Positions 1 to 64,000 of a stretch of 64,000 bases of DNA are shown here, in pieces. The notes under the pieces are model-generated. The model was not told the origin of the DNA. It did not search any database and saw nothing but the letters and a program-made list of their open reading frames with translations. The stretch's first letter is position 1; each line of letters opens with the position of its first letter. Source of the DNA: Candidatus Limnocylindria bacterium (GTDB lineage: Bacteria; Chloroflexota; Limnocylindria; P2-11E); contig DATCOD010000194.1 of the NCBI GenBank assembly GCA_036564905.1, positions 7,240 through 71,239 on the forward strand, read 5' to 3'. The position numbers were made by a program, and so were the translations under genes.

Positions 1-2
1 AC

Positions 3-1247
3 GTGGTACGCGCGGACGCCGCCGGCAACGCGGTCGTCACGTTCTTCGATGGCAGCACGCTCACCGTCGAGTCCGGATCGCAGGTGAAGGTCGCGAGCCT
101 CACCAAGACGAGCAGCGGTGGGATCCAGGTCAGCATCGAGCAGACGTTGGGACGGACCTGGGCCTCCGTGCAGAAGCTCGCCCCGGGCAGCACGTTCGAG
201 ATCAAGACCCCGACCTCCACGGCCGCCGTGCGCGGCACGGCGTTCGAGACCGTGGTCGAGACGGTGAACGGCGTGACCACGACCACGATCAAGACGACCG
301 AAGGCCAGGTGCTGGTCCAGGCTGCCTCCGGTGGCCAGACGACCGTCGGCCCGGGCCAGGAGGTCCAGGTGCCGCAGGGCGCACCGGCTCCGGCGAACCC
401 CACGCCCCAGACGCCGACCGCGCGGCTGCGGTTCACGCCATCGGCGAATGTCGGCTTCACGATCATCGATCCGCGCGGGCTCCAGTGCAGCACCGCGGTC
501 CGTCAGGTCCCCGGCTGCGACTTCGCCGGCACGGTCGTGTCGATCGACGGCCCGGTCGCCGGGACCTACTCGATCGCGTTGACGGCCGCCGCGCCGTCGC
601 CGGGCGCGACCCTGACGGTGGATGGCACACGTGGGACGGCGAACGATTTCTCGACGAAGTTCACCACGAACCTCGCCGTCGGTGACCTGGTGCGCACGAC
701 GCTCCAGATCACCGCCCCCGCGGTCGGCGCGCTCGCGACGAGCGCCTTCACCGCCGCGGAGCTCGTGACGAGCGTCTGCGGCGCCGAGGCGACCGGCCGG
801 GTGTTCTCGTCCGGAGACGTCGGGGCCCGCGGTGACGCGCTCGCGGCGTACGGTCGTCAGGCCGCGAAACAGCCCGCGGCCATCGTGGTGTCGGCGTCCG
901 AGCTGACCCTTGCCGCCGCGGACGGCGTGAGGAACGCGAATCTGCCGGTGCCGGTCAGCGGGGTCACAGTGACGATCGATGGCGCGGGCCTGCACCTCAA
1001 CGCGCAGGCAAGTGCGGGCCCGCTCACGGTCCCGGCGACCGCGAACGTGATCGCCGGCGCCCACGACGGGAAGCTGTTCATGAAAACGCGCGATCTCGAC
1101 CTCGGTCCGATCCCGGGCACCGTCAAGGATCAGCTGATCTCGGCGTTGGACAGGTCGCTGACCGACTTCTCCGGATCGTTCCCGCTGGTGGTGGATCGGG
1201 TCGCGTTCCGCAACGGCTGCCTTGCCGTGATCGGCACGACGCCCTAG
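3..1247 (+). CDS. FecR-domain protein, 5'-truncated at window edge; Thr/Ala/Val-rich, probably secreted or envelope-associated
   Basis: ORF-track translation contains the FecR-type motif 'AAVRGTAFE' and repeated beta-rich TVxT segments. No start codon inside the window. Confidence 0.5.
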   Translation: MVRADAAGNAVVTFFDGSTLTVESGSQVKVASLTKTSSGGIQVSIEQTLGRTWASVQKLAPGSTFEIKTPTSTAAVRGTAFETVVETVNGVTTTTIKTTEGQVLVQAASGGQTTVGPGQEVQVPQGAPAPANPTPQTPTARLRFTPSANVGFTIIDPRGLQCSTAVRQVPGCDFAGTVVSIDGPVAGTYSIALTAAAPSPGATLTVDGTRGTANDFSTKFTTNLAVGDLVRTTLQITAPAVGALATSAFTAAELVTSVCGAEATGRVFSSGDVGARGDALAAYGRQAAKQPAAIVVSASELTLAAADGVRNANLPVPVSGVTVTIDGAGLHLNAQASAGPLTVPATANVIAGAHDGKLFMKTRDLDLGPIPGTVKDQLISALDRSLTDFSGSFPLVVDRVAFRNGCLAVIGTTP

Positions 1248-1371
1248 CGCGCCGGCCGGCCCAGCGAGCCGTCGGTCGCGGTCCGGTCGCCCGAGTGGGC
1301 CTTTCGTCATGGCCCCCATGGCCTCGCCGGGTCATCTACTCCCCGGGGCGACGCGGGCGGACCATCGGGCG

Positions 1372-2343
1372 ATGGACAGGCGGCCCGCGGTCCTGATCGT
1401 CGACGATGACCCGGCGACCTGCCGCATGCTGATGGAGCGACTCGCCGAGGATGGGATCGCGAGCGAGTCCGCTCACGACGGCGTGACGGCCCTGCGGCGT
1501 GCGATCGCGCTCCGGCCCCAGCTCATCATCCTCGACCTCGCCCTCCCGGAGCTGTCCGGCGATCAGGTGTTCGAGCGGCTGCAGGCCGATCACCGCACGC
1601 GGTACACGCCGGTCGTGTTCCTCACCGGCTCGTCACGGCGCGATGACAAGGTCCGTCACCTACGCGCCGGCGCCGACGACTACGTCACGAAGCCATTCGA
1701 CCTCGAGGAGCTCGCCGCGCGCGTGCAGACGGCGCTGCGGCGATCGCGGACGCTCGGCGGACTGAACCCGCTCTCCGGCCTCCCGGGGAACACGGCGATC
1801 TACGAGGAGATCACCGCGCGCCTCCGGTCTGGCGAGCGATTCGCCTGCCTCTACGTCGACATCGACAACTTCAAGAGCTTCAACGATCGCTACGGCTTCA
1901 CGCGCGGGGACACGCTCATCACCGAGCTGGCCGAGGCGATCTTCGGGGCCGTGGCGGCGGCCGGCGAGGACGCGTTCCTCGGCCACATCGGCGGGGACGA
2001 CTTCGTGATCCTGTGCTCCGTCGACCAGTCGGAAGCCCTGGCCGACGAGATCGTGGCGCGCTTCGGTGTCCGCTCACGTCAGCTGCACGACGCGGGCGAC
2101 ATCGCGGCCGGCGGCTACGAAGCGCCGGACCGTCGCGGGCTCCGGAGCCGCTGGCCATTCGCGTCGGTCTCGGTCGGCATCGCGCGATCCGACGCGCGCG
2201 CGTTCCCGACGGCCGCCGCGCTCGCGCAGGCGGCCGCTGAGATGAAGACGGTCGCGAAGCGGCAGTCCGGCCAGCGGGTCGCCCTCGATCGCCGTGGCCC
2301 GCGGGCGGAGTCGCGTGCAGAGGCGCATTCCCACCGGTCCTAG
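1372..2343 (+). CDS. Response regulator with receiver (REC) domain fused to a GGDEF diguanylate-cyclase domain; signature reads GGDDF
   Basis: N-terminus 'MDRRPAVLIVDDD...ILDLALPELSG...YVTKPF' is a typical REC domain. C-terminus 'LYVDIDNFKSFNDRYGF...HIGGDDFVIL' is a GGDEF domain. ATG at 1372 gives a canonical REC N-terminus; the longer ORF begins at 1309. Confidence 0.8.
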   Translation: MDRRPAVLIVDDDPATCRMLMERLAEDGIASESAHDGVTALRRAIALRPQLIILDLALPELSGDQVFERLQADHRTRYTPVVFLTGSSRRDDKVRHLRAGADDYVTKPFDLEELAARVQTALRRSRTLGGLNPLSGLPGNTAIYEEITARLRSGERFACLYVDIDNFKSFNDRYGFTRGDTLITELAEAIFGAVAAAGEDAFLGHIGGDDFVILCSVDQSEALADEIVARFGVRSRQLHDAGDIAAGGYEAPDRRGLRSRWPFASVSVGIARSDARAFPTAAALAQAAAEMKTVAKRQSGQRVALDRRGPRAESRAEAHSHRS

Positions 2344-2459
2344 ACTCGCTCCTCGTGGACACCCTCGAGCGGCCCGCGACCGTCACACAGTCGCAGCGGA
2401 CCGAGATCGAGGCGCAGCGCCAGGCGACGAGCGAGACCCGCCGCGCGACCGTGCCGGCG

Positions 2460-4670
2460 ATGGAAGCGCTCCTCTATCAGCCCATCCCGGTCCTCGACCA
2501 CGGCTTCATCCGGGTGATCGACTACATGGGCGACGACGCGGCGGTCGTGCAGGCCGCGCGAGTGTCGTACGGCGCCGGGACGAAGAAGATCCGCGAGGAC
2601 GCGGGCCTCATCAACTACCTGATGCGTCACCGGCACACCTCGCCGTTCGAGATGTGCGAGATCAAACTGCATGTGAAGCTGCCCATCTTCGTGGCCCGCC
2701 AGTGGATCCGGCACCGGACCGCGTGCCTTGCCGGTGACACGAAGCTCTGGTTCGACCTCCCAAATGGGCTCAAGCGGGGCGGTCGCGCAATCAGCTCGAC
2801 GACCATCGAGCGGTTCCACCGAGAGTGGCACGAAGGCTCGAGGCATCCGATCCCTAAGAAGAAGCCGACCCACATGGAGGATGTCGATCCGGAGCGCTGG
2901 TATTCGGTACCCGAACTCGCCAAGCTCGTGCACCGGCGTGCGGAATCGCTGAGGAATCAGATCCGGGAGGGGTCTCTCGAAGCCACCCAGCGACCGACGA
3001 AGGACCCCCACGAGCCGCAGCTCTGGATCAAGGGCTCTGCGTGGCATGACTTCGCGAACCACACCTACATAGCGAAGGTCGATCTGCAGGACGTGCTCTC
3101 GCGCCGGCTCCTTCGTCACTGCGACGAAAGCAGCGGTGAGATCGACGACACGCGCGTCCTGGACGTATGGGAGACCGGCGTTCGGCCCGTGTTCAAGGTG
3201 ACGCTCGCCAATGGGTACTCGGTCAAGATGACCAAGGATCACTTGTGCCTGACTTCGGATGGCTGGAAGACCTTGGAGCAGGCCACCGGAGTTCACATGG
3301 GCATGGGCGGCGGCGCTACATGGCGTGAGGATTCTCCGCGGTTCGCCGTGAATGGCGTACCGGCGCACCACGACCGCGAATGGCTACAAGCCCGCCGGGC
3401 CGAGGGGCTGCAAGTCCAAGCGATAGCCGACCGCGCAGGTGTCTCGTATCACACGATCAGAAAGGCGTTGCAGCGCCACGGGCTGCAGTTCACTGCGAAA
3501 GAGAAGGCGAAGTTCTCCGGGCTAGCCCAGCGCGGCCAACGGCGAACCTTCGCTCGGCATCAGCACAGTCCCGAGGGCCTCGCTCGGATCCGCGTGGCTC
3601 GTTCTGGCCGAGCTTCTAACTTCTGGAAGGGCGGAGTCACTGTCGAACGACAGCTGATCGGCGCATGGACGACAAGTCACGCCCGGGCGGTCCACGAACG
3701 GAACGGATTCAGCTGCGTCATGTGTGGCGGCAAGGGTCGATTGAATGCCCACCACGTCGATCCGGTCTGGCATAACCCTGAGCGATCGCGCGAGATCGAC
3801 AACCTGACGACCCTGTGCGGGCGTTGCCACCGGGACATCCATCGGATGAATCTGGAACTGGCGCTGCTTGAGGAGGCGCAGAGCGGAGACGTCGCGTCGT
3901 TCTGGCAGCGACACGCAACGTCCCAGCCACGGCACCCAGCGAAGCGCAAGCCCCCCGTGCGGAAGCTGGTCCGCGGTTGGTCGGCCGTTGAGCGCATCGA
4001 GTACGCAGGCGAAGAAATGACCTACGACATCGAGGTGCTCGGTCCGGATCACAACTTCGTGGCGAACGGGTTCATCGTTCACAACAGCGTGAACGAGTAC
4101 TCGGCTCGCTATTCGATCCTCGACCGAGAGTTCTACGTGCCTGAACCGGAACAGCTCGCCGTCCAGGCGACATCGAATCGGCAGGGACGCGGAGAGGTGA
4201 TCACCGGGGAGCGCGCCCAGCAGATCCTTAGCGTCCTCAGGCAGGACGCGGACAGGATGTATCGCGACTACGAGAGCCTCTTGAACGAGACCGCTTCAGG
4301 CGAGGTGCTCGTGCCGGAGGAGCAGGGGCTGGCACGCGAGCTCGCGCGAATGAACCTGTCGGTGAACTTCTACACGCAGTGGTACTGGAAGACGAATCTT
4401 CACAATCTTTTGAACTTCCTCTCGCTGCGCGCGGACGCGCATGCGCAGTACGAGATCCGCGTCTACGCGGAGGTTCTGCTGAAGGTGTTGAAGGACTGGG
4501 TCCCGCACACGTACTCCGCCTTCATGGACTACCGGATGGGCGCGTACGAGCTGTCGGCAAAGGGTCTCGCGGCCGTGCGCCGCTTGCTCCGTGGCGAACC
4601 GGTCGAGCGCGAGTCGACCGGCATGTCGCCGGGCGAGTGGCGCGAGCTCATGGAGACGCTCGAGCGCTGA
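2460..4670 (+). CDS. thyX: Flavin-dependent thymidylate synthase ThyX, interrupted by an in-frame intein (extein about 282 aa)
   Basis: N-extein 'LDHGFIRVIDYMGDD...YLMRHRHTSPFEMCEIKLHVKLPIFVARQWIRHRTA' followed, after the intein, by 'SVNEYSARYSILDREFYVPE'. This reconstitutes the ThyX signature RHR-X7-S (RHRTASVNEYS). Alternative longer start at 2355. Confidence 0.9.
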   Translation: MEALLYQPIPVLDHGFIRVIDYMGDDAAVVQAARVSYGAGTKKIREDAGLINYLMRHRHTSPFEMCEIKLHVKLPIFVARQWIRHRTACLAGDTKLWFDLPNGLKRGGRAISSTTIERFHREWHEGSRHPIPKKKPTHMEDVDPERWYSVPELAKLVHRRAESLRNQIREGSLEATQRPTKDPHEPQLWIKGSAWHDFANHTYIAKVDLQDVLSRRLLRHCDESSGEIDDTRVLDVWETGVRPVFKVTLANGYSVKMTKDHLCLTSDGWKTLEQATGVHMGMGGGATWREDSPRFAVNGVPAHHDREWLQARRAEGLQVQAIADRAGVSYHTIRKALQRHGLQFTAKEKAKFSGLAQRGQRRTFARHQHSPEGLARIRVARSGRASNFWKGGVTVERQLIGAWTTSHARAVHERNGFSCVMCGGKGRLNAHHVDPVWHNPERSREIDNLTTLCGRCHRDIHRMNLELALLEEAQSGDVASFWQRHATSQPRHPAKRKPPVRKLVRGWSAVERIEYAGEEMTYDIEVLGPDHNFVANGFIVHNSVNEYSARYSILDREFYVPEPEQLAVQATSNRQGRGEVITGERAQQILSVLRQDADRMYRDYESLLNETASGEVLVPEEQGLARELARMNLSVNFYTQWYWKTNLHNLLNFLSLRADAHAQYEIRVYAEVLLKVLKDWVPHTYSAFMDYRMGAYELSAKGLAAVRRLLRGEPVERESTGMSPGEWRELMETLER
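2724..4085 (+). mobile_element. Intein (454 aa) inside thyX carrying an HNH homing-endonuclease and an HTH domain
   Basis: Block A 'CLAGDTKLWFDL' with Cys1 at 2724-2726; block B 'KMTKDHLCLTSDGW'; C-terminal blocks 'EEMTYDIEVLGPDHNFVANGFIVHN' then +1 Ser. Asn codon at 4083-4085, Ser at 4086. Internal HNH 'CVMCGGKGRLNAHHVDPVWHNP...NLTTLCGRCHRDIH' and HTH 'LQVQAIADRAGVSYHTIRKALQRHG'. Confidence 0.85.
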
Positions 4671-5740
4671 AGACCGACCGCGCGGGGTTCGTGTGGGACC
4701 CGCGGCTCGCGTCCCACGTCTACCGCGCCGACCATCCGTTGAAGCCGAGGCGGCTCATCGGCGTGCATGACCGGCTCGAGCAGCTCGGCGCGTTCGGGCG
4801 CCCGAACGCCGTCCTCCTCGAGCCACGCGAGGCGACGATCGCCGAGCTCGAGCGCATCCACTCGCCGGAGTACGTGCGTGCCGTCGTGCAGGCCTCGGGC
4901 GATCCGGACCGTGACTACTCGCGCTGGGGCCTGTCGGCCGGTGGCGACACACCGCCGTTCACGGGTATGCACGAGGCGTCGCTCCTCACGACCGGCGGGA
5001 CGCTCCGCGGCATGGACGCGGTCCTCGCGGGGGACCTCCGCGTCTCGTTCAACGGAGCAGGCGGGCTGCACCACGCGATGCGCGGCCGCGCCTCGGGCTT
5101 CTGCATCTACAACGACCCCGCGATCGCCTGCGGACTGCTCGCCGATCGCGGCCTCAAGGTCGCGTACGTGGACATCGACGCGCACCACGGCGACGGCGTG
5201 CAGGCCGCGTTCTACGACACCGATCGGGTCCTCACGATCTCGCTGCACGAGACCGGACGCTCGTTGTTCCCGGGCACCGGCTTCGCCGACGAGCGGGGGA
5301 CCGGCGCGGGCGCTGGCTACAGCATCAACGTCGCGCTGCCGCCGTACACCGACGACCGCGCCTACACGACGGCGTTCGACGCGGTCGTGCCGCCGCTCGT
5401 CGAGCGCTTCCGGCCGGACGTGCTGGTGACGCAGCAGGGGATCGACTCGCACTTCAGCGACCCGCTCACGCACCTCCAGGTCTCCACGCGCGCGCGCGAG
5501 CACGTCGTCCGCGCGTTCCGCGGCTTCGACCTGCCCTGGGTCGCGATGGGTGGGGGCGGCTACGACCTCGATGCGGTCGCGCGCGGCTGGTCCATCGAGT
5601 ACCTCGTCATGCTCGGCGCGCCGGTGCCCGACGAGCTCCACGATGCCGATCCGCCGGAGTGGACCGGCGACGAACGCGACTCGATCGACATCGCGACGGA
5701 CGTGGCGGTCCAAGACGCGCTCGCGGCGGCGTTCCGTTGA
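4637..5740 (+). CDS. Histone deacetylase superfamily protein (acetoin utilisation AcuC / acetylpolyamine amidohydrolase-like)
   Basis: 'FVWDPRLASHVY...HPLKPRR', 'GGLHHAMRGRASGFCIYND', 'YVDIDAHHGDGVQAAF' are HDAC zinc-site motifs. Start inferred as the GTG just upstream of the thyX stop. Confidence 0.75.
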   Translation: MARAHGDARALKTDRAGFVWDPRLASHVYRADHPLKPRRLIGVHDRLEQLGAFGRPNAVLLEPREATIAELERIHSPEYVRAVVQASGDPDRDYSRWGLSAGGDTPPFTGMHEASLLTTGGTLRGMDAVLAGDLRVSFNGAGGLHHAMRGRASGFCIYNDPAIACGLLADRGLKVAYVDIDAHHGDGVQAAFYDTDRVLTISLHETGRSLFPGTGFADERGTGAGAGYSINVALPPYTDDRAYTTAFDAVVPPLVERFRPDVLVTQQGIDSHFSDPLTHLQVSTRAREHVVRAFRGFDLPWVAMGGGGYDLDAVARGWSIEYLVMLGAPVPDELHDADPPEWTGDERDSIDIATDVAVQDALAAAFR

Positions 5741-6420
5741 CCGAGCTGCTCGCGCTCCTGCGGTCGCCGCGGCTCGGCGCGGCCGCGGTCCTCGCGAACG
5801 GACGCCTCTCCGTCGCCGTCGGCCTGGTCATCGCGTCGACCGCGGTCGCGGCGGTGAGCGCGGCCCGGTACGCGGCGGATGTGCCGGCGAGCAGCTTCCT
5901 CTACGGCGACACGCGCAGTCCGCTCGTGACCACCCTCATCGACCTTCTCGGTCGCGATCGCGCCGCGATCATCGGCTATCTCATCGAGCAGGTCTGGACC
6001 GCGGTCATCGTCGTCACGGCGTTGTCGCCGCTGCTCGTGTGGATCCTCGGGTCCACGGCCGTGCATGCGGCGGCTCGGCTCGACGGCGCGCGCCGGCCGT
6101 TCCGGCCGACACTCGTGCTCTTCGGCTACGCCACGGCGCTCACGCGGATCCCGGCGGACGGAGCATCCGCGCTCCTTGGGAGCGGCAAGACCGCGGGCGC
6201 GCAGGTCGCGCAGGTCATCGGGACCGCGTGCCTGATCTGGCTTGGCATCATCGTGTGGCGTGCCATCGAGGCGCACTTCGCGCTCACCTCGCGGCGCGCG
6301 GCGATCGTGCTCGGCATCGCGATCGTGCTGTTCTACCTGGCGCCGCTCGTCCTCATCCTGGCCGCGTTCGTCGCGATCCTCGTCGCGGCGATCGTCCTGG
6401 ATTACGTGCCCGGGCTGTAG
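5737..6420 (+). CDS. Polytopic integral membrane protein (Yip1-like, function unknown)
   Basis: Several hydrophobic helices (VGLVIASTAVAAV, VIVVTALSPLLVWILG, IGTACLIWLGIIVW, LVLILAAFVAILVAAIVL). TTG start overlaps the upstream stop. Family assignment is weak. Confidence 0.4.
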   Translation: MTELLALLRSPRLGAAAVLANGRLSVAVGLVIASTAVAAVSAARYAADVPASSFLYGDTRSPLVTTLIDLLGRDRAAIIGYLIEQVWTAVIVVTALSPLLVWILGSTAVHAAARLDGARRPFRPTLVLFGYATALTRIPADGASALLGSGKTAGAQVAQVIGTACLIWLGIIVWRAIEAHFALTSRRAAIVLGIAIVLFYLAPLVLILAAFVAILVAAIVLDYVPGL

Positions 6421-7437
6421 CTACTCGTCCGCGCTGACCGCGGCCACGAGCGCCAGGTCTCCGGCGCGCACGGACTTCGGATCGAACTTGCGGACGTTCG
6501 CGGCCATCTTTCCGAGGGCCTCGGCCATGCGCATCGGGGGCGGCGCGCCGCGCTTCTGTGGGAGCCAGCGCACCGGGTTGCACCGGGCGACGACGACCGC
6601 CCGAAGGTACGGGCTCTTGAAGCCCATCCCCTGGAGCGTCTTCACGTGCGCCGCGACCCGGTCGTCGATGTCGAGGAGCCGCCGGCCCCACTGATCGCGC
6701 TGCCGGAGCGCGGCCGGCAGCGTGCCGTCGAGGAACACGTCCACGCGCCGGAGCATCGACTGGTAGGACGATCCCGCGAAACGACCGCGCTCCTCATAGG
6801 CCGTGCCCAGTGTGAGAAAGTGAGCGGCCTCGAACGCGACGGCGTGATCCTTCTCCCTCGAGCGTGGCTGCTCCTTCGCGAGCGACCGCGCCATCCGGAT
6901 CACCTCCACGCTGCGGTCGCGGAGGTTATGGGCCTTCTCGGTGTTCAGCGGCAGGATCCGATACGCGATCCGTGGATCGGTGACGACGAGCGCGCTCACC
7001 GTGCGCAGCCCGAGCTTCTTCGCGGCCGCGAGGCGGTGCCGGCCGTTCGGCGAGGTGAAACCGCCGTCGTCGCTCGGCACCGCGATCACCGGATCGAGGA
7101 AGACGCCGACCGCCCCGATCGCGTCGGAGATGCGGTCGGCGTGGACCTTCGAGAGATCGCGCTGGAACGGCGTCGCCTCGATCGCCCGGAGCGGGAGGCT
7201 CGCGAACAGCAAGGGTGTGCCGGCGTACGGGTCCCGGTATGCGGCCAGCGTCGCGCCACCGGCCTTGGCGATCTGCCGTGCGAGCGGTGCGACGCTCGGG
7301 TCGGCGAGGTCGATCGCGCTCTCGAGCGGCTCCGGTCCGCGTGGCGCCGCGGGGCCACGCTTCTTCGTGGTCTTTCTCTTCGCAGTGGCTGCGCCCCTTC
7401 CACCCCGGAGCACCGCGGTCGTCTTCTTCGCTGGCAT
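6421..7437 (-). CDS. ParB/Srx-fold N-terminal domain protein (ParB-like nuclease/partition family)
   Basis: Motif 'PNGRHRLAAAKKLGLRTVSALVV' is a ParB N-terminal domain signature. Basic Lys/Arg-rich N-terminus. Start chosen at the internal M (MPAKKTT). Confidence 0.5.
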   Translation of the reverse strand: MPAKKTTAVLRGGRGAATAKRKTTKKRGPAAPRGPEPLESAIDLADPSVAPLARQIAKAGGATLAAYRDPYAGTPLLFASLPLRAIEATPFQRDLSKVHADRISDAIGAVGVFLDPVIAVPSDDGGFTSPNGRHRLAAAKKLGLRTVSALVVTDPRIAYRILPLNTEKAHNLRDRSVEVIRMARSLAKEQPRSREKDHAVAFEAAHFLTLGTAYEERGRFAGSSYQSMLRRVDVFLDGTLPAALRQRDQWGRRLLDIDDRVAAHVKTLQGMGFKSPYLRAVVVARCNPVRWLPQKRGAPPPMRMAEALGKMAANVRKFDPKSVRAGDLALVAAVSADE

Positions 7438-7478
7438 CGCCGGAACGATAGAGCCACACCCCGAGTGCGTCGCGCGAT

Positions 7479-8780
7479 ATGTTCGCGGCACACGGTCGCC
7501 TGTATGGTCCGAACGTGCGGAACTTCCGCCTCTTGGCGCGGCGGAACTTCGGACTGCTCTGGGCTGGCGGGCTCATCTCGTTCATCGGCGACTGGGTCCT
7601 CTTCACCGGCATGCCGATCTCGATCTACCAGATGACCGGCTCGGCGCTCGCGACGACGCTCCTGTTCGCCGCGGGCGTGGTGCCGAGCGTGCTCCTCGGC
7701 AGCATCGCGGGCGTCTACGTCGATCGCTGGGATCGCCGGCACACCGTGATCCTCGGCAACCTCCTCCTCGCCCTCGCGCTCGTGCCCCTCGTCCTCGTGC
7801 ACGACGCCGGCACGATCTGGATCGTCTACCTGGTCGTTTTCGCCGCCGCGACCATCGGGCAGTTCGTCAACCCGGCCGTCGGAGCGCTGCTCCCGCGCCT
7901 CGTCGACCAGGACGAGCTCGTCGCGGCGAACTCGCTCAACGCGTCGAGCGCGAACCTCGCGCGGATCGTCGGTCCACCGATCGGCGGCATCATTGCCGCC
8001 GCAGCGGGGATCGCCGGCGTCGCGCTCGTCGACGCGGTCACCTTCCTCGCCCCGGTCCTGCTCGTGAGCCTGATGCGCATCGGTCCGTCGGTGGCCGCGG
8101 CGGCGGCGACCGTCGAGGACGGCGTCCGCGCATGGCGCGCGCTCTGGCGCGATTGGATCGCGGGGCTGACGGTCGTCCGCGAGCGCCGGGCGGTCAGCGT
8201 CCTCTTCCTGCTCGTCGGCGTGGCGTCCATCGGTGAGGGCGTGTTCCGGGTGCTGATCATCCTGTATGTCGTTCAGCTGCTCCACGGCGGCGCGTCCGAG
8301 CTCGGCCTGCTCATGTCGATGCAGGGCGTCGGAAGCGTCATCGGAAGCCTGGCGCTCGTCGCGATCAGCGCGCGCATCGCGCCGGCGCCGCTCATCGCCT
8401 GGACCGCGTTGTCCTTCGGGGCGATCGACCTCGTCATCTTCAACGCGCCGGGGCTCGGCGCGACGTTCGCCGTGGTCGCCGCGCTCTTCCTGCTCGTCGG
8501 CCTGCCCGGCGCGATGACGTTCCCCACGATGTTCGGCGTGATCCAGGCGAGCGTGCCGGACGCGTACCGCGGGCGGGTGCTCGGGGCGATGGGGACGACC
8601 GCCGCGCTGCTCGGGCTCGTCGGTCTGGCGATCGGCGGTTCCCTCGCGACGCCCCTTGGGACCGTGACCGTCCTGAACGTCCAGGGCCTCGCCTACGCGG
8701 TCGCGGGCGCCGCGATGTTCGTCCTGCTCCCGCGCGCGATGGAGCGCGACCGACGCGAGCCGATCCCGATCGCTGGCTAG
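7479..8780 (+). CDS. MFS transporter (EntS/DHA-like family)
   Basis: Twelve hydrophobic segments. N-terminus 'FRLLARRNFGLLWAGGLISFIGDWV' is typical of the MFS_3 family. Confidence 0.8.
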   Translation: MFAAHGRLYGPNVRNFRLLARRNFGLLWAGGLISFIGDWVLFTGMPISIYQMTGSALATTLLFAAGVVPSVLLGSIAGVYVDRWDRRHTVILGNLLLALALVPLVLVHDAGTIWIVYLVVFAAATIGQFVNPAVGALLPRLVDQDELVAANSLNASSANLARIVGPPIGGIIAAAAGIAGVALVDAVTFLAPVLLVSLMRIGPSVAAAAATVEDGVRAWRALWRDWIAGLTVVRERRAVSVLFLLVGVASIGEGVFRVLIILYVVQLLHGGASELGLLMSMQGVGSVIGSLALVAISARIAPAPLIAWTALSFGAIDLVIFNAPGLGATFAVVAALFLLVGLPGAMTFPTMFGVIQASVPDAYRGRVLGAMGTTAALLGLVGLAIGGSLATPLGTVTVLNVQGLAYAVAGAAMFVLLPRAMERDRREPIPIAG

Positions 8781-8789
8781 AGTGGGCCC

Positions 8790-10721
8790 ATGCCTGCGGC
8801 ATGGTCACCGACGGAACGCCACCTGGACCGCAGCCGGCTCCGCCGATTCGCGAACGCGCACGGCCTGACCAGCTACGACGCGCTGCTGTCCTGGGCGACC
8901 GACGACCTCGAGCGCTTCTGGCGTGCGGTCGACCGCGATCTCGGGCTCGTCTGGACCGCGCCCTACTCGGCCGCGCTGGACACCTCGCGGGGCATCCCCT
9001 GGACGACGTGGTGGACCGGCGGCCGGATGAACTACGTCGGAACCGCGCTGCGCTCGGATCGCGACCAGGATCGCGTGGCCGTGATCGCCGAGCGTGAGGA
9101 CGGGCGGGTCGATCGCCGGACCTACGGCGAGCTCCGCGCGGACGTGGCCCACTTCGGCGCGGGTCTGCGGGCCATCGGCGTGCGGAAGGGCGATCGCGTC
9201 GCGGTGTTCCTTCCGATGGGCATCGAGTGCGTCGTCGCCGTCCTCGCGCTCGGCGCGCTCGGCGCGATCTACACGCCGATCTTCTCGGGTTACGGCGCGG
9301 AGGCGATCGCCGGGCGGTTGCGCGACTGCGACGCGTCGGTCGTGATCTGCGCCGACGGGTTCCACCGGCGCGGCGCGATCGTGGCGATGAAGGAGACCGC
9401 CGACCTGGCGGCCGACGGCGCGCCCACGGTGAAGACGGTCGTCGTCGCCGAGCGGCTCGGTCGCGCGTATCCGAAGCGCGATCGCGACGTCACGTGGGCC
9501 GAGGTCGTGCGCCGCGGCAGCGCTCCGCTCGTCGCTTGGGAGGATACGAGCGCCGAGGACCCGTTCATGATCATCTACACCTCGGGCACCTCCGGCCGGC
9601 CGAAGGGCGCGGTCCACGTGCACGGCGGCTTCCCGGTGAAGGCCGCGCAGGACATGGCCCACTGCTTCGACGTGCAGAACGGCGACGTCGTCTTTTGGTT
9701 CACCGACATCGGCTGGATGATGGGCCCCTGGCTCATCGCCGGGGGGCTCATGCTCGGCGCGACGATCGTGCTCTACGACGGAACACCCGACTTCCCCGAT
9801 GAGTCGCGGCTGTGGTCGATGGTGGAACGACACGCGGTGACGCACCTCGGCATCTCGCCGACGGCGATCCGCGGCCTCATGCGCGCGGGCGAAGCGCCGG
9901 TCCGCAGGCACGACCGTTCGAGCCTGTTCGTGCTCGGGAGCACCGGCGAGCCCTGGAACCCCGAGCCGTGGTGGTGGTACTTCCGCACGGTCGGCGAGGC
10001 GCGCTGCCCGATCATCAACTACTCCGGCGGCACGGAGATCTCCGGCGGCATCCTCGGATGCACGACCTGGACGGACATCGAGCCCGGCTCGTTCCGCGGT
10101 CCGGTCCCGGGGATGGCCGCCGACGTCGTCGACGAGCACGGGCATCCGGTGCGGGGCGCGGTCGGCGAGCTCGTCCTGCGCGCCCCGTGGCCGGGGATGA
10201 CTCGTGGGTTCTGGAAGGATCGGGGGCGCTACCTCGAGACGTACTGGTCGCGCTTGACCGACGTATGGGTGCACGGTGACTGGGCGCGCGTCGACGACGA
10301 TGGCTTCTGGTACATCGAAGGGCGCAGCGACGACACGCTGAAGATCGCAGGGAAGCGCGTCGGCCCGGCCGAAGTCGAGTCCGCCGCGGTCGCCAACCCC
10401 GCGGTCGGCGAGGCCGCGGCCATCGGGGTGCCCGACGAGCTGAAAGGCGAGGCCATCGTCGTGTTCGCCGTGGCGAAGCGCGGCGTGATCATCGACGCCA
10501 CGCTGGAGCGGTCGGTCTCGGACACGATCGCCGAGCAGCTCGGGAAGCCGCTCCGGCCGAAGGCCGTGCGGTTCGTGGCGCAGCTCCCGAAGACGCGCAA
10601 CGGGAAGGTCCTCCGCCGGCTCATCCGCGGCGCGTACCTCGGCGTCACGGATCTCGGCGACACGTCAGCGCTCGAGGACCCAGCGGCCCTCGACGCGGTG
10701 CGCGCCGCGGCGCGAAGCTAG
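8790..10721 (+). CDS. AMP-forming acyl-CoA synthetase of the acetyl-/acetoacetyl-/propionyl-CoA synthetase family
   Basis: ACAS_N-like N-terminus (FW...W...YVGTAL). AMP-binding motif 'IIYTSGTSGRPKG'; 'YSGGTEISG'; conserved C-terminal Lys 'KTRNGKVLRR'. Confidence 0.85.
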   Translation: MPAAWSPTERHLDRSRLRRFANAHGLTSYDALLSWATDDLERFWRAVDRDLGLVWTAPYSAALDTSRGIPWTTWWTGGRMNYVGTALRSDRDQDRVAVIAEREDGRVDRRTYGELRADVAHFGAGLRAIGVRKGDRVAVFLPMGIECVVAVLALGALGAIYTPIFSGYGAEAIAGRLRDCDASVVICADGFHRRGAIVAMKETADLAADGAPTVKTVVVAERLGRAYPKRDRDVTWAEVVRRGSAPLVAWEDTSAEDPFMIIYTSGTSGRPKGAVHVHGGFPVKAAQDMAHCFDVQNGDVVFWFTDIGWMMGPWLIAGGLMLGATIVLYDGTPDFPDESRLWSMVERHAVTHLGISPTAIRGLMRAGEAPVRRHDRSSLFVLGSTGEPWNPEPWWWYFRTVGEARCPIINYSGGTEISGGILGCTTWTDIEPGSFRGPVPGMAADVVDEHGHPVRGAVGELVLRAPWPGMTRGFWKDRGRYLETYWSRLTDVWVHGDWARVDDDGFWYIEGRSDDTLKIAGKRVGPAEVESAAVANPAVGEAAAIGVPDELKGEAIVVFAVAKRGVIIDATLERSVSDTIAEQLGKPLRPKAVRFVAQLPKTRNGKVLRRLIRGAYLGVTDLGDTSALEDPAALDAVRAAARS

Positions 10722-10726
10722 AGGAG

Positions 10727-11161
10727 CTAGACCGGGGTCCGGTTGTTCGCGATCGCCCGTACCAATCCGACAACGAGCGCAGCGATGAGCAGCAGGGCCA
10801 CGATGGCGAGGACCGCCGGCAGGTCGAACACCACGGGTGTGTCCGTTCGCGGCCAGATCCCCTGGAACGGCCTGACGAGCGGCTCCGTGATCGCGTACAG
10901 CGCGGCGACGAGGGCCTGCTGCGGATTCGCGCCAAAGAGCTTGAGCGCGAAGCGGATGAGCAGCACGACCTCGAGGACCGTGAACACGAGCGTGATGACG
11001 CGCGTGGCGGTCCACACCGGGGCATATGGGCTCGTGCCGACGTTCGCCTGGCCCGTCGGTGGGACGGACTCGGACTCGCGGGTGCGCTCGACATGGTGTG
11101 CGATCACAGGCCTGTCGATGACCTCGGTCTCGTTGGTGTCTGGTTCGTGTGTCGTACTCAT
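10727..11161 (-). CDS. YggT-family small membrane protein
   Basis: 'ALKLFGANPQQALVAALYAITEPLVRPFQ' resembles the YGGT repeat. Hydrophobic C-terminus. Confidence 0.5.
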   Translation of the reverse strand: MSTTHEPDTNETEVIDRPVIAHHVERTRESESVPPTGQANVGTSPYAPVWTATRVITLVFTVLEVVLLIRFALKLFGANPQQALVAALYAITEPLVRPFQGIWPRTDTPVVFDLPAVLAIVALLLIAALVVGLVRAIANNRTPV

Positions 11162-11207
11162 GCCGGGAGAACGAGCAGGGCGCATGCCAAGCGGCTAGCC
11201 TCGCGAG

Positions 11208-11639
11208 ATGGCCATGACGACGGGCGAATACCCGTTCGCGCACCGCCAGCGCGTGCGGTTCGGCGAGACGGACCTGCAGGCGGTCGTCTACTACGCGAAC
11301 TACCTGCTCTTCGCGGAGGTCGGGCGGATCGCGTACCTGCGCGACCTCGGCATCGACTACAAGCGCGATCTGCTCGAGCACGGCGTCGACTTCACGATCG
11401 GCGAGGCGAGCGTGCGCTACCAGGCACCCCTCCGATTCGACGATGAGTACGACATCCGCGTCCGGGTGGGGGAGATCCGAAACTCATCCTGGGTCTTCGA
11501 GTACGCGTTCGACCGCGCCGACGGGCTGCGCTGCGCGGTCGGATCCACGGTGCAGGTGATCCTCGACCACGCGAGCGGCAAGGCCGCGCGCATCCCGCAG
11601 CACCTGCGCGACGTCCTCGAGCGCGCGAAGACCGCCTGA
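11208..11639 (+). CDS. Acyl-CoA thioesterase, 4HBT/YbgC-like hotdog fold
   Basis: 'RVRFGETDLQAVVYYANYLLFAEVGRIAYLRDLG' is the YbgC/4HBT signature, with Asp in the ETD motif. Confidence 0.8.
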   Translation: MAMTTGEYPFAHRQRVRFGETDLQAVVYYANYLLFAEVGRIAYLRDLGIDYKRDLLEHGVDFTIGEASVRYQAPLRFDDEYDIRVRVGEIRNSSWVFEYAFDRADGLRCAVGSTVQVILDHASGKAARIPQHLRDVLERAKTA

Positions 11640-12784
11640 TGGACCCGACCCTTCCGGAGGAGCTGCGGCTGCTGCAGCAGAGCATCCGCGCGTTCGTCGA
11701 GGAGCGGCTCGTGCCGCGGGCCGACGAGATCGAGAAGAGCGATCGCATCCCGCGCGACGTCATCGACGCGATGGCCGCGATGGGCCTCTTCGGGATCGGG
11801 TTCCGCGAGTCGGTCGGTGGCCAGGGTTTCGGGAAGCTCGGGTACTGCATCGCGGTCGAGCAGCTCGCGCGGGCGAACGCGTCGCTGTGGAACGTGATCG
11901 GTGGGTCGGCCGGGCTGTGCGGGACGGCGATCGATGTCGGCGGTCCGGACGACCTGCGCGAGCGGTATCTGCCGGATCTGCTCTCCGCCAAGCGCATCGG
12001 GGCGTACGGACTGTCCGAGCCCGGCGCGGGCAGCGACGCCGGCAGCCTGCACACGAGCGCCCGCCGCGACCGCGACACCTACGTCATCGACGGGGCCAAG
12101 ACGTTCATCACCAACGCGCCGATCGCCGACGTGTTCACGATCTTCGCGACGGTCGACCATGCGGCCGGATCGAAGGGCATCACCGCGTTCGTCGTCGAGC
12201 GCGGCACGCCGGGCCTCGAGGTCGGGCCGAACGACGACAAGATGGGCCTGCACGGATCGACGACCGCCCAGCTCTTCTTCAGCGATCTCCGTGTGCCGGC
12301 GTCGCAACGCATCGGCGCGGAAGGCGAGGGCTTCAAGATCGCGCTCCGCACGCTCGACCTCGGGCGGCTCGGCCTCGCGGCGCACGCGGTCGGCGCGGCC
12401 CAGCGGCTCCTCGAGGCGTCGGTGGCGCACGCGAAGGCGCGCGTGCAGTTCGGGAAGCCGATCGCGGTCCACCAGGCGATCCAGTGGATGCTCGCCGACG
12501 CGGCGACCGAGATCCACGCCGCTCGGCTCATGGTCCACGACGCGGCGTCGCGCGCGGACCGGGGGGAACGCGTTACCGATCGGGCGGCGATGACGAAGCT
12601 GTTCGCGACCGAGCTCCTCGGCCGGGTGGCGGATGCCGCCGTCCAGATCCACGGCGGGATGGGCTACATGCGCGAGCTGTGGATCGAGCGGGCCTATCGG
12701 GATGCGCGCATCTACCGGATCTACGAGGGGACGAGCGAGATCCAGCGGGTCGTGATCGCGGCCGGCCTGCTTGCGGATGGCTGA
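11639..12784 (+). CDS. Acyl-CoA dehydrogenase
   Basis: 'YGLSEPGAGSDAGSL', 'KTFITNA', 'QIHGGMGYMRE', 'YRDARIYRIYEGTSEIQR' are ACAD motifs. ATGA overlap with the upstream thioesterase. Confidence 0.9.
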   Translation: MDPTLPEELRLLQQSIRAFVEERLVPRADEIEKSDRIPRDVIDAMAAMGLFGIGFRESVGGQGFGKLGYCIAVEQLARANASLWNVIGGSAGLCGTAIDVGGPDDLRERYLPDLLSAKRIGAYGLSEPGAGSDAGSLHTSARRDRDTYVIDGAKTFITNAPIADVFTIFATVDHAAGSKGITAFVVERGTPGLEVGPNDDKMGLHGSTTAQLFFSDLRVPASQRIGAEGEGFKIALRTLDLGRLGLAAHAVGAAQRLLEASVAHAKARVQFGKPIAVHQAIQWMLADAATEIHAARLMVHDAASRADRGERVTDRAAMTKLFATELLGRVADAAVQIHGGMGYMRELWIERAYRDARIYRIYEGTSEIQRVVIAAGLLADG

Positions 12785-12907
12785 GCGTTGGACGCGTTGC
12801 GAACAGGATCGCCGTTCGAACGTCGGGTGCCGCGGGCCGTCCGGTGTGGATAACCACCCGATTCCGGTGGATAAAGCCCCTCTAGGACCCCAAACGAGCC
12901 CTTTCCT

Positions 12908-13822
12908 GTGGAAAAGCCAGCCGTGCTGAAAGCGTCCACGCCGGGCGGACATCCCGTCATTCGGGCGGTCTGGCTGACCGGGTTCCTCCTCGTGCTGGCC
13001 GCCGTCGGGCTGCGACTCGTCGGCTCGTTCGCGTCCCCGATCATCGCGCTCGTCGCCGCCGGATGGTTCCTCGCGGGCCTCGCCGCGTACCTCGTCCGGC
13101 ACGCGCGCTTCCTCGCGACGCTGTCGAGTGGGGAGCGCGCGCTGCGCGCCGGGGACCTCGCGACCGCGCGCGCGATCGTCGCGCCGCTCGTCGACCGCTA
13201 CCCGGCCTTTGCGCCGGTCCAGCGGCTCGCCGGGCTGGTCCTCTACCCGAGCGGCGACCCGCTCTCGGCCGCGACGCTCCTCGAGGCCGCGGGGAAGCAC
13301 GCCCACGACCGCGATCTCGTCGTCACGCTCGTCGCCGCGTACGCCGCGCTCAACAAGGCCGGGGATGCGCGCCGCTCGGCGGCGCTCCGGCCGAACGACC
13401 CGGACGTCCGGCTGGCGCTCGCCTGGGCGGAGCTCGTCGCGCTCGGCGGCGACCGCACACGCGGCGCGGCGCTCGCCGCCGCGCTGCCCGTGGACTCACC
13501 GGCCCGTGCCGCCATGGCCGCGACCCTGCAGGCGATCGCCGCCGCGCACCGCCGCGATGCGGACGCGGTCCGCGCCCGGCTACGTGACGCGGAGGATCGC
13601 TACGTCCTGCTGGCCGAAGACGAGCGGGCGTTCCTCGGCTATCTCGGTGGAGTCGCGCTCCGCGAGCTCGGCGCCTCCGACGACGCGCGAACGACGTTCA
13701 CGCTCGCGATGGAAGCGGCACCGGAGTCGATCGGCGAGGCGCTCGCGCGCCGTGAGCGGGCTCACTTACCGTCGGGCTCGGGCTCTCCTTCGTCCTCATC
13801 GGTCCAACCTTCGGCGGACTGA
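12908..13822 (+). CDS. Hypothetical membrane-anchored Ala-rich (TPR-like) protein
   Basis: Two N-terminal hydrophobic helices followed by Ala/Arg/Leu-rich helical repeats. No recognisable catalytic motif. Confidence 0.35.
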   Translation: MEKPAVLKASTPGGHPVIRAVWLTGFLLVLAAVGLRLVGSFASPIIALVAAGWFLAGLAAYLVRHARFLATLSSGERALRAGDLATARAIVAPLVDRYPAFAPVQRLAGLVLYPSGDPLSAATLLEAAGKHAHDRDLVVTLVAAYAALNKAGDARRSAALRPNDPDVRLALAWAELVALGGDRTRGAALAAALPVDSPARAAMAATLQAIAAAHRRDADAVRARLRDAEDRYVLLAEDERAFLGYLGGVALRELGASDDARTTFTLAMEAAPESIGEALARRERAHLPSGSGSPSSSSVQPSAD

Positions 13823-14075
13823 AGGTCGTCGGCGAACAGCTCGACGTCGAATCCGAGCCCGTCGATGACCGCGACGAGACCGTTGCGCTGCTCAGGCGGC
13901 GTCGTGCGGATCCAGCCCCGGACCACATCGTCGACGACCACCTCGTCGCCCGCGCGGTCGGACGCCACGAGCTCGCTCTCGTCGCGCGCGGCGGCCGTCG
14001 CGAGCTCGCGCAGCGTCGCGGGGACCATGTCGGCGAGCGCCCGCAGCGTCCGCTCGGCGTTGCCATCCCAGCGCA
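13762..14075 (-). CDS. Small hypothetical protein (104 aa) with acidic C-terminal tail, translationally coupled downstream of the acyl-CoA dehydrogenase
   Basis: ATG at 14075 lies 3 nt past the ACAD stop (14079-14081). The rest of the long ORF is an off-frame artefact. Confidence 0.4.
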
Positions 14076-14078
14076 TGG

Positions 14079-15251
14079 TCACGAAATGGCGTCGATGCCG
14101 GTCGCGAAACGGCTGATGATGAGCTTCTGGATCTGGCTCGTGCCCTCGTAGAGGCGGTTGACCCGAGCATCGCGCCAGTACCGCTCGACCGGGAACTCGT
14201 CCGAGAAGCCGTAGCCGCCATGGATCTGGATCGCGCCGTCGGCGGCTCGCTGCGCCGCCTCGGTCGCGTAGAGCTTCGCGATGCTCGTCTCGCGCGTGTT
14301 CGGCCGGCCCTTGTCCTTGAGGTCGCCGGCGCGCCAGACCAGGAGGCGCGCCGCCTCGGTCTCCACGACCATGTCCGCGATCAGCTCGGCGACGAGCTGA
14401 TGACCCGCGATCGGCTTTCCGAATGTCTTCCGCTGCGTCGAATACGTGACCGAGGCGTCGATGCAGGCCTGCGCCACGCCGACGGCCCCGGCCGCGACGG
14501 AGTAGCGCCCGGAGTCGAGCGCGCTCATCGCGATCTTGAAGCCGTCGCCGATCTCGCCCAGGCGGTTCGCGTCGGGCACGCGGACGTCGTCGAAGATGAG
14601 CTCCGACGAATCGCTCGAGCGCAGCCCGAGCTTCCCGTGGATGCCCTGGCTCCCGTACCGCTGCTTCTCGCGATCGAGGAGGAACGCGACGATCCCCTTG
14701 TGCCCCAGCGCCGGGTCGGTCTGCGCGAACACGAGGGCCAGCCCGCTCACGCTGCCATTGCTGATCCACATCTTCCGGCCGCGCAGGATCCAGTCAGAGC
14801 CATCGCGCTTCGCGCTCGTGCGCAGCTTCGTGGCGTCGCTGCCGACCTCGGGTTCGGTGAGGCCGAAGCAGCCGATGATCGCCCCGCTGCACAACGCCGG
14901 CAGGTACTGCCTCTTCTGCGCCTCGGTGCCCCACTTGAGGATCGTGAGCTCGACGAGCGAGATCTGGACCGACAGCGTCGTCCGGACGGACGAGTCCGCG
15001 CGGCCGATCTCCTCGGTCACGAGCGCGTGCGAGATGTAGTCGAGACCGTGACCGCCGTACGCCTCGGGGACCGGGCCGCCGAGCAGCCCGAGGGGGCCCA
15101 TCTTCTTCAGGACGTCGGCCGGGAACGTCTCGGTCCTGTCGCGCTCGCGGGCGCCGGGCGCGATCTCCCGGTCGGCGAAATCGCGCGCAAGCGCGCGGAT
15201 CGCGTCCTGTTCCGGGGAGAGGTCGTAGTCCACTGCGCCGAGTCTAGGCAA
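14079..15251 (-). CDS. Acyl-CoA dehydrogenase (glutaryl-/short-chain-like)
   Basis: 'FGLTEPEVGSDA', 'KMWISNG', 'QIHGGYGFSDEFPVERYWRDARVNRLYEGTSQIQ'. Confidence 0.9.
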   Translation of the reverse strand: MPRLGAVDYDLSPEQDAIRALARDFADREIAPGARERDRTETFPADVLKKMGPLGLLGGPVPEAYGGHGLDYISHALVTEEIGRADSSVRTTLSVQISLVELTILKWGTEAQKRQYLPALCSGAIIGCFGLTEPEVGSDATKLRTSAKRDGSDWILRGRKMWISNGSVSGLALVFAQTDPALGHKGIVAFLLDREKQRYGSQGIHGKLGLRSSDSSELIFDDVRVPDANRLGEIGDGFKIAMSALDSGRYSVAAGAVGVAQACIDASVTYSTQRKTFGKPIAGHQLVAELIADMVVETEAARLLVWRAGDLKDKGRPNTRETSIAKLYATEAAQRAADGAIQIHGGYGFSDEFPVERYWRDARVNRLYEGTSQIQKLIISRFATGIDAIS

Positions 15252-15356
15252 CGCCTCGTGTCCGAGTCGTTACCGGGCTGGGCCGGATGGCCCACGGTGA
15301 TGGTGCGGAACGGCCCTAGTCCGGCCGGTCCCGAGCGCTGACACTGGTCGGAAACC

Positions 15357-16448
15357 ATGCGCCAGCTGGAAATGCCGCTCGTCCTTGTCCTCGAGCCGGA
15401 CCAGACGCTCGCCGACCCGATCGGCGTCGCATTGCGCGGCGCCGGCCTCCAGGTGGTGTCGTGCCGTCATGCGGTCGACGCGGTCGCCGCGGTCTCGTTC
15501 CACCGTCCGAGCGTCGTCGTCATCGACGTCGGCGCAGACGACGGACACGGCTGGGATGTGCTCGTCGCGGCCCGCGACCACGGTCAGCTGCCGACCGTCG
15601 CGCTCGACCGTGAGGACGATCCGGCGACCCGGCGCGCCGCGTACGCCGCGGGTGCCGACGATGTCCTTGCCGCACGAGTGGATCCCGTGGACCTCGCGGC
15701 GCGCGTGGTCGCGCTCGCGCGGCGCGCTCGCCCGGAGTCGCGGGGCGGCGTGATCCACCGGCACCACGATCTGGTCATGGATGTCGCGGCGCACGAGGTC
15801 ACGCTCGCGGGGAAGCCGATCGCGTTCACGGCGCAGCAGTTCGCGATCCTGCGCGCGCTCCTCGAGGCAGGCGGCGCGACGTTGGGCCGCGAACAGCTCG
15901 TCAGCCGGACCGGGGCGCTCGACGACGAGCCGCCATCGGACCGGGCCATCGACCTGCACGTCACCCGGTTGCGCCGCCGGCTCGGCGACGACCCACGCGC
16001 GCCGCGGTACATCGAAGCCGTATACGGCGTCGGGTATCGGCTGGCGCATGGCACCGGCGGGGTCCAGCAGCAGCTGGGCGCCGACGCATCCGTGCTACTC
16101 GACGCGCTCCCGGACGCGGTCCTCGTGCTCGACCGCGCCCTCACCATCCGCTTCGCGAACCGCACCGCCGAGCTCCTCCTCGGCCTGCCGCGCGCGTCGC
16201 TCGCCGGCCAGCGCTGCGGCGCGATCCTCGCCTGCACGTCCTGCGGCGGCCTGCCGCTCGACGGGCCTCGCTGTATCGGTCGGGCGGCGCTCGGTGGCCT
16301 CGCACAGGTGCACGACGCGCCGGCGATCATGCGCGGTCCCGACGGTCCCCTGCCGGTCAGCCTGTCGTACGGACAGCTCGGGCTCGGCAAGGGCGACGCG
16401 CTGCTCACCTTGACCATCCGCCCGCGTTCGGCCGCGCCCGCGCCCTGA
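15357..16448 (+). CDS. Atypical response regulator: REC-like domain + OmpR/PhoB winged-helix DNA-binding domain + C-terminal PAS domain
   Basis: REC-like 'LVLVLEPDQ...VVVIDVGADDGHG'; wHTH 'FTAQQFAILRALLEAGGATLGREQLV...IEAVYGVGYRL'; PAS-like 'LLDALPDAVLVLDRALTIRFANRTAELLLG'. Confidence 0.7.
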   Translation: MRQLEMPLVLVLEPDQTLADPIGVALRGAGLQVVSCRHAVDAVAAVSFHRPSVVVIDVGADDGHGWDVLVAARDHGQLPTVALDREDDPATRRAAYAAGADDVLAARVDPVDLAARVVALARRARPESRGGVIHRHHDLVMDVAAHEVTLAGKPIAFTAQQFAILRALLEAGGATLGREQLVSRTGALDDEPPSDRAIDLHVTRLRRRLGDDPRAPRYIEAVYGVGYRLAHGTGGVQQQLGADASVLLDALPDAVLVLDRALTIRFANRTAELLLGLPRASLAGQRCGAILACTSCGGLPLDGPRCIGRAALGGLAQVHDAPAIMRGPDGPLPVSLSYGQLGLGKGDALLTLTIRPRSAAPAP

Positions 16449-16449
16449 C

Positions 16450-16468
16450 TCGGACACAGGTCGGACAC
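16450..16468. promoter_or_regulatory. Tandem direct repeat TCGGACAC-N3-TCGGACAC (11-bp periodicity) between the regulator gene and the GNAT/Bcr-like operon; candidate OmpR-type operator
   Basis: Read directly: 'tcggacac agg tcggacac' at 16450-16468, 23 nt upstream of the GNAT ATG. Confidence 0.35.
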
Positions 16469-16490
16469 GATCGGGCAGTAGCTTCGGCCC

Positions 16491-16922
16491 ATGGTCATCA
16501 CCGCGGCCGGACCGGCCATTCGCGATCTCCGCCCAACGGACATCGCCGCACTCGTCTCGCTCGGGGACGCGCTCGGCGCGGGCGAGCCCGCCCAGGTCTG
16601 GCGCCGGCGCCTGGGCGACCGTGCGATCGTGGCGATCGGCGCCGAGCAGGATGGACGGATCGTCGGCTACGCCGCCGGCAGCGTGCGCACCGCCTTCGGT
16701 CTCGAGACCGGCGGTTGGGTCGAGACCTTCGCCGTCGCGAATGCGTGGCGCGGCCGCGGGCTCGGCCGGACTCTCGCGAGCGAGCTCCTCGCGCGCTTCC
16801 GCGCCACCGGCGCGCAGCACGTCTACACGATCGTCCCGGTCCACGACCTCGCGCTGCTGCCGTTCTTCCGCGATCTCGGCTTCCGCGACCTGCCCGTGAC
16901 GGCGCTCGGACGGACGCTGTGA
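16491..16922 (+). CDS. GNAT family N-acetyltransferase
   Basis: 'FAVANAWRGRGLGRTLASELL' is the GNAT motif A (R/Q-x-x-G-x-G/A). GTGA overlap with the downstream gene. Confidence 0.75.
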   Translation: MVITAAGPAIRDLRPTDIAALVSLGDALGAGEPAQVWRRRLGDRAIVAIGAEQDGRIVGYAAGSVRTAFGLETGGWVETFAVANAWRGRGLGRTLASELLARFRATGAQHVYTIVPVHDLALLPFFRDLGFRDLPVTALGRTL

Positions 16923-18082
16923 CCCTGACGCTGGACACCACGTTCCCGGCCGCTCGGTACCGCGACGTCGTCGAGGACCGGGACTTCCCGACCGTTCGCG
17001 ACTACGCGCGACGGACCGGTCGGTCCGCCGCCGGCTGCTACCCGGTGTACGGGCCGGTCGAGCTCGTGCGCGCCGCGGGACTCCTGCCGGTCGGTCTTTT
17101 CGGCGGCGGGAACCGCATCGAGATCGCGCATGCGGACTCCCGTTTCCAGTCGTTCATCTGCTCGATCGTGAAGAGCACGATGGAGCTCGGCTTCCAGGAG
17201 AAGCTCGGGCCGTTCAAGGCCCTGCTCTTCGAGTCGATCTGCGATCCCGCGCGGAACCTCGCCAGCATCATGTCGCGCAACTTCGCCGACCAGAAGTCGG
17301 TGTACGTCCACCTCCCGCAGAACATGACGTCGCCGGCGGCGGTCGACTACCTCGTGTCGGAGTACCGGCGCGTCCTCGCCGAGCTCTGCCTGGTGACGGG
17401 CACGACCGTCACCGACGACGATCTCCGCGAGAACCTCCGTTCGTACAACGCCATGCGGGCCGCGCTCCGCGAGCTCTACGCGTTCCGAGCGCGCCGCCCC
17501 GAATCGCTCCTCACGGGCGAGCTCTACACGCTCACCCGGCTTGCGACGTTGATGGATCCCGACGAGGTCACGCCGATCCTCCGCGAGTCGCTGGCGGCGG
17601 CGAACGAGCGCCAGGACCGGCCGAAGGACCGCATCCGGGTCGTGCTCATCGGCGCGTTCTGCGAGCAGCCACCACTCGAGCTCGTCGAGAGCATCGAGGA
17701 GTCCGGCTGCTACATCGTCGACGATGACTTCATGCTCGGATGGCGGTTGTTCCGCCGCGACGTGCCGCTGGACGGCGATCCGCTCGTCGCGCTCGCGCGG
17801 GCCTACCTCGATGACAGCGTGCACCTGAGCACGAAGCACGACCTCCGCGCGCCGCGCGCGAAGGCGATCGTGGACTCGGTGCGGTCCATGAAGGCCGACG
17901 CCGCGATCTGCCTCATCGCGAAGTTCTGCGAGCCAGGGCTCTTCGACTACGCGCTCTATCGCAAGGCGTTCGACGAGAACGCGATCCCGCATCTCTACCT
18001 CGAGTTCGAAGAGAAGATGTGGCTCTACGAAAAGATCAGAACGGAGGTCGAGACCTTCGTGGAATCGATGCTCTTCCGATGA
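16919..18082 (+). CDS. Bcr/Hgd-like enzyme, HGD-D-type subunit 1 (homologous to benzoyl-CoA reductase BcrB/BadE and 2-hydroxyacyl-CoA dehydratase HgdB)
   Basis: 387-aa product with HGD-D family features (conserved Cys; '...FICSIVKSTMELG...ICDPARN...CLIAKFCEPG'). GTG start overlaps the GNAT stop. Confidence 0.75.
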   Translation: MTLTLDTTFPAARYRDVVEDRDFPTVRDYARRTGRSAAGCYPVYGPVELVRAAGLLPVGLFGGGNRIEIAHADSRFQSFICSIVKSTMELGFQEKLGPFKALLFESICDPARNLASIMSRNFADQKSVYVHLPQNMTSPAAVDYLVSEYRRVLAELCLVTGTTVTDDDLRENLRSYNAMRAALRELYAFRARRPESLLTGELYTLTRLATLMDPDEVTPILRESLAAANERQDRPKDRIRVVLIGAFCEQPPLELVESIEESGCYIVDDDFMLGWRLFRRDVPLDGDPLVALARAYLDDSVHLSTKHDLRAPRAKAIVDSVRSMKADAAICLIAKFCEPGLFDYALYRKAFDENAIPHLYLEFEEKMWLYEKIRTEVETFVESMLFR

Positions 18083-19368
18083 CCGCTGCGGTCGAGATCA
18101 AGTACCAGGGCGAGCTGCATCTCCTGCAGAAGGAGATCATGGCGAAGTACTACGCCGAGGCGACCGCGATCGCCGAGGGGAACGGCAAGAAGGCCGCGCA
18201 CCTCCTGATCGCGGGGAACCCGGTCGAGCTCCTGCGGGCGTTCGACGTGCTCCCGATCTACCCGGAGGTGAACGTCCTCCAGATCGCGGTCCGGAAGGGC
18301 TCCCTCCCGCTCATCCAGAAGGCCGAAGAGCTCGGTTACGCGACGGACAACTGCGCCTACGTGAAAGCCGACATCGGTCTCTACCACGCCGGCGGCGTCA
18401 CGCCGTTCGCCAAGATCCCGAAGCCGGACGTGCTCGTGTGCAACTACGTCGGCTGCAACGTCTACCTCAACTGGTTCGAGCATCTCGCCGAGCTGACCGG
18501 CGCGCCGGCGATGAACATCGACATCCCGTTCATCCGCACGCCCGACGGCGAGCCGACCGCGGACGACGTCCGGTACGTGGTGAAGCAGCTCGAGGAGCTC
18601 ATCGTCCTTCTGGAGAACGTGACCGGGAAGAGCCTCGACTGGAAGGAATTCACGAAGATCGTCGAGCGCTCGTCCGAGACCGGACGCCTCTGGGCCGAGA
18701 TCAAGGACATGACCAAGGCGCGCCCGGCACCGTACGACGCCTACTTCGACTCGGTCACGATGATGGCCCCGCTCTACACGCTCCGCGGCACCGAGGAGGG
18801 CCTCCGGTTCTTCGAGGTCGCGCATCGCGAGATGAGCCAGCGGGTGCGCGAAGGCCGCGGCCCGCTCCCGGAGGAGCGGTTCCGCATCGTCATCGAGGGG
18901 CCGCCACCGTGGCCGAAGCTCCGGGTCTTCCGCGACATGTTCAGTCGCTGGGGCGCCGTCGCCGTCGCGTCCACCTATTCGACCGTCGGCGGGCTCTGGG
19001 AGTTCGGCTTCCGGCACGACCCGCAGCACCCGCTGGAGTCCATCGCCGCTCACATGCTGTCGTACAACGTCTGCAACCGGACCTTCCTCCAGCGCTATGA
19101 GCAGATCGAGCGGTACGTGGACGAGTGGCACGCCGACGCCGTGGTCATCCACTCGGTGAAGTCCTGCCGGCTCTTCTCCGCGGGGCAAGGCGACATGCGC
19201 GAGCACTTCGTCCGAGACCGCGACGTCCCGACGCTCCTCATCGAGTCCGATCTCGAGGACCCGCGCTACTTCTCGGAGGCGCAGCTCCGCAACCGCATCG
19301 ACGCCTTCTTCGAGGCGCTCGAGCAGCGGCGGATCACCGCGGGCAAGGCGGCCGGAGGGGTGTCATGA
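18079..19368 (+). CDS. Bcr/Hgd-like enzyme, HGD-D-type subunit 2 (BcrC/BadD/HgdA-like)
   Basis: 'NCAYVKADIG...LVCNYVGCNVYLNWFEHLA...VIHSVKSCRLFSAGQ' is the HGD-D-family Cys pattern. ATGA overlap with subunit 1. Confidence 0.75.
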   Translation: MTAAVEIKYQGELHLLQKEIMAKYYAEATAIAEGNGKKAAHLLIAGNPVELLRAFDVLPIYPEVNVLQIAVRKGSLPLIQKAEELGYATDNCAYVKADIGLYHAGGVTPFAKIPKPDVLVCNYVGCNVYLNWFEHLAELTGAPAMNIDIPFIRTPDGEPTADDVRYVVKQLEELIVLLENVTGKSLDWKEFTKIVERSSETGRLWAEIKDMTKARPAPYDAYFDSVTMMAPLYTLRGTEEGLRFFEVAHREMSQRVREGRGPLPEERFRIVIEGPPPWPKLRVFRDMFSRWGAVAVASTYSTVGGLWEFGFRHDPQHPLESIAAHMLSYNVCNRTFLQRYEQIERYVDEWHADAVVIHSVKSCRLFSAGQGDMREHFVRDRDVPTLLIESDLEDPRYFSEAQLRNRIDAFFEALEQRRITAGKAAGGVS

Positions 19369-20165
19369 GATACGCGGCGGGCGTCGATGTCGGATCCACG
19401 CAGACGAAGGCGATCATCGTCGACGAGCAGCAGCACATCATCGCCCGGTCCCTCACCGACACCGGCGCGTACCTCGTGCGTGCGGCCGACCGGGCCTTCC
19501 AGGCAGCGCTCGACGAGTCCGGGCTCGCCCGGGGCGACGTCGAGCAGGTCATCGGCACCGGCTATGGCCGATTCAAGGTCGAGTTCGGTGACGCGCAGGT
19601 GACCGAGATCTCGTGCCACGCGAAGGGCGCCTGGGCGCTCATTCCGGCCACCCGCACGGTCATCGACATCGGCGGCCAGGACACGAAGGCGATCAAGGTG
19701 AGCGACCACGGCGAGGTCCTCGACTTCGCGATGAACGACAAGTGCGCCGCGGGGAGCGGCCGGTTCCTCACCAACTCCGCCGAGGCGGTCGGGCTGCAGG
19801 TCTCAGAGATGGGCGAGCGGTCGATGGGCGCAAAGCAGCCCGTGCGTCTCTCGACCGTGTGCACGATCTTCGTCGAGTCCGACATCCTCCAGTACCTCGC
19901 TCAGGGGAAGAAGATCGAGGACATCCTGGCCGGGGTCCACGGCTCGATCGCCGCGCGCACCGTCGCCCTCGTCCGGCGCGTCGGCGCCGAGTCCGAGGTG
20001 ACGTTCACCGGCGGGGTCTCGCGCAACGTCGGCATCGTGAAGGCCGTGGAAGAGAAGCTCGCCACGCACGTGAACGTGAGCCCTGACTCGCACTACACCG
20101 GCGCGCTCGGCGCGGCGATCTTCGCGATGGAGCGGGTCGTCGCCGGCCGGGAGGTGCTCGCATGA
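19365..20165 (+). CDS. BadF/BadG/BcrA/BcrD-type ATPase subunit 1 (HgdC-like activator, ASKHA fold)
   Basis: 'AGVDVGSTQTKAIIVD', 'IDIGGQDTKAI', 'NDKCAAGSGRFL', 'TGGVSRN' are the acetate/sugar kinase-like ATPase motifs of HgdC/BcrAD. ATGA overlap upstream. Confidence 0.85.
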   Translation: MRYAAGVDVGSTQTKAIIVDEQQHIIARSLTDTGAYLVRAADRAFQAALDESGLARGDVEQVIGTGYGRFKVEFGDAQVTEISCHAKGAWALIPATRTVIDIGGQDTKAIKVSDHGEVLDFAMNDKCAAGSGRFLTNSAEAVGLQVSEMGERSMGAKQPVRLSTVCTIFVESDILQYLAQGKKIEDILAGVHGSIAARTVALVRRVGAESEVTFTGGVSRNVGIVKAVEEKLATHVNVSPDSHYTGALGAAIFAMERVVAGREVLA

Positions 20166-20965
20166 CGCTGATCGCCGGCATCGACATGGGCTCCCGAAGC
20201 GCGAAATGCGTGCTCATCGATGGGGACGCGGTCGTCGGGAGCGGGCTCGCGCGGATGCGCCCCGACTTCGCGGGTCTTGCGAACGAGGTCCTCGAGCTCG
20301 CGCTCGCGAAGGCCGGACGGCAGCGGACCGATGTCGCCTACATCGCGACGACCGGACTCGGCCGCTACAACGTGCCGCACCGCGACATCCAGATCACCGA
20401 CATCACCTGCGTCGCGCGGGGTGCCGCGCACCTCTTCCCGAACACCAGATCGGTGATCGACATCGGCGCGCAGACGACGCGCGCGATGCGCGTCAAGGAG
20501 GGCGGCCATGTCGTGGAGTTCCGGTCGAACGACAAGTGCGCCGCCGGCGCCGGCGGGTTCGCGGAGCGCGCGGCGCGTTACCTCGAGGTGAAGCTCGAGG
20601 ATCTCGGCGACCTGTCGCTCCGTGCCGACGGGGCCGAGGCCTTTACCTCGGTCTGCGCCGTGTTCGCGGAGTCCGAGATCATCAACCTCGTCACCGCCGG
20701 CACGAGCATCGAGAACATCGTCCGCGGGATCCACGACTCGCTCTCCGAGAAGGCTCTCCAGCTCCTGAAACGGGTCGGCCTCGAGCCCGAGCTCACCTTC
20801 GTGGGCGGCATGGCCCGGCAGGCCGGCCAGGTGAAGTCCCTCGAGACGGCGCTCGGGGTGTCGGTGAACGTCTCGCCGGATCCCGATCTCGTCGCGGCGC
20901 TCGGCGCCGCCCTCCTCGGGCGGCAGCGGTACGAGGGTCGTGCTTCGCAGGAGGTGGCGGCATGA
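20162..20965 (+). CDS. BadF/BadG/BcrA/BcrD-type ATPase subunit 2 (HgdC-like)
   Basis: 'AGIDMGSRSAKCVLID', 'IDIGAQTTRAM', 'NDKCAAGAGGF', 'VGGMARQ'. Paralogous to the preceding ATPase. Confidence 0.85.
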   Translation: MTLIAGIDMGSRSAKCVLIDGDAVVGSGLARMRPDFAGLANEVLELALAKAGRQRTDVAYIATTGLGRYNVPHRDIQITDITCVARGAAHLFPNTRSVIDIGAQTTRAMRVKEGGHVVEFRSNDKCAAGAGGFAERAARYLEVKLEDLGDLSLRADGAEAFTSVCAVFAESEIINLVTAGTSIENIVRGIHDSLSEKALQLLKRVGLEPELTFVGGMARQAGQVKSLETALGVSVNVSPDPDLVAALGAALLGRQRYEGRASQEVAA

Positions 20966-21918
20966 ACGAGCTCCACGACATCGGGTACACGATCAAGGAC
21001 TGGGTGGCCACGGTCACCATCCGCCGGCCGAGCTCGTACAACGCCTACACGACCCGCACCCTGGGCGAGCTCGCGCGGGCGTTCCGCGCAGCGTCGGAGG
21101 ACGACTCGGTCGCCGTCATCGTCCTCACCGGCGAGGGGGAGCAGGCCTTCTGCACCGGTGGCGACGTCAAGGAATACGCCGACGTGTACACGAAGCGCCC
21201 GCACGAGTACTGGAAGTACATGCGCGCGTTCTCCGACGCGATCGAAGGGCTCACGCAGTCGGGCAAGCCGACGATCGCGCGGATCAATGGAATGGCCGTC
21301 GGCGGCGGGAACGAGCTCAACCTCGCCTGCGACCTGTCGGTCGCGGCGGACCATGCCCGCTTCCGCCAGGTCGGCGTGCAGGTCGGCTCCGTCGCCGCGG
21401 GCGGGGCGACCCAGTGGCTCGCGCTCACGATCGGCGAGAAGCGCGCGCGGCAGATGCTCATGACCTGCGAGTGGGTGGACGCGAAGACGGCGCTCGAGTG
21501 GGGCCTCGTGAACGAGGTCGTACCCCTGGCCGAGCTCGACGCGGCGGTCGCGCGGCTCGCCGGGAAGCTCGTCGACACGTTCCCCGAGTGCATGCGCTAC
21601 ACGAAGGCGCAGGCCAACTTCCTGAAGGACTTCGTCTGGTCGTCCACCGTGAGCCACGCCAAGGACTGGCTCTCCGTGCACTTCGGCTCGCTCGAGCCGT
21701 ACGAGGGGATGAGCGCGTTCGCGCAGAAGCGGCGCGCCGACCGCGTCGGTCTCCGTGAGAAGGCCCGCGACGGTGGCTCGAGCGAATACCTCTGGGGTCC
21801 GAACACCCAAGCCTGTCCCGGCTGCGGGGCCCTGGGCCTGCCGGCCGCCTTCAGCCACTGCGGCAGGTGTGGCCACGCCCTCATGCCCGTGGCCGAGCCC
21901 GTCCATGCTGGTCGCTAG
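20962..21918 (+). CDS. Enoyl-CoA hydratase/isomerase (crotonase) family protein, possibly MenB/BadI-like, with an unusual ~45-aa C-terminal Cys4 zinc-ribbon tail
   Basis: Crotonase core 'AFCTGGDVKEY...INGMAVGGGNELNLACDL...EGMSAFAQKRRAD', then 'CPGCGALGLPAAFSHCGRCGH'. RBS 'aggaggtggcgg' upstream; ATGA overlap with ATPase 2. Confidence 0.8.
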   Translation: MNELHDIGYTIKDWVATVTIRRPSSYNAYTTRTLGELARAFRAASEDDSVAVIVLTGEGEQAFCTGGDVKEYADVYTKRPHEYWKYMRAFSDAIEGLTQSGKPTIARINGMAVGGGNELNLACDLSVAADHARFRQVGVQVGSVAAGGATQWLALTIGEKRARQMLMTCEWVDAKTALEWGLVNEVVPLAELDAAVARLAGKLVDTFPECMRYTKAQANFLKDFVWSSTVSHAKDWLSVHFGSLEPYEGMSAFAQKRRADRVGLREKARDGGSSEYLWGPNTQACPGCGALGLPAAFSHCGRCGHALMPVAEPVHAGR

Positions 21919-22684
21919 CCGAAGCGCGACCCGTGACGCCGCGCCGCTCCTGGGGCGTGTCGCCCTCGTGACCGGCGGCTCGCGGGGCATCGGGCGCGCG
22001 ATCGCGCTCGACCTCGCCGCGCACGGAGCGGCGGTCGCGTTCACCTACGCGCACGATGCCGCCGCGGCCGGCGCGGTCACCGACCGCATCGCCGAGGCCG
22101 GGCGCGACGCGCTGGCCGTCCGGGCGGACGGCCGCACGGTTGCGGACGTCGAGCTCGCCATCGCCGCGACCGCTGAACGGTTCGGCGGCCTCGACATCCT
22201 CGTGAACAACGCCGGGATCACCCGCGACCGGATGGTCTGGAAGATGACCGATGACGAGTGGTCCGATGTGCTCGACGCCGACCTCAGCGCGTGCTTCCGG
22301 TACATCCGCGCCGCCGTGCCCCTGCTCCGCGAGCGAGGCGGTGGGCGGATCGTGAGCATCTCCTCGATCAACGCCCAGCGGGGGAAGCTCGGGCAGTCGA
22401 ACTACACCGCGTCGAAGGCGGGCATCATCGGGCTCTCCAAGAGCGTCGCGCGCGAGGTCGGGCAGTACGGCATCACGGTGAACGTCATCACCCCGGGCCT
22501 CATCGCGACCGATCTCGTCGCCGCCGCGCCCGACGAGGTCCGCACGCGCGCGCTCGGCGAGATCGTCCTCGGCAGGCTCGGTGCGCCCGAGGACGTGGCG
22601 GCGCTCGTCACGTTCCTCGCGACCGATCGCGCGAAGCACATCACCGGCGCGGTCATCCCGGTCGACGGTGGCCAATACCTCTAG
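21905..22684 (+). CDS. SDR-family oxidoreductase, FabG/BadH-like 3-oxoacyl or 2-hydroxyacyl-CoA dehydrogenase
   Basis: 'ALVTGGSRGIGRAIA', 'NNAGI', 'SSINAQRGKLGQSNYTASKAG' contain the TGxxxGxG and YxxxK motifs. Start may instead be a downstream GTG. Confidence 0.85.
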   Translation: MLVASRSATRDAAPLLGRVALVTGGSRGIGRAIALDLAAHGAAVAFTYAHDAAAAGAVTDRIAEAGRDALAVRADGRTVADVELAIAATAERFGGLDILVNNAGITRDRMVWKMTDDEWSDVLDADLSACFRYIRAAVPLLRERGGGRIVSISSINAQRGKLGQSNYTASKAGIIGLSKSVAREVGQYGITVNVITPGLIATDLVAAAPDEVRTRALGEIVLGRLGAPEDVAALVTFLATDRAKHITGAVIPVDGGQYL

Positions 22685-22693
22685 GGGGACGGC

Positions 22694-23128
22694 ATGCGGA
22701 TCATCGATCGCTTCTCACGCGAGCACGAGGCCTTCGTCGGAGCGCTCGACGCGCTCCGGATCGCCGTGGCGTCAGGCGGCGACGTTGGTCTCGCGATCGC
22801 CGCGATCCGGACGCTCGCCGAGCCGCTGCTGCGGCACGCCGCGAACGAGGAGGTCCTGCTCTTCCCGGACCTCGTGGAGAAGCTCGGAGGCGAGGACGGC
22901 GGCCCGGTGGGGGTCCTCCGGCAGGAGCACACGATCATCCACGGTCAGGTCGACACGCTGCGCGGGACCCCGACGCGGGCCGACTTCGATCGGGTGTTCA
23001 AGGCGTTCGACGCGCTGCTCCGAGAGCACATCGAGAAGGAAGAGGAGGTGCTCTTCCCGCTGTCGGCGCGGCTGCTCGGGGACGCCCGCCTCGCCGAGAT
23101 GGACGAGGAGATCGCCGCGGGGGTCTAG
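22694..23128 (+). CDS. Hemerythrin-like (HHE cation-binding) domain protein
   Basis: 'REHEAF...LLRHAANEEVLLFPDL...LRQEHTIIH...LLREHIEKEEEVLFP' has the repeated H/E-x-x-x-E spacing typical of hemerythrin HHE domains. Confidence 0.55.
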   Translation: MRIIDRFSREHEAFVGALDALRIAVASGGDVGLAIAAIRTLAEPLLRHAANEEVLLFPDLVEKLGGEDGGPVGVLRQEHTIIHGQVDTLRGTPTRADFDRVFKAFDALLREHIEKEEEVLFPLSARLLGDARLAEMDEEIAAGV

Positions 23129-23895
23129 TGGTGCACCCACCTGGGGGGGCGCTTTTCGAGGAACGCGCGGAGACCCTCCTGCGCGTCGGCCGATCCCGGT
23201 AGCGCATCGACCGAGAGCGCGTTCGCTCGCTCGATCGCGGCGAGCAGATCCGGCCACGAGACACGGAGGGAGCGGCGCGCGAGGCGCAGCGCGGATGCGC
23301 TCTTCGCTTCGAAGCCCGCGGCGACCCGCGCGGCCTCGGCGCGCAGCTCCGTCGCGGGCACGCTTCGCCAGACAAGTCCCCACGCGGCCGCCTCGGCCCC
23401 GGAGATCGGCTCGCCGGTGAGCACGAGGGCCGCGGCGCGCTGGCGGCCGATCACGCTCGGGAAGAGCGCCGCGCCGACCGGAGGGACCACCGCAAGGGTG
23501 ATCTCGGGCACGCCGATCCGGGCGTCGTCCGCGACGATCGCGAGGTCACAGAGCGCCACGAGCTCGCACGCACCACCCAGCGCCGAGCCGTGCACGACGG
23601 CCATGACCGGGACGTCGCCCTCGATGAGCCGGACGGCCACGCGGGTGAACGCGTCGAGCATCGGGCCGATCTGGTCGCCCAGGTGCTCGCCGATGTCGAC
23701 GCCCGCGGAGAACGTCTTACCGGCGCCTTCCAGGACGATGAGCTTCAGCGATCGGTCGGCCGCGAGATCGTGGAGCGTCTCGTCGAGCTCGTCCATGAGC
23801 GCCATGTTCAGGACGTTCAGCGGCGGCCGATCGAGGGTCGTCCACGCCACGCCGCCTTCGCGGCGCACGTGGACCTGGGTTCCGATGGCGGGCAT
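23125..23895 (-). CDS. Enoyl-CoA hydratase/isomerase family protein
   Basis: 'LEGAGKTFSAGVDI...AVVHGSALGGACELVALCDLAIV...GLRAFLEKRPPRW'. ATG at 23895 confirmed by the 'cat' on the plus strand. Confidence 0.85.
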   Translation of the reverse strand: MPAIGTQVHVRREGGVAWTTLDRPPLNVLNMALMDELDETLHDLAADRSLKLIVLEGAGKTFSAGVDIGEHLGDQIGPMLDAFTRVAVRLIEGDVPVMAVVHGSALGGACELVALCDLAIVADDARIGVPEITLAVVPPVGAALFPSVIGRQRAAALVLTGEPISGAEAAAWGLVWRSVPATELRAEAARVAAGFEAKSASALRLARRSLRVSWPDLLAAIERANALSVDALPGSADAQEGLRAFLEKRPPRWVHH

Positions 23896-24079
23896 GGTAG
23901 GGATGGTCGGCGCCGGCCGTGTCCGTCCGGCGTCAGCCACGGCCGGTGCGGCACGCCCCGCTGACATCGGCCGGACATCCTTCGCCGCTACGGTCCGAAG
24001 GAGACGCTCGCCGGGAGGCCTGCCCACGTCGATCGACACCGCACCAGCCGCCGACCCGACCGACGCCTTGCCGGCGACG

Positions 24080-25102
24080 ATGCGTGGCGCGGTGTTCACC
24101 GGCGGCGGCAAGCCGCTCGAGCTGCGCGTCGTTCCCCGGCCGAACGCCGGACCGGGAGAGGTCCTCGTCCGGGTGGTCGCCTGCGGGCTCTGCCACAGCG
24201 ACCTCCATTACCTCGACCACGGCACGCCGACGTTCAAGGCGCCGCCGCTCATCCTGGGCCACGAGATCTCAGGCACGGTGGTGGGCGTCGGCTCGGGAGT
24301 GAGCCCGGAGCGCACCGGTGAGGGCGTCGTCCTGTCCTCGATCTCGACCTGCGGCACGTGTCCCGCCTGCCGGTCCGGACGGGAGAACCAGTGCGCGGAG
24401 CAGCGGATGATCGGCAACTCGGTCGACGGCGGCCTCTCCGAGTACGTCGCCTGGCCGGCCCGCGACACGTTCCAGATCCCTCCTGAGGTGCCCCTCGAGG
24501 ACGCCTGCATCGTCGCCGACGCGCTCACGACCGCGTTCCACGCGGTCGTCCGCCGCGGCCGCGTCTCGTCCGGCGAGACGGTCGCGGTCTTCGGCTGTGG
24601 CGGCGTCGGACTCTCGGCCGTCCAGGTGGCCGTCCAGGCGGGCGCCCGCGTCCTCGCGATCGACATCGACCCGAAGAAGCTCGCGCTCGCGCGGGCGTTC
24701 GGCGCCGAGCTCACGTTCGACGCGAAGGATCCGGACCTCGTCAAGGCGTTGAAGCGCGCGACGTCCGGTGGACCCGACGTCGCCATCGAAGCCATCGGCA
24801 AGCCGGACGTGCAGGAGCAGGCCCTCTCGGCGCTGCGCACCGGCGGCCGGCTCGTGCTCCTGGGCTTCGCCGCGAAACCGATGTCCGTGCAGGGCGGCCG
24901 GGTGACGTTCCGGGAGCTCGAGATCATCGGCACGCTCGGCTGCCGCAACGTGGACTTCCCCCTCGTCATCGACCTCGTCCGGCGCGGCAAGCTCTTGATC
25001 ACGCCGCTCGTCTCACATCGCCATCGCCTGGAGGAGGTGAATGCGGGCTTCGACCTGTTGCGCTCGGGCGCCGGTATCCGTCACATCGTCGTGATGGAGT
25101 AG
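24080..25102 (+). CDS. Zinc-dependent alcohol dehydrogenase (MDR family)
   Basis: 'ACGLCHSDLH' and 'GHEISGTVVGVG' are the catalytic Zn site; 'CGTCPACRSGRENQC' is the structural Zn site; 'VFGCGGVGLSAV' is the NAD fold. Confidence 0.85.
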   Translation: MRGAVFTGGGKPLELRVVPRPNAGPGEVLVRVVACGLCHSDLHYLDHGTPTFKAPPLILGHEISGTVVGVGSGVSPERTGEGVVLSSISTCGTCPACRSGRENQCAEQRMIGNSVDGGLSEYVAWPARDTFQIPPEVPLEDACIVADALTTAFHAVVRRGRVSSGETVAVFGCGGVGLSAVQVAVQAGARVLAIDIDPKKLALARAFGAELTFDAKDPDLVKALKRATSGGPDVAIEAIGKPDVQEQALSALRTGGRLVLLGFAAKPMSVQGGRVTFRELEIIGTLGCRNVDFPLVIDLVRRGKLLITPLVSHRHRLEEVNAGFDLLRSGAGIRHIVVME

Positions 25103-25243
25103 CCGTCCCACGAGCGCGCACCGCGCCCGTTCCATCTGCATGGAGACCCTCATCGTCCTCGCGGTGCTCGCGACCGTGGTCTTCATCGGCCTCGCCTCGA
25201 GACCGGTCCCCGGTGCCATCGACGCCGAGTGGCTTCGGAGGCG

Positions 25244-25687
25244 CTAGCCCTCGCGATACGGCCGCGCGATCCGCATGAAGCGGCCAGCCTCGACGCGTTG
25301 CCACCCGAACTTCTCGTAGAGCCCGTGCGCATCGCGCGTCGCGAGGACGAACCCGCGCTGCACCTGTAGGTCAGGGTGCGCGACGGCCGTCGCGATGAGC
25401 CACCTCGCGAGGCCTCGGCCGCGATACGCCGGCAGCACGAAGACGTCGCAGAGCCAGGCGAACGTCGCGCCATCTGTGACAACGCGGCTGAAGCCGATCT
25501 GGGTGCCGCCGGTGCCGGCTTCGCCTTCGAACAATCCGAAGTTGAGCGACCGTTCGATGGAGTGGTCGAAGACGTCGCGCGGGATCCCGTTCGCCCAGTA
25601 CGACTCGTCATGCAGGTACCGCCAGATGACATCGCGATCGAGGTGCGCGGGATCCGTGGAGATCGTGAATCCGTCGCGTCGCCACAT
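25244..25687 (-). CDS. GNAT family N-acetyltransferase
   Basis: 'VLPAYRGRGLARWLIATAV' is the GNAT motif A. Confidence 0.7.
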   Translation of the reverse strand: MWRRDGFTISTDPAHLDRDVIWRYLHDESYWANGIPRDVFDHSIERSLNFGLFEGEAGTGGTQIGFSRVVTDGATFAWLCDVFVLPAYRGRGLARWLIATAVAHPDLQVQRGFVLATRDAHGLYEKFGWQRVEAGRFMRIARPYREG

Positions 25688-25737
25688 GCGTCGCAGTTTA
25701 CGGTCGCATCCGCGCCGCGGCCGATAGCATCGACGCG

Positions 25738-26679
25738 GTGCCGGCGGAACGCAGCGCGTCCCCAGTCGCGATCTGGACGGCGCTCGGCGTCGTCTACGTG
25801 GTCTGGGGCTCGACGTACCTCGCGATCGCGATCGCGGTGCAGACGCTCCCGCCGCTCCTCTCCGCCGGGCTACGGTTCTGCGTCGCCGGACTCGTGCTCC
25901 TTGGTCTCATCGGTGTCCGCCGCGGTCTGCGGGTCGGACGCGAGCAGCTGATCTCCGCGGCGGCGGTCGGGCTGCTGCTGCTCGTCGGCGGGAACGGGTT
26001 CGTCGTCCTCGCGGAGCGGACCGTCCCATCCGGCTTCACCGCGCTGATCGTCGCCTCGGTGCCGCTGTGGATCGTGATCCTGCGGCGGGTCGCGGGCGAC
26101 CGGATCCACCGTTCGACGTTCGTTGGCGTTGCCGTCGGGTTCGTTGGCGTGGCGGTCCTCGTCGTTCCGCGCGGCTCGAGCGGCGGCGCGGACCTGGGTG
26201 GGATCGCGCTGCTCCTGGTCGCGACGGTGTCGTGGGCCCTCGGGACATTCCTCGCGCCGCGGCTCCGCCTGCCCGCCGACGCGCTGCTCTCGACGGGCCT
26301 CCAGCAGCTCGCCGGGGGCATCGTCCTGGTCGCGCTCGGTGCCGCGATGGGGGAGCTCGCGCACCTCGAACCCGCGACGTGGTCGACGAGATCGCTCCTG
26401 GCGATGGTCTACCTCGTCGTGTTCGGCTCGCTCGTCGCGTTCACCGCGTACAGCTGGCTGCTCCAGCGCGCGCCCGTGTCGCTCGTCTCCACGTACGCGT
26501 ACGTGAATCCGGTCGTCGCGGTGCTCCTTGGCGCGCTCGTACTCGCCGAGCCGGTCACGCCGTCGATCGTCGTGGGCGCGGCGATCATCGTCGCGGCCGT
26601 CGCGTTCATCGTGAGCCGCGAGAGCGCTCGGCAGCGCGCCGCGCGCGCCTCGCCGACCCTCGCGAGCGAGGCCGACTAG
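25738..26679 (+). CDS. DMT superfamily (EamA-like) transporter
   Basis: Ten hydrophobic helices in a duplicated EamA arrangement ('VWGSTYLAI', 'SWALGTFLA'). Confidence 0.75.
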   Translation: MPAERSASPVAIWTALGVVYVVWGSTYLAIAIAVQTLPPLLSAGLRFCVAGLVLLGLIGVRRGLRVGREQLISAAAVGLLLLVGGNGFVVLAERTVPSGFTALIVASVPLWIVILRRVAGDRIHRSTFVGVAVGFVGVAVLVVPRGSSGGADLGGIALLLVATVSWALGTFLAPRLRLPADALLSTGLQQLAGGIVLVALGAAMGELAHLEPATWSTRSLLAMVYLVVFGSLVAFTAYSWLLQRAPVSLVSTYAYVNPVVAVLLGALVLAEPVTPSIVVGAAIIVAAVAFIVSRESARQRAARASPTLASEAD

Positions 26680-26685
26680 TACGGG

Positions 26686-27860
<1,175 letters not shown>

Positions 27861-27864
<4 letters not shown>

Positions 27865-28724
27865 GCCTTCATTGTCCCACTCGCCACGCGGACCGCCCGG
27901 ACGATGGCCTGTTCGACAGCATCGGCGGCCGCGGCCTGGAGCTCCACCGTGCTCGCCTCCTGCGTACCGTAGGCGAGCGAAAAGATGCAGTCGCCGTCGA
28001 AGTCCGTGTGCGCCGGCCGGATCGCGCGCGCCAGGCCGTCATGCGCCGTCAGCGCGACCCGGCGGACAGCTTCGCGGCCGAGCTTCGCGTCGGTGAGAAC
28101 GGCGCCGATCGTCGTGTTCCCCGTCTGGGGCGGCAGCGCGGCCGGTCCGGAGCGCGCGACCCACGCGTTCCGCGCACCGTCCCAGATGTCCCCGAGCGCG
28201 TTGACGACCATGACCGCGGTCACCGTCGCCGCGCCGGCCCGTGCCGACGCGATCCCCAGGCCGCCCGGGGCCGAGCCGCCCTTCAGCTTCGCGACCGTCG
28301 CGCCGGTGCCGGCGCCGACCTGTCCCTCCGCCGGGTCGACCGTCGCCATCCCGCACGCGGCATAGCCGGCGTCCGGATCGGGGCGGACCCGGCCGTCGCC
28401 CGTCGCCAGGTCGAAGATGACGGCGCCCGAGACGTGCGGGACCCGCCACTCGCGGACCGCGACGCCCACGCCGCGTTCCTCGAGGAACCGCATCACGCCG
28501 GCGTACGCGGCGAGCCCGAACGCGCTGCCGCCGGTGAGGAGCACGGCGTGGAGGATCCCCGTCGCCGAGGCCGGCCCGATGATGTCGGTCTGGATCGTGG
28601 CCGGTGCGCCGCCGCCCATGTGCACGCCGGCCGTCGCCGCGCCCTCGCAGAGGATGACCGTGCAACCGGTCTTCGCGACCGGGTCGGTCCAGTGGCCGAT
28701 CGTGAAGCCGGCGGGCAACGTCAT
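27861..28724 (-). CDS. Peptidase S58 / DmpA-family L-aminopeptidase (Ntn-hydrolase, ArgJ-like fold)
   Basis: 'TIGHWTDPVAKTGCTVIL...GGGAPATIQTD' and 'GNTTIGAV' (the Ser/Thr nucleophile region of DmpA). Its TGA overlaps the thiolase ATG (ATGA). The N-terminal 2/3 of the 809-aa ORF is an antisense artefact. Confidence 0.7.
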
Positions 28725-28754
28725 CTGCGCGGCGAGTCTGCCACCATCTGCCTC

Positions 28755-30422
28755 ATGGCGACGCGCAGCGTTCCCGACATCCGCAAGAGCGAGGCGGTCT
28801 CGACCGGCGGCATGATCACCGCGGAGCATCCGCTCGCGGCCGAGGCCGGGGCGCGGATCCTGCGCGAGGGCGGAAATGCGGTCGATGCCGCGGTCGCGGC
28901 GGCGTTCGCCATGGGCGTGGTCGAGCCGACGACGAGCGGTCTGGGCGGGGTCGCCTGGTGCGTCATCCGGCAGCCGGACGGCACGGTCACGACGATCGAC
29001 GGCTCGGGCGCGGCGCCACTTCGCGCGACCCCCGACCTGTACGAGCTGCAGTCGACCGGCGCGGCGGGGATGTACGGCTGGCCGATGACGAAGGGCAACG
29101 CCCAGAACTACGGCTACCAGGCGATCGGGCAGATGGGGGCGGTCGGCTGCCTGTGCCACGCGCTCGAGCGGTACGGATCGCTGGATCGCGAGACCGTCAT
29201 GAAGGACGCGATCTCGCTCGCCGCCGATGGGTGGGAGACCGACTGGAACCTCACGCTGGCGCTCGGCCTGTACTACGACCGGCTCGCCCCGATCGACGCG
29301 TCGCGCGCGGTCTTCTTCCGGGAGGGTCGCTACCCGCTCCGCGCGCCGACCGGGCTCGAGGCCGGCGATCGCTGCGTTCAGCGCGACCTCGCCCAGAGCC
29401 TCCGCGCCATCGCCGCCGGCGGCGCGCAGGTCTTCTATCACGGCGAGCTCGGCCGGCGCATCGTCGAGGACGTGCAGGCGCGCGGCGGGATCCTGTCGAT
29501 CGAGGACTTCACCTCGTTCGAGGTCCGCGAGCGTCCGCCGCTCGCGATCGACTACCGCGGGCTGCAGCTGCGCACGCTCCCCGGTGCGTCCGGGGCCATC
29601 ACGACCGTCGAGATGTTGCGGATCGTCGAAGGGTTCGAGCTCGGGCGGATGGACCCGCAGTCGCCGATGGCCTTGCACCTGTTGGCCGAAGCCCAGCGGC
29701 GCGCATTCGCGGACCGCTTCACATACCTCGCGGACGAGGCCATCGCCGGCTCCGCGATCTACGAGCGGCTTGCATCCGTCGAGCACGCCGCCGCCGCGCG
29801 ATCGACGATCGACCCCGGCCGGGCGACCCCGGAGGTCGCCGCGACGCCGGTCCCGCCGTCCTCGGACTGCACGACGCACGTGAACGTGATCGACCGCGAC
29901 GGACGCATGGTCGCGCTCACGACGACGCTCGGCGGCGCGTTCGGATCGGGCGTGATCGCCGCGGGCACCGGGATCATGCTCGCGAACGTCATGACCTGGT
30001 TCGATCCGCGGCCCGGACGGCCGAACTCGATCGCCGGCGGCAAGCGGATCCTGTCGGCGATCGCGCCGATGTTGGTGCTCCGCGGCGGCGCGCCGTTCGC
30101 CGCGATCGGGGCGCCGGGCGGCCGCCGGATCATGAGCGCGATGCTCCACGTCGTGACGAACCTCGTGGATTGGGTGCAGCCGCCGCAGCAGGCGGTGAAC
30201 GCGCCCCGCTCCCACTGCGAAGGAGAGCCGCTGCTCATCGACACGCGGATCGCGCAGGCCACCCGCGACGCGCTCGCGGCCATGGGGCACGCGGTGAGCC
30301 CCAAGGTCGAGACGTTCGCGTCATCGCATTTCGCGCGGCCGAGCGCGATCGTCGTGCAGGGCGCGGAAAAGCGCGCCGGCGTCGGCGCGCTCAAGAGCTC
30401 GACGGCGATCGGGGTCGACTAG
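28755..30422 (+). CDS. ggt: Gamma-glutamyltranspeptidase
   Basis: 'TAEHPLAAEAGARILREGGNAVDAAVAA', 'TTHVNVIDRDGRMVALTTTLGGAFGSG' (autocleavage Thr region), 'PGGRRIMSAM' are GGT signatures. Confidence 0.85.
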   Translation: MATRSVPDIRKSEAVSTGGMITAEHPLAAEAGARILREGGNAVDAAVAAAFAMGVVEPTTSGLGGVAWCVIRQPDGTVTTIDGSGAAPLRATPDLYELQSTGAAGMYGWPMTKGNAQNYGYQAIGQMGAVGCLCHALERYGSLDRETVMKDAISLAADGWETDWNLTLALGLYYDRLAPIDASRAVFFREGRYPLRAPTGLEAGDRCVQRDLAQSLRAIAAGGAQVFYHGELGRRIVEDVQARGGILSIEDFTSFEVRERPPLAIDYRGLQLRTLPGASGAITTVEMLRIVEGFELGRMDPQSPMALHLLAEAQRRAFADRFTYLADEAIAGSAIYERLASVEHAAAARSTIDPGRATPEVAATPVPPSSDCTTHVNVIDRDGRMVALTTTLGGAFGSGVIAAGTGIMLANVMTWFDPRPGRPNSIAGGKRILSAIAPMLVLRGGAPFAAIGAPGGRRIMSAMLHVVTNLVDWVQPPQQAVNAPRSHCEGEPLLIDTRIAQATRDALAAMGHAVSPKVETFASSHFARPSAIVVQGAEKRAGVGALKSSTAIGVD

Positions 30423-31702
30423 GAGCCGAGCAGCGCGAGCGCCGCCAGGGCCATGACCTTCGTCGCGTTCGCGAGATCCTCGAGGTCGACGTACTCATCG
30501 GGACGGTGCGCGGTCTCGAGCCGCCCTGGCCCATAGGCCACGCAATCGGCGACGCCGCCGCGGCGCACGACGTGCTTCTGGTCGTACGTCCCGGGACTCG
30601 CGATGATCTTCGCCTCACGCCCGAGCACGTCGTGGATCGCGGTCCGCACCGCGCGGGCCACCGGCGCGTCGATCGGCGTCGCGGTCGGCTCGACGAGCAT
30701 GAGCTCGCGCACGGACCAGCGGATGTCGGGGTCGCTCGCCGCCTGAAGGGCGACGACCGCCTCGAATTCGCGACGCACATCGCCGCTGGACTCTTCGGCG
30801 ATGAACCGCCGGTCGAAGATCGCGACGGAGACGTCGGGCACCATCGGTGTTTGCTCCACGCCGATCGGCTGGCCGGCGTGGAGCGCGTTCAGGCTGATGG
30901 ATGCGTGCCGAGCGCCGGGCGGCTCCACGGGCATCGCGGTCACTCGGCCCGCGAGCTTCGGCTTGAGGTCGCGCTCGATACGCGTGACGAGCCCGGCCAT
31001 CGCGTCCGCCGCGTTCCGGCCGAGGTCGGGCATGCTGCCGTGCGCGGTCACGCCCCGCGCGGTCACCTCGGCCCAGTACACCCCGCGATGCCCGATGCAC
31101 ACGCGGTCGACATCGAGGGGCTCGGTGATGATGACGTGGTCGGTCCGGGCCGCGCTGATCAGCCCCTGATCGCAGAGCTCCGCGACGCCGGCGAAGCCAC
31201 CGCTCTCCTCGTCGACCGTCCCACTCTGCTCGACGCTGCCGCGCAGGGTGAGCCCCGCGCGGCGGATCGCCTCGATCGCGTAGATGGATGCCGCGATGCC
31301 GGCCTTCTGATCGCCGGTCCCTCGGCCCCAGAGCCGGCCATCCGCGATCTCGCCGCCGAACGGCGCGCGCGCCCAGGCCGCCGGATCGCCCGCCGGGACG
31401 ACGTCGAAGTGCCCGTTGAAGTGCAGCGTCGGCCGAGCGGCGCGGCCCTCGAGACGGCCGAACACGTTCACCCGCGGCGGGCCGTCGTGCGGCGTCCGCG
31501 GCCGGACGTACTGCACCGCGTAGCCCTGGCTGGTCAGTCGATCGCCGATGAGCCGCGCGCAGTCCGCATAGCGCTCGCCCGGCGGGTTCACCGTGGGGAT
31601 CCGGACCAGCTCCTGCAGGAACGCCGCGCACTCGTCGCGCAGCGCGTCCACGGCCGCGCGGACGCGGTCGGCATCGCTCACCACGGGAACGGCGTGCGCC
31701 AT
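30419..31702 (-). CDS. M20 family metallopeptidase (ArgE/DapE/carboxypeptidase G2-like)
   Basis: 'LHFNGHFDVVPAG' and 'GRGTGDQKAG' are M20 metal-binding motifs. Confidence 0.8.
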   Translation of the reverse strand: MAHAVPVVSDADRVRAAVDALRDECAAFLQELVRIPTVNPPGERYADCARLIGDRLTSQGYAVQYVRPRTPHDGPPRVNVFGRLEGRAARPTLHFNGHFDVVPAGDPAAWARAPFGGEIADGRLWGRGTGDQKAGIAASIYAIEAIRRAGLTLRGSVEQSGTVDEESGGFAGVAELCDQGLISAARTDHVIITEPLDVDRVCIGHRGVYWAEVTARGVTAHGSMPDLGRNAADAMAGLVTRIERDLKPKLAGRVTAMPVEPPGARHASISLNALHAGQPIGVEQTPMVPDVSVAIFDRRFIAEESSGDVRREFEAVVALQAASDPDIRWSVRELMLVEPTATPIDAPVARAVRTAIHDVLGREAKIIASPGTYDQKHVVRRGGVADCVAYGPGRLETAHRPDEYVDLEDLANATKVMALAALALLGS

Positions 31703-32544
31703 AGGGCGACCGTGAACGCGAGCGCGACCGCGAGGGCGATCCAGTCGAGCCGTCCGAGCGGCCCGAGGTCCACCTTGCTCCGGCCGGCGCCGCCGACGTA
31801 GCAGCGCGACTCCATCGCGAGGATGAGATCCTCGGCCCGGCGGAACGCGGACACGAACAGCGGTACGGTCACCGGCACGAGCTGCCGGGTGCGCTGCACG
31901 AACCGCAGCCGGCCCGGGCGTCCGAAATCCGCCCCGCGGGACGCCTGGGCCTTCATCAGCCGCTCGAGCTCTTCGGCCACCGTCGGCAGGAACCGGTACG
32001 CGATCGCCAGCATCATCGCGATCTCATGGCCAGGCACCTTGAACCGCCGGAACGGCGCGAGCAGGCTCTCGATGCCCTTCGAGAGCGCGGTGATCGGCGT
32101 GGTGAGGGTGAGCAGACTGGACAGCAGGATGAGGTCGAAGACCCGGAACACGCCCTGCACGGTCTGACGCATCGAGTTATCGGTGACCGTGAACGCGAAC
32201 TGCCAGGGCCCGAGCGAGACGGGTGTGCGGAACAGCACGGCCGATCCGGTCGGGTCGTAGTTCCCGAGGAACAGGAAGTTGAAGATCGTGTAGACGACGA
32301 TGATCGGCAGGATCGGCCGAATGCCGCTGAAGAGGTAGGTCAACGGCACATCGCCGAGCGCGATGAGCAAGAGCACGGCAACAAACGCAGCCGCGTTCCC
32401 CACGTACGACGATGCCGTGATCACGCCCGCGATGATCACGAGGAAGCCGATGATCTTGGCTCGGGGATCCAGCCGATGGATCACCGATGTGCCCGGGATG
32501 TACTGACCGATCGTTACGCTGCGGGAGAACTCGAACTCGTCCAC
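31678..32544 (-). CDS. ecfT: ECF transporter transmembrane component EcfT
   Basis: 'RLDPRAKIIGFLVII...' and the conserved 'ARG' motif region 'MKAQASRGADF'. GTG start. Follows the two ATPase genes. Confidence 0.75.
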   Translation of the reverse strand: MDEFEFSRSVTIGQYIPGTSVIHRLDPRAKIIGFLVIIAGVITASSYVGNAAAFVAVLLLIALGDVPLTYLFSGIRPILPIIVVYTIFNFLFLGNYDPTGSAVLFRTPVSLGPWQFAFTVTDNSMRQTVQGVFRVFDLILLSSLLTLTTPITALSKGIESLLAPFRRFKVPGHEIAMMLAIAYRFLPTVAEELERLMKAQASRGADFGRPGRLRFVQRTRQLVPVTVPLFVSAFRRAEDLILAMESRCYVGGAGRSKVDLGPLGRLDWIALAVALAFTVALWRTPFPW

Positions 32545-33383
32545 ATCGCCTCCACCGCGTCGTCGATGGTGAGCACGTCGCCCCGCAGCGCCACGCCGCG
32601 TTCGCGCAGGGCGCCGGCGAGCTCGGCCGCGGCCGGCACCCCGAGCCCGAGCTCGCGCAGCCGGCGCTCCTCGCGGAACACCTCCCGCACGCCGCCGGAC
32701 AACACGACCTTCCCGTCCGCCAGCACGTCGACCCGGGTGACCAGCTCCGCGACCTCGTCCATGTTGTGCGACACGAAGACGAGCGCGGTGCCACGCGTGT
32801 CGTGCAGGTCGCGTAGGCCGGCAAGGAGGTCGCGGCGGGCTCGCGGGTCGAGACCGGCCGTCGGCTCGTCGAGGACGAGGACCTCCGGCTCGAGTGCCAG
32901 GACGCCCGCGAGTGCCACCTTGCGCATCTCGCCGCCGGACAGGCCGAACGTGTAACGGTCCTTGAACGTCTCGAACGGCAGGCCGACCGCGGCCATCGCC
33001 CCCTGCACGCGGCGGCGCACCTCCGCGTGATCGCAGCCGAGCTTCCGCGGACCGAACGCGATGTCTTCGGCGACGGTCGGATCGAAGAGCTGCTGCTCGG
33101 GGAACTGGAAGACGAGACCGACCCTGCGCCGCAGCGGGCGCGGATCGACGTGCGGGTCGCCCAGGTCGCTGCCGAAGACCCGCACCGATCCGCGGTGCGG
33201 ACGGAGCAGACCGTTGAAGTGCTGCACGAGCGTGGACTTGCCGGATCCGGTGTGGCCCATGATCCCGACCACCTCGCCCGCGGCGAGCGTGAAGGACGCG
33301 CCCTGCAGGGCGAGGGACTCGAGGGGCGTCTTGCGCAGATACCAGTGCCACAGATCACGGACCTCGATGATCGGCTCGATCAT
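32514..33383 (-). CDS. ecfA2: ECF transporter ATPase EcfA2
   Basis: Walker A 'GHTGSGKST', signature 'LSGGEMRKVALAG', Walker B 'LVLDEPTAGLD', and the C-terminal EcfA helix. ATGA coupling with ecfA1. Confidence 0.85.
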   Translation of the reverse strand: MIEPIIEVRDLWHWYLRKTPLESLALQGASFTLAAGEVVGIMGHTGSGKSTLVQHFNGLLRPHRGSVRVFGSDLGDPHVDPRPLRRRVGLVFQFPEQQLFDPTVAEDIAFGPRKLGCDHAEVRRRVQGAMAAVGLPFETFKDRYTFGLSGGEMRKVALAGVLALEPEVLVLDEPTAGLDPRARRDLLAGLRDLHDTRGTALVFVSHNMDEVAELVTRVDVLADGKVVLSGGVREVFREERRLRELGLGVPAAAELAGALRERGVALRGDVLTIDDAVEAMWTSSSSPAA

Positions 33384-34228
33384 CGTGCCAGGCCGACGTA
33401 CGCGTCCGCGAGCTCGGACACCGTGAGGGGCACGATGCCGACGTCCAGGCCGCGGGCGCGCAGGCGGGCGGCGATCTCCGTGACCTGCGGCACGTCGAGC
33501 TCGAGCTCCCGAAGGCGCTCCGGCTGCGCGAAGAGCTGCCGTGGCGCGGCCTCGAGCGCGACGCGCCCTTCGGCGAGCACGATCACGCGGTCGGCCAGGG
33601 TGACCTCGCTCATGAAGTGCGTGATGGCCACGATCGTGACCCCGTCGCGGTGCAGCGCCTGGGCCGCCTGCAGGACCTCGGCGCGGCCGGACGGGTCCAG
33701 CATCGCGGTCGATTCGTCGAGCACGAGTACCGCGGGTCGCATCGCCAGCACGCCGGCGATGGCCACCCGCTGCTTCTGCCCGCCGGAGAGCTGATGCGGC
33801 GCGCGCTGACGAAGGTCCTCGATCTCGAGCCGGCGCATCGCGTCCGCGACCCGCTCCGCGATCTCCGCGCGCGGCAGGCCGAGATTCTCCGGGCCAAAGG
33901 CCACATCCTCCTCGACCACTGTCGCGACGAGTTGGTTGTCCGGGTCCTGGAAGACCATGCCGACGATCTGCCGGATCCGTGCGCGCTGCTCCTCGTCGCG
34001 AGTCGAGAGACCGCCGACCGTCACCTCCCCGCGGCCGGGGACGACGAGTCCGTTGAACAGCTTGGCGAGCGTGCTCTTGCCCGAGCCGTTGTGGCCGATG
34101 ACCGTCAGCCACTCGCCGCGCCGGACCTCGAGCGACACGTCGTCGAGCGCCCGCACTCGCCCTCCGGGCACCCGATACGCGACGGAAACGGAGTCGACGC
34201 GAATGAGCGGCTCGCCCGCTCCGGTCAC
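33380..34228 (-). CDS. ecfA1: ECF transporter ATPase EcfA1
   Basis: Walker A 'GHNGSGKST', 'LSGGQKQRVAIAG', 'LVLDESTAMLD'. GTG start overlaps the upstream SDR stop (GTGA). Confidence 0.85.
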   Translation of the reverse strand: MTGAGEPLIRVDSVSVAYRVPGGRVRALDDVSLEVRRGEWLTVIGHNGSGKSTLAKLFNGLVVPGRGEVTVGGLSTRDEEQRARIRQIVGMVFQDPDNQLVATVVEEDVAFGPENLGLPRAEIAERVADAMRRLEIEDLRQRAPHQLSGGQKQRVAIAGVLAMRPAVLVLDESTAMLDPSGRAEVLQAAQALHRDGVTIVAITHFMSEVTLADRVIVLAEGRVALEAAPRQLFAQPERLRELELDVPQVTEIAARLRARGLDVGIVPLTVSELADAYVGLAR

Positions 34229-35010
34229 AGCGGCGGCTGGAACCGACCGTCGGCGGCGGTCCACCCTCCGTCGACGAACATGCACGCCCCAGTGACGTAC
34301 GAGCTCGCGTCCGAGGCGAGGTACACGACCATCCCGGCGAGCTCCTCGGGCTTGGCCCAACGGCCGAGCACGTTCTTCCGGGCGTATGCGTCGTACCAGG
34401 CGGCGTTCTGCTTGATCGGTGCGGTCAGCGGCGTCTCGACGACGCCCGGGGCGATCGCGTTCGCCCGCACGCCCCGCGGGCCGAGCTCGGCCGCGAGCGC
34501 GCGGAGCATTTGGACGATCCCGGCCTTCGTCGCCGCGTAGACGCCCTGACCGGGCTCGACGGTCAGCGACCGGATGCTCGAGAAGGCGATGATGCTGCCC
34601 TTGCCGCGCTCGGCCATCGACTCGCCCGCGGCGCGGATCAGGCGGAACGTCCCTTTGAGGTTCACGTCGATCACGCGGTCAAATTCCTCGTCGCTGATCC
34701 GCAGCAGCGGCTTCCGGACATTGATGCCCGGAGTGGAGACGAGCACGTCGATCGCGCGGTCGCGGGCGAACGCGGCCGTCACGGTCTTCGTGTCGCGGAC
34801 ATCGATGTGGATCGCGTCCGCCCGTCGGCCGGCGGCGGCGATGGACAGGGCCGTCCGCTCCGCGGCCCCGAGGTCAAGGTCGGCACAGGTGACGTGGGCG
34901 CCGAACGCCGCGAGTGCCTCCGCGCTCGTCTTGCCGATCCCACTACCCGCACCCACGACGAGCGCGCGGCGATCGTCGAGCCGGAAGAGCGATGCGTAAT
35001 CGAACACCAT
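34225..35010 (-). CDS. SDR-family oxidoreductase, first gene of the ecfA1A2T operon
   Basis: 'ALVVGAGSGIGKTSA', 'SSIRSLTVEPGQGVYAATKAG' (YxxxK). Confidence 0.8.
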   Translation of the reverse strand: MVFDYASLFRLDDRRALVVGAGSGIGKTSAEALAAFGAHVTCADLDLGAAERTALSIAAAGRRADAIHIDVRDTKTVTAAFARDRAIDVLVSTPGINVRKPLLRISDEEFDRVIDVNLKGTFRLIRAAGESMAERGKGSIIAFSSIRSLTVEPGQGVYAATKAGIVQMLRALAAELGPRGVRANAIAPGVVETPLTAPIKQNAAWYDAYARKNVLGRWAKPEELAGMVVYLASDASSYVTGACMFVDGGWTAADGRFQPPL

Positions 35011-35089
35011 GGCGAGCCCCTTCTTGACCGGCGGCGCGGACACCCGGTGGAGACCGCGTGGCCTCCGCCGGGTGTCGACCACATTTTGA

Positions 35090-35695
35090 CTAGACGGTGG
35101 ACTTCCGCATGCGGCCCGCGCCGCGAACGGCCGATCCGACCGCGACGGTGATGATGATCGCCAGGATGGCCTCCCACCATGACTGCGTCGTGACCGCGCC
35201 CCAGGCCTGCTGAGGCGTGAGGTACGGCACGCCATTCGGGCCGTTCAGCGTGACCGCCAAGCCGAGCACCAGGGCGGTGTTGGTGACGGTCCCGAACAGT
35301 CCCGCGAGGCCGAGCGCCAGCGGTTCATTGATCGGTTTCGCGGCCCGGTAGACGAAGTACGCGACCACGCCGATCAGCAGCCGCGGACCGATCGCGACGA
35401 GCGGGTTCTGGAAGAGCGGGGTCGTCGCTTGTAGAAAGCTGAATACCCCGAAGATCCCTCCGACCGCCAGGCCCGCGATCGGGCCTTCCATCACACCCGC
35501 GATGATCGCCGGAACGTGCAGGATCGTCGCATTGATCCCCGTCGGCATCGGGATGAAGCCGATCCGGGTCACTGCGAGCGCTATCGCCACTGCCGCGAGA
35601 ACGCCTGACACCACAACCGTGCGGACGGTCCGGTTGCGTGGCATGAAGCCGATCTCGTCGTCGATGGCTGTCGAGCGAGTCGTGGTGGTCGCCAT
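35090..35695 (-). CDS. ECF transporter substrate-specific (S) component; candidate pantothenate-type because it is divergent from panE
   Basis: About 200 aa, six hydrophobic helices, located upstream of SDR-ecfA1A2T. Confidence 0.5.
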   Translation of the reverse strand: MATTTTRSTAIDDEIGFMPRNRTVRTVVVSGVLAAVAIALAVTRIGFIPMPTGINATILHVPAIIAGVMEGPIAGLAVGGIFGVFSFLQATTPLFQNPLVAIGPRLLIGVVAYFVYRAAKPINEPLALGLAGLFGTVTNTALVLGLAVTLNGPNGVPYLTPQQAWGAVTTQSWWEAILAIIITVAVGSAVRGAGRMRKSTV

Positions 35696-35782
35696 GTTCC
35701 CCTCCAAGCCCTCGGTCGCTTCGCTGTTGCGGGACTCTACTCCAGCCCCCGCCTGCGTCCGGGGCCCTATCGTCGCTCCCGA

Positions 35783-36595
35783 ATGTGGGTCGCCGTGCTG
35801 GGCCAGGGTGCGATCGGGACCCTCGTGAGCCGGACGCTGGACGGGCGCGTCGGGCTCGTACGGATCGATCGCACGAAGGCGCCACTCGAAGGCGCCGGGG
35901 ACCCGGTCGATATCGCGATCGTGGCGACGAAGTCGCAGGGGACCGCGTGGGCGGCTGAGACCGCACGCCGGGTCCTCGCGACCGACGGCACGGTGCTCAC
36001 GATCCAGAATGGGCTCGGGCACCGCGAGCGCCTGGCCGCGACGGTCGGGGACGACCGCGTCGCGGTCGGCGTCATCTACGTGGGCGCCGTGCTCGACGGT
36101 GAGGAGCTCCACACGACGGGTCCGGGACGCGTCGTCCTCGGGCGCGCGCGGCACGTCGACGAGCTTGCCGCGGCGCTCCAGGCAGGCGGCATGACCGCGT
36201 CCGTCGTCGACGACCCCTGGCCCGCGGTGTGGCGCAAGCTCGTCGGCAACGCCGCGGTGAATCCGGTGAGCGCGCTCGTCGGCATCACGAACGGCGAGCT
36301 GCTCGGGCACCTCGCGGCACGCATCGTCGACCGAGCCGCGAAGGAGGCCGCACGTGTTGCCTGCGCCGAGGGGGTCGCGATCACTGACGATGAGGCGATC
36401 CGGCTGTGGCGCGCGATGGCCGAGCTCACCGCGGCGAACCGCTCGTCGATGTTGCAGGACGTGCGCAGCGGCCGGCCCACGGAGATCGATTGGATCAACG
36501 GCGAGGTCGTGCGACGAGGTCGCCGGCATGCCATCCCGACGCCGGTGAACGACGCGCTGCTACAGCTCGTCGAGGTGGTGGAGGACTACCCCTAG
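35783..36595 (+). CDS. panE: 2-dehydropantoate 2-reductase (PanE/ApbA)
   Basis: 'VAVLGQGAIGTLV' Rossmann fold; 'NGLGH'; 'SSMLQDVRSGRPTEIDWINGEVVRRG' is the ApbA C-terminal signature. Confidence 0.8.
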   Translation: MWVAVLGQGAIGTLVSRTLDGRVGLVRIDRTKAPLEGAGDPVDIAIVATKSQGTAWAAETARRVLATDGTVLTIQNGLGHRERLAATVGDDRVAVGVIYVGAVLDGEELHTTGPGRVVLGRARHVDELAAALQAGGMTASVVDDPWPAVWRKLVGNAAVNPVSALVGITNGELLGHLAARIVDRAAKEAARVACAEGVAITDDEAIRLWRAMAELTAANRSSMLQDVRSGRPTEIDWINGEVVRRGRRHAIPTPVNDALLQLVEVVEDYP

Positions 36596-37659
36596 GGGTT
36601 CGTCACCAGGTCGGCGATCACCTTCGCGTCCTCGAACGTTCGACCGGCTCGCGCGTCCACCCCGTCGATCCGGCCGGTGCGGAACGCGGCGAACAGCGCC
36701 CGCTCGATCGCGTCATGCGCCGGGGTGATCCCGACGTGGTCCAGGAGCAGGGCGAGCGCGCCAACGGCACCGACCGGGCTCGCCGCTTTCTGGCCGGTGT
36801 ACTTCGGCGCCGAGCCGTGGATCGGCTCGAACATCGAGACCCGACCGGGGTGGATGTTCCCGGATGCGGCGATGCCGAGGCCGCCGCAGATCGCCGCCCC
36901 GAGGTCGGTGATGATGTCGCCGAACAGATTCGTCGTCACGATCACGCTGAACTGCTCGGGCTTCTGCACCAGCCACATGCACGCCGCGTCGACGTACATC
37001 GCGTCGTGCTCGACGTCGGGATACTCCGCGGCGACCTCCTCGAGCACATCTCGCCACAGCTGCTGGATCGGGACGGCGTTCGACTTGTCGACCAACGTGA
37101 CCTTCTTGCGGTCCACCGTGCGGGCCCGCTCGAAGGCGTATCGAGTGATGCGTTCGACCCCGCGGCGGGTGAAGACCATGTCCACCGACACACGCTCGTC
37201 GGGGGTGCCCTGATCGGTGCGCGTGCCCTGACGGCCATACACGTCCTCGGTGTTCTCGCGCATGACGAGGATGCGGATGTCATCCTCGGTCTTGTCCTTC
37301 AACGGAGAGAGCCGCGCGTCGTAGAGGGTCAGCGGTCGCAGATTGACGTACAGGTCGAGGCCGCGCCGAAAGCCGAAGATGATGTCGGCCTCGAGCATCC
37401 CGCGCGGCACCCCGGGATGGCCGACCGCGCCAAGCAGCACCGCGTCCAGCTTCTTGATCGGCTCGAGCGCCGCCGCGTCGAAGCGCCGGCCGTCGCGGAG
37501 GTACTGCTCGCCGGACCAGTCGAAGACGGTCCGCTCCGTGCGGAAGCCGAAGCGGGCTTCGCACGCGTCGAGCACGACGAGCGCCGCGTCCACGACCTCC
37601 GGGCCGATACCGTCGCCGCCGAGGATGCCGACCTTCACCGTGCGCGTGGGGCTGCTCAT
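36592..37659 (-). CDS. leuB: 3-isopropylmalate dehydrogenase family (LeuB-like; tartrate or isocitrate dehydrogenase relatives cannot be excluded)
   Basis: 'KVGILGGDGIGPEV', 'NLRPL', 'ENTEDVYG', 'NLFGDIITDLGAAICGGLGIAASGNI' are beta-decarboxylating dehydrogenase signatures. Last gene of the his transcription unit. Confidence 0.75.
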   Translation of the reverse strand: MSSPTRTVKVGILGGDGIGPEVVDAALVVLDACEARFGFRTERTVFDWSGEQYLRDGRRFDAAALEPIKKLDAVLLGAVGHPGVPRGMLEADIIFGFRRGLDLYVNLRPLTLYDARLSPLKDKTEDDIRILVMRENTEDVYGRQGTRTDQGTPDERVSVDMVFTRRGVERITRYAFERARTVDRKKVTLVDKSNAVPIQQLWRDVLEEVAAEYPDVEHDAMYVDAACMWLVQKPEQFSVIVTTNLFGDIITDLGAAICGGLGIAASGNIHPGRVSMFEPIHGSAPKYTGQKAASPVGAVGALALLLDHVGITPAHDAIERALFAAFRTGRIDGVDARAGRTFEDAKVIADLVTNP

Positions 37660-38273
37660 CGTTGGGCTGCCTCCTTCTTCTTGTCCGCGAGCGACCGCAC
37701 GACATCGTCGGCGGTGATGCCGAGCTCGGTCGCGAGCACGAGGAGCGCGTACACGACGTCGGTGAACTCCGACAGCGCGCGCTCGGGCGACTCCGCGACC
37801 GCAGCGAGGGCGAGCTCGAGCGCCTCCTCGCCGACCTTCTGCGCGATCGCGCCGCGGCCCTTCTTGAACAGCTCCGCGCTGTACGAGCGCTCCGGGAGAT
37901 CGCGCTTGCGCTCGCGCAGGAGCGCGGCGAGCTCCGAGAGCGTCCGCGCGAGCGGAGACGCGGGATCGTCCCCCCAGCAGGTCGCGCTCCCGGTATGGCA
38001 GGCCGGCCCGTTCGGGTGCGCGCGCACGAGGATCGCGTCCCCGTCGCAATCCGCCCGCAGCTCGACCGCGTGGAGCGTGTTGCCGCTCGTCTCGCCCTTC
38101 TTCCAGAGCGCGTCGCGCGAGCGGCTGTGGAAGTGGACCAGCCCGGTCCGCTCGGTCGCCTCGATCGCCGCGCGATCCATCCAGGCGAGCATGAGCACCG
38201 TGCCCGTGCCGGCGTCCTGCACGATCGCCGGCACCAGGCCGCGCTCGTCGAACCGCACGTCGGTGCCGTTCAT
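37656..38273 (-). CDS. hisI: Bifunctional phosphoribosyl-AMP cyclohydrolase / phosphoribosyl-ATP pyrophosphatase
   Basis: HisI part 'GLVPAIVQD...MLAWMDR...ALWKKGETSGN...CDGDAILV'; HisE part 'TLSELAALLRERK...SYSAELF...KVGEEALEL'. Confidence 0.9.
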   Translation of the reverse strand: MNGTDVRFDERGLVPAIVQDAGTGTVLMLAWMDRAAIEATERTGLVHFHSRSRDALWKKGETSGNTLHAVELRADCDGDAILVRAHPNGPACHTGSATCWGDDPASPLARTLSELAALLRERKRDLPERSYSAELFKKGRGAIAQKVGEEALELALAAVAESPERALSEFTDVVYALLVLATELGITADDVVRSLADKKKEAAQR

Positions 38274-39049
38274 GCGAATGCCCGCTCGGGCGGGCGCACC
38301 GGGATGCCCGCGGCGGCGAGGGCATCCTTCACGGCCCCGACCGTCAGCAGGCCGTAGTGGAAGATCGACGCCGCGAGGCCCGCTTCCGCGCCCGTCGTCC
38401 GGAAGAGCTCGACGAAATCCGCGGCGGACGACGCGCCGCCGGACGCGATGACCGGAACGTCGACGGTGCTCGCGACCGCGGCCGTGAGCGCCAGATCGAA
38501 CCCCCGCTTCGTGCCGTCGTGGTCGATGCTGTTGAGGAGCACCTCACCGGCCCCACGCGACACGCCCTCGCGCACCCACGTGAGCGCATCCATCCCCGTG
38601 GGGACGCGTCCGCCGTCGAGCACGACCTCCCAGCGCCCGTCGCCGGCCGGCCGCGCATCGACGGACAGGACCGTGGCTTGGGACCCGTACCGGCTCGCGA
38701 TCTCCGTGATCAGCCGCGGGTCGCGCACGGCCGCGCTGTTCACCGCGACCTTGTCGGCGCCGACCCGCAGGATCTCGCCCGCGAGGTCCGCCGAGCCGAT
38801 CCCGCCGCCGACCGTGAACGGGATGAACAGCTGGTCGGCGACGGCCGAGGCGAACTCGACCATCGTGCGGCGCTTCTCGTGCGACGCGTTGATGTCAAGG
38901 AAGACGAGCTCATCGGCGCCCTCGCGGTCGTAGCGCTTCGCCAGCTCGATCGCATCCCCGACGTCCTGCGTGTCGACGAAGCGCACGCTCTTCACGACCT
39001 TGCCGTCGCGGACGTCGAGGCACGGGATGACCCGCTTCGCGAGCGTCAC
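38270..39049 (-). CDS. hisF: Imidazole glycerol phosphate synthase cyclase subunit
   Basis: 'KRVIPCLDVRDGKVVKSVRF', 'GADELVFLDI', 'FTVGGGI', 'DGTKRGFD'. GTG start overlaps the hisH stop. Confidence 0.9.
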   Translation of the reverse strand: MTLAKRVIPCLDVRDGKVVKSVRFVDTQDVGDAIELAKRYDREGADELVFLDINASHEKRRTMVEFASAVADQLFIPFTVGGGIGSADLAGEILRVGADKVAVNSAAVRDPRLITEIASRYGSQATVLSVDARPAGDGRWEVVLDGGRVPTGMDALTWVREGVSRGAGEVLLNSIDHDGTKRGFDLALTAAVASTVDVPVIASGGASSAADFVELFRTTGAEAGLAASIFHYGLLTVGAVKDALAAAGIPVRPPERAFA

Positions 39050-39675
39050 AGCGCCCCGACGCGAGCGGTCGCGTCGACGAACGCATTCAGGAGCCGAAGG
39101 CCGTTCGCGCCCGACTTCTCGGGGTGGAACTGGACGCCGAGCACGCTGCCGGCGCCCGCGATGGCGCACCGCGTCCCGCCATAGTCGACCGTGCCGAGCA
39201 CATCGCTCGCTCGCGCGGGCTCGGGCACGAAGCTGTGCACGAAATAGAACTGGTCGCCGTCCCGCGTGTCACGCAGCCACGGGTGCGCGCCGGCGAGGCC
39301 CAGCGCGTTCCAGCCGATCTGGGGCAGGCGCGGCACGTCCTTCATCTGGACGACCGTTCCCGGGAGGAAGCCAAGGCCCCGCTCGCCGCGGTCCTCGTCG
39401 CTCCCTTCGAACAGGAGCTGCATACCGACGCAGATCCCGAGGATCGGCACGCCCCGCTCGCGCGCGTCGCGCAGGGCTGGCGCGAAGCCGAACCGGTCGA
39501 ACTCCCGCGCGCAGTGGCCGAAGTTCCCGACTCCGGGGAGCACGATCGCGGTCGCGTCGCGCAGACCAGCCGGCTCGCGAACCAGCTCGGCCCGGGCGCC
39601 GACGGTCGTGAGCGCCTTCCGCACGCTCGCGAGGTTGCCCACGCCGTAATCGACGATCGCGATCGGGCTACGCAC
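39046..39675 (-). CDS. hisH: Imidazole glycerol phosphate synthase glutaminase subunit
   Basis: 'IAIVDYGVGNLASV', 'PGVGNFG', 'GICVGMQLL' (catalytic Cys), 'VQFHPEKS'. Confidence 0.9.
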   Translation of the reverse strand: MRSPIAIVDYGVGNLASVRKALTTVGARAELVREPAGLRDATAIVLPGVGNFGHCAREFDRFGFAPALRDARERGVPILGICVGMQLLFEGSDEDRGERGLGFLPGTVVQMKDVPRLPQIGWNALGLAGAHPWLRDTRDGDQFYFVHSFVPEPARASDVLGTVDYGGTRCAIAGAGSVLGVQFHPEKSGANGLRLLNAFVDATARVGAL

Positions 39676-40270
39676 CCACGCGTCCCTTGCTGGATGGCGC
39701 CTTGCCCGCGCGCCGCGGATCCGTGCGTGCCGCGGTATCGATGACCCGGCCGAGCCCCTTCATGGTCGCCTCGAGCAGGTGATGCGGGTTGCCGCCGCGG
39801 ATCTGCGTGACGTGCAGCGTGAGCCGGCCGGTCTGCGCGAGCGACTCGAGGAAGTGCGGCATGAGCGTCGTGTCGAAGGTGCCGACGATCCGCTCCGATG
39901 GCGCGAGGTCGTAGGCGAACGCCGGACGGCCGCCGAGGTCGATGGCCACATTCACGAGGCACTCGTCCATCGGGACGGTGAGCGACGCGAACCGCACGAT
40001 CCCGAGGCGATCGCCGAGTGCCTGGTCGAGCGCGCGACCGAGCACGAGCCCGAGATCCTCGACCGTGTGGTGCTGGTCCACCTGCAGATCCCCCGTGGCC
40101 TTGACGCGCAGATCCATGAGCCCATGGACCGCCATCAGCTCGAGCATGTGGTCCATAAAGGGAATTCCTGTCGCAACGCGCGCCTGACCCTTCGCGTCGA
40201 GCTTCAGCGTGATCGCGACATCGGTCTCCTTGGTCTTCCGCGCTCGGGACCCCGTCCGGGTGGGCGTCAC
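39668..40270 (-). CDS. hisB: Imidazoleglycerol-phosphate dehydratase, monofunctional (no HAD/HolPase domain)
   Basis: 'RKTKETDVAITLKLD', 'TGIPFMDHMLE', 'DQHHTVED', 'GNPHHLLEA'. 200 aa. Confidence 0.9.
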   Translation of the reverse strand: MTPTRTGSRARKTKETDVAITLKLDAKGQARVATGIPFMDHMLELMAVHGLMDLRVKATGDLQVDQHHTVEDLGLVLGRALDQALGDRLGIVRFASLTVPMDECLVNVAIDLGGRPAFAYDLAPSERIVGTFDTTLMPHFLESLAQTGRLTLHVTQIRGGNPHHLLEATMKGLGRVIDTAARTDPRRAGKAPSSKGRVGA

Positions 40271-41370
40271 GCCGCGGCCGCCTTGAAGATCGAATCGATC
40301 GCGGCGACGACGCGGCCGTTCTCGGCCGGAGTTCCGATCGATACTCGCAAGCACCGGTCGCAACCGGGCCACGACGACACGTCGCGGAGCAGGATGCTGT
40401 GCTCGAGGAATTTCGCGTGCACCTCGGCGGGGGTCCGATCGGCGAGCCGGAAGAGGATGAAGTTGGTGACCGACGGGAACGCCTCGACCCCCGGCGCGCG
40501 CTGGAGCGCCGCGTAGACGCGGTCGCGCTCCCTCGCGCACTGCGCGATCCGCCGCGCGACGTCATCGTCGCGTTGCGCGATCCGGCCGCCGACGACCGTG
40601 GTGAGCGGGCTCACGTTATATGGCAGCTGCACGGCACGGAAGATCTCCGCCACGCGCGGGTGCACGATCAGCAACCCGAGACGGAGCCCCGCGGCGGCGC
40701 GCACTTTCGAGAAGGTCTTGGTCACGATGATGTTCGGATGCGCCGGCATGGCCGGAACGATCGTGTTGCCCGCGAAGTCGCTGTAGGCCTCGTCGACGAG
40801 GATCACCGTCTCGGGGTATCGCTCCGCCGCCGCCAGGATGATCGCGTCGTCGATGAGATTCCCCGTCGGATTGTTCGGCGTCGTGAAGCACACGATGTGC
40901 GGCTTCGCCCGGTCCAGCGCGGCGAGCACGCGCTCCTTGGTCACGAGATACGGAAGGCCGATGTGCTCCTCCGCGACGGTGCCGCCGGCGATCTGCGTGA
41001 GCCGGCCGTGCATCGTGTACGTCGGCTGGAAGAGCAGCGTGCTGCGGCCATGCCCGCCGAAGACGAGGAACACGTTGAGGAGCACCTCGTTGCTCCCGTT
41101 GCCGAAGATGAGCTGATCGGCCGCGACGCCGAAGCGTTTCGCGAGGCTCAGGCGCAGGTCCGCGCTCGCCTGCGCGGTCGGATAGCGGTTGAGGAGGATC
41201 GCCTCGAGCTCGGCGGGCGACAAATAGGCGCTGACCGGGTTGGGCTCGGCCCACTCGTTCGCGTTCACCCTGACGTCGGCCGCCATCTGCTGCGTGCGGT
41301 ACGCCTGGAACGCCCCGAGGTCGTCGCGCGGGCGGGGCAGCTGGTCGCTCACCTTCATAGCCTGCCACAC
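40267..41370 (-). CDS. hisC: Histidinol-phosphate aminotransferase
   Basis: 'ANEWAEP', 'FTTPNNPTG', PLP-Lys region 'TKTFSKVRAAAGLRLG'. Start may be the internal M at 41358. Confidence 0.85.
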   Translation of the reverse strand: MWQAMKVSDQLPRPRDDLGAFQAYRTQQMAADVRVNANEWAEPNPVSAYLSPAELEAILLNRYPTAQASADLRLSLAKRFGVAADQLIFGNGSNEVLLNVFLVFGGHGRSTLLFQPTYTMHGRLTQIAGGTVAEEHIGLPYLVTKERVLAALDRAKPHIVCFTTPNNPTGNLIDDAIILAAAERYPETVILVDEAYSDFAGNTIVPAMPAHPNIIVTKTFSKVRAAAGLRLGLLIVHPRVAEIFRAVQLPYNVSPLTTVVGGRIAQRDDDVARRIAQCARERDRVYAALQRAPGVEAFPSVTNFILFRLADRTPAEVHAKFLEHSILLRDVSSWPGCDRCLRVSIGTPAENGRVVAAIDSIFKAAAA

Positions 41371-41388
41371 GCGCCGCCGGAACGAACG

Positions 41389-42630
41389 CTAGCCGCGCAG
41401 CTCCATCGAGGCGGCGTGGAACTCCATGCCTTCGTGCTTCGCGATGGCCGAGCCGGCCCGCGCCGCCGCCGCGATGTTCCGGCCCGCGGTCACCTCGGTG
41501 GTCCAGTGGACGAAATCCTCGACCCGCAGCGGCGATGCCCACCGCGCCGTGCCGCCGGTCGGCAGGCAGTGATTGGACCCGGCGACGTAGTCGCCGAACG
41601 CGACGGCCGTCCGGGTGCCGACGAACACCGCGCCCGCGTTCCGCGCTCGCCCGACGAGCCGCGCGGCCCGTGCCCCGGCGAGATGGAGGTGCTCCGGCGC
41701 GGCGAACGCGGCCGCCTCCACCGCCGCTTCGAGCGACGGCGCCCGATACAGGCCGATGGCGCGGCCACCCCCCAGGCGGGAGATGACCGCGCGCACCACC
41801 GCGAGGATCCCGTCGTCGTCGCTGAGCAGCGCGGCGAACGGCCGGCCGCCGTGCTCGGCCTGGGCCTCGAGATCCAGGACGATCGCCGCGGGATCGGCAT
41901 CCTTCGATGCGATGACCACGAGCTCGCTCGGTCCCTGGAGCGCGTCGATGCCGACATCCGCGGAGACGAGCCACTTCGCCGCGGTGGTGTACGCGTTGCC
42001 CGGCCCGACGATCTTGTCGACGGCGTCGAGCGTCTTCGTGCCGTACGCGAGCGCCGCGACGGCCGCCGCTCCGCCGGCGCGGTAGAGACCGCGCGCGCGC
42101 ACCTTCGTCGCAGCGTACGCGAGGGCCGGGTCGATGGCCCCATCGGACGGCATCGGCGACACGAGGACGAGGTCGCCGACCTCCGCGACACGCGCCGGCA
42201 CGCCGATCATCAGCGCGGTCGATGGGTATCCGACGGTCCCGCGCGGGACGCATCCGCCGACGCGCGCGAGCGCTCGGGGCACGAGCACCTCGCTGAACGC
42301 GGCGCCGCGATGCGCGATCCGCTTCGGCTTCTGCGGTCGATGGAAGCCGAGGATCGCGTCATGGGAGCGATCGAGCGCGGAACGCAGCTCGGACGGGCAG
42401 GCCCGCGCCGCCGCGCGGAGCGATCGCGCGTCGATCCAGAGATCCTTCGGCCGCGCGCCCGGGTGGTCGAATCGGCGCACGTTCGCGAGGACCGCGGCGT
42501 CGCCCCGCCGGCGGACATCGGCGACGATCCGTTGCGTCGCCCGGACGACCGCCGCGTCGAAGACCGCGGTGGCACGGCGCCGCGTGACGTCGCGGCGGAA
42601 GCCCGCGAGATCGCCGACGCGCGCGTTCAT
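41389..42630 (-). CDS. hisD: Histidinol dehydrogenase
   Basis: 'KIVGPGNAYTTAAK', 'QGPSELVVIA', 'DLEAQAEHGG', 'VAGSNHCLPTGGTARWASPL'. Alternative start at 42642. Confidence 0.9.
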   Translation of the reverse strand: MNARVGDLAGFRRDVTRRRATAVFDAAVVRATQRIVADVRRRGDAAVLANVRRFDHPGARPKDLWIDARSLRAAARACPSELRSALDRSHDAILGFHRPQKPKRIAHRGAAFSEVLVPRALARVGGCVPRGTVGYPSTALMIGVPARVAEVGDLVLVSPMPSDGAIDPALAYAATKVRARGLYRAGGAAAVAALAYGTKTLDAVDKIVGPGNAYTTAAKWLVSADVGIDALQGPSELVVIASKDADPAAIVLDLEAQAEHGGRPFAALLSDDDGILAVVRAVISRLGGGRAIGLYRAPSLEAAVEAAAFAAPEHLHLAGARAARLVGRARNAGAVFVGTRTAVAFGDYVAGSNHCLPTGGTARWASPLRVEDFVHWTTEVTAGRNIAAAARAGSAIAKHEGMEFHAASMELRG

Positions 42631-43268
42631 CGCGCCGCCCATGCTTCGAGCCGGGACGCGAGCGCCGCGATGCGCTCGCGATCGCGCGCGTAGCTCACGC
42701 GATTCGCGATGAGCCGCGCCGTGCAGACCGCGATCTCCTCGATGATCGCGAGCCGGTTCTCCTTGAGCGTCCGGCCGGTGCTGACGAGGTCCACGATCCA
42801 ATCCGCCAGCCCGACCTGCGGCGCGAGCTCGACCGAGCCGCCGAGCTTGATGATCTCCACCTGGATGCCGCGTCCCTGGAAGTGTCGCTCGGCGACCCGC
42901 GGGTATTTCGTCGCGACCTCGAGCGACCCGAGGTGCCGGTACTCGTCGAGGGAACGATCGACCGTGCCCGCCGGTGCCGCCACGACGAAGCGGCATCGCC
43001 CGTAGCGGAGATCGACGAGCTCGAGGACATCCGCGTCGCTCTCGAGGAGCACGTCCTTGCCGACGATGCCGATGTCGGCCGCGCCGTGGGCCACGTGCGT
43101 GGGCACATCGCCGGGCCGCGCGAGGATGTATTCGACGTCCGTGCCCGGGATGACGAGCCGGCGGCCGCCATCGTCGAGCTCGTCCGTCGCGAGGCCCGCG
43201 GCCGCGAGCGCGACCTTCGTGTCGGCGAGCAGGGTGCCCTGGGCGAGCGCGATGCGAAGCGCCCTCAC
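42627..43268 (-). CDS. hisG: ATP phosphoribosyltransferase, short (HisZ-dependent) form
   Basis: 213 aa; 'LRIALAQGTLLADT', 'RPGDVPTHVAHGAADIGIVGKDVL', 'DLVSTGRTLKEN'. No C-terminal regulatory domain. GTG start overlaps the hisZ stop. Confidence 0.85.
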   Translation of the reverse strand: MRALRIALAQGTLLADTKVALAAAGLATDELDDGGRRLVIPGTDVEYILARPGDVPTHVAHGAADIGIVGKDVLLESDADVLELVDLRYGRCRFVVAAPAGTVDRSLDEYRHLGSLEVATKYPRVAERHFQGRGIQVEIIKLGGSVELAPQVGLADWIVDLVSTGRTLKENRLAIIEEIAVCTARLIANRVSYARDRERIAALASRLEAWAAR

Positions 43269-44455
43269 CGCGGCCCGCCGGTCAGCGCCGCGATGACCGC
43301 TTCGAGCTCGCGCGCGACCCCTTCGTACTCCACGTGCCCGTCGTCGATCACGCGGGCGCGGCGGACATCCTGGCCCGCGCCCTCCGCGATATCGCCGATC
43401 GCGACCGCGATGCCGGCGCCACGCAGCGCGACCGCGACCCGGAGCGTCGTCGCGTCGTCGACGTGCGGCGCGAGGAGCAGGAGCGGCGACTCGGCCTGCG
43501 CCTGCCACCCCGCGGCGACGAGGGCCTGGTGCAGATGGGGGACCGCGATCCCGAAGCCCGTCGCCGGTCGATCGGCGCCGAACCGGGCGAGGAGGCCGTC
43601 GTACCGTCCACCGGCCGCGATCGGGAATCCGAGATCCGCGACGGTGACCTGGAACACCACGCCGGTGTAATACGGGAGCGCCGGAACGAGCCCGAGGTCG
43701 AACCGGACGGCGCCACCGGCGCCGGCCGCCTCGAGGAGCGGCCGAAGGGCATCGAGCGTGTCGAGCGCGCTCTGCGACGCCGCGGGCGCGCCGGCGCGGG
43801 CGCCGGCGAGATCCGCCGACCGGTGGCGAAGGCCGCGCTCGAGCGCCGCGCCACGAGCGGCGCTCAGGCCCGCCGCGCGCGCGAGCGACAGCGTGCCGAC
43901 CAGATCCCCGCTGCGCGCCGCGGCGCTCACCCCCGCGCGCGCATCGGCCGGGAGCTCCGCGATGAAGCCGTCGAGGAAGCCGACATGACCGATGTCGATA
44001 TCCGGTGCGAGCAGCCCGCAGCGCGCGAGCGCGTCGGCGAGCAGCGCGATGACCTCGGCGTCCGCGCGCAGGGTCGCGTCGCCGATCAGCTCGACGCCCG
44101 CCTGGTCGTATTCGCGCTCCGATCCACGCATGGAGGCCTCTTCGCGGAAGATCGGCGCGAAGTACGCGAGCCGCAGCGTCGCGTCGGCTTGCCGGTAGCG
44201 CTGCGCGACCACGCGCGCCACCGCGGTCGTGACATCGGGACGGAGCGCGAGCAGCTGACCATCCCGATCGAGGAACCGCAGCGTGCGCCGCTCGTCCACC
44301 GTGATCGCGCCCTGCGCGAACTCCACCGTCGGCGGCTCGAGCGGCACGTAGCCGTAGCCGGCGAACGCGTTCATCAGCGTGCGCTCGATCACGTGAAGCT
44401 CGCGCGCCTCCGTGGGCAGGATGTCGCGGAAGCCGCGGGGGAGCGCGTTCTTCAC
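43265..44455 (-). CDS. hisZ: ATP phosphoribosyltransferase regulatory subunit (HisRS paralog)
   Basis: 'LPRGFRDILP' and 'YFAPIFREE...REYDQAGVELIG' are class II aaRS-like core motifs. No anticodon-binding domain. Lies directly upstream of the short hisG. Confidence 0.8.
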   Translation of the reverse strand: MKNALPRGFRDILPTEARELHVIERTLMNAFAGYGYVPLEPPTVEFAQGAITVDERRTLRFLDRDGQLLALRPDVTTAVARVVAQRYRQADATLRLAYFAPIFREEASMRGSEREYDQAGVELIGDATLRADAEVIALLADALARCGLLAPDIDIGHVGFLDGFIAELPADARAGVSAAARSGDLVGTLSLARAAGLSAARGAALERGLRHRSADLAGARAGAPAASQSALDTLDALRPLLEAAGAGGAVRFDLGLVPALPYYTGVVFQVTVADLGFPIAAGGRYDGLLARFGADRPATGFGIAVPHLHQALVAAGWQAQAESPLLLLAPHVDDATTLRVAVALRGAGIAVAIGDIAEGAGQDVRRARVIDDGHVEYEGVARELEAVIAALTGGPR

Positions 44456-45267
44456 GCGGGCTGCGGGAAGGCGTCGACGCGTTCGAGGCCTCCCACCGCT
44501 GCGCGAAGCTCGTGGAGCGCGCGGATCCGCGCATCCGGGACGATCGTCCCGGCGGCGCCACCGTTCGTCCGGTCGAGCCAGATGCTGCGCAGCCCGGCAC
44601 GCCGCGCGCCCACGACGTCACGCTCAAGGCTATCTCCGACCATCACCGCCTCGGTGCGCTCGACGTCGAGCGCGTCCAGCGCCGCGCGGAAGATCAGCGG
44701 ATCGGGCTTGCCCGCGCCGACCTCGCCTGAGATCACGATCGCGGCGAATCGCGATGCGAGCGTGGTGGCCGCGAGCTTCTCGCGCTGCACGTCCGGCGCT
44801 CCGTTGGTGACGAGGGCGAGCCGGTGATCGCGGCCGACATCGTCGAGCGTCGCCTCGGCCTCGGGGTCGATCGGACACAGGGCCCGGCGCGCCGTGCGAT
44901 ACACCGCCACGAGCTCGTCGGCCAGCGCGCCATCCGTGATGCCCGCGGCCTCGAGTCCGCCGCTCCAGACCGCGCGGCGGAAGCCCGGCACGTACCGGCG
45001 CAGCGCCGCGAGGCCCGGCTGGTCGCCGGCGAACTCACCCCAGAGCGCCTCGCCCCACCAGATCCCCAGCGCATCCGCGTACGCGAACACTTCCGAGGAG
45101 CGGAAAAGTGCCTCCGCCGTCTCACCGGCCGCGACCTGAATGACACCGCCGTCGACCCCGGCCCGGCGGGCGGCGTGCGCGCTCGTCTGCTCCAGCGCAC
45201 GGAGGGTGGCCTCATCTTCGAGCAGCAGGGTGTTGTCGAGGTCGAAGAGGATCGCGCGGATCGGCAT
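44452..45267 (-). CDS. HAD-superfamily (subfamily IA-like) hydrolase, first gene of the his operon
   Basis: 'ILFDLDNTLL' (DxDxT motif I), 'LVTNG' (motif II), 'GKPDP...MVGDSLERDVVGARRAG' (motifs III/IV). Confidence 0.75.
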   Translation of the reverse strand: MPIRAILFDLDNTLLLEDEATLRALEQTSAHAARRAGVDGGVIQVAAGETAEALFRSSEVFAYADALGIWWGEALWGEFAGDQPGLAALRRYVPGFRRAVWSGGLEAAGITDGALADELVAVYRTARRALCPIDPEAEATLDDVGRDHRLALVTNGAPDVQREKLAATTLASRFAAIVISGEVGAGKPDPLIFRAALDALDVERTEAVMVGDSLERDVVGARRAGLRSIWLDRTNGGAAGTIVPDARIRALHELRAAVGGLERVDAFPQPA

Positions 45268-45344
45268 TGGTCGAGTTTAGGGAGCGGAGCGCGTGTCCGG
45301 CCGAGGGCTTGGCCGCGGTGCGCCGCAGTGGTACCGTAACGGCG

Positions 45345-45431
45345 ATGCGCTCCGTCGTCCTCGGCATCATCGTTATTGAGTCCCTTATCGGGGGCTTGAA
45401 CGACGCTGGGAGGCGCACCACCACCGCGTAG
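45345..45431 (+). promoter_or_regulatory. Leader peptide ORF 1 (MRSVVLGIIVIESLIGGLNDAGRRTTTA), a Val/Leu/Ile-rich attenuator leader
   Basis: Read directly from sequence. Eight of eleven codons after Met-Arg-Ser encode Val/Leu/Ile. The peptide overlaps the antiterminator segment 'ctgggaggc'. Confidence 0.7.
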
Positions 45432-45457
45432 CGAGAACAGAGACCGGAACCACCAGA

Positions 45458-45486
45458 GACCTCCCAGGACATGGGAGGTCTTTTTG
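45458..45486 (+). terminator. Rho-independent terminator of attenuator 1
   Basis: 'gacctccca ggacat tgggaggtc ttttt' is a perfect 9-bp GC-rich stem followed by a T-run. The 5' half can alternatively pair with 'tgggagg' inside the leader ORF, forming an antiterminator. Confidence 0.7.
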
Positions 45487-45584
45487 ATTCCGGGAAGTTC
45501 AGGCGAGGGAGGGCGTTGCCCGACCGAGCCGCAAGGGACCCACGAACGGAGCAAGCCGCAGCTGGCGAAGAGAGAGGGACACAA

Positions 45585-45779
45585 ATGGATGCCCGACGCG
45601 AGCTGGCCAAGCGACTGGCAAGGCTGGGTATGCACTTCGAGGGCGAGCGCCTCGACCATGCCGAGCGGATCGTCCACGCGCATGTTCCGCATCACACCTC
45701 GCTCACCGACCTGGTCCTCATGACGATCTGCGTCGAGGCCTACCGCAAGAGCGACCTCGACCTGCCGGCCTGGGTCTGA
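45585..45779 (+). CDS. Conserved small protein (64 aa), paralog of the ilvC-leuA intergenic small protein; function unknown
   Basis: 'MDARRELAKRLARLGMHFEGERLDHAERIVHAHVPHHTSLTDLVLMTICVEAYRKSDLDLPAWV'. RBS 'gagaggga' 7 nt upstream. About 50% identical to the 49659-49844 ORF. Confidence 0.65.
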   Translation: MDARRELAKRLARLGMHFEGERLDHAERIVHAHVPHHTSLTDLVLMTICVEAYRKSDLDLPAWV

Positions 45780-45789
45780 ACCGGTAGCC

Positions 45790-46380
45790 ATGGACGATCA
45801 GGCCGGGCGCACGTACGCGATCGCGTTCCTCGGCGAGGCGCGCACGCCGATCAGGACATCGGTGGTGCGGCTCGGCGCGGACGACGATCCGCGGGTCGTC
45901 GCGGAGTCGCTGCGCCACGCGGAGTCCGACCGGCTGAGCGATCCGATCCTGTCGGCGGGCCTAGGCGGGCCTCGGGATCCGGAGCGCTCCCTTCATCTGA
46001 CGGCGCTCCACGCGGAGCAGGCCGTCCGGCTCGGCCGCGCGTTGAACGGTCCCGGGCGCGTCACCGCGTTCGCGGACCTCGGCCCGTACTGCTTCGTGCT
46101 CGGCCGGCCGACGGAGGAGATCCGGATCTTCTGCCGGACGATCCTCGGGCCGCTGGCCGAGAGCGCGCAGCGCGACGAGCTGCGCACGCTCGAGGAATTC
46201 CTCCGGGCCCACGGGAGCGTGAACGCGGTCGCCCGCGCGCTCTTCCTGCACCGGAACACCGTGCGTCAGCGTCTCAAGCGGATCGGCGAGCTCACCGGCG
46301 CCGACCTCGAGGACGCCGACCAGCGCATGCAGCTCTACCTCGCGGTCCTCGGCCAGAACGCCCTGCGGGCGCTGGCGTGA
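45790..46380 (+). CDS. PucR/CdaR-family transcriptional regulator (C-terminal HTH_30)
   Basis: C-terminus 'LRTLEEFLRAHGSVNAVARALFLHRNTVRQRLKRIGELTG' is the PucR-type HTH. Starts 8 nt after the small-protein stop. Confidence 0.7.
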   Translation: MDDQAGRTYAIAFLGEARTPIRTSVVRLGADDDPRVVAESLRHAESDRLSDPILSAGLGGPRDPERSLHLTALHAEQAVRLGRALNGPGRVTAFADLGPYCFVLGRPTEEIRIFCRTILGPLAESAQRDELRTLEEFLRAHGSVNAVARALFLHRNTVRQRLKRIGELTGADLEDADQRMQLYLAVLGQNALRALA

Positions 46381-46460
46381 TCGGGACTGTGCAGAGTGCA
46401 CCGACTTCCAGGTGGAGCGTTGACGCGACCGCGGTCCGTCCGGCACTGTCCACCTTCCTG

Positions 46461-46535
46461 ATGCGGAACCTCGTGGTCGTCGTCCTTATCGGCATCGTCC
46501 TCATTGAGGACGAGGGGAGACGGCTGGGAGGCTAG
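46461..46535 (+). promoter_or_regulatory. Leader peptide ORF 2 (MRNLVVVVLIGIVLIEDEGRRLGG), the ilvB attenuator leader
   Basis: Twelve of fourteen codons after Met-Arg-Asn are Val/Leu/Ile. The stop lies inside the 'ctgggaggctag' antiterminator arm. Confidence 0.75.
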
Positions 46536-46562
46536 CGGCACACACCACGGACCATGCGAGCA

Positions 46563-46593
46563 AGGCCTCCCGGCAACGGGAGGCCTCTTTGTT
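46563..46593 (+). terminator. Rho-independent terminator of the ilvB attenuator
   Basis: 'aggcctccc ggcaac gggaggcct ctttgttg'. The alternative pairing of 'gcctccc' with 'gggaggc' in the leader gives an antiterminator. Confidence 0.7.
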
Positions 46594-46627
46594 GTCCAGG
46601 ACAGAGATGGATGAAGGAGGCACCGCG

Positions 46628-48337
46628 ATGGCGACACTTGCGACGACCGAGCTGCCCGAGGCGAGCACCGTCGTTCACCGCGGCGCCGACCTGGTCTGGC
46701 GGGCCCTCGAGCACGCCGGCGCGGACGTGGCGTTCGGCTACCCCGGTGGCGCGTGCCTGCCGCTGTACGACGCGCTCCCCGATCACCCGCGCGTGCATCA
46801 CGTCCTCGTGCGCCACGAGCAGGGCGCCGCGCACATGGCCGACGGCTACGCGCGCGCGACCGGACGGGTCGGCGTGTGCGTCGCCACCTCCGGCCCCGGC
46901 GCGACCAATCTCGTGACCGGGCTCGCCTGCGCATACATGGACAGCGTGGCGCTGGTCGCGATCACCGGCCAGGTCTCCACGCCGATGATGGGCCGGGACG
47001 CCTTCCAGGAGACCGACGTGCTCGGCATGGTCGGGCCGATCACCAAGCATTCGTTCCTCGTCGAGCGGGTCGAGGACATCGAGCCCACGATCGCGCGCGC
47101 GTTCGAGGTGGCGCGCGCGGGCCGCCCCGGACCGGTGGTGGTCGACATCCCGAAGGACATCCAGCTCCGGACCGCCACGGCGCGCTCCCGCCCGACAGAC
47201 CCGACGACCGCTCCGCAGGGCGCCGACGCGAGCGAGCTCGATCGGGCGGCGGCGCTGCTCGCGTCCGCGCGGCGGCCGGTGATCATCGCCGGCCACGGCG
47301 TGCGCCTCGGGCGCGCCCACCGCGAGCTGCGCGCGCTCGCCGAGCGCATCGACGCGCCGGTCGTGACCACACTGCTCGGCATCGGCGCGATCGCCGAGGA
47401 CCATGCGCTCGCGGCCGGGATGCTCGGGATGCACGGCAGCGCCAACGCGAACCGCATGGTGAACGACGCGGACGTGATCCTGGGCGTGGGGCTGCGCTTC
47501 GACGATCGCGTGACCGGGAAGATCAGCGCCTTCGCGCCGAACGCCAAGATCATCCATGCCGACCTCGACGCGACCCAGATCGGCAAGAACGTGCCCACCG
47601 CGATCGGCATCGTTGCCGACGCGGGAGCGGTGCTGTTCGCGCTCGCCGCCCGCCTCCAGCGCGTGTCGCGGCCGGACTGGTCCGGACGTCTCGCGACCGC
47701 TCGTTCCCGCCCGCGGCTCGCGGCATACGAGGACCGGGTCGAGCTCCCGCCGCGCCTGGTCATCCGCGCGATCCGTGAGACCGCGAGCGACGACGCGTAC
47801 TTCGTCGCCGACGTGGGTCAGCATCAGATGTGGGCCGCGCAGCATCTGCGCCTCACGAACCCGGACCGGTTCCTCACCTCGGGCGGCCTCGGCGCGATGG
47901 GCTATGCCCTGCCGGCCGCGATCGGCGCGCAGATGGGCCGGCCGACGTCAGAGGTGTGGGCCATCGCCGGCGATGGGGGCGCGCAGATGACGTTCCAGGA
48001 GCTCGGGACCGCGGTGCAGGAGCGCACGCCGGTGAAGCTCGCGATCATGAACAACGGCTACCTCGGGATGGTCCGCCAGTGGCAGCAGCTGTTCCACGAC
48101 GGTCGGATCTCACAGACCCCGATCAGCAGCCCGGACTACGTGAAGCTCGCCGACGCGTACGGCGTGCTCGGCATCATGGTCGACCGTCGCGCCGACCTCG
48201 GCCCCTCGCTCGCGCGCGCTCGCGCGCACCAGGGGCCCGTCGTGCTCGACATCCGCATCGAGCGCGAGGCCAACGTGTGGCCGATCGTGCCGCCTGGCGG
48301 CGCGAACGCGGACCTCATCGAAGAGCCGGTCTCGTGA
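46628..48337 (+). CDS. ilvB: Acetolactate synthase (AHAS) large subunit
   Basis: 'GYPGGACLPLYDAL', 'RHEQGAAHMADGYARATGRVGVCVATSGPGATNLVTG', TPP motif 'GDGGAQMTFQELGTA...NNGYLGMVRQWQ'. RBS 'gaaggagg' 8 nt upstream of the ATG. Confidence 0.9.
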   Translation: MATLATTELPEASTVVHRGADLVWRALEHAGADVAFGYPGGACLPLYDALPDHPRVHHVLVRHEQGAAHMADGYARATGRVGVCVATSGPGATNLVTGLACAYMDSVALVAITGQVSTPMMGRDAFQETDVLGMVGPITKHSFLVERVEDIEPTIARAFEVARAGRPGPVVVDIPKDIQLRTATARSRPTDPTTAPQGADASELDRAAALLASARRPVIIAGHGVRLGRAHRELRALAERIDAPVVTTLLGIGAIAEDHALAAGMLGMHGSANANRMVNDADVILGVGLRFDDRVTGKISAFAPNAKIIHADLDATQIGKNVPTAIGIVADAGAVLFALAARLQRVSRPDWSGRLATARSRPRLAAYEDRVELPPRLVIRAIRETASDDAYFVADVGQHQMWAAQHLRLTNPDRFLTSGGLGAMGYALPAAIGAQMGRPTSEVWAIAGDGGAQMTFQELGTAVQERTPVKLAIMNNGYLGMVRQWQQLFHDGRISQTPISSPDYVKLADAYGVLGIMVDRRADLGPSLARARAHQGPVVLDIRIEREANVWPIVPPGGANADLIEEPVS

Positions 48338-48591
48338 CCGACCCGCAGCACACCTTCGAGCTCACGGTCGACGCCGTGCCCGGCGCGATCGAGCGCGTGC
48401 TGTCGGTCGTGCGCCGCAGGCGGCTCGGCCTGCGCTCGTTCCGGGCGGACGCCGGCAGTCAGGGGCAGTGGAACGTCCGCATCGAGGCCGGCGCCGTCCC
48501 AACGGAAGCGGCCCTTGCGCTCAGACAATTCGCATCGCTCATCGACGTTCGCAACGCGCGCCTGTCCGATGGCGATCGCACCGCGAGCTAA
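48334..48591 (+). CDS. ilvN: Acetolactate synthase small subunit, short ACT-only form (85 aa)
   Basis: 'HTFELTVDAVPGAIERVLSVVRRRRLGLRSF' is the ACT domain of IlvN/IlvM. GTGA overlap with ilvB. Confidence 0.65.
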   Translation: MTDPQHTFELTVDAVPGAIERVLSVVRRRRLGLRSFRADAGSQGQWNVRIEAGAVPTEAALALRQFASLIDVRNARLSDGDRTAS

Positions 48592-48609
48592 AGAAAGCAG
48601 GAGGAAGAG

Positions 48610-49659
48610 ATGGCCACCATCTATTACGACAAGGACGCGGATCCGCGGGCGCTGGCCGGCAAGACGATCGCCGTGATCGGCTACGGGAGCCAGGGCCACG
48701 CCCACGCCCAGAACCTGCGCGACAGCGGGCACTCCGTCGTCATCGGCCTGGCCGCCGGCAGCAAGAGCTGGGCGACCGCCGAGCGGGACGGCTTCGACGT
48801 CCGCGAGGTTGCGGACGCCGCGCGCAACGCCGACGTGATCGTCATCCTCGTGCCTGACCCGAAACATCGGTCGGTCTATGAACGGATCGCGCCGTCGCTC
48901 GGGCGCGGGCGGACCATCGTCGTGGCGCACGCGTTCTCCGTCCATTTCAAGGAGATCGTCGCGTCGCCCGACATCGACGTCGTGCTCATCGCGCCGAAGG
49001 CCCCGGGGCACCGGATGCGCGAGCTCTTCGTCGAGGGCAAGGGCGTGCCCGCGCTCGTCGCGGTGCACCAGGACGCCAGCGGCCACGCCAAGCAGACGGC
49101 GCTCGCGTACGCGCAGGCCGTCGGCTCGACGCGCGCGGGCGTCATCCAGACCACGTTCGCGGAGGAGGTCGAGACCGATCTCTTCGGCGAGCAGACGGTC
49201 CTGTGCGGCGGTATCTCCGAGCTGGTGAAGGCCGGTTTCGAGACCCTGGTCGAAGCCGGCTACCAGCCGGAGATCGCGTACTTCGAGTGCCTGAACGAGA
49301 TGAAGCTCATCGTCGACCTCATGTACGAGGGCGGGCTCTCGTACATGCGGTACTCGGTGAGCGACACGGCCGAGTACGGCGACTACGTGTCCGGCAAGCG
49401 GGTCATCGACGCGCGCGTTCGGCAGACCATGCGTGACGTGCTCGCCGAGATCAAGGACGGCAGCTTCGCCAAGCGGTGGATCGCCGAGGCCCGGGCGGGT
49501 GCGCCCGAGCTGCTCGCGACGCGTGCCCGCGAGCAGGACTCCCAGATCGAGCGGGTCGGACGATCGCTCCGCTCGATGATGCCCTGGCTCCCGAAGCGCG
49601 AGTTCGGCCAGCCCGCGGCGCCGGACGCGCCGAAGCGCGAGACCGCGGGGGTCGCGTAA
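48610..49659 (+). CDS. ilvC: Ketol-acid reductoisomerase
   Basis: '[21 protein letters not shown]', 'LVPD', 'GHRMRELF', '[17 protein letters not shown]'. Strong RBS 'gcaggaggaagag'. Confidence 0.95.
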
Positions 49660-49844
49660 TGGAGGCGTTCCGCGACCGGCTCGCGCGGCTCGGCATGCGC
49701 TTCGGCGACGAGCAGCTCGGCCACGCCCACTCGCTGGTCACGCGCTACGGATTCGTCCCGGAGGAGCTCACCGACATCCAGCTCATGACCATCTGCGTCG
49801 AGGCCTACCGCCATCCGGATTCCGACCTGCCGTTGTGGATCTGA
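49659..49844 (+). CDS. Conserved small protein (61 aa), paralog of the 45585-45779 ORF; translationally coupled between ilvC and leuA
   Basis: '[61 protein letters not shown]'. Its ATG overlaps the ilvC TAA (TAATG). Confidence 0.65.
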   Translation: MEAFRDRLARLGMRFGDEQLGHAHSLVTRYGFVPEELTDIQLMTICVEAYRHPDSDLPLWI

Positions 49845-53268
<3,424 letters not shown>

Positions 53269-53272
<4 letters not shown>

Positions 53273-54513
53273 CCAGCACCGTCGCGGTCGCGACGCGATC
53301 CATGACCGTCGCGGACGCGGCCGTGGCCATCGCCGGGCAGGTCGAGCGCACGCCGCTCCTCGCGTCGCCGGATCTGTCCGCGCTCGCGGGCTGCGAGATC
53401 CATCTCAAGCTCGAGAACCTGCAGCGCACCGGTGCGTTCAAGCTGCGCGGCGCGCTCGCCCGGCTCCTCGCGCTCTCCAGCGAGGAGCGCGCGCGCGGCG
53501 TCGTCACCGCGTCCGCGGGCAACCACGGGCAGGGCGTCGCCGTCGGCGCCGCTGCGCTCGGGATCCCCGCCTGCGTCGTGCTCCCGCGCGGCGTGCCGCT
53601 GGCGAAGCTCACCGCGATCCAGCGCGCCGGCGCGGAGGTCGTGATCACCGGGTCGGACTACGACGAGGCGTTCGCCGCGGCGCGCGAGCTCGCCGCGGAG
53701 CGCCGCGCCGTCTACATCCACGCGTTCGACGATCCGGCCGTCATCGCGGGACAGGGGACCGTCGCTCGCGAGATGCTCGAGGACCGCCCCGACCTCGACG
53801 CCATCGTCGTGCCGGTCGGCGGTGGCGGGCTCCTCGCCGGGTCGGCCCTCGCGATCGCCGAGGCCGGCGCGTCCGTCGCGCTCGTCGGTGTCCAGGCCGC
53901 CGGCGCGACCGCGTTCGCCGACGCCGTCCGGAGCGGATCGATCGCCGCGGGCGGCAGCGCCACCATCGCCGACGGCATCGCGGTCCGCCGGCCGGCGGAG
54001 CGTACGGTGGCGATCGCGCGAGCGCACCGGGCGACGATGCGGATCGTCACGGATGAGGCGATCGCGCGCGCGATGGTGCTGCTGCTCGAGCGCCACAAGC
54101 TCCTCGCGGAGGCCGCGGGCGCCGCGGGCGTCGCCGCGCTGCTCGACGGAGCGGCCGAGCTCGCGGGCAAGCGGGTCGGCATCATCGTGAGCGGTGGCAA
54201 CATCGACCCGAACCTGCTCGGGAAGGTCGTGCAGCAGGGCCTCGCGAGCGCGGGCCGCTACCTCGCGTTCCGCACCTGGCTCGACGACCGTCCGGGACAG
54301 CTGCACGAGCTCACCGGCATCCTGGGCGGCGAGCACATCAACATCCTGCACGTCGGCATCCATCGCGTCGGGCCGTACACCGCGCTCGGGCGCGTGGGCC
54401 TCGATGTGATCGTCGATACCCGCGATGCCGCGCACGCCCAGGAGGTCCTGGCACTCGTGCGGCGCTCCGGCTTCCCGGCCGAGCAGCTCATCGACGTCCA
54501 GCCGGAGCGGTGA
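53269..54513 (+). CDS. ilvA: Threonine ammonia-lyase (biosynthetic, single regulatory domain)
   Basis: PLP-Lys '[18 protein letters not shown]', '[10 protein letters not shown]', 'GGGGLLAG', and a C-terminal ACT-like domain. ATGA overlap with ilvD. Confidence 0.9.
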
Positions 54514-54532
54514 GCTGACCGGCCGCACGCTC

Positions 54533-55918
54533 GTGGCGAAGGTGTGGGACGAGCACGTCGTCCGGCGCGCCCCGGGCGAGCCAGATCTCCTCTACGTCGA
54601 TCTGCATCTCGTGCACGAGGTGACCTCGCCGCAGGCGTTCGACGGCCTGCGCCTCGCCGGCCGCCGCGTGCGCCGTCCCGATCTCACGCTCGCGACCGCG
54701 GACCACAACATCCCGACCGTCCTGGACCGGCCGGTCGCCGACCCGGTCTCGGCGCGCCAGATCGACGCGCTGACCCGGAACTGCGCGGAGTTCGGCGTCC
54801 GCCTGTACCCGATGGGCGATGCCCGTCAGGGCATCGTGCACGTCATCGGGCCGCAGCTCGGTCTCAGCCAGCCGGGGATGGTCATCGTGTGTGGCGACAG
54901 CCACACCGCGACGCACGGCGCGCTCGGGGCGATCGCCTTCGGGATCGGGACCAGCGACGTCGAGCACGTGCTCGCGACGCAAACGATCCCGCGGACGCCT
55001 CCGCGCACGATGGCGGTCACGATCGACGGCCGGACGCCCGCGGACGTGAGCGCGAAGGACATCATCCTCGGCGTCATCGCGCGCATCGGGATCGGCGGCG
55101 GCACCGGCCACATCATCGAGTACCGCGGCGACGCGATCCGGGCCCTATCGATGGAGGGGCGGATGACCGTCTGCAACATGTCCATCGAGGCCGGCGCGCG
55201 CGCGGGGCTGATCGCGCCCGATGACACCACGTTCGCCTACCTGCGTGGCCGGATGCACGCGCCGGCCGGATCGGATTGGGACCGCGCGGTCGAGCACTGG
55301 CGCGGCCTCGCGACCGACGCCGACGCCTCGTTCGACCGCGAGGTGCGCATCGCCGCGGCCGACCTCCGGCCGTACGTGACCTGGGGCACGAATCCCGCGC
55401 AGGCCGTCGGCATCGACGGCCGGGTGCCCGACCCCGAAGCGCTCGCGGGCGATGCGGCACGGGAGAGCGCGCGGCGCGCGCTCGCGTACATGGATCTCCG
55501 CCCCGGCACGGCGATGCGCGACATCGCGGTCGATTCGGTGTTCCTGGGCTCGTGCACGAACGGGCGGATCGAGGACCTCCGGGCCGCGGCCGACGTGCTC
55601 CGCGGCCGCCGGGTCCGCGCCGGACTACGCGCGCTCGCGGTACCCGGGTCGATGGCCGTGAAGGCCCAGGCCGAGAGCGAGGGCCTCGATCGGATCTTCG
55701 TCGCGGCGGGGTTCGAGTGGCGCAGCGCCGGCTGCTCGATGTGCCTCGGGATGAACGACGACGTCGCCGCGCCGGGCGAGCGGGTCGCCTCGACGTCGAA
55801 CCGCAACTTCGAGGGCCGCCAGGGGCCGGGCGCGCGCACGCACCTCGTGTCCCCGGCCGTCGCCGCCGCCACCGCCGTGGCCGGACACCTCGCGACTCCG
55901 GCGGATCTCGCGCGATGA
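54533..55918 (+). CDS. leuC: 3-isopropylmalate dehydratase large subunit
   Basis: N-terminus '[10 protein letters not shown]' matches the LeuC N-terminus. '[24 protein letters not shown]', '[11 protein letters not shown]', '[11 protein letters not shown]', '[12 protein letters not shown]' are aconitase-family Fe-S ligand motifs. Confidence 0.9.
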
Positions 55919-56520
55919 GAGCCACCTCGCGCGTGACCGGCCGCGCGCTGCCGCTCGACCGCCGCGACGTCGACACCGATCAGATCATCCCGAGCGACTG
56001 GCTGAAGCGCGTCGAGCGCACCGGCTACGGCGCGGGGCTGTTCGCCGCGTGGCGAACGGATCCGGCATTCGCGCTCAACGACCCGCGGTTCGCGGGCGCG
56101 ACCGTCCTGGTGACCGGAGCGAACTTCGGCTGCGGGAGCTCGCGCGAGCACGCGGCCTGGGCGCTCGAGGACTGGGGCTTCCGCGCGATCGTCGCGCCGA
56201 GCTTCGCCGACATCTTCCGCTCGAACTGCCTCGCCGTCGGCCTCGTGCTCGCGGAGCTTCCGGAGGCCGACATCGCGCGCGTGCTCGCGGCGGTCGCGCG
56301 CGACCCATCGATCGAGGTCAGCGTCGACGTCGACCGGCGGATCGTCGAGGTGCCGGCGCTCGGCTACGCCGCGGCGTTCCCGCTGGACGACGCGTCGCGC
56401 GCGCGCCTGCTCGCGGGACAGGACGAGATCGACCTGAGCCTCGCCCACGCGGGCGAGATCGCGAGCTACGAGGCGCGGCGGCACGGGTGGCTGCCGCGCC
56501 TGCGGACCCCGTCGGGCTAG
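55915..56520 (+). CDS. leuD: 3-isopropylmalate dehydratase small subunit
   Basis: '[14 protein letters not shown]' and '[17 protein letters not shown]'. ATGA overlap with leuC. Confidence 0.9.
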
Positions 56521-57410
56521 CGCAGCTCCTTCGCGATCGCGCGCAGCTGCGCGAGCGTGTCGCCGCCGAGCATCTGGAGACAGACGTGGTCCGCGCCGGC
56601 GGCGTGCTGGGCCGCGACCCGGCCGGCGATGCTCCGGGCGTCGCCCGACGCGACGATCGCGTCCATCAGTTCTTCGCTCCCGCCGTCGGCCAGGTCCGCC
56701 TCGCTCCAGCCCAGGCGCCGCAGGTTGTTCGCGTAGTTCTCGAGCGCCAAGTAGTACTTGGTATGCCGTTTGGCCGCGGCGAGGATCTTCTCGCGGTCCA
56801 GGCCGACGACCGCGGCCTGCTCCACCGCGAGCAGCGGCTCGGCACCGAGCGCCTCGCGGGCGACGGCGGTGTGCTCCACCGGCACGAAGTACGGGTGCGC
56901 GCCCAGCGAACGCTCCGCCGCGAGGCGCAGCATCTGCGGGCCCAGCGCCGCCAGCACCCGGGGAGCGGGCGGCTCGTCGCGATTCGGGCCGACGAACGGC
57001 GCCGCGTCCATCGCGTCGAGGTACGCGCGCATGTGCTCCAGCGGCTTCCGGTAGGTGCCGCCCCGGATCGCGACGCTCGGCTTGTGGCTCACGCCGAGGC
57101 CCAGCAGGAACCGGTCGGGATAGGCCTCGCTGAGCGTCTTGGCGCCGTTCGCCATCGCGACCGGATCGCGGGCCCAGATGTTCGCGATGCCGGACGCGAC
57201 GATCAGGGTCTTCGTGGCCGCAAGGAGGATGCCCGCGTGGGCGAAGACCTCTTTGCTGCCCAGCGACTCCTGGATCCACAGGGTCTTGAAGCCCAGCGAT
57301 TCGACCTCGTTCGCGAACCTCCGCGCGTCCGCCGCGGTCATGCGCTCGGGGTCCGCGGACCACACGCCGACGGTGCCCAGCTGCGTTGCGGTCTCGCGTG
57401 CGGTCTTCAT
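56517..57410 (-). CDS. Luciferase-like monooxygenase (LLM) family, probable F420-dependent oxidoreductase
   Basis: Bacterial-luciferase TIM-barrel signatures 'VWSADP...FANEVESLGFKTLWIQES' and 'LGLGVSH'. Confidence 0.7.
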   Translation of the reverse strand: MKTARETATQLGTVGVWSADPERMTAADARRFANEVESLGFKTLWIQESLGSKEVFAHAGILLAATKTLIVASGIANIWARDPVAMANGAKTLSEAYPDRFLLGLGVSHKPSVAIRGGTYRKPLEHMRAYLDAMDAAPFVGPNRDEPPAPRVLAALGPQMLRLAAERSLGAHPYFVPVEHTAVAREALGAEPLLAVEQAAVVGLDREKILAAAKRHTKYYLALENYANNLRRLGWSEADLADGGSEELMDAIVASGDARSIAGRVAAQHAAGADHVCLQMLGGDTLAQLRAIAKELR

Positions 57411-57433
57411 CCGATGCGCGCATTCTCCCATCC

Positions 57434-58357
57434 GTGCGGCCATTCCGCTTCGCGATCACGACCTCCCGCGCCGGGTCCGGCCCGGAGTGGCGTGCGAAGG
57501 CCCGCCGGATCGAGGAGCTCGGCTACGACACCCTCCTGCTGACCGACCACATCACCTCGCAGCTCGCCCCGGTCCCCGCCCTGGCCGCGGCGCTCGAGGC
57601 GACGACCCGGCTGCGTGTCGGCAGCTACGTCTTCGCGAACGATTACCGCAATCCGTTCATGCTCGCGAAGGAGGTCGCCACGCTCGACGTGCTGTCCGGC
57701 GGGCGCGTCGAGTTCGGGATCGGCGCGGGGTGGCACGCGCGCGACTACGAGATGCTCGGCATCCCGTACGACGCGCCGGCGACCCGGGTCTCGCGGATGA
57801 TCGAAGCGGTCCGGCTCATCGACCGGCTCTTCGTCGAGGACACGGTCGACGCGAGTGGCCGCTACTACACGGTCCGCGGCGCGAAGCTGCTCCCCAAGCC
57901 GGTCCAGCGGCCACGGCCGCCGCTGATGATCGGCGGCGGCGGCCCGCGGATGCTCCGTTTCGCGGCGGAGCACGCGGACATCGTCGCGCTCAACCCGCAG
58001 TTCAGCGCGGACGGCCAGCCGGTCGTCTCCGACCTCACGACCGGCGCGACCGAGCGGAAGCTCGAGCGGCTACGCGCGGAGGTCGGCGCGCGGCTCGCCG
58101 AGGTGGAGCTGAACGTGTTCATCGTCGACGCGGGCGTGACCGATGAGCCGCGTTCGCGGTGGGACGCGCTGGCCACCCGCCTGAAGGGCGCGGCCGCACA
58201 GCTGGTGGACTCGCCGTACTTCCTCTACGGGTCGACCGCGGAGCTGAAGCGGCAGCTCCTCGCGCGCCGCGAGCGCCTCGGGATCACGTACATCGGGTTG
58301 CCGGAGCAGGCGATGGAGCCATTCGCGCCGCTCGTCCGGGAGATGCGCGGGGTCTAG
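57434..58357 (+). CDS. Luciferase-like monooxygenase (LLM) family, probable F420-dependent oxidoreductase
   Basis: 'FRFAITTS...ELGYDTLLLTDH', 'EFGIGAGW', 'RPPLMIGGGGPRMLRFAAEHADIV'. Divergent from the preceding LLM gene. Confidence 0.7.
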   Translation: MRPFRFAITTSRAGSGPEWRAKARRIEELGYDTLLLTDHITSQLAPVPALAAALEATTRLRVGSYVFANDYRNPFMLAKEVATLDVLSGGRVEFGIGAGWHARDYEMLGIPYDAPATRVSRMIEAVRLIDRLFVEDTVDASGRYYTVRGAKLLPKPVQRPRPPLMIGGGGPRMLRFAAEHADIVALNPQFSADGQPVVSDLTTGATERKLERLRAEVGARLAEVELNVFIVDAGVTDEPRSRWDALATRLKGAAAQLVDSPYFLYGSTAELKRQLLARRERLGITYIGLPEQAMEPFAPLVREMRGV

Positions 58358-58490
58358 GCGGATCCGTGGCGCCGCAGGTACGTCACCACCCGGTACGCGG
58401 AGAGCGCGAAGATCCACGCGGCGATCACGGCGACGCCCCACTGAACGTGCCGACGATGAGCCAGAGCAGGAGCCCGCCCACCTCGCGGTC

Positions 58491-60539
58491 CTAGATCCCG
58501 TAGCGCTCGGGCGTCCAACGCAGGCGCAGCTCGCTCGGCGGCGCCATGTATCCGAGCAACGCCGACGAGGCGACCACGGCCGGGCTCGCGAGATAGCCCT
58601 CGCCCCCGACGCCCATGCGGTTCTGCCAGTTCCGGTTGAACGACGTGATCGCGCGCTGGCCCTGCGCCAGCGCGTCGTCGCCCTGTCCGAAGCACGGGCC
58701 GCACCAGCTCATCCGGATCTCGGCACCGACCGAGCGCAGGACATCGGCGACCGACTCGCCGCCGAGGCGCGCGTCCGGCCGCTCGATCGCGTCCTTCACC
58801 GAGCCCGAGCCGGGGAAGACGACGAAATCCGTCGCCGCCTTCGTGTGGCCGGCGTCGCGCGCGCCCCGGACCACGAGGGCGGCCTGGAGCAGATCGTCGT
58901 AGCTCCCGTTCGTGCACGAGCCGATGTACGCCTTGTCGAACGCGAGGTGCTCGCTCGCAACGGCCTCCGCGGCGAACGCGTTGCCCGGCGAGAAGGGCTT
59001 CGCGATCATCGGCACGATCCCGGAAAGGTCCAGCGTCTCGTCGATCTCGTAGCGCGCGTCCCGACCGGGCCGCACGAGCGGGTAGGGGAGCGCGATGCCC
59101 ATCTTCCGGTACCAGGCGGCGGTGATCTCGTCCGCGGCGAAGATGCCGTTCTGCGCCTCGCCCTCGGCCATCATGTTCGCGATCGTGTTGCGATACGCGA
59201 TCGGCAGCTGGACGCGCTCGTCCACGAATTCGACGGACATGCCCTGCGACTGCGCGGTGCCCCAGCGCTCGAGGAGCGCCAGCACGATGTCCTTCCCGCT
59301 CACCCATGGCTGCAGGGCCCCGGTAAGCACGACGCGGCGCGCCTTCGACAGCGTCGTGAACACGTAACCGGTGGCCCAGCCGAAGCCGAGCGTCGTCGAG
59401 CCGACGCCGATGCCGACCGCGCCGTAGGCGCCGTACGCGCGCGAGTGCGAGTCCGCGCCGGCGACGAACGATCCGGGATGCACGAGCCCCTGCTCGGGGA
59501 AGTAGAAGTGGAAGATCCCGTCTCCCGGGGTCGCGTAGTACGGCGTTCGGATGCCGAACTTCTCCGCGAAGGCCTTCCCGATCGCCGTCTGCTTGTCGTC
59601 GGCCTCCTTGCGGGTGAACACGAAGTGATCGTTCGCCACCGCGATCTGCCTCGGGGCGATGGTGTCGCCGCCGGTGATCTGATTGAACGTGTGGATCGAG
59701 AACGGCGCGGTCCCGTCCGACGCCGGCAGCAGATCGGCGTACACGCGGAGCGTCGTGCCGGGCGTGACGTCGGCGTCCTTGTCGACGCGGTGCGCCCAGA
59801 TGATCCGTTCGGTCGTCGTCATCCGCCGAGCGGTCTCGTCGTCCGGCCATTCGATCTTCGGCTGCCGCCGCACCGAGTCGGCGAACTCGCGCCGGCCGAT
59901 CGTGAAGATCCCGCCCGAGCGGCGGATCTCGTCCTCCTTCGGCGTGAGCGGCTTCGGGTCGTAGGTCGTGCCCTGCGTCTCGTTCGTGAGCCTGCGGCTC
60001 GCGGGCTCGAAGCTGAACGCGTCGCCGTCCTGGGCATCGTCGACCGCGGCGGGCGATTGCACGACCTCGAGGCCGAGATTGAACGCGTTCCGGCGGAAGA
60101 TGTCGCCCATGTTGTCGCCGCACACGATCACCAGCTCGAGGCCCGCCTCCTCGGCGACGGCCTTCAGGCCGGCGGGGCTCATCTCGCGCGAGCTCCCGAT
60201 GGCGAACCGGTCGCCGGCGATCACGAACGTCTCGCCGCCGTGCACGCGCTTTCTGAAATCGGGCATCAGGAATCGGAACGAGCCGGCCTTCCAGCGCTCA
60301 TCGAGCGTATCGAGGCTCTCGGACACGCAGTCCTTGGCCGGAGTGATCTGGTCCGTGTCGATGGCGTCGAGCTTCTTCCCGGGGCGGCGCCCCGACCGAT
60401 CCCAGAAGATCAGCGACGTCCCGCGGATGCGGTGCTCTGAACGCGCGGCTTCGGGTGCGGCCGCGCGCCGCTCGATGTCCGCGGCGGTGACGCCCGGGAG
60501 GAGCTTCGCGGGCGCGATGCGATGGCGCACGTCGGTCAC
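58491..60539 (-). CDS. Aconitase-family hydro-lyase with fused LeuD-like swivel domain (N-terminal) and LeuC-like catalytic domain (C-terminal), 682 aa
   Basis: Swivel 'LDAIDTDQITPA...HGGETFVIAGDRFAIGSSREMSPAGL'; catalytic 'FVAGADSHSRAYGAYGAVGIGVGSTTLGF', 'YIGSCTNGSYDDL', 'MSWCGPCFGQGDD', 'FNRNWQNRMG'. GTG start 5 nt after the upstream stop. Confidence 0.8.
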   Translation of the reverse strand: MTDVRHRIAPAKLLPGVTAADIERRAAAPEAARSEHRIRGTSLIFWDRSGRRPGKKLDAIDTDQITPAKDCVSESLDTLDERWKAGSFRFLMPDFRKRVHGGETFVIAGDRFAIGSSREMSPAGLKAVAEEAGLELVIVCGDNMGDIFRRNAFNLGLEVVQSPAAVDDAQDGDAFSFEPASRRLTNETQGTTYDPKPLTPKEDEIRRSGGIFTIGRREFADSVRRQPKIEWPDDETARRMTTTERIIWAHRVDKDADVTPGTTLRVYADLLPASDGTAPFSIHTFNQITGGDTIAPRQIAVANDHFVFTRKEADDKQTAIGKAFAEKFGIRTPYYATPGDGIFHFYFPEQGLVHPGSFVAGADSHSRAYGAYGAVGIGVGSTTLGFGWATGYVFTTLSKARRVVLTGALQPWVSGKDIVLALLERWGTAQSQGMSVEFVDERVQLPIAYRNTIANMMAEGEAQNGIFAADEITAAWYRKMGIALPYPLVRPGRDARYEIDETLDLSGIVPMIAKPFSPGNAFAAEAVASEHLAFDKAYIGSCTNGSYDDLLQAALVVRGARDAGHTKAATDFVVFPGSGSVKDAIERPDARLGGESVADVLRSVGAEIRMSWCGPCFGQGDDALAQGQRAITSFNRNWQNRMGVGGEGYLASPAVVASSALLGYMAPPSELRLRWTPERYGI

Positions 60540-60544
60540 CGCGC

Positions 60545-61759
60545 TCAGTCTAGGTGGGCGAGCGCGCCGACCTCCTCCTCCGTGAGCAGCCGGTCCGACG
60601 CTTTCGCCGCCGCCATCACGCGATCGATCCGCGCGCGGGTCGGCTCGATGCCGCGCAGCTCGAGCCAGAACACGACGTTCGACTCGCCGCTCATCGGGCC
60701 GACCTCGATGCGCTGCTCGCGTCCCACGACGGACGCGGGGACGCCGCTGTACACGCGATCCGCGAGCGCCCGGTCCCCCATGCGGAGCGCCTTCACGACC
60801 GCGGCCGCATGCACGCCCGTCCCGGTGCGGAACGCGTCGGCACCGAGCACGGGGTAGTTCGGAGGCAATGCCGCGCCGCAGTGCTCGACCACGAGCGCGG
60901 CGTACTCGACGAGCGGCTCGAGGTCGGTCGTGATGAGCCCCCAGAGCCGGAGATTCACGAGCAGCTGGTCCATCGACGTATTGCCGACGCGCTCGCCGAT
61001 GCCGAGGGCGGTGCCGTGGACTCGATCGGCGATCGCTGTCGCGGCCAGCGCGTTGATCGTGCCGAGGCCGCGGTCGTTGTGGCCGTGGAAGTCGAGTTTC
61101 ACGTCGCGCCCCTTGATGATGTCGGCGCGGATGAAGGTCAGCAGGTTGCGCACGCCCTCGGGCGTGGCGTGGCCCACGGTGTCCGACGCGCAGATCCGTT
61201 TCGCCCCGGCGCCGATGGCGGTCTCGTACAGCGTGACGAGCGTCGACGGATCCGCGCGGGTGGTGTCCTCGGTCACGAACATGACCGGCAACCCGTTCCG
61301 GGTCGCCAGGCTGACCGACTCCTCCACCTGCTTCCGCATGGTGTCGATCGACCAGCTCTCGGCGACCCGGCGGATCGGGCTCGAGCCGATGAACGCGCAG
61401 GTCTCGATGGCCACACCTGATGCGACCGCCGCTTGGATCGCGCCGTTGATGTCGGCGGGATGCGTGCGACATGCCACGTTCGGCGTGATGCGGAGCTTCG
61501 CCGTCTCCGTCGCGAGCGCGACGATCTCCTCGCGCGCCCGCGCCGAGGCGCCGGGGAGGCCGATGTCCGCGCTCTGGATCCCGAGCTGATCCATCAGGTG
61601 GAGGAGCCGGATCTTCACGTCGAGCGGCGGATTGCGGACCGATGGGCCCTGGAGGCCGTCGCGCAGCGTCTCGTCATCGAGCTCGACGGCACGGTAATCG
61701 GCGCGCGCGGCGCGACCGTCACGGTTCCAGTCGTACACGAGGGCGTCGAGCTCGCTCAC
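60545..61759 (-). CDS. DRE-TIM metallolyase family protein (LeuA/homocitrate synthase/HMG-CoA lyase-like 2-oxoacid:acyl-CoA C-acyltransferase), 404 aa, no LeuA regulatory domain
   Basis: 'DDETLRDGLQ', 'KLDFHGHNDRGLGTINALAA', 'VHGTALGIGERVGNTSMDQL'. Confidence 0.7.
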   Translation of the reverse strand: MSELDALVYDWNRDGRAARADYRAVELDDETLRDGLQGPSVRNPPLDVKIRLLHLMDQLGIQSADIGLPGASARAREEIVALATETAKLRITPNVACRTHPADINGAIQAAVASGVAIETCAFIGSSPIRRVAESWSIDTMRKQVEESVSLATRNGLPVMFVTEDTTRADPSTLVTLYETAIGAGAKRICASDTVGHATPEGVRNLLTFIRADIIKGRDVKLDFHGHNDRGLGTINALAATAIADRVHGTALGIGERVGNTSMDQLLVNLRLWGLITTDLEPLVEYAALVVEHCGAALPPNYPVLGADAFRTGTGVHAAAVVKALRMGDRALADRVYSGVPASVVGREQRIEVGPMSGESNVVFWLELRGIEPTRARIDRVMAAAKASDRLLTEEEVGALAHLD

Positions 61760-62856
61760 CGGACCGGCCCGGCGATCGGGCGTGCCATGACCACGTGGCC
61801 GTTGTCCCAGGCGAGCAGCGCGATCTCGCGCGGATCGACGCCTACGTGGCGCGTGGCGGTGAACGTGTACGTCGTGGCGATGCCGGCGAATGTACCGCCC
61901 TCGATGCGCGCCCGCGACCGCTCGGCATCGCCGGCCGCGTCGGCGCTCGCCGCGAGCAGCGCGAGCGCATCGGTCGCGGTGGCGGCATGCGTTCCGACGG
62001 CCAGCTCCGTCGGGCGGCGCAGGCCCGGCCAGCGCACGCCCGCGGCGCTGCTGCCAAGGCGGCTCGCTTCGTTCGGGTCGGTCAGATAGGAAAGGAACAC
62101 CAGCACCGTGGTCGCCGGGTCGGCCGCCGGCACCACGCGCACCGGATCGAGGTAGGCCGCCGTCGGGCCGGTGAAGAACATGCCCGAGCTCGTGCCGAGG
62201 AATGGTCTGGACCGCTGGGCGAAGAGCTCCCGCTGATCCGGCGCCGCGCTCATCGTGAGCGGCGCGGCGCGGCCCTCCGCGCGGAACGCCCCGTCCAAGG
62301 CGACCTTCTCGCGGCCCGATGCGAGCGTGCCGCTTGTCACGACGATCCCCGGTGTGGCGGGCGTCGGGAGGGCATCGACGAGCGCCCGCGCGAGCGCGTC
62401 GGGGGTCGGCGCCAGCCCGAAGATCCAGCGCGCCGCGTCGCCGGTCGGCTCGGGGATCGGAAGCGTGAACAGCACCGGACGCCGCACGAGCGCGATCGCG
62501 CCCATGAGCGCATCGTCGAGCGTCGCGGGCACGCCGATCACGAACGCGTCGGTATCACCGGCGTCCGCGGCACGCTTCAGCTCGAGGAGCAGCTTCGCGT
62601 CGCTCCCGGCGACATCGACGATCCGCAGCTTCACCCGCGGCGACGTGCGTTGCGCGCCGCTCGATGCCCACTGCTGCATCGCGCTGCGCTGCGCGTCGCC
62701 GCGTGGCCCGCGGCTGCCCGACAGGTCGAGGAGCGCCGTGACCGCGTACGTGCCGGGCTCGCGGGTCGGCGATGGCGTCGGTGCGGCGGTCGACGGCGGT
62801 GGCGCGGCGCACGTGGCGACGAGCAGGGCGAGCCCGATGAGGCCCGCGCGCTTCAA
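61756..62856 (-). CDS. Lipoprotein, periplasmic substrate-binding protein (type I PBP / LivJ-like fold, tentative)
   Basis: Signal/lipobox 'MKRAGLIGLALLVATC' from a TTG start, then a Pro/Thr linker and an alternating beta-alpha pattern 'KLRIVDVAGSDA...AFVIGVPATLDDAL'. Family call is weak. Confidence 0.45.
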   Translation of the reverse strand: MKRAGLIGLALLVATCAAPPPSTAAPTPSPTREPGTYAVTALLDLSGSRGPRGDAQRSAMQQWASSGAQRTSPRVKLRIVDVAGSDAKLLLELKRAADAGDTDAFVIGVPATLDDALMGAIALVRRPVLFTLPIPEPTGDAARWIFGLAPTPDALARALVDALPTPATPGIVVTSGTLASGREKVALDGAFRAEGRAAPLTMSAAPDQRELFAQRSRPFLGTSSGMFFTGPTAAYLDPVRVVPAADPATTVLVFLSYLTDPNEASRLGSSAAGVRWPGLRRPTELAVGTHAATATDALALLAASADAAGDAERSRARIEGGTFAGIATTYTFTATRHVGVDPREIALLAWDNGHVVMARPIAGPVR

Positions 62857-62860
62857 CGCT

Positions 62861-63907
62861 CTACGCGCGGGTGCCGCCCGGGATGCCGTCCTTCGCGTAC
62901 ACGTGCAGAAGGAGGTCCAGGGCGCTGGGGTCGGGCGCGGCCTCGGCTTCGTCGATCGAGCGCTCGATCTCGGCCGCGATCTCCGCACGGAGCGCATCGA
63001 GCGCGGACCGCGGCACCCCCTGCGACAGGAGGTAGTCGCGACCTTTGTCGACGGGGTCCTTCGCCTGCCATTCCTTCAACGCGTCCTTTGAGCGGTAGCG
63101 CGAGTCGTCGTCGTCGGAGCTGTGCGGCTGGTAGCGGTAGCACTTGACCTCGACGATGCTCGGCCCCTCGCCGCGGCGCGCGCGGTCCGCGGCCTCCTTC
63201 GTCTTGGCGTAGACGTCGAGGACGTCCGTGCCGTCGGCGATGAGGCCGGGGATCCCGTACCCCGCGGCGCGGTCCGCGACGTTCGGCACGCTCATCTGCT
63301 TCGCGGTCGGCGTGGAGATCGCGAACAGGTTGTTCTCGATGACGAACACGACCGGGAGCTTGTGGATCGCGGCGAAGTTGACGGCCTCGTGGAAGTCGCC
63401 CGGGCTGGTGGAGCCGTCGCCGCCGTACGTGAAGACGACGCGGTCCTCCTTACGCACCTTGATCGCGAGCGCGATCCCCGCGGCCTGCGGGAACTGCGTC
63501 GCGATGCAGACCGACCCGGTGACGATGTTCGCCTCGGGCGAGCTGAACTGGTTCACGATCTGGCGCCCGCCGGAGTTCGGATCGGTCGCCTTCGCGAAGA
63601 CGCCGAGGAACTGGTCCTTCGCGGTCTGGCCGAGCACGAGCGCGACGCCGACGTCCCGGTAGTATGGATGGACCCAGTCGTGACCGCGCCGGATGAGCCA
63701 GGCGGAGCCGACCTCGGCGGCCTCGTGCCCGTCGGCCACGCCGACGAAGGCCGCGCGGCCCATCCGGTTCATCTGCATCATCCGCTCGCCGAGCATCCGG
63801 GTGAGGAGCATCGCGCGATACATCCCCTTCGCGTCGTCGAGCGTGAGGCCCAGAGCTTCATGACGCGATCGCGGCTGGGCCTTCTGTTGACCGGTCTTGA
63901 TCGCCAT
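62861..63907 (-). CDS. Thiamine-diphosphate-dependent 2-oxoacid dehydrogenase E1 component, alpha subunit
   Basis: TPP motif 'YGGDGSTSPGDFHEAVNFAAIHKLPVVFVIENN'; 'YRYQPHSSDDD'. Confidence 0.8.
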   Translation of the reverse strand: MAIKTGQQKAQPRSRHEALGLTLDDAKGMYRAMLLTRMLGERMMQMNRMGRAAFVGVADGHEAAEVGSAWLIRRGHDWVHPYYRDVGVALVLGQTAKDQFLGVFAKATDPNSGGRQIVNQFSSPEANIVTGSVCIATQFPQAAGIALAIKVRKEDRVVFTYGGDGSTSPGDFHEAVNFAAIHKLPVVFVIENNLFAISTPTAKQMSVPNVADRAAGYGIPGLIADGTDVLDVYAKTKEAADRARRGEGPSIVEVKCYRYQPHSSDDDDSRYRSKDALKEWQAKDPVDKGRDYLLSQGVPRSALDALRAEIAAEIERSIDEAEAAPDPSALDLLLHVYAKDGIPGGTRA

Positions 63908-64000
63908 CAGCGTGATGCTACCGACCGGCGGGTCACAACGGCGACGAGCAGGAGACCGTCGGCGGCCTCGACGCTCCCGCGCCGCTCGGTGAGCTCGTTG

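Follow-up and report, generated by a model that had tools for sequence, protein, structure and literature searches.

The window, a 64,000-nucleotide stretch of Limnocylindria DNA, carries on its minus strand four tightly packed genes that encode, from upstream to downstream, a 2-oxoacid dehydrogenase E1-alpha, a lipoprotein binding protein, a 404-aa DRE-TIM enzyme and a 682-aa aconitase-family protein. The operon host belongs to the soil Chloroflexi. The DRE-TIM gene (60545..61759, minus strand; LeuA/homocitrate-synthase superfamily) opens with a GTG that shares bases with the stop codon of the preceding gene (GTGA) and closes with a TGA; after 5 nt (gcgcg) comes the GTG start, at 60539, of a fused, circularly permuted aconitase-superfamily hydro-lyase, here called ACNp (58491..60539, minus strand; swivel domain, linker, [4Fe-4S] catalytic domains), whose reading frame ends at 58491. 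Both genes are real, since they have hundreds of public homologues (68-91% identity for the synthase, 72-91% for ACNp), and they lie as the earlier note had described them.

The lipoprotein gene (61756..62856, minus strand) encodes a solute-binding protein of the Peripla_BP_6 (LivJ-like) family. Its mechanical reading frame extends to an ATG at 62997, but the start is most likely the TTG at 62856 (MKRAGLIGLALLVATC), 4 nt past the E1-alpha stop. Its orthologues at loci L088 (57 bits) and L015 (42 bits) score above the Pfam threshold of 31.7, and the window copy is 44% identical to that of L015. The thiamine-diphosphate-dependent E1-alpha (62861..63907, minus strand; PF00676, E = 2e-86) scores 317 bits against TIGR03181 (cut-off 411) and is an orphan, with no E1-beta partner within the window or any fetched locus; nor does a transporter permease, ATPase or regulator gene adjoin the operon. 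At locus L006 a thiamine pyrophosphokinase and an antiporter are also present upstream. The identities of both upstream genes were thus confirmed, while the earlier suggestion that their presence points to processing of a 2-oxoacid was weakened: with an orphan E1-alpha in the operon, and the two further genes upstream in L006, membership is weak evidence of a shared substrate.

The DRE-TIM synthase

The synthase has a catalytic barrel and a post-catalytic subdomain (PF00682 HMGL-like, E = 2e-39), with the motifs LRDGLQ, TEDTTRAD, SDTVGHATP, FHGHNDRG, GIGERVGN and FRTGTGVH. The barrel, the subdomain and the Arg-Asp, His-x-His, Glu-Asp and GERxGN motifs are shared with the family of LeuA, homocitrate synthase (HCS), citramalate synthase and Re-citrate synthase. 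As the earlier note had stated, the LeuA_dimer regulatory domain was not found by Pfam; it is likewise missing from Thermus and Sulfolobus HCS, NifV and the Re-citrate synthases. The top NCBIfam scores were 192 bits for an IPMS subfamily, 177 for NifV and 174 for LysS, all with cut-offs far above (414-517). LeuA/NifV/LysS-type synthase models gave 168-193 bits overall, compared to 21 bits for HMG-CoA lyase and 37-49 bits for 4-hydroxy-2-oxovalerate aldolase, placing the protein among the synthases and not with the lyases or aldolases, the grouping that would have spoken against the earlier note. The top PDB match was Sulfolobus HCS (6KTQ; 30% identity, 133 bits). Identity to every characterised DRE-TIM reference is 24-32%, and the enzyme is therefore an orthologue of none. 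Neither the synthase nor ACNp reaches any curated family cut-off, and the clade of neither contains a characterised enzyme.

Alignments were also used to compare the substrate pocket. At the positions of Arg133 and Ser135 of TtHCS the synthase has Met and Val, and at that of His72 it has Asn, or Ala or Thr, the alignment being ambiguous there. Cys occupies the Arg position of the R-x-[CS]-D-T motif, which is Arg in 7/7 aligned Re-citrate synthases and the NifV sequence. Judged from these alignments, the synthase lacks both kinds of Arg tied to a distal carboxylate. It also lacks the Asn/Pro pair of IPMS (INIPDTVG, replaced by ICASDTVG) and reads FRTGTGVH where the LeuA/HCS-type family has F[AS]H[EK][SA]G[IM]H.

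A permuted, single-chain hydro-lyase

Pfam matched PF00330 to ACNp at aa 312-663 (E = 1e-74) and, weakly, PF00694 at aa 95-157, while NCBIfam and PDB searches aligned small-subunit models of LeuD type to aa 57-222 and large-subunit models of LeuC/HacA type to aa 240-671. The swivel domain (59895..60422, minus strand; about aa 40-215) is matched by LEUD_arch at aa 58-214 (E = 1e-18) and by the PDB small subunits 3VBA, 1V7L and 2PKP, with 49.8 bits for the IPMI small subunit vs 31.7 bits for that of homoaconitase. The catalytic domains (58530..59822, minus strand; aa 240-670) are supported by HMMER alignments to 4KP2, 4NQY and 5ACN and by invariant columns. The AlphaFold model is confident (pLDDT 90.3, pTM 0.92) and matches small subunits with TM 0.77-0.83 and large subunits with TM 0.85-0.88, both on target. 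All these searches agree with the earlier reading of a LeuD-like swivel domain before a LeuC-like domain; the protein is PF00330/LeuC-HacA-like, not AcnX.

The closest sequences and folds are those of methanogen-type isopropylmalate isomerase (IPMI) and homoaconitase, namely LeuCD (MJ0499/MJ1277) and HacAB (MJ1003/MJ1271) of M. jannaschii (PDB 4KP1, 4NQY, 4KP2, 3VBA, 2PKP), whose large subunits are 26-29% identical to ACNp in Foldseek alignments (E = 6e-47 to 2e-45). Both sides have three Cys cluster ligands (predicted in ACNp as C542, C613 and C616 from the same HMMER alignments), the GSSRE serine (S116, S117 and R118 in the ACNp motif) and the Asp-His pairs; ACNp keeps D304-H305, H344, D363-S364-H365, N455, E459, N635-R636 and R641. 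The methanogen-type enzymes consist of two polypeptides, whereas ACNp is one chain with the small-subunit domain first, and its best NCBIfam model, at 295 bits, stays below the cut-off of 385, as do all others. After the DSH motif ACNp continues with SRAYGAYGA where the methanogen-type enzymes have TCTHGAFGA. Its loop D70-C71-V72-S73 (60321..60332, minus strand), of which C71-V72-S73 is invariant family-wide, appears to us, because of the conserved DTDxIxP anchor, to occupy the position of the specificity loops YLVM of methanogen IPMI and YLRT of methanogen homoaconitase. Val72 then corresponds to the Val of methanogen IPMI, and the alignments give no counterpart in ACNp for the YLRT Arg or for Arg580 of aconitase. 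Ser274 lies at the site of Gln72 in mitochondrial aconitase, which is His in methanogen-type IPMI and homoaconitase.

The only solved structure that matches the ACNp model over its full length in the same order is that of E. coli aconitase B (PDB 1L5J; TM 0.73 on query, E = 5e-37), in which the swivel domain also precedes domains 1-3. The two proteins are nonetheless only 19% identical, ACNp has neither the N-terminal HEAT-like domain nor the Arg for the gamma-carboxylate, and AcnB models reach 55-93 bits (cut-offs 782-1287), matching the C-terminal third only. Because the ACNp sequence is closer to LeuC/HacA than to AcnB, the common domain order probably reflects an independent fusion. The earlier note had regarded this order as typical of AcnB only, which proved too narrow: it is shared by several further uncharacterised families, some with members in cultured Paraburkholderia and Caballeronia (Burkholderiaceae). 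Paraburkholderia terrae WP_229518126.1, Burkholderia sp. YI23 AET93907.1 and Candidatus Gottesmanbacteria KKS46717.1 are likewise single chains (585-660 aa) with the small domain before the large one, but are 28-34% identical to ACNp and differ in their specificity loops. At the three loci whose context was examined (L086, L092, L093), such proteins lie in accessory, apparently catabolic clusters, beside MFS transporters, a LysR regulator or a lyase of the ICL family.

In residue comparisons of the kind proposed in the earlier note, cluster and catalytic residues are kept, and the residues that bind a second carboxylate are missing. With pocket-residue roles assigned from alignments rather than from a ligand-bound structure, their absence from both enzymes makes homocitrate and Re-citrate chemistry less likely and favours a monocarboxylic 2-oxoacid. 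In the homocitrate and coenzyme-B routes the 2-oxoacid substrate is dicarboxylic, and the residues missing from both enzymes speak against these two suggestions of the note; for a phosphinothricin-type route, which it had also named, no such context is present.

Distribution and gene neighbourhoods

The genome has canonical genes of branched-chain amino acid (BCAA) synthesis: leuA with its LeuA_dimer regulatory domain (49848..51602, plus strand; TIGR00970, 783 bits vs cut-off 697), leuC and leuD (54425-55918 and 55915-56520, together 54425..56520, plus strand; both above the NCBIfam cut-offs). It also has ilvA. With leuA and leuCD present, the DRE-TIM gene counts as a second synthase and ACNp as a second isomerase. 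No leuB was found in the window's BCAA cluster. An IPMDH-type beta-decarboxylating dehydrogenase gene (36592..37659, minus strand; 355 aa) lies 21 kb from the synthase-ACNp pair, after hisF and hisIE; LeuB is its top-scoring model (NF002898, 367.5 bits vs cut-off 393), and we read its substrate loop as Glu plus hydrophobic residues (LEADIIFGFRR).

Two F420-dependent luciferase-like oxidoreductase genes adjoin the pair. LLM2 (56517..57443, minus strand; TIGR03620 family) comes after ACNp, on its strand, at each Limnocylindria locus reaching far enough, and LLM1 (57386..58357, plus strand; TIGR03621 family), convergent with ACNp, is missing between ACNp and LLM2 in L016, L017 and L029. In L029 the synthase, ACNp, LLM2 and an IPMDH-type gene follow one another on one strand with gaps of ~30 nt; L017, whose contig begins inside ACNp, has the last three in the same arrangement. 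L006 and L015 have the gene order of L029 with LLM1 inserted in opposite orientation and the IPMDH-type gene nearby. The window's dehydrogenase is 75-88% identical to its orthologue in these sister Limnocylindria, the IPMDH-type gene that comes next after LLM2. Past LLM2, the next identified gene is the BCAA cluster or the IPMDH-type gene in every Limnocylindria locus extending there, except L013 and L016.

The ACNp family is tight (72-91% identity; 72-77% across Acidobacteriota, Eisenbacteria, Krumholzibacteriia, Latescibacteria and Chloroflexota), with a star-like tree. At least 565 species-level genomes of these and other groups carry a member, and there are more than 6,500 clusters at 90% identity. 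The synthase is upstream of ACNp in 17/17 informative Chloroflexota loci, including two ACNp groups that are separate in the tree, and the pair is kept in the L046/L088 lineage despite two genes inserted between its members. Among informative loci of other phyla, a synthase homologue was found within 10 kb in 0/59 and a dehydrogenase or BCAA gene in none of the 59; ACNp stands alone there, among housekeeping neighbours (ApaG, RecQ, IspG, ETF-QO, 2Fe-2S ferredoxin, NifU-like protein, gyrB). The pairing is thus specific to Limnocylindria, and the core function of ACNp is therefore independent of the present synthase.

Candidate function and alternatives

Together, these results suggest, with a probability of about one half, that the synthase and ACNp catalyse successive steps of a second alkylmalate route, similar to that of leucine, by which a 2-oxoacid gains one carbon. 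The DRE-TIM enzyme, using its Asp/His-x-His metal site and free of an allosteric domain, would build a 2-alkylmalate by condensing a monocarboxylic 2-oxoacid with acetyl-CoA or some other short acyl-CoA. ACNp would dehydrate this to an alkylmaleate with its [4Fe-4S] cluster and swivel serine and rehydrate it to a 3-alkylmalate, and the IPMDH-type dehydrogenase would oxidatively decarboxylate the product to the 2-oxoacid one carbon longer; the F420-dependent LLM oxidoreductase may also have a part. Foremost among the candidate substrates are pyruvate, which would make this a citramalate route leading to 2-oxobutyrate and isoleucine, and an aliphatic 2-oxoacid with a branched or straight chain.

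In favour of the route, the 5-nt spacer and start/stop overlaps connect all four operon genes, and chain elongation, the function given to the pair in the earlier note, gains support from the position of the IPMDH-type gene, which is next in line after synthase, ACNp and LLM2 in L029, all in one orientation, and in the vicinity in L006 and L015. L029 likewise encodes the three-enzyme logic of known elongation modules (leucine, citramalate to isoleucine, methanogen AksA/AksDE/AksF, plant methionine) on a single strand, and so does L017 within the limits of its contig. Unlike those modules, the isomerase is fused and permuted, the F420-dependent oxidoreductase is interleaved between isomerase and dehydrogenase, and the window's dehydrogenase is far off. 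Since the window's BCAA cluster has no leuB, the IPMDH-type gene may also be the genome's only one, its adjacency being general BCAA synteny. In addition, the need for a second route is unexplained in a genome with leuA, leuCD and ilvA, and the E1-alpha, the binding protein and the L006 thiamine pyrophosphokinase and antiporter look apparently unrelated.

The confinement of the pairing to one lineage, which weakens the elongation claim, raises the alternative that the two enzymes are uncoupled. ACNp would then be an autonomous housekeeping enzyme across phyla, for example an isopropylmalate/citramalate isomerase replacing separate LeuC and LeuD, and its adjacency to the synthase lineage-specific synteny in a mixed operon. 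Its cross-phylum conservation, star-like tree, housekeeping neighbours and solitary occurrence outside Chloroflexota fit this view; we nevertheless consider it unlikely, given a pairing kept in every informative Chloroflexota locus and through a two-gene insertion, the 5-nt spacer, and a canonical LeuCD already present in Limnocylindria.

Re-citrate synthases, relatives of LeuA and NifV that frequently carry a wrong annotation, occur in Chloroflexota (PMC12016533, PMC3971608). A Re-citrate synthase and an aconitase feeding the TCA cycle, with the E1-alpha supplying acetyl-CoA, would make the gene order a coherent TCA entry; PDH E1-alpha is the top NCBIfam model of that subunit, and a strongly conserved stand-alone ACNp would suit central metabolism. 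We judge this very unlikely, however, as the synthase shares only 24-29% identity with the Re-citrate synthases of all three groups, whether characterised or putative, which are no nearer to it than IPMS or HCS, and lacks their Arg before [CS]-D-T. Moreover, ACNp lacks an Arg580 equivalent, has Ser in place of Gln72 and scores 41-93 bits against AcnA and AcnB models (cut-offs 686-1420), and the linked dehydrogenase is LeuB/tartrate-dehydrogenase-like, not IDH-like.

There is equally little chance, in our estimate, that the genes form a catabolic or specialised-metabolite system in which ACNp would add water to an unsaturated dicarboxylate taken up with the help of the binding protein and the DRE-TIM enzyme would be a lyase or aldolase. 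The operon does contain a solute-binding protein, and catabolic clusters are where other swivel-first proteins are found: downstream of P0370 come a lyase of the ICL/PEP-mutase family and an isochorismatase, and P. terrae WP_229518126.1 has as neighbours genes for an HMG-CoA-lyase-like protein, a CoA-transferase, an MFS transporter and a LysR regulator. Those families, however, are ~30% identical to ACNp with other specificity loops, ACNp's tight conservation and housekeeping neighbourhoods are atypical of accessory catabolic genes, the DRE-TIM protein scores far better as a synthase than as a lyase or aldolase, and the operon has no permease, ATPase or regulator gene beside it. A pair of homocitrate synthase and homoaconitase, serving lysine synthesis through alpha-aminoadipate or an Aks-type 2-oxoadipate elongation, seems scarcely credible despite the Sulfolobus HCS match, the NifV and LysS scores, the missing regulatory domain and M. 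jannaschii homoaconitase (4KP2) as the top PDB match of the ACNp large domain, because the three TtHCS residues are not conserved, Val replaces the carboxylate-binding Arg of the homoaconitase loop, all homocitrate-synthase and homoaconitase models fall far under their cut-offs, and no LysW, LysX or aminotransferase genes were found in the annotated window regions.

The preferred reading of a second alkylmalate route concerns a genome that has a second synthase and a second isomerase beside canonical leuA and leuCD, and a hydro-lyase family that is very conserved and widespread and has no experimentally characterised member.

A four-gene block and its condensing enzyme

Four closely packed genes lie on the minus strand of the window, from 63907 to 58491. 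The first encodes an E1-alpha (63907..62861) and the second a lipoprotein with the signal MKRAGLIGLALLVATC. The lipoprotein gene ends at 61756, and its most plausible start, TTG 62856, lies 4 nt past the E1-alpha stop and yields a canonical lipoprotein signal peptide; the mechanical ORF (61756-62997, minus strand) overlaps E1-alpha by 137 nt. The third gene (61759..60545), whose GTG start overlaps the stop of the preceding gene, encodes a 404-aa DRE-TIM protein, here called the synthase. A 5-nt spacer separates it from the fourth (60539..58491), which encodes the 682-aa fused aconitase-family protein ACNp. The earlier note had described this pair accurately, as the ORFs, the spacer and the domain content found by Pfam, NCBIfam and PDB searches all agree with it. 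The window lipoprotein had no significant match in Pfam (only DUF7332 at E = 0.06), and its orthologues in loci L088 and L015 passed the Peripla_BP_6 threshold. A search with an approximate B. subtilis PdhB sequence recovered no E1-beta homologue in the window or any fetched locus, a moderately strong negative, and the E1-alpha is apparently an orphan. Upstream, in the sister Limnocylindria locus L006, it is directly preceded by a thiamine pyrophosphokinase and a cation/proton antiporter (L006 4768-7673). Neither the window nor L006, L029 or L088 gave an Rfam match to a riboswitch, T-box or leader, and a promoter and terminator scan gave nothing above chance.

Elsewhere in the window, a ThyX gene (flavin-dependent thymidylate synthase, PF02511; 2241-4670, plus strand) is split by an intein with an HNH endonuclease domain (PF14890 and PF01844). 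At 17815-20965 (plus strand) there is a gene for a 2-hydroxyacyl-CoA dehydratase D-component (PF06050) with two BcrAD/BadFG-type ATPase genes after it. The flanks, within 8781-28038, encode an acyl-CoA synthetase, two acyl-CoA dehydrogenases, an SDR, an enoyl-CoA hydratase and a thiolase. The dehydratase and ATPase genes may encode radical dehydratase or benzoyl-CoA-reductase-like chemistry, which would be unexpected in this lineage.

The synthase matched the HMGL-like family (PF00682, E = 2e-39), and Pfam found no LeuA_dimer domain (PF08502) in its 404 aa. Alignments to 6KTQ, 2ZTJ and 3RMJ located the motifs LRDGLQ, FHGHND, TEDTTR and GIGERVGN, and the barrel together with the R-D, H-x-H, E-D and GERxGN elements places the protein among the LeuA/HCS-type DRE-TIM condensing enzymes. 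NCBIfam models of the LeuA/NifV/LysS branch scored 168-193 bits, compared to 21-49 bits for HMG-CoA lyase and aldolase models, with every curated cut-off far above the scores of the synthase. The protein did not group with HMG-CoA lyases or aldolases, the alternative against which the earlier note had set its synthase reading, and both identities were rejected on these scores.

We compared the synthase with Re-citrate synthases, both characterised and putative (C. kluyveri, S. aciditrophicus, D. mccartyi and H. modesticaldum types; sequences taken from the PMC12016533 supplement), and with NifV, IPMS, CimA, and the Thermus and Sulfolobus HCS. It was 24-32% identical to all references, Sulfolobus HCS being the best match. 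An identity as 2-isopropylmalate synthase was rejected, as the best IPMS model reached 192 bits against a cut-off of 517, PF08502 was lacking, and ICASDT replaces I-N-I-P-D-T, so that the Asn/Pro pair of the IPMS ketoisovalerate pocket is missing; the true LeuA of the window passes the IPMS model score and has both the LeuA_dimer domain and the Asn/Pro pair. Homocitrate synthase was rejected on scores (NifV 177 bits vs 463, LysS 174 vs 414) and on the absence of C5-carboxylate-binding residues: Met and Val occupy the positions of Arg133 and Ser135 in the lysine-type TtHCS, with no His at TtHCS position 72. The synthase has Cys at the position two residues ahead of [CS]-D-T, at which NifV and all the Re-citrate synthases carry Arg. 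A Re-citrate synthase orthologue appears to be excluded by this missing Arg and by identities of 24-29%, no better than those to IPMS or HCS. The synthase is also predicted to fall outside the known CimA clades, because the CimA models score far too low (TIGR00977 107 bits vs 450; Leptospira CimA model 59 vs 950). The pocket-residue assignments come solely from alignment; on these, Met and Val would be compatible with a small aliphatic substrate, and we infer that the 2-oxoacid probably lacks a second carboxylate and is not ketoisovalerate, at least not bound as IPMS usually binds it.

A permuted aconitase-family protein and its relatives

Pfam placed an Aconitase domain at aa 312-663 of ACNp and a weak Aconitase_C match at aa 95-157, and NCBIfam and PDB sequence searches aligned LeuD-type small-subunit models to aa 57-222 and their LeuC/HacA-type large-subunit counterparts to aa 240-671. 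An AlphaFold model built from 75 family members reached a pLDDT of 90.3 and a pTM of 0.92, compared to a pLDDT of only 57 with 10 near-identical sequences. In Foldseek comparisons to the PDB, the C-terminal two thirds resembled the large subunits of M. jannaschii IPMI and homoaconitase (TM 0.85-0.88 on target) and the N-terminal part resembled IPMI small subunits (TM 0.77-0.83). The sole PDB structure covering both parts in the same order was E. coli AcnB (TM 0.73 on query, 19% identity). The cluster ligands C542, C613 and C616 and the GSSRE motif of the swivel domain (S116, S117 and R118) are invariant in the family, as are D304-H305, H344, D363-S364-H365, N455, E459, N635-R636 and R641. ACNp has the Cys ligands, swivel Ser and Asp-His pairs of the aconitase-superfamily [4Fe-4S] hydro-lyases, together with their Asn-Arg and additional Arg, which bind the carboxylates of the substrate.

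At positions lining the substituent pocket, ACNp appears to depart from the characterised enzymes. In the loop that follows DTDQITP it has D-C-V-S, compared to YLVM in methanogen IPMI and YLRT in homoaconitase, and the family alignment showed no invariant Arg or Lys in this loop, Lys69 being Ala in the homologous protein P0241. Ser274 aligns with aconitase Gln72 (His in IPMI and homoaconitase), and Arg580 in domain 4 of aconitase, which like Gln72 binds the gamma-carboxylate, has no counterpart; an identity as aconitase A or mitochondrial aconitase was rejected on these two positions. Membership in LeuCD/HacAB was rejected on the best model scores (295 bits vs 385, 264 vs 386 and 257 vs 611), the DCVS loop and the single small-then-large chain; IPMI and homoaconitase consist of two subunits or, in fungi, of a large-then-small fusion. 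ACNp may still act like IPMI, since Val72 matches the IPMI Val. AcnX, the type of the mevalonate-5-phosphate and hydroxyproline dehydratases with DUF521/DUF126-type domains, was rejected as well, with only PF00330 and PF00694 detected by Pfam and AcnX structures appearing as distant fold matches (9-10% identity).

Aconitase B shares the swivel-first order with ACNp, but in AcnB a HEAT-like domain precedes the swivel domain and domains 1-3, whereas only ~40 residues precede the swivel domain of ACNp. AcnB was rejected on the lack of this HEAT-like domain and on model scores (NF006690 93 bits vs 782, TIGR00117 55 vs 1287), and the topology of ACNp is probably a second example, independent of AcnB. 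The earlier assertion that this order is otherwise found only in AcnB holds among characterised enzymes but not overall, as uncharacterised families ~30% identical to ACNp share it. These relatives occur in a CPR Gottesmanbacteria MAG, metagenome assemblies, and cultured Paraburkholderia, Caballeronia, Burkholderia and Microvirga, and those whose context was read sit in apparently catabolic clusters. At one such locus (L086 8001-12038) the genes after the swivel-first relative encode an ICL/PEP-mutase-family lyase, an isochorismatase and a hydrolase; in Paraburkholderia terrae (L092 1035-7821) another occurs with genes for an HMG-CoA-lyase-like protein, a CaiB CoA-transferase, HppD, an MFS transporter and a LysR regulator, and at a third locus (L087 5988-9785) two paralogues lie in tandem.

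The closest relatives are MAGs of Candidatus Limnocylindria (Chloroflexota). The ACNp family is unusually tight, with 72-91% identity across at least five phyla, and forms a single cluster at 50% identity. At least 565 species-representative genomes carry it, with sequences 72-77% identical to ACNp in Vicinamibacteria and other Acidobacteriota, Eisenbacteria, Krumholzibacteriia, Latescibacteria, Thermoanaerobaculia and an Armatimonadetes MAG. The neighbour-joining tree of loci L001-L084, which carries no support values, is star-like with very short internal branches and places the Chloroflexota sequences in two groups, one beside Eisenbacteria. These features suggest horizontal spread, very strong constraint, or both. 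Only two singleton sequences, P0243 (46%) and P0248 (43%), link the family to the rest of the superfamily; they share with ACNp the CVS loop and SDGTAP, not Arg367. The one readable context from their clade, a PLP-dependent enzyme upstream, was uninformative.

Genomic context and the proposed route

All 17 Chloroflexota loci with enough upstream sequence have the synthase upstream of ACNp, and none of the 59 informative loci from other phyla has a DRE-TIM homologue within 10 kb. The neighbours in those phyla are unrelated housekeeping genes, and gene-neighbourhood clustering of ~60 such loci gave no conserved metabolic partner. At several loci from Acidobacteriota and Latescibacteria/Krumholzibacteriia, small genes related to Fe-S flank ACNp: by eye, from sequence motifs, a thioredoxin-like 2Fe-2S ferredoxin was seen downstream at L018, L019, L041, L055, L068, L069 and L077, and a NifU-like protein upstream at L023, L028, L034, L059 and L065.

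The block of E1-alpha, binding protein, synthase and ACNp is conserved within Limnocylindria, including the L046/L088 lineage, a second one in Chloroflexota. Metallo-beta-lactamase-fold and cupredoxin genes are inserted between synthase and ACNp in L088 (2643-3712), and the corresponding interval of L046 (2975-4662) is ~1.7 kb long and unannotated. Downstream in Limnocylindria there is always LLM2, an F420-type LLM oxidoreductase of the TIGR03620 family. An IPMDH-type dehydrogenase gene directly follows LLM2 on the same strand in L029 (4207-5262) and L017 (2937-3983); the order is the same in L006 (14604-15668) and L015, except that a second LLM gene, facing the other way, has been inserted. 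Synthase, ACNp and dehydrogenase are together in L029, in L017 as far as the contig reaches, and nearly so in L006 and L015. It is instead the canonical BCAA cluster (leuD, leuC, ilvA, ilvD, leuA, ilvC and ilvB, without leuB) that adjoins in the window and in L005, L008 and L009. The IPMDH-type gene of the window, 75-88% identical to its sister orthologues, lies after hisF and hisIE (36592-37659, minus strand), 21 kb from the ACNp block, and has been relocated there in this lineage. It is convergent with panE, a neighbour kept in L006. Against the LeuB model of actinobacterial type, the product of the IPMDH-type gene scored 367.5 bits (cut-off 393), with tartrate dehydrogenase next, and the gene may be the genome's only leuB.

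We propose, at a probability of about 0.5, that synthase, ACNp and the IPMDH-type enzyme act in sequence as a second Leu-like module of 2-oxoacid elongation. The synthase would condense acetyl-CoA with a monocarboxylic 2-oxoacid, ACNp would convert the 2-alkylmalate via the alkylmaleate to the 3-alkylmalate, and the IPMDH-type enzyme would yield a 2-oxoacid one carbon longer. Such a module would be a feedback-insensitive route beside the BCAA genes, and the interleaved F420-dependent oxidoreductase may act on one of its intermediates or products. The simplest candidate, the citramalate route from pyruvate to 2-oxobutyrate, is doubtful because ilvA is present and the synthase stands apart from the CimA clades.

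A broader reading, which we hold only tentatively, is that ACNp is a widespread, constrained housekeeping enzyme hidden as 'LeuC', with the synthase as its dedicated partner. It would either act on a substrate outside citrate, methylcitrate, homocitrate, isopropylmalate, citramalate and dimethylmalate, or replace LeuCD or aconitase wholesale in Vicinamibacteria, Eisenbacteria, Krumholzibacteriia and Latescibacteria. If so, the Limnocylindria synthase would reveal the pathway of ACNp. It is rather unlikely that ACNp is an autonomous housekeeping enzyme, such as the IPMI of other phyla, paired with the synthase by mere synteny. Two further readings of the pair seem less probable still: a Re-citrate synthase with an aconitase, against which stand the carboxylate-binding residues missing from both enzymes and the LeuB-like dehydrogenase, and a catabolic hydratase and lyase system akin to the Burkholderiaceae clusters. 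A pair of homocitrate synthase and homoaconitase is scarcely credible.

Significance of the ACNp clade

ACNp and the synthase are clear members of known superfamilies with known chemistry, and each forms a clade in which no member has been characterised by experiment. ACNp stands out for its swivel-first fusion, its distinctive specificity loop, its extreme conservation and its wide distribution, and it goes by a misleading automatic name, "3-isopropylmalate dehydratase large subunit". Our literature search found no paper describing ACNp, swivel-first LeuDC fusions or Limnocylindria central metabolism. ACNp is a distinct fused and permuted clade, conserved like a core enzyme in abundant soil and sediment phyla. 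Of the contexts found here, only the Limnocylindria operon gives a clue to what its partners might be (the synthase, an F420-type oxidoreductase and an IPMDH-type dehydrogenase), and the window is therefore a practical entry point for biochemistry. Assigning a reaction to ACNp would correct thousands of annotations and could alter how the metabolism of Acidobacteriota, Limnocylindria and several candidate phyla is reconstructed, with respect to amino-acid prototrophy, the completeness of the TCA cycle or a new 2-oxoacid route.
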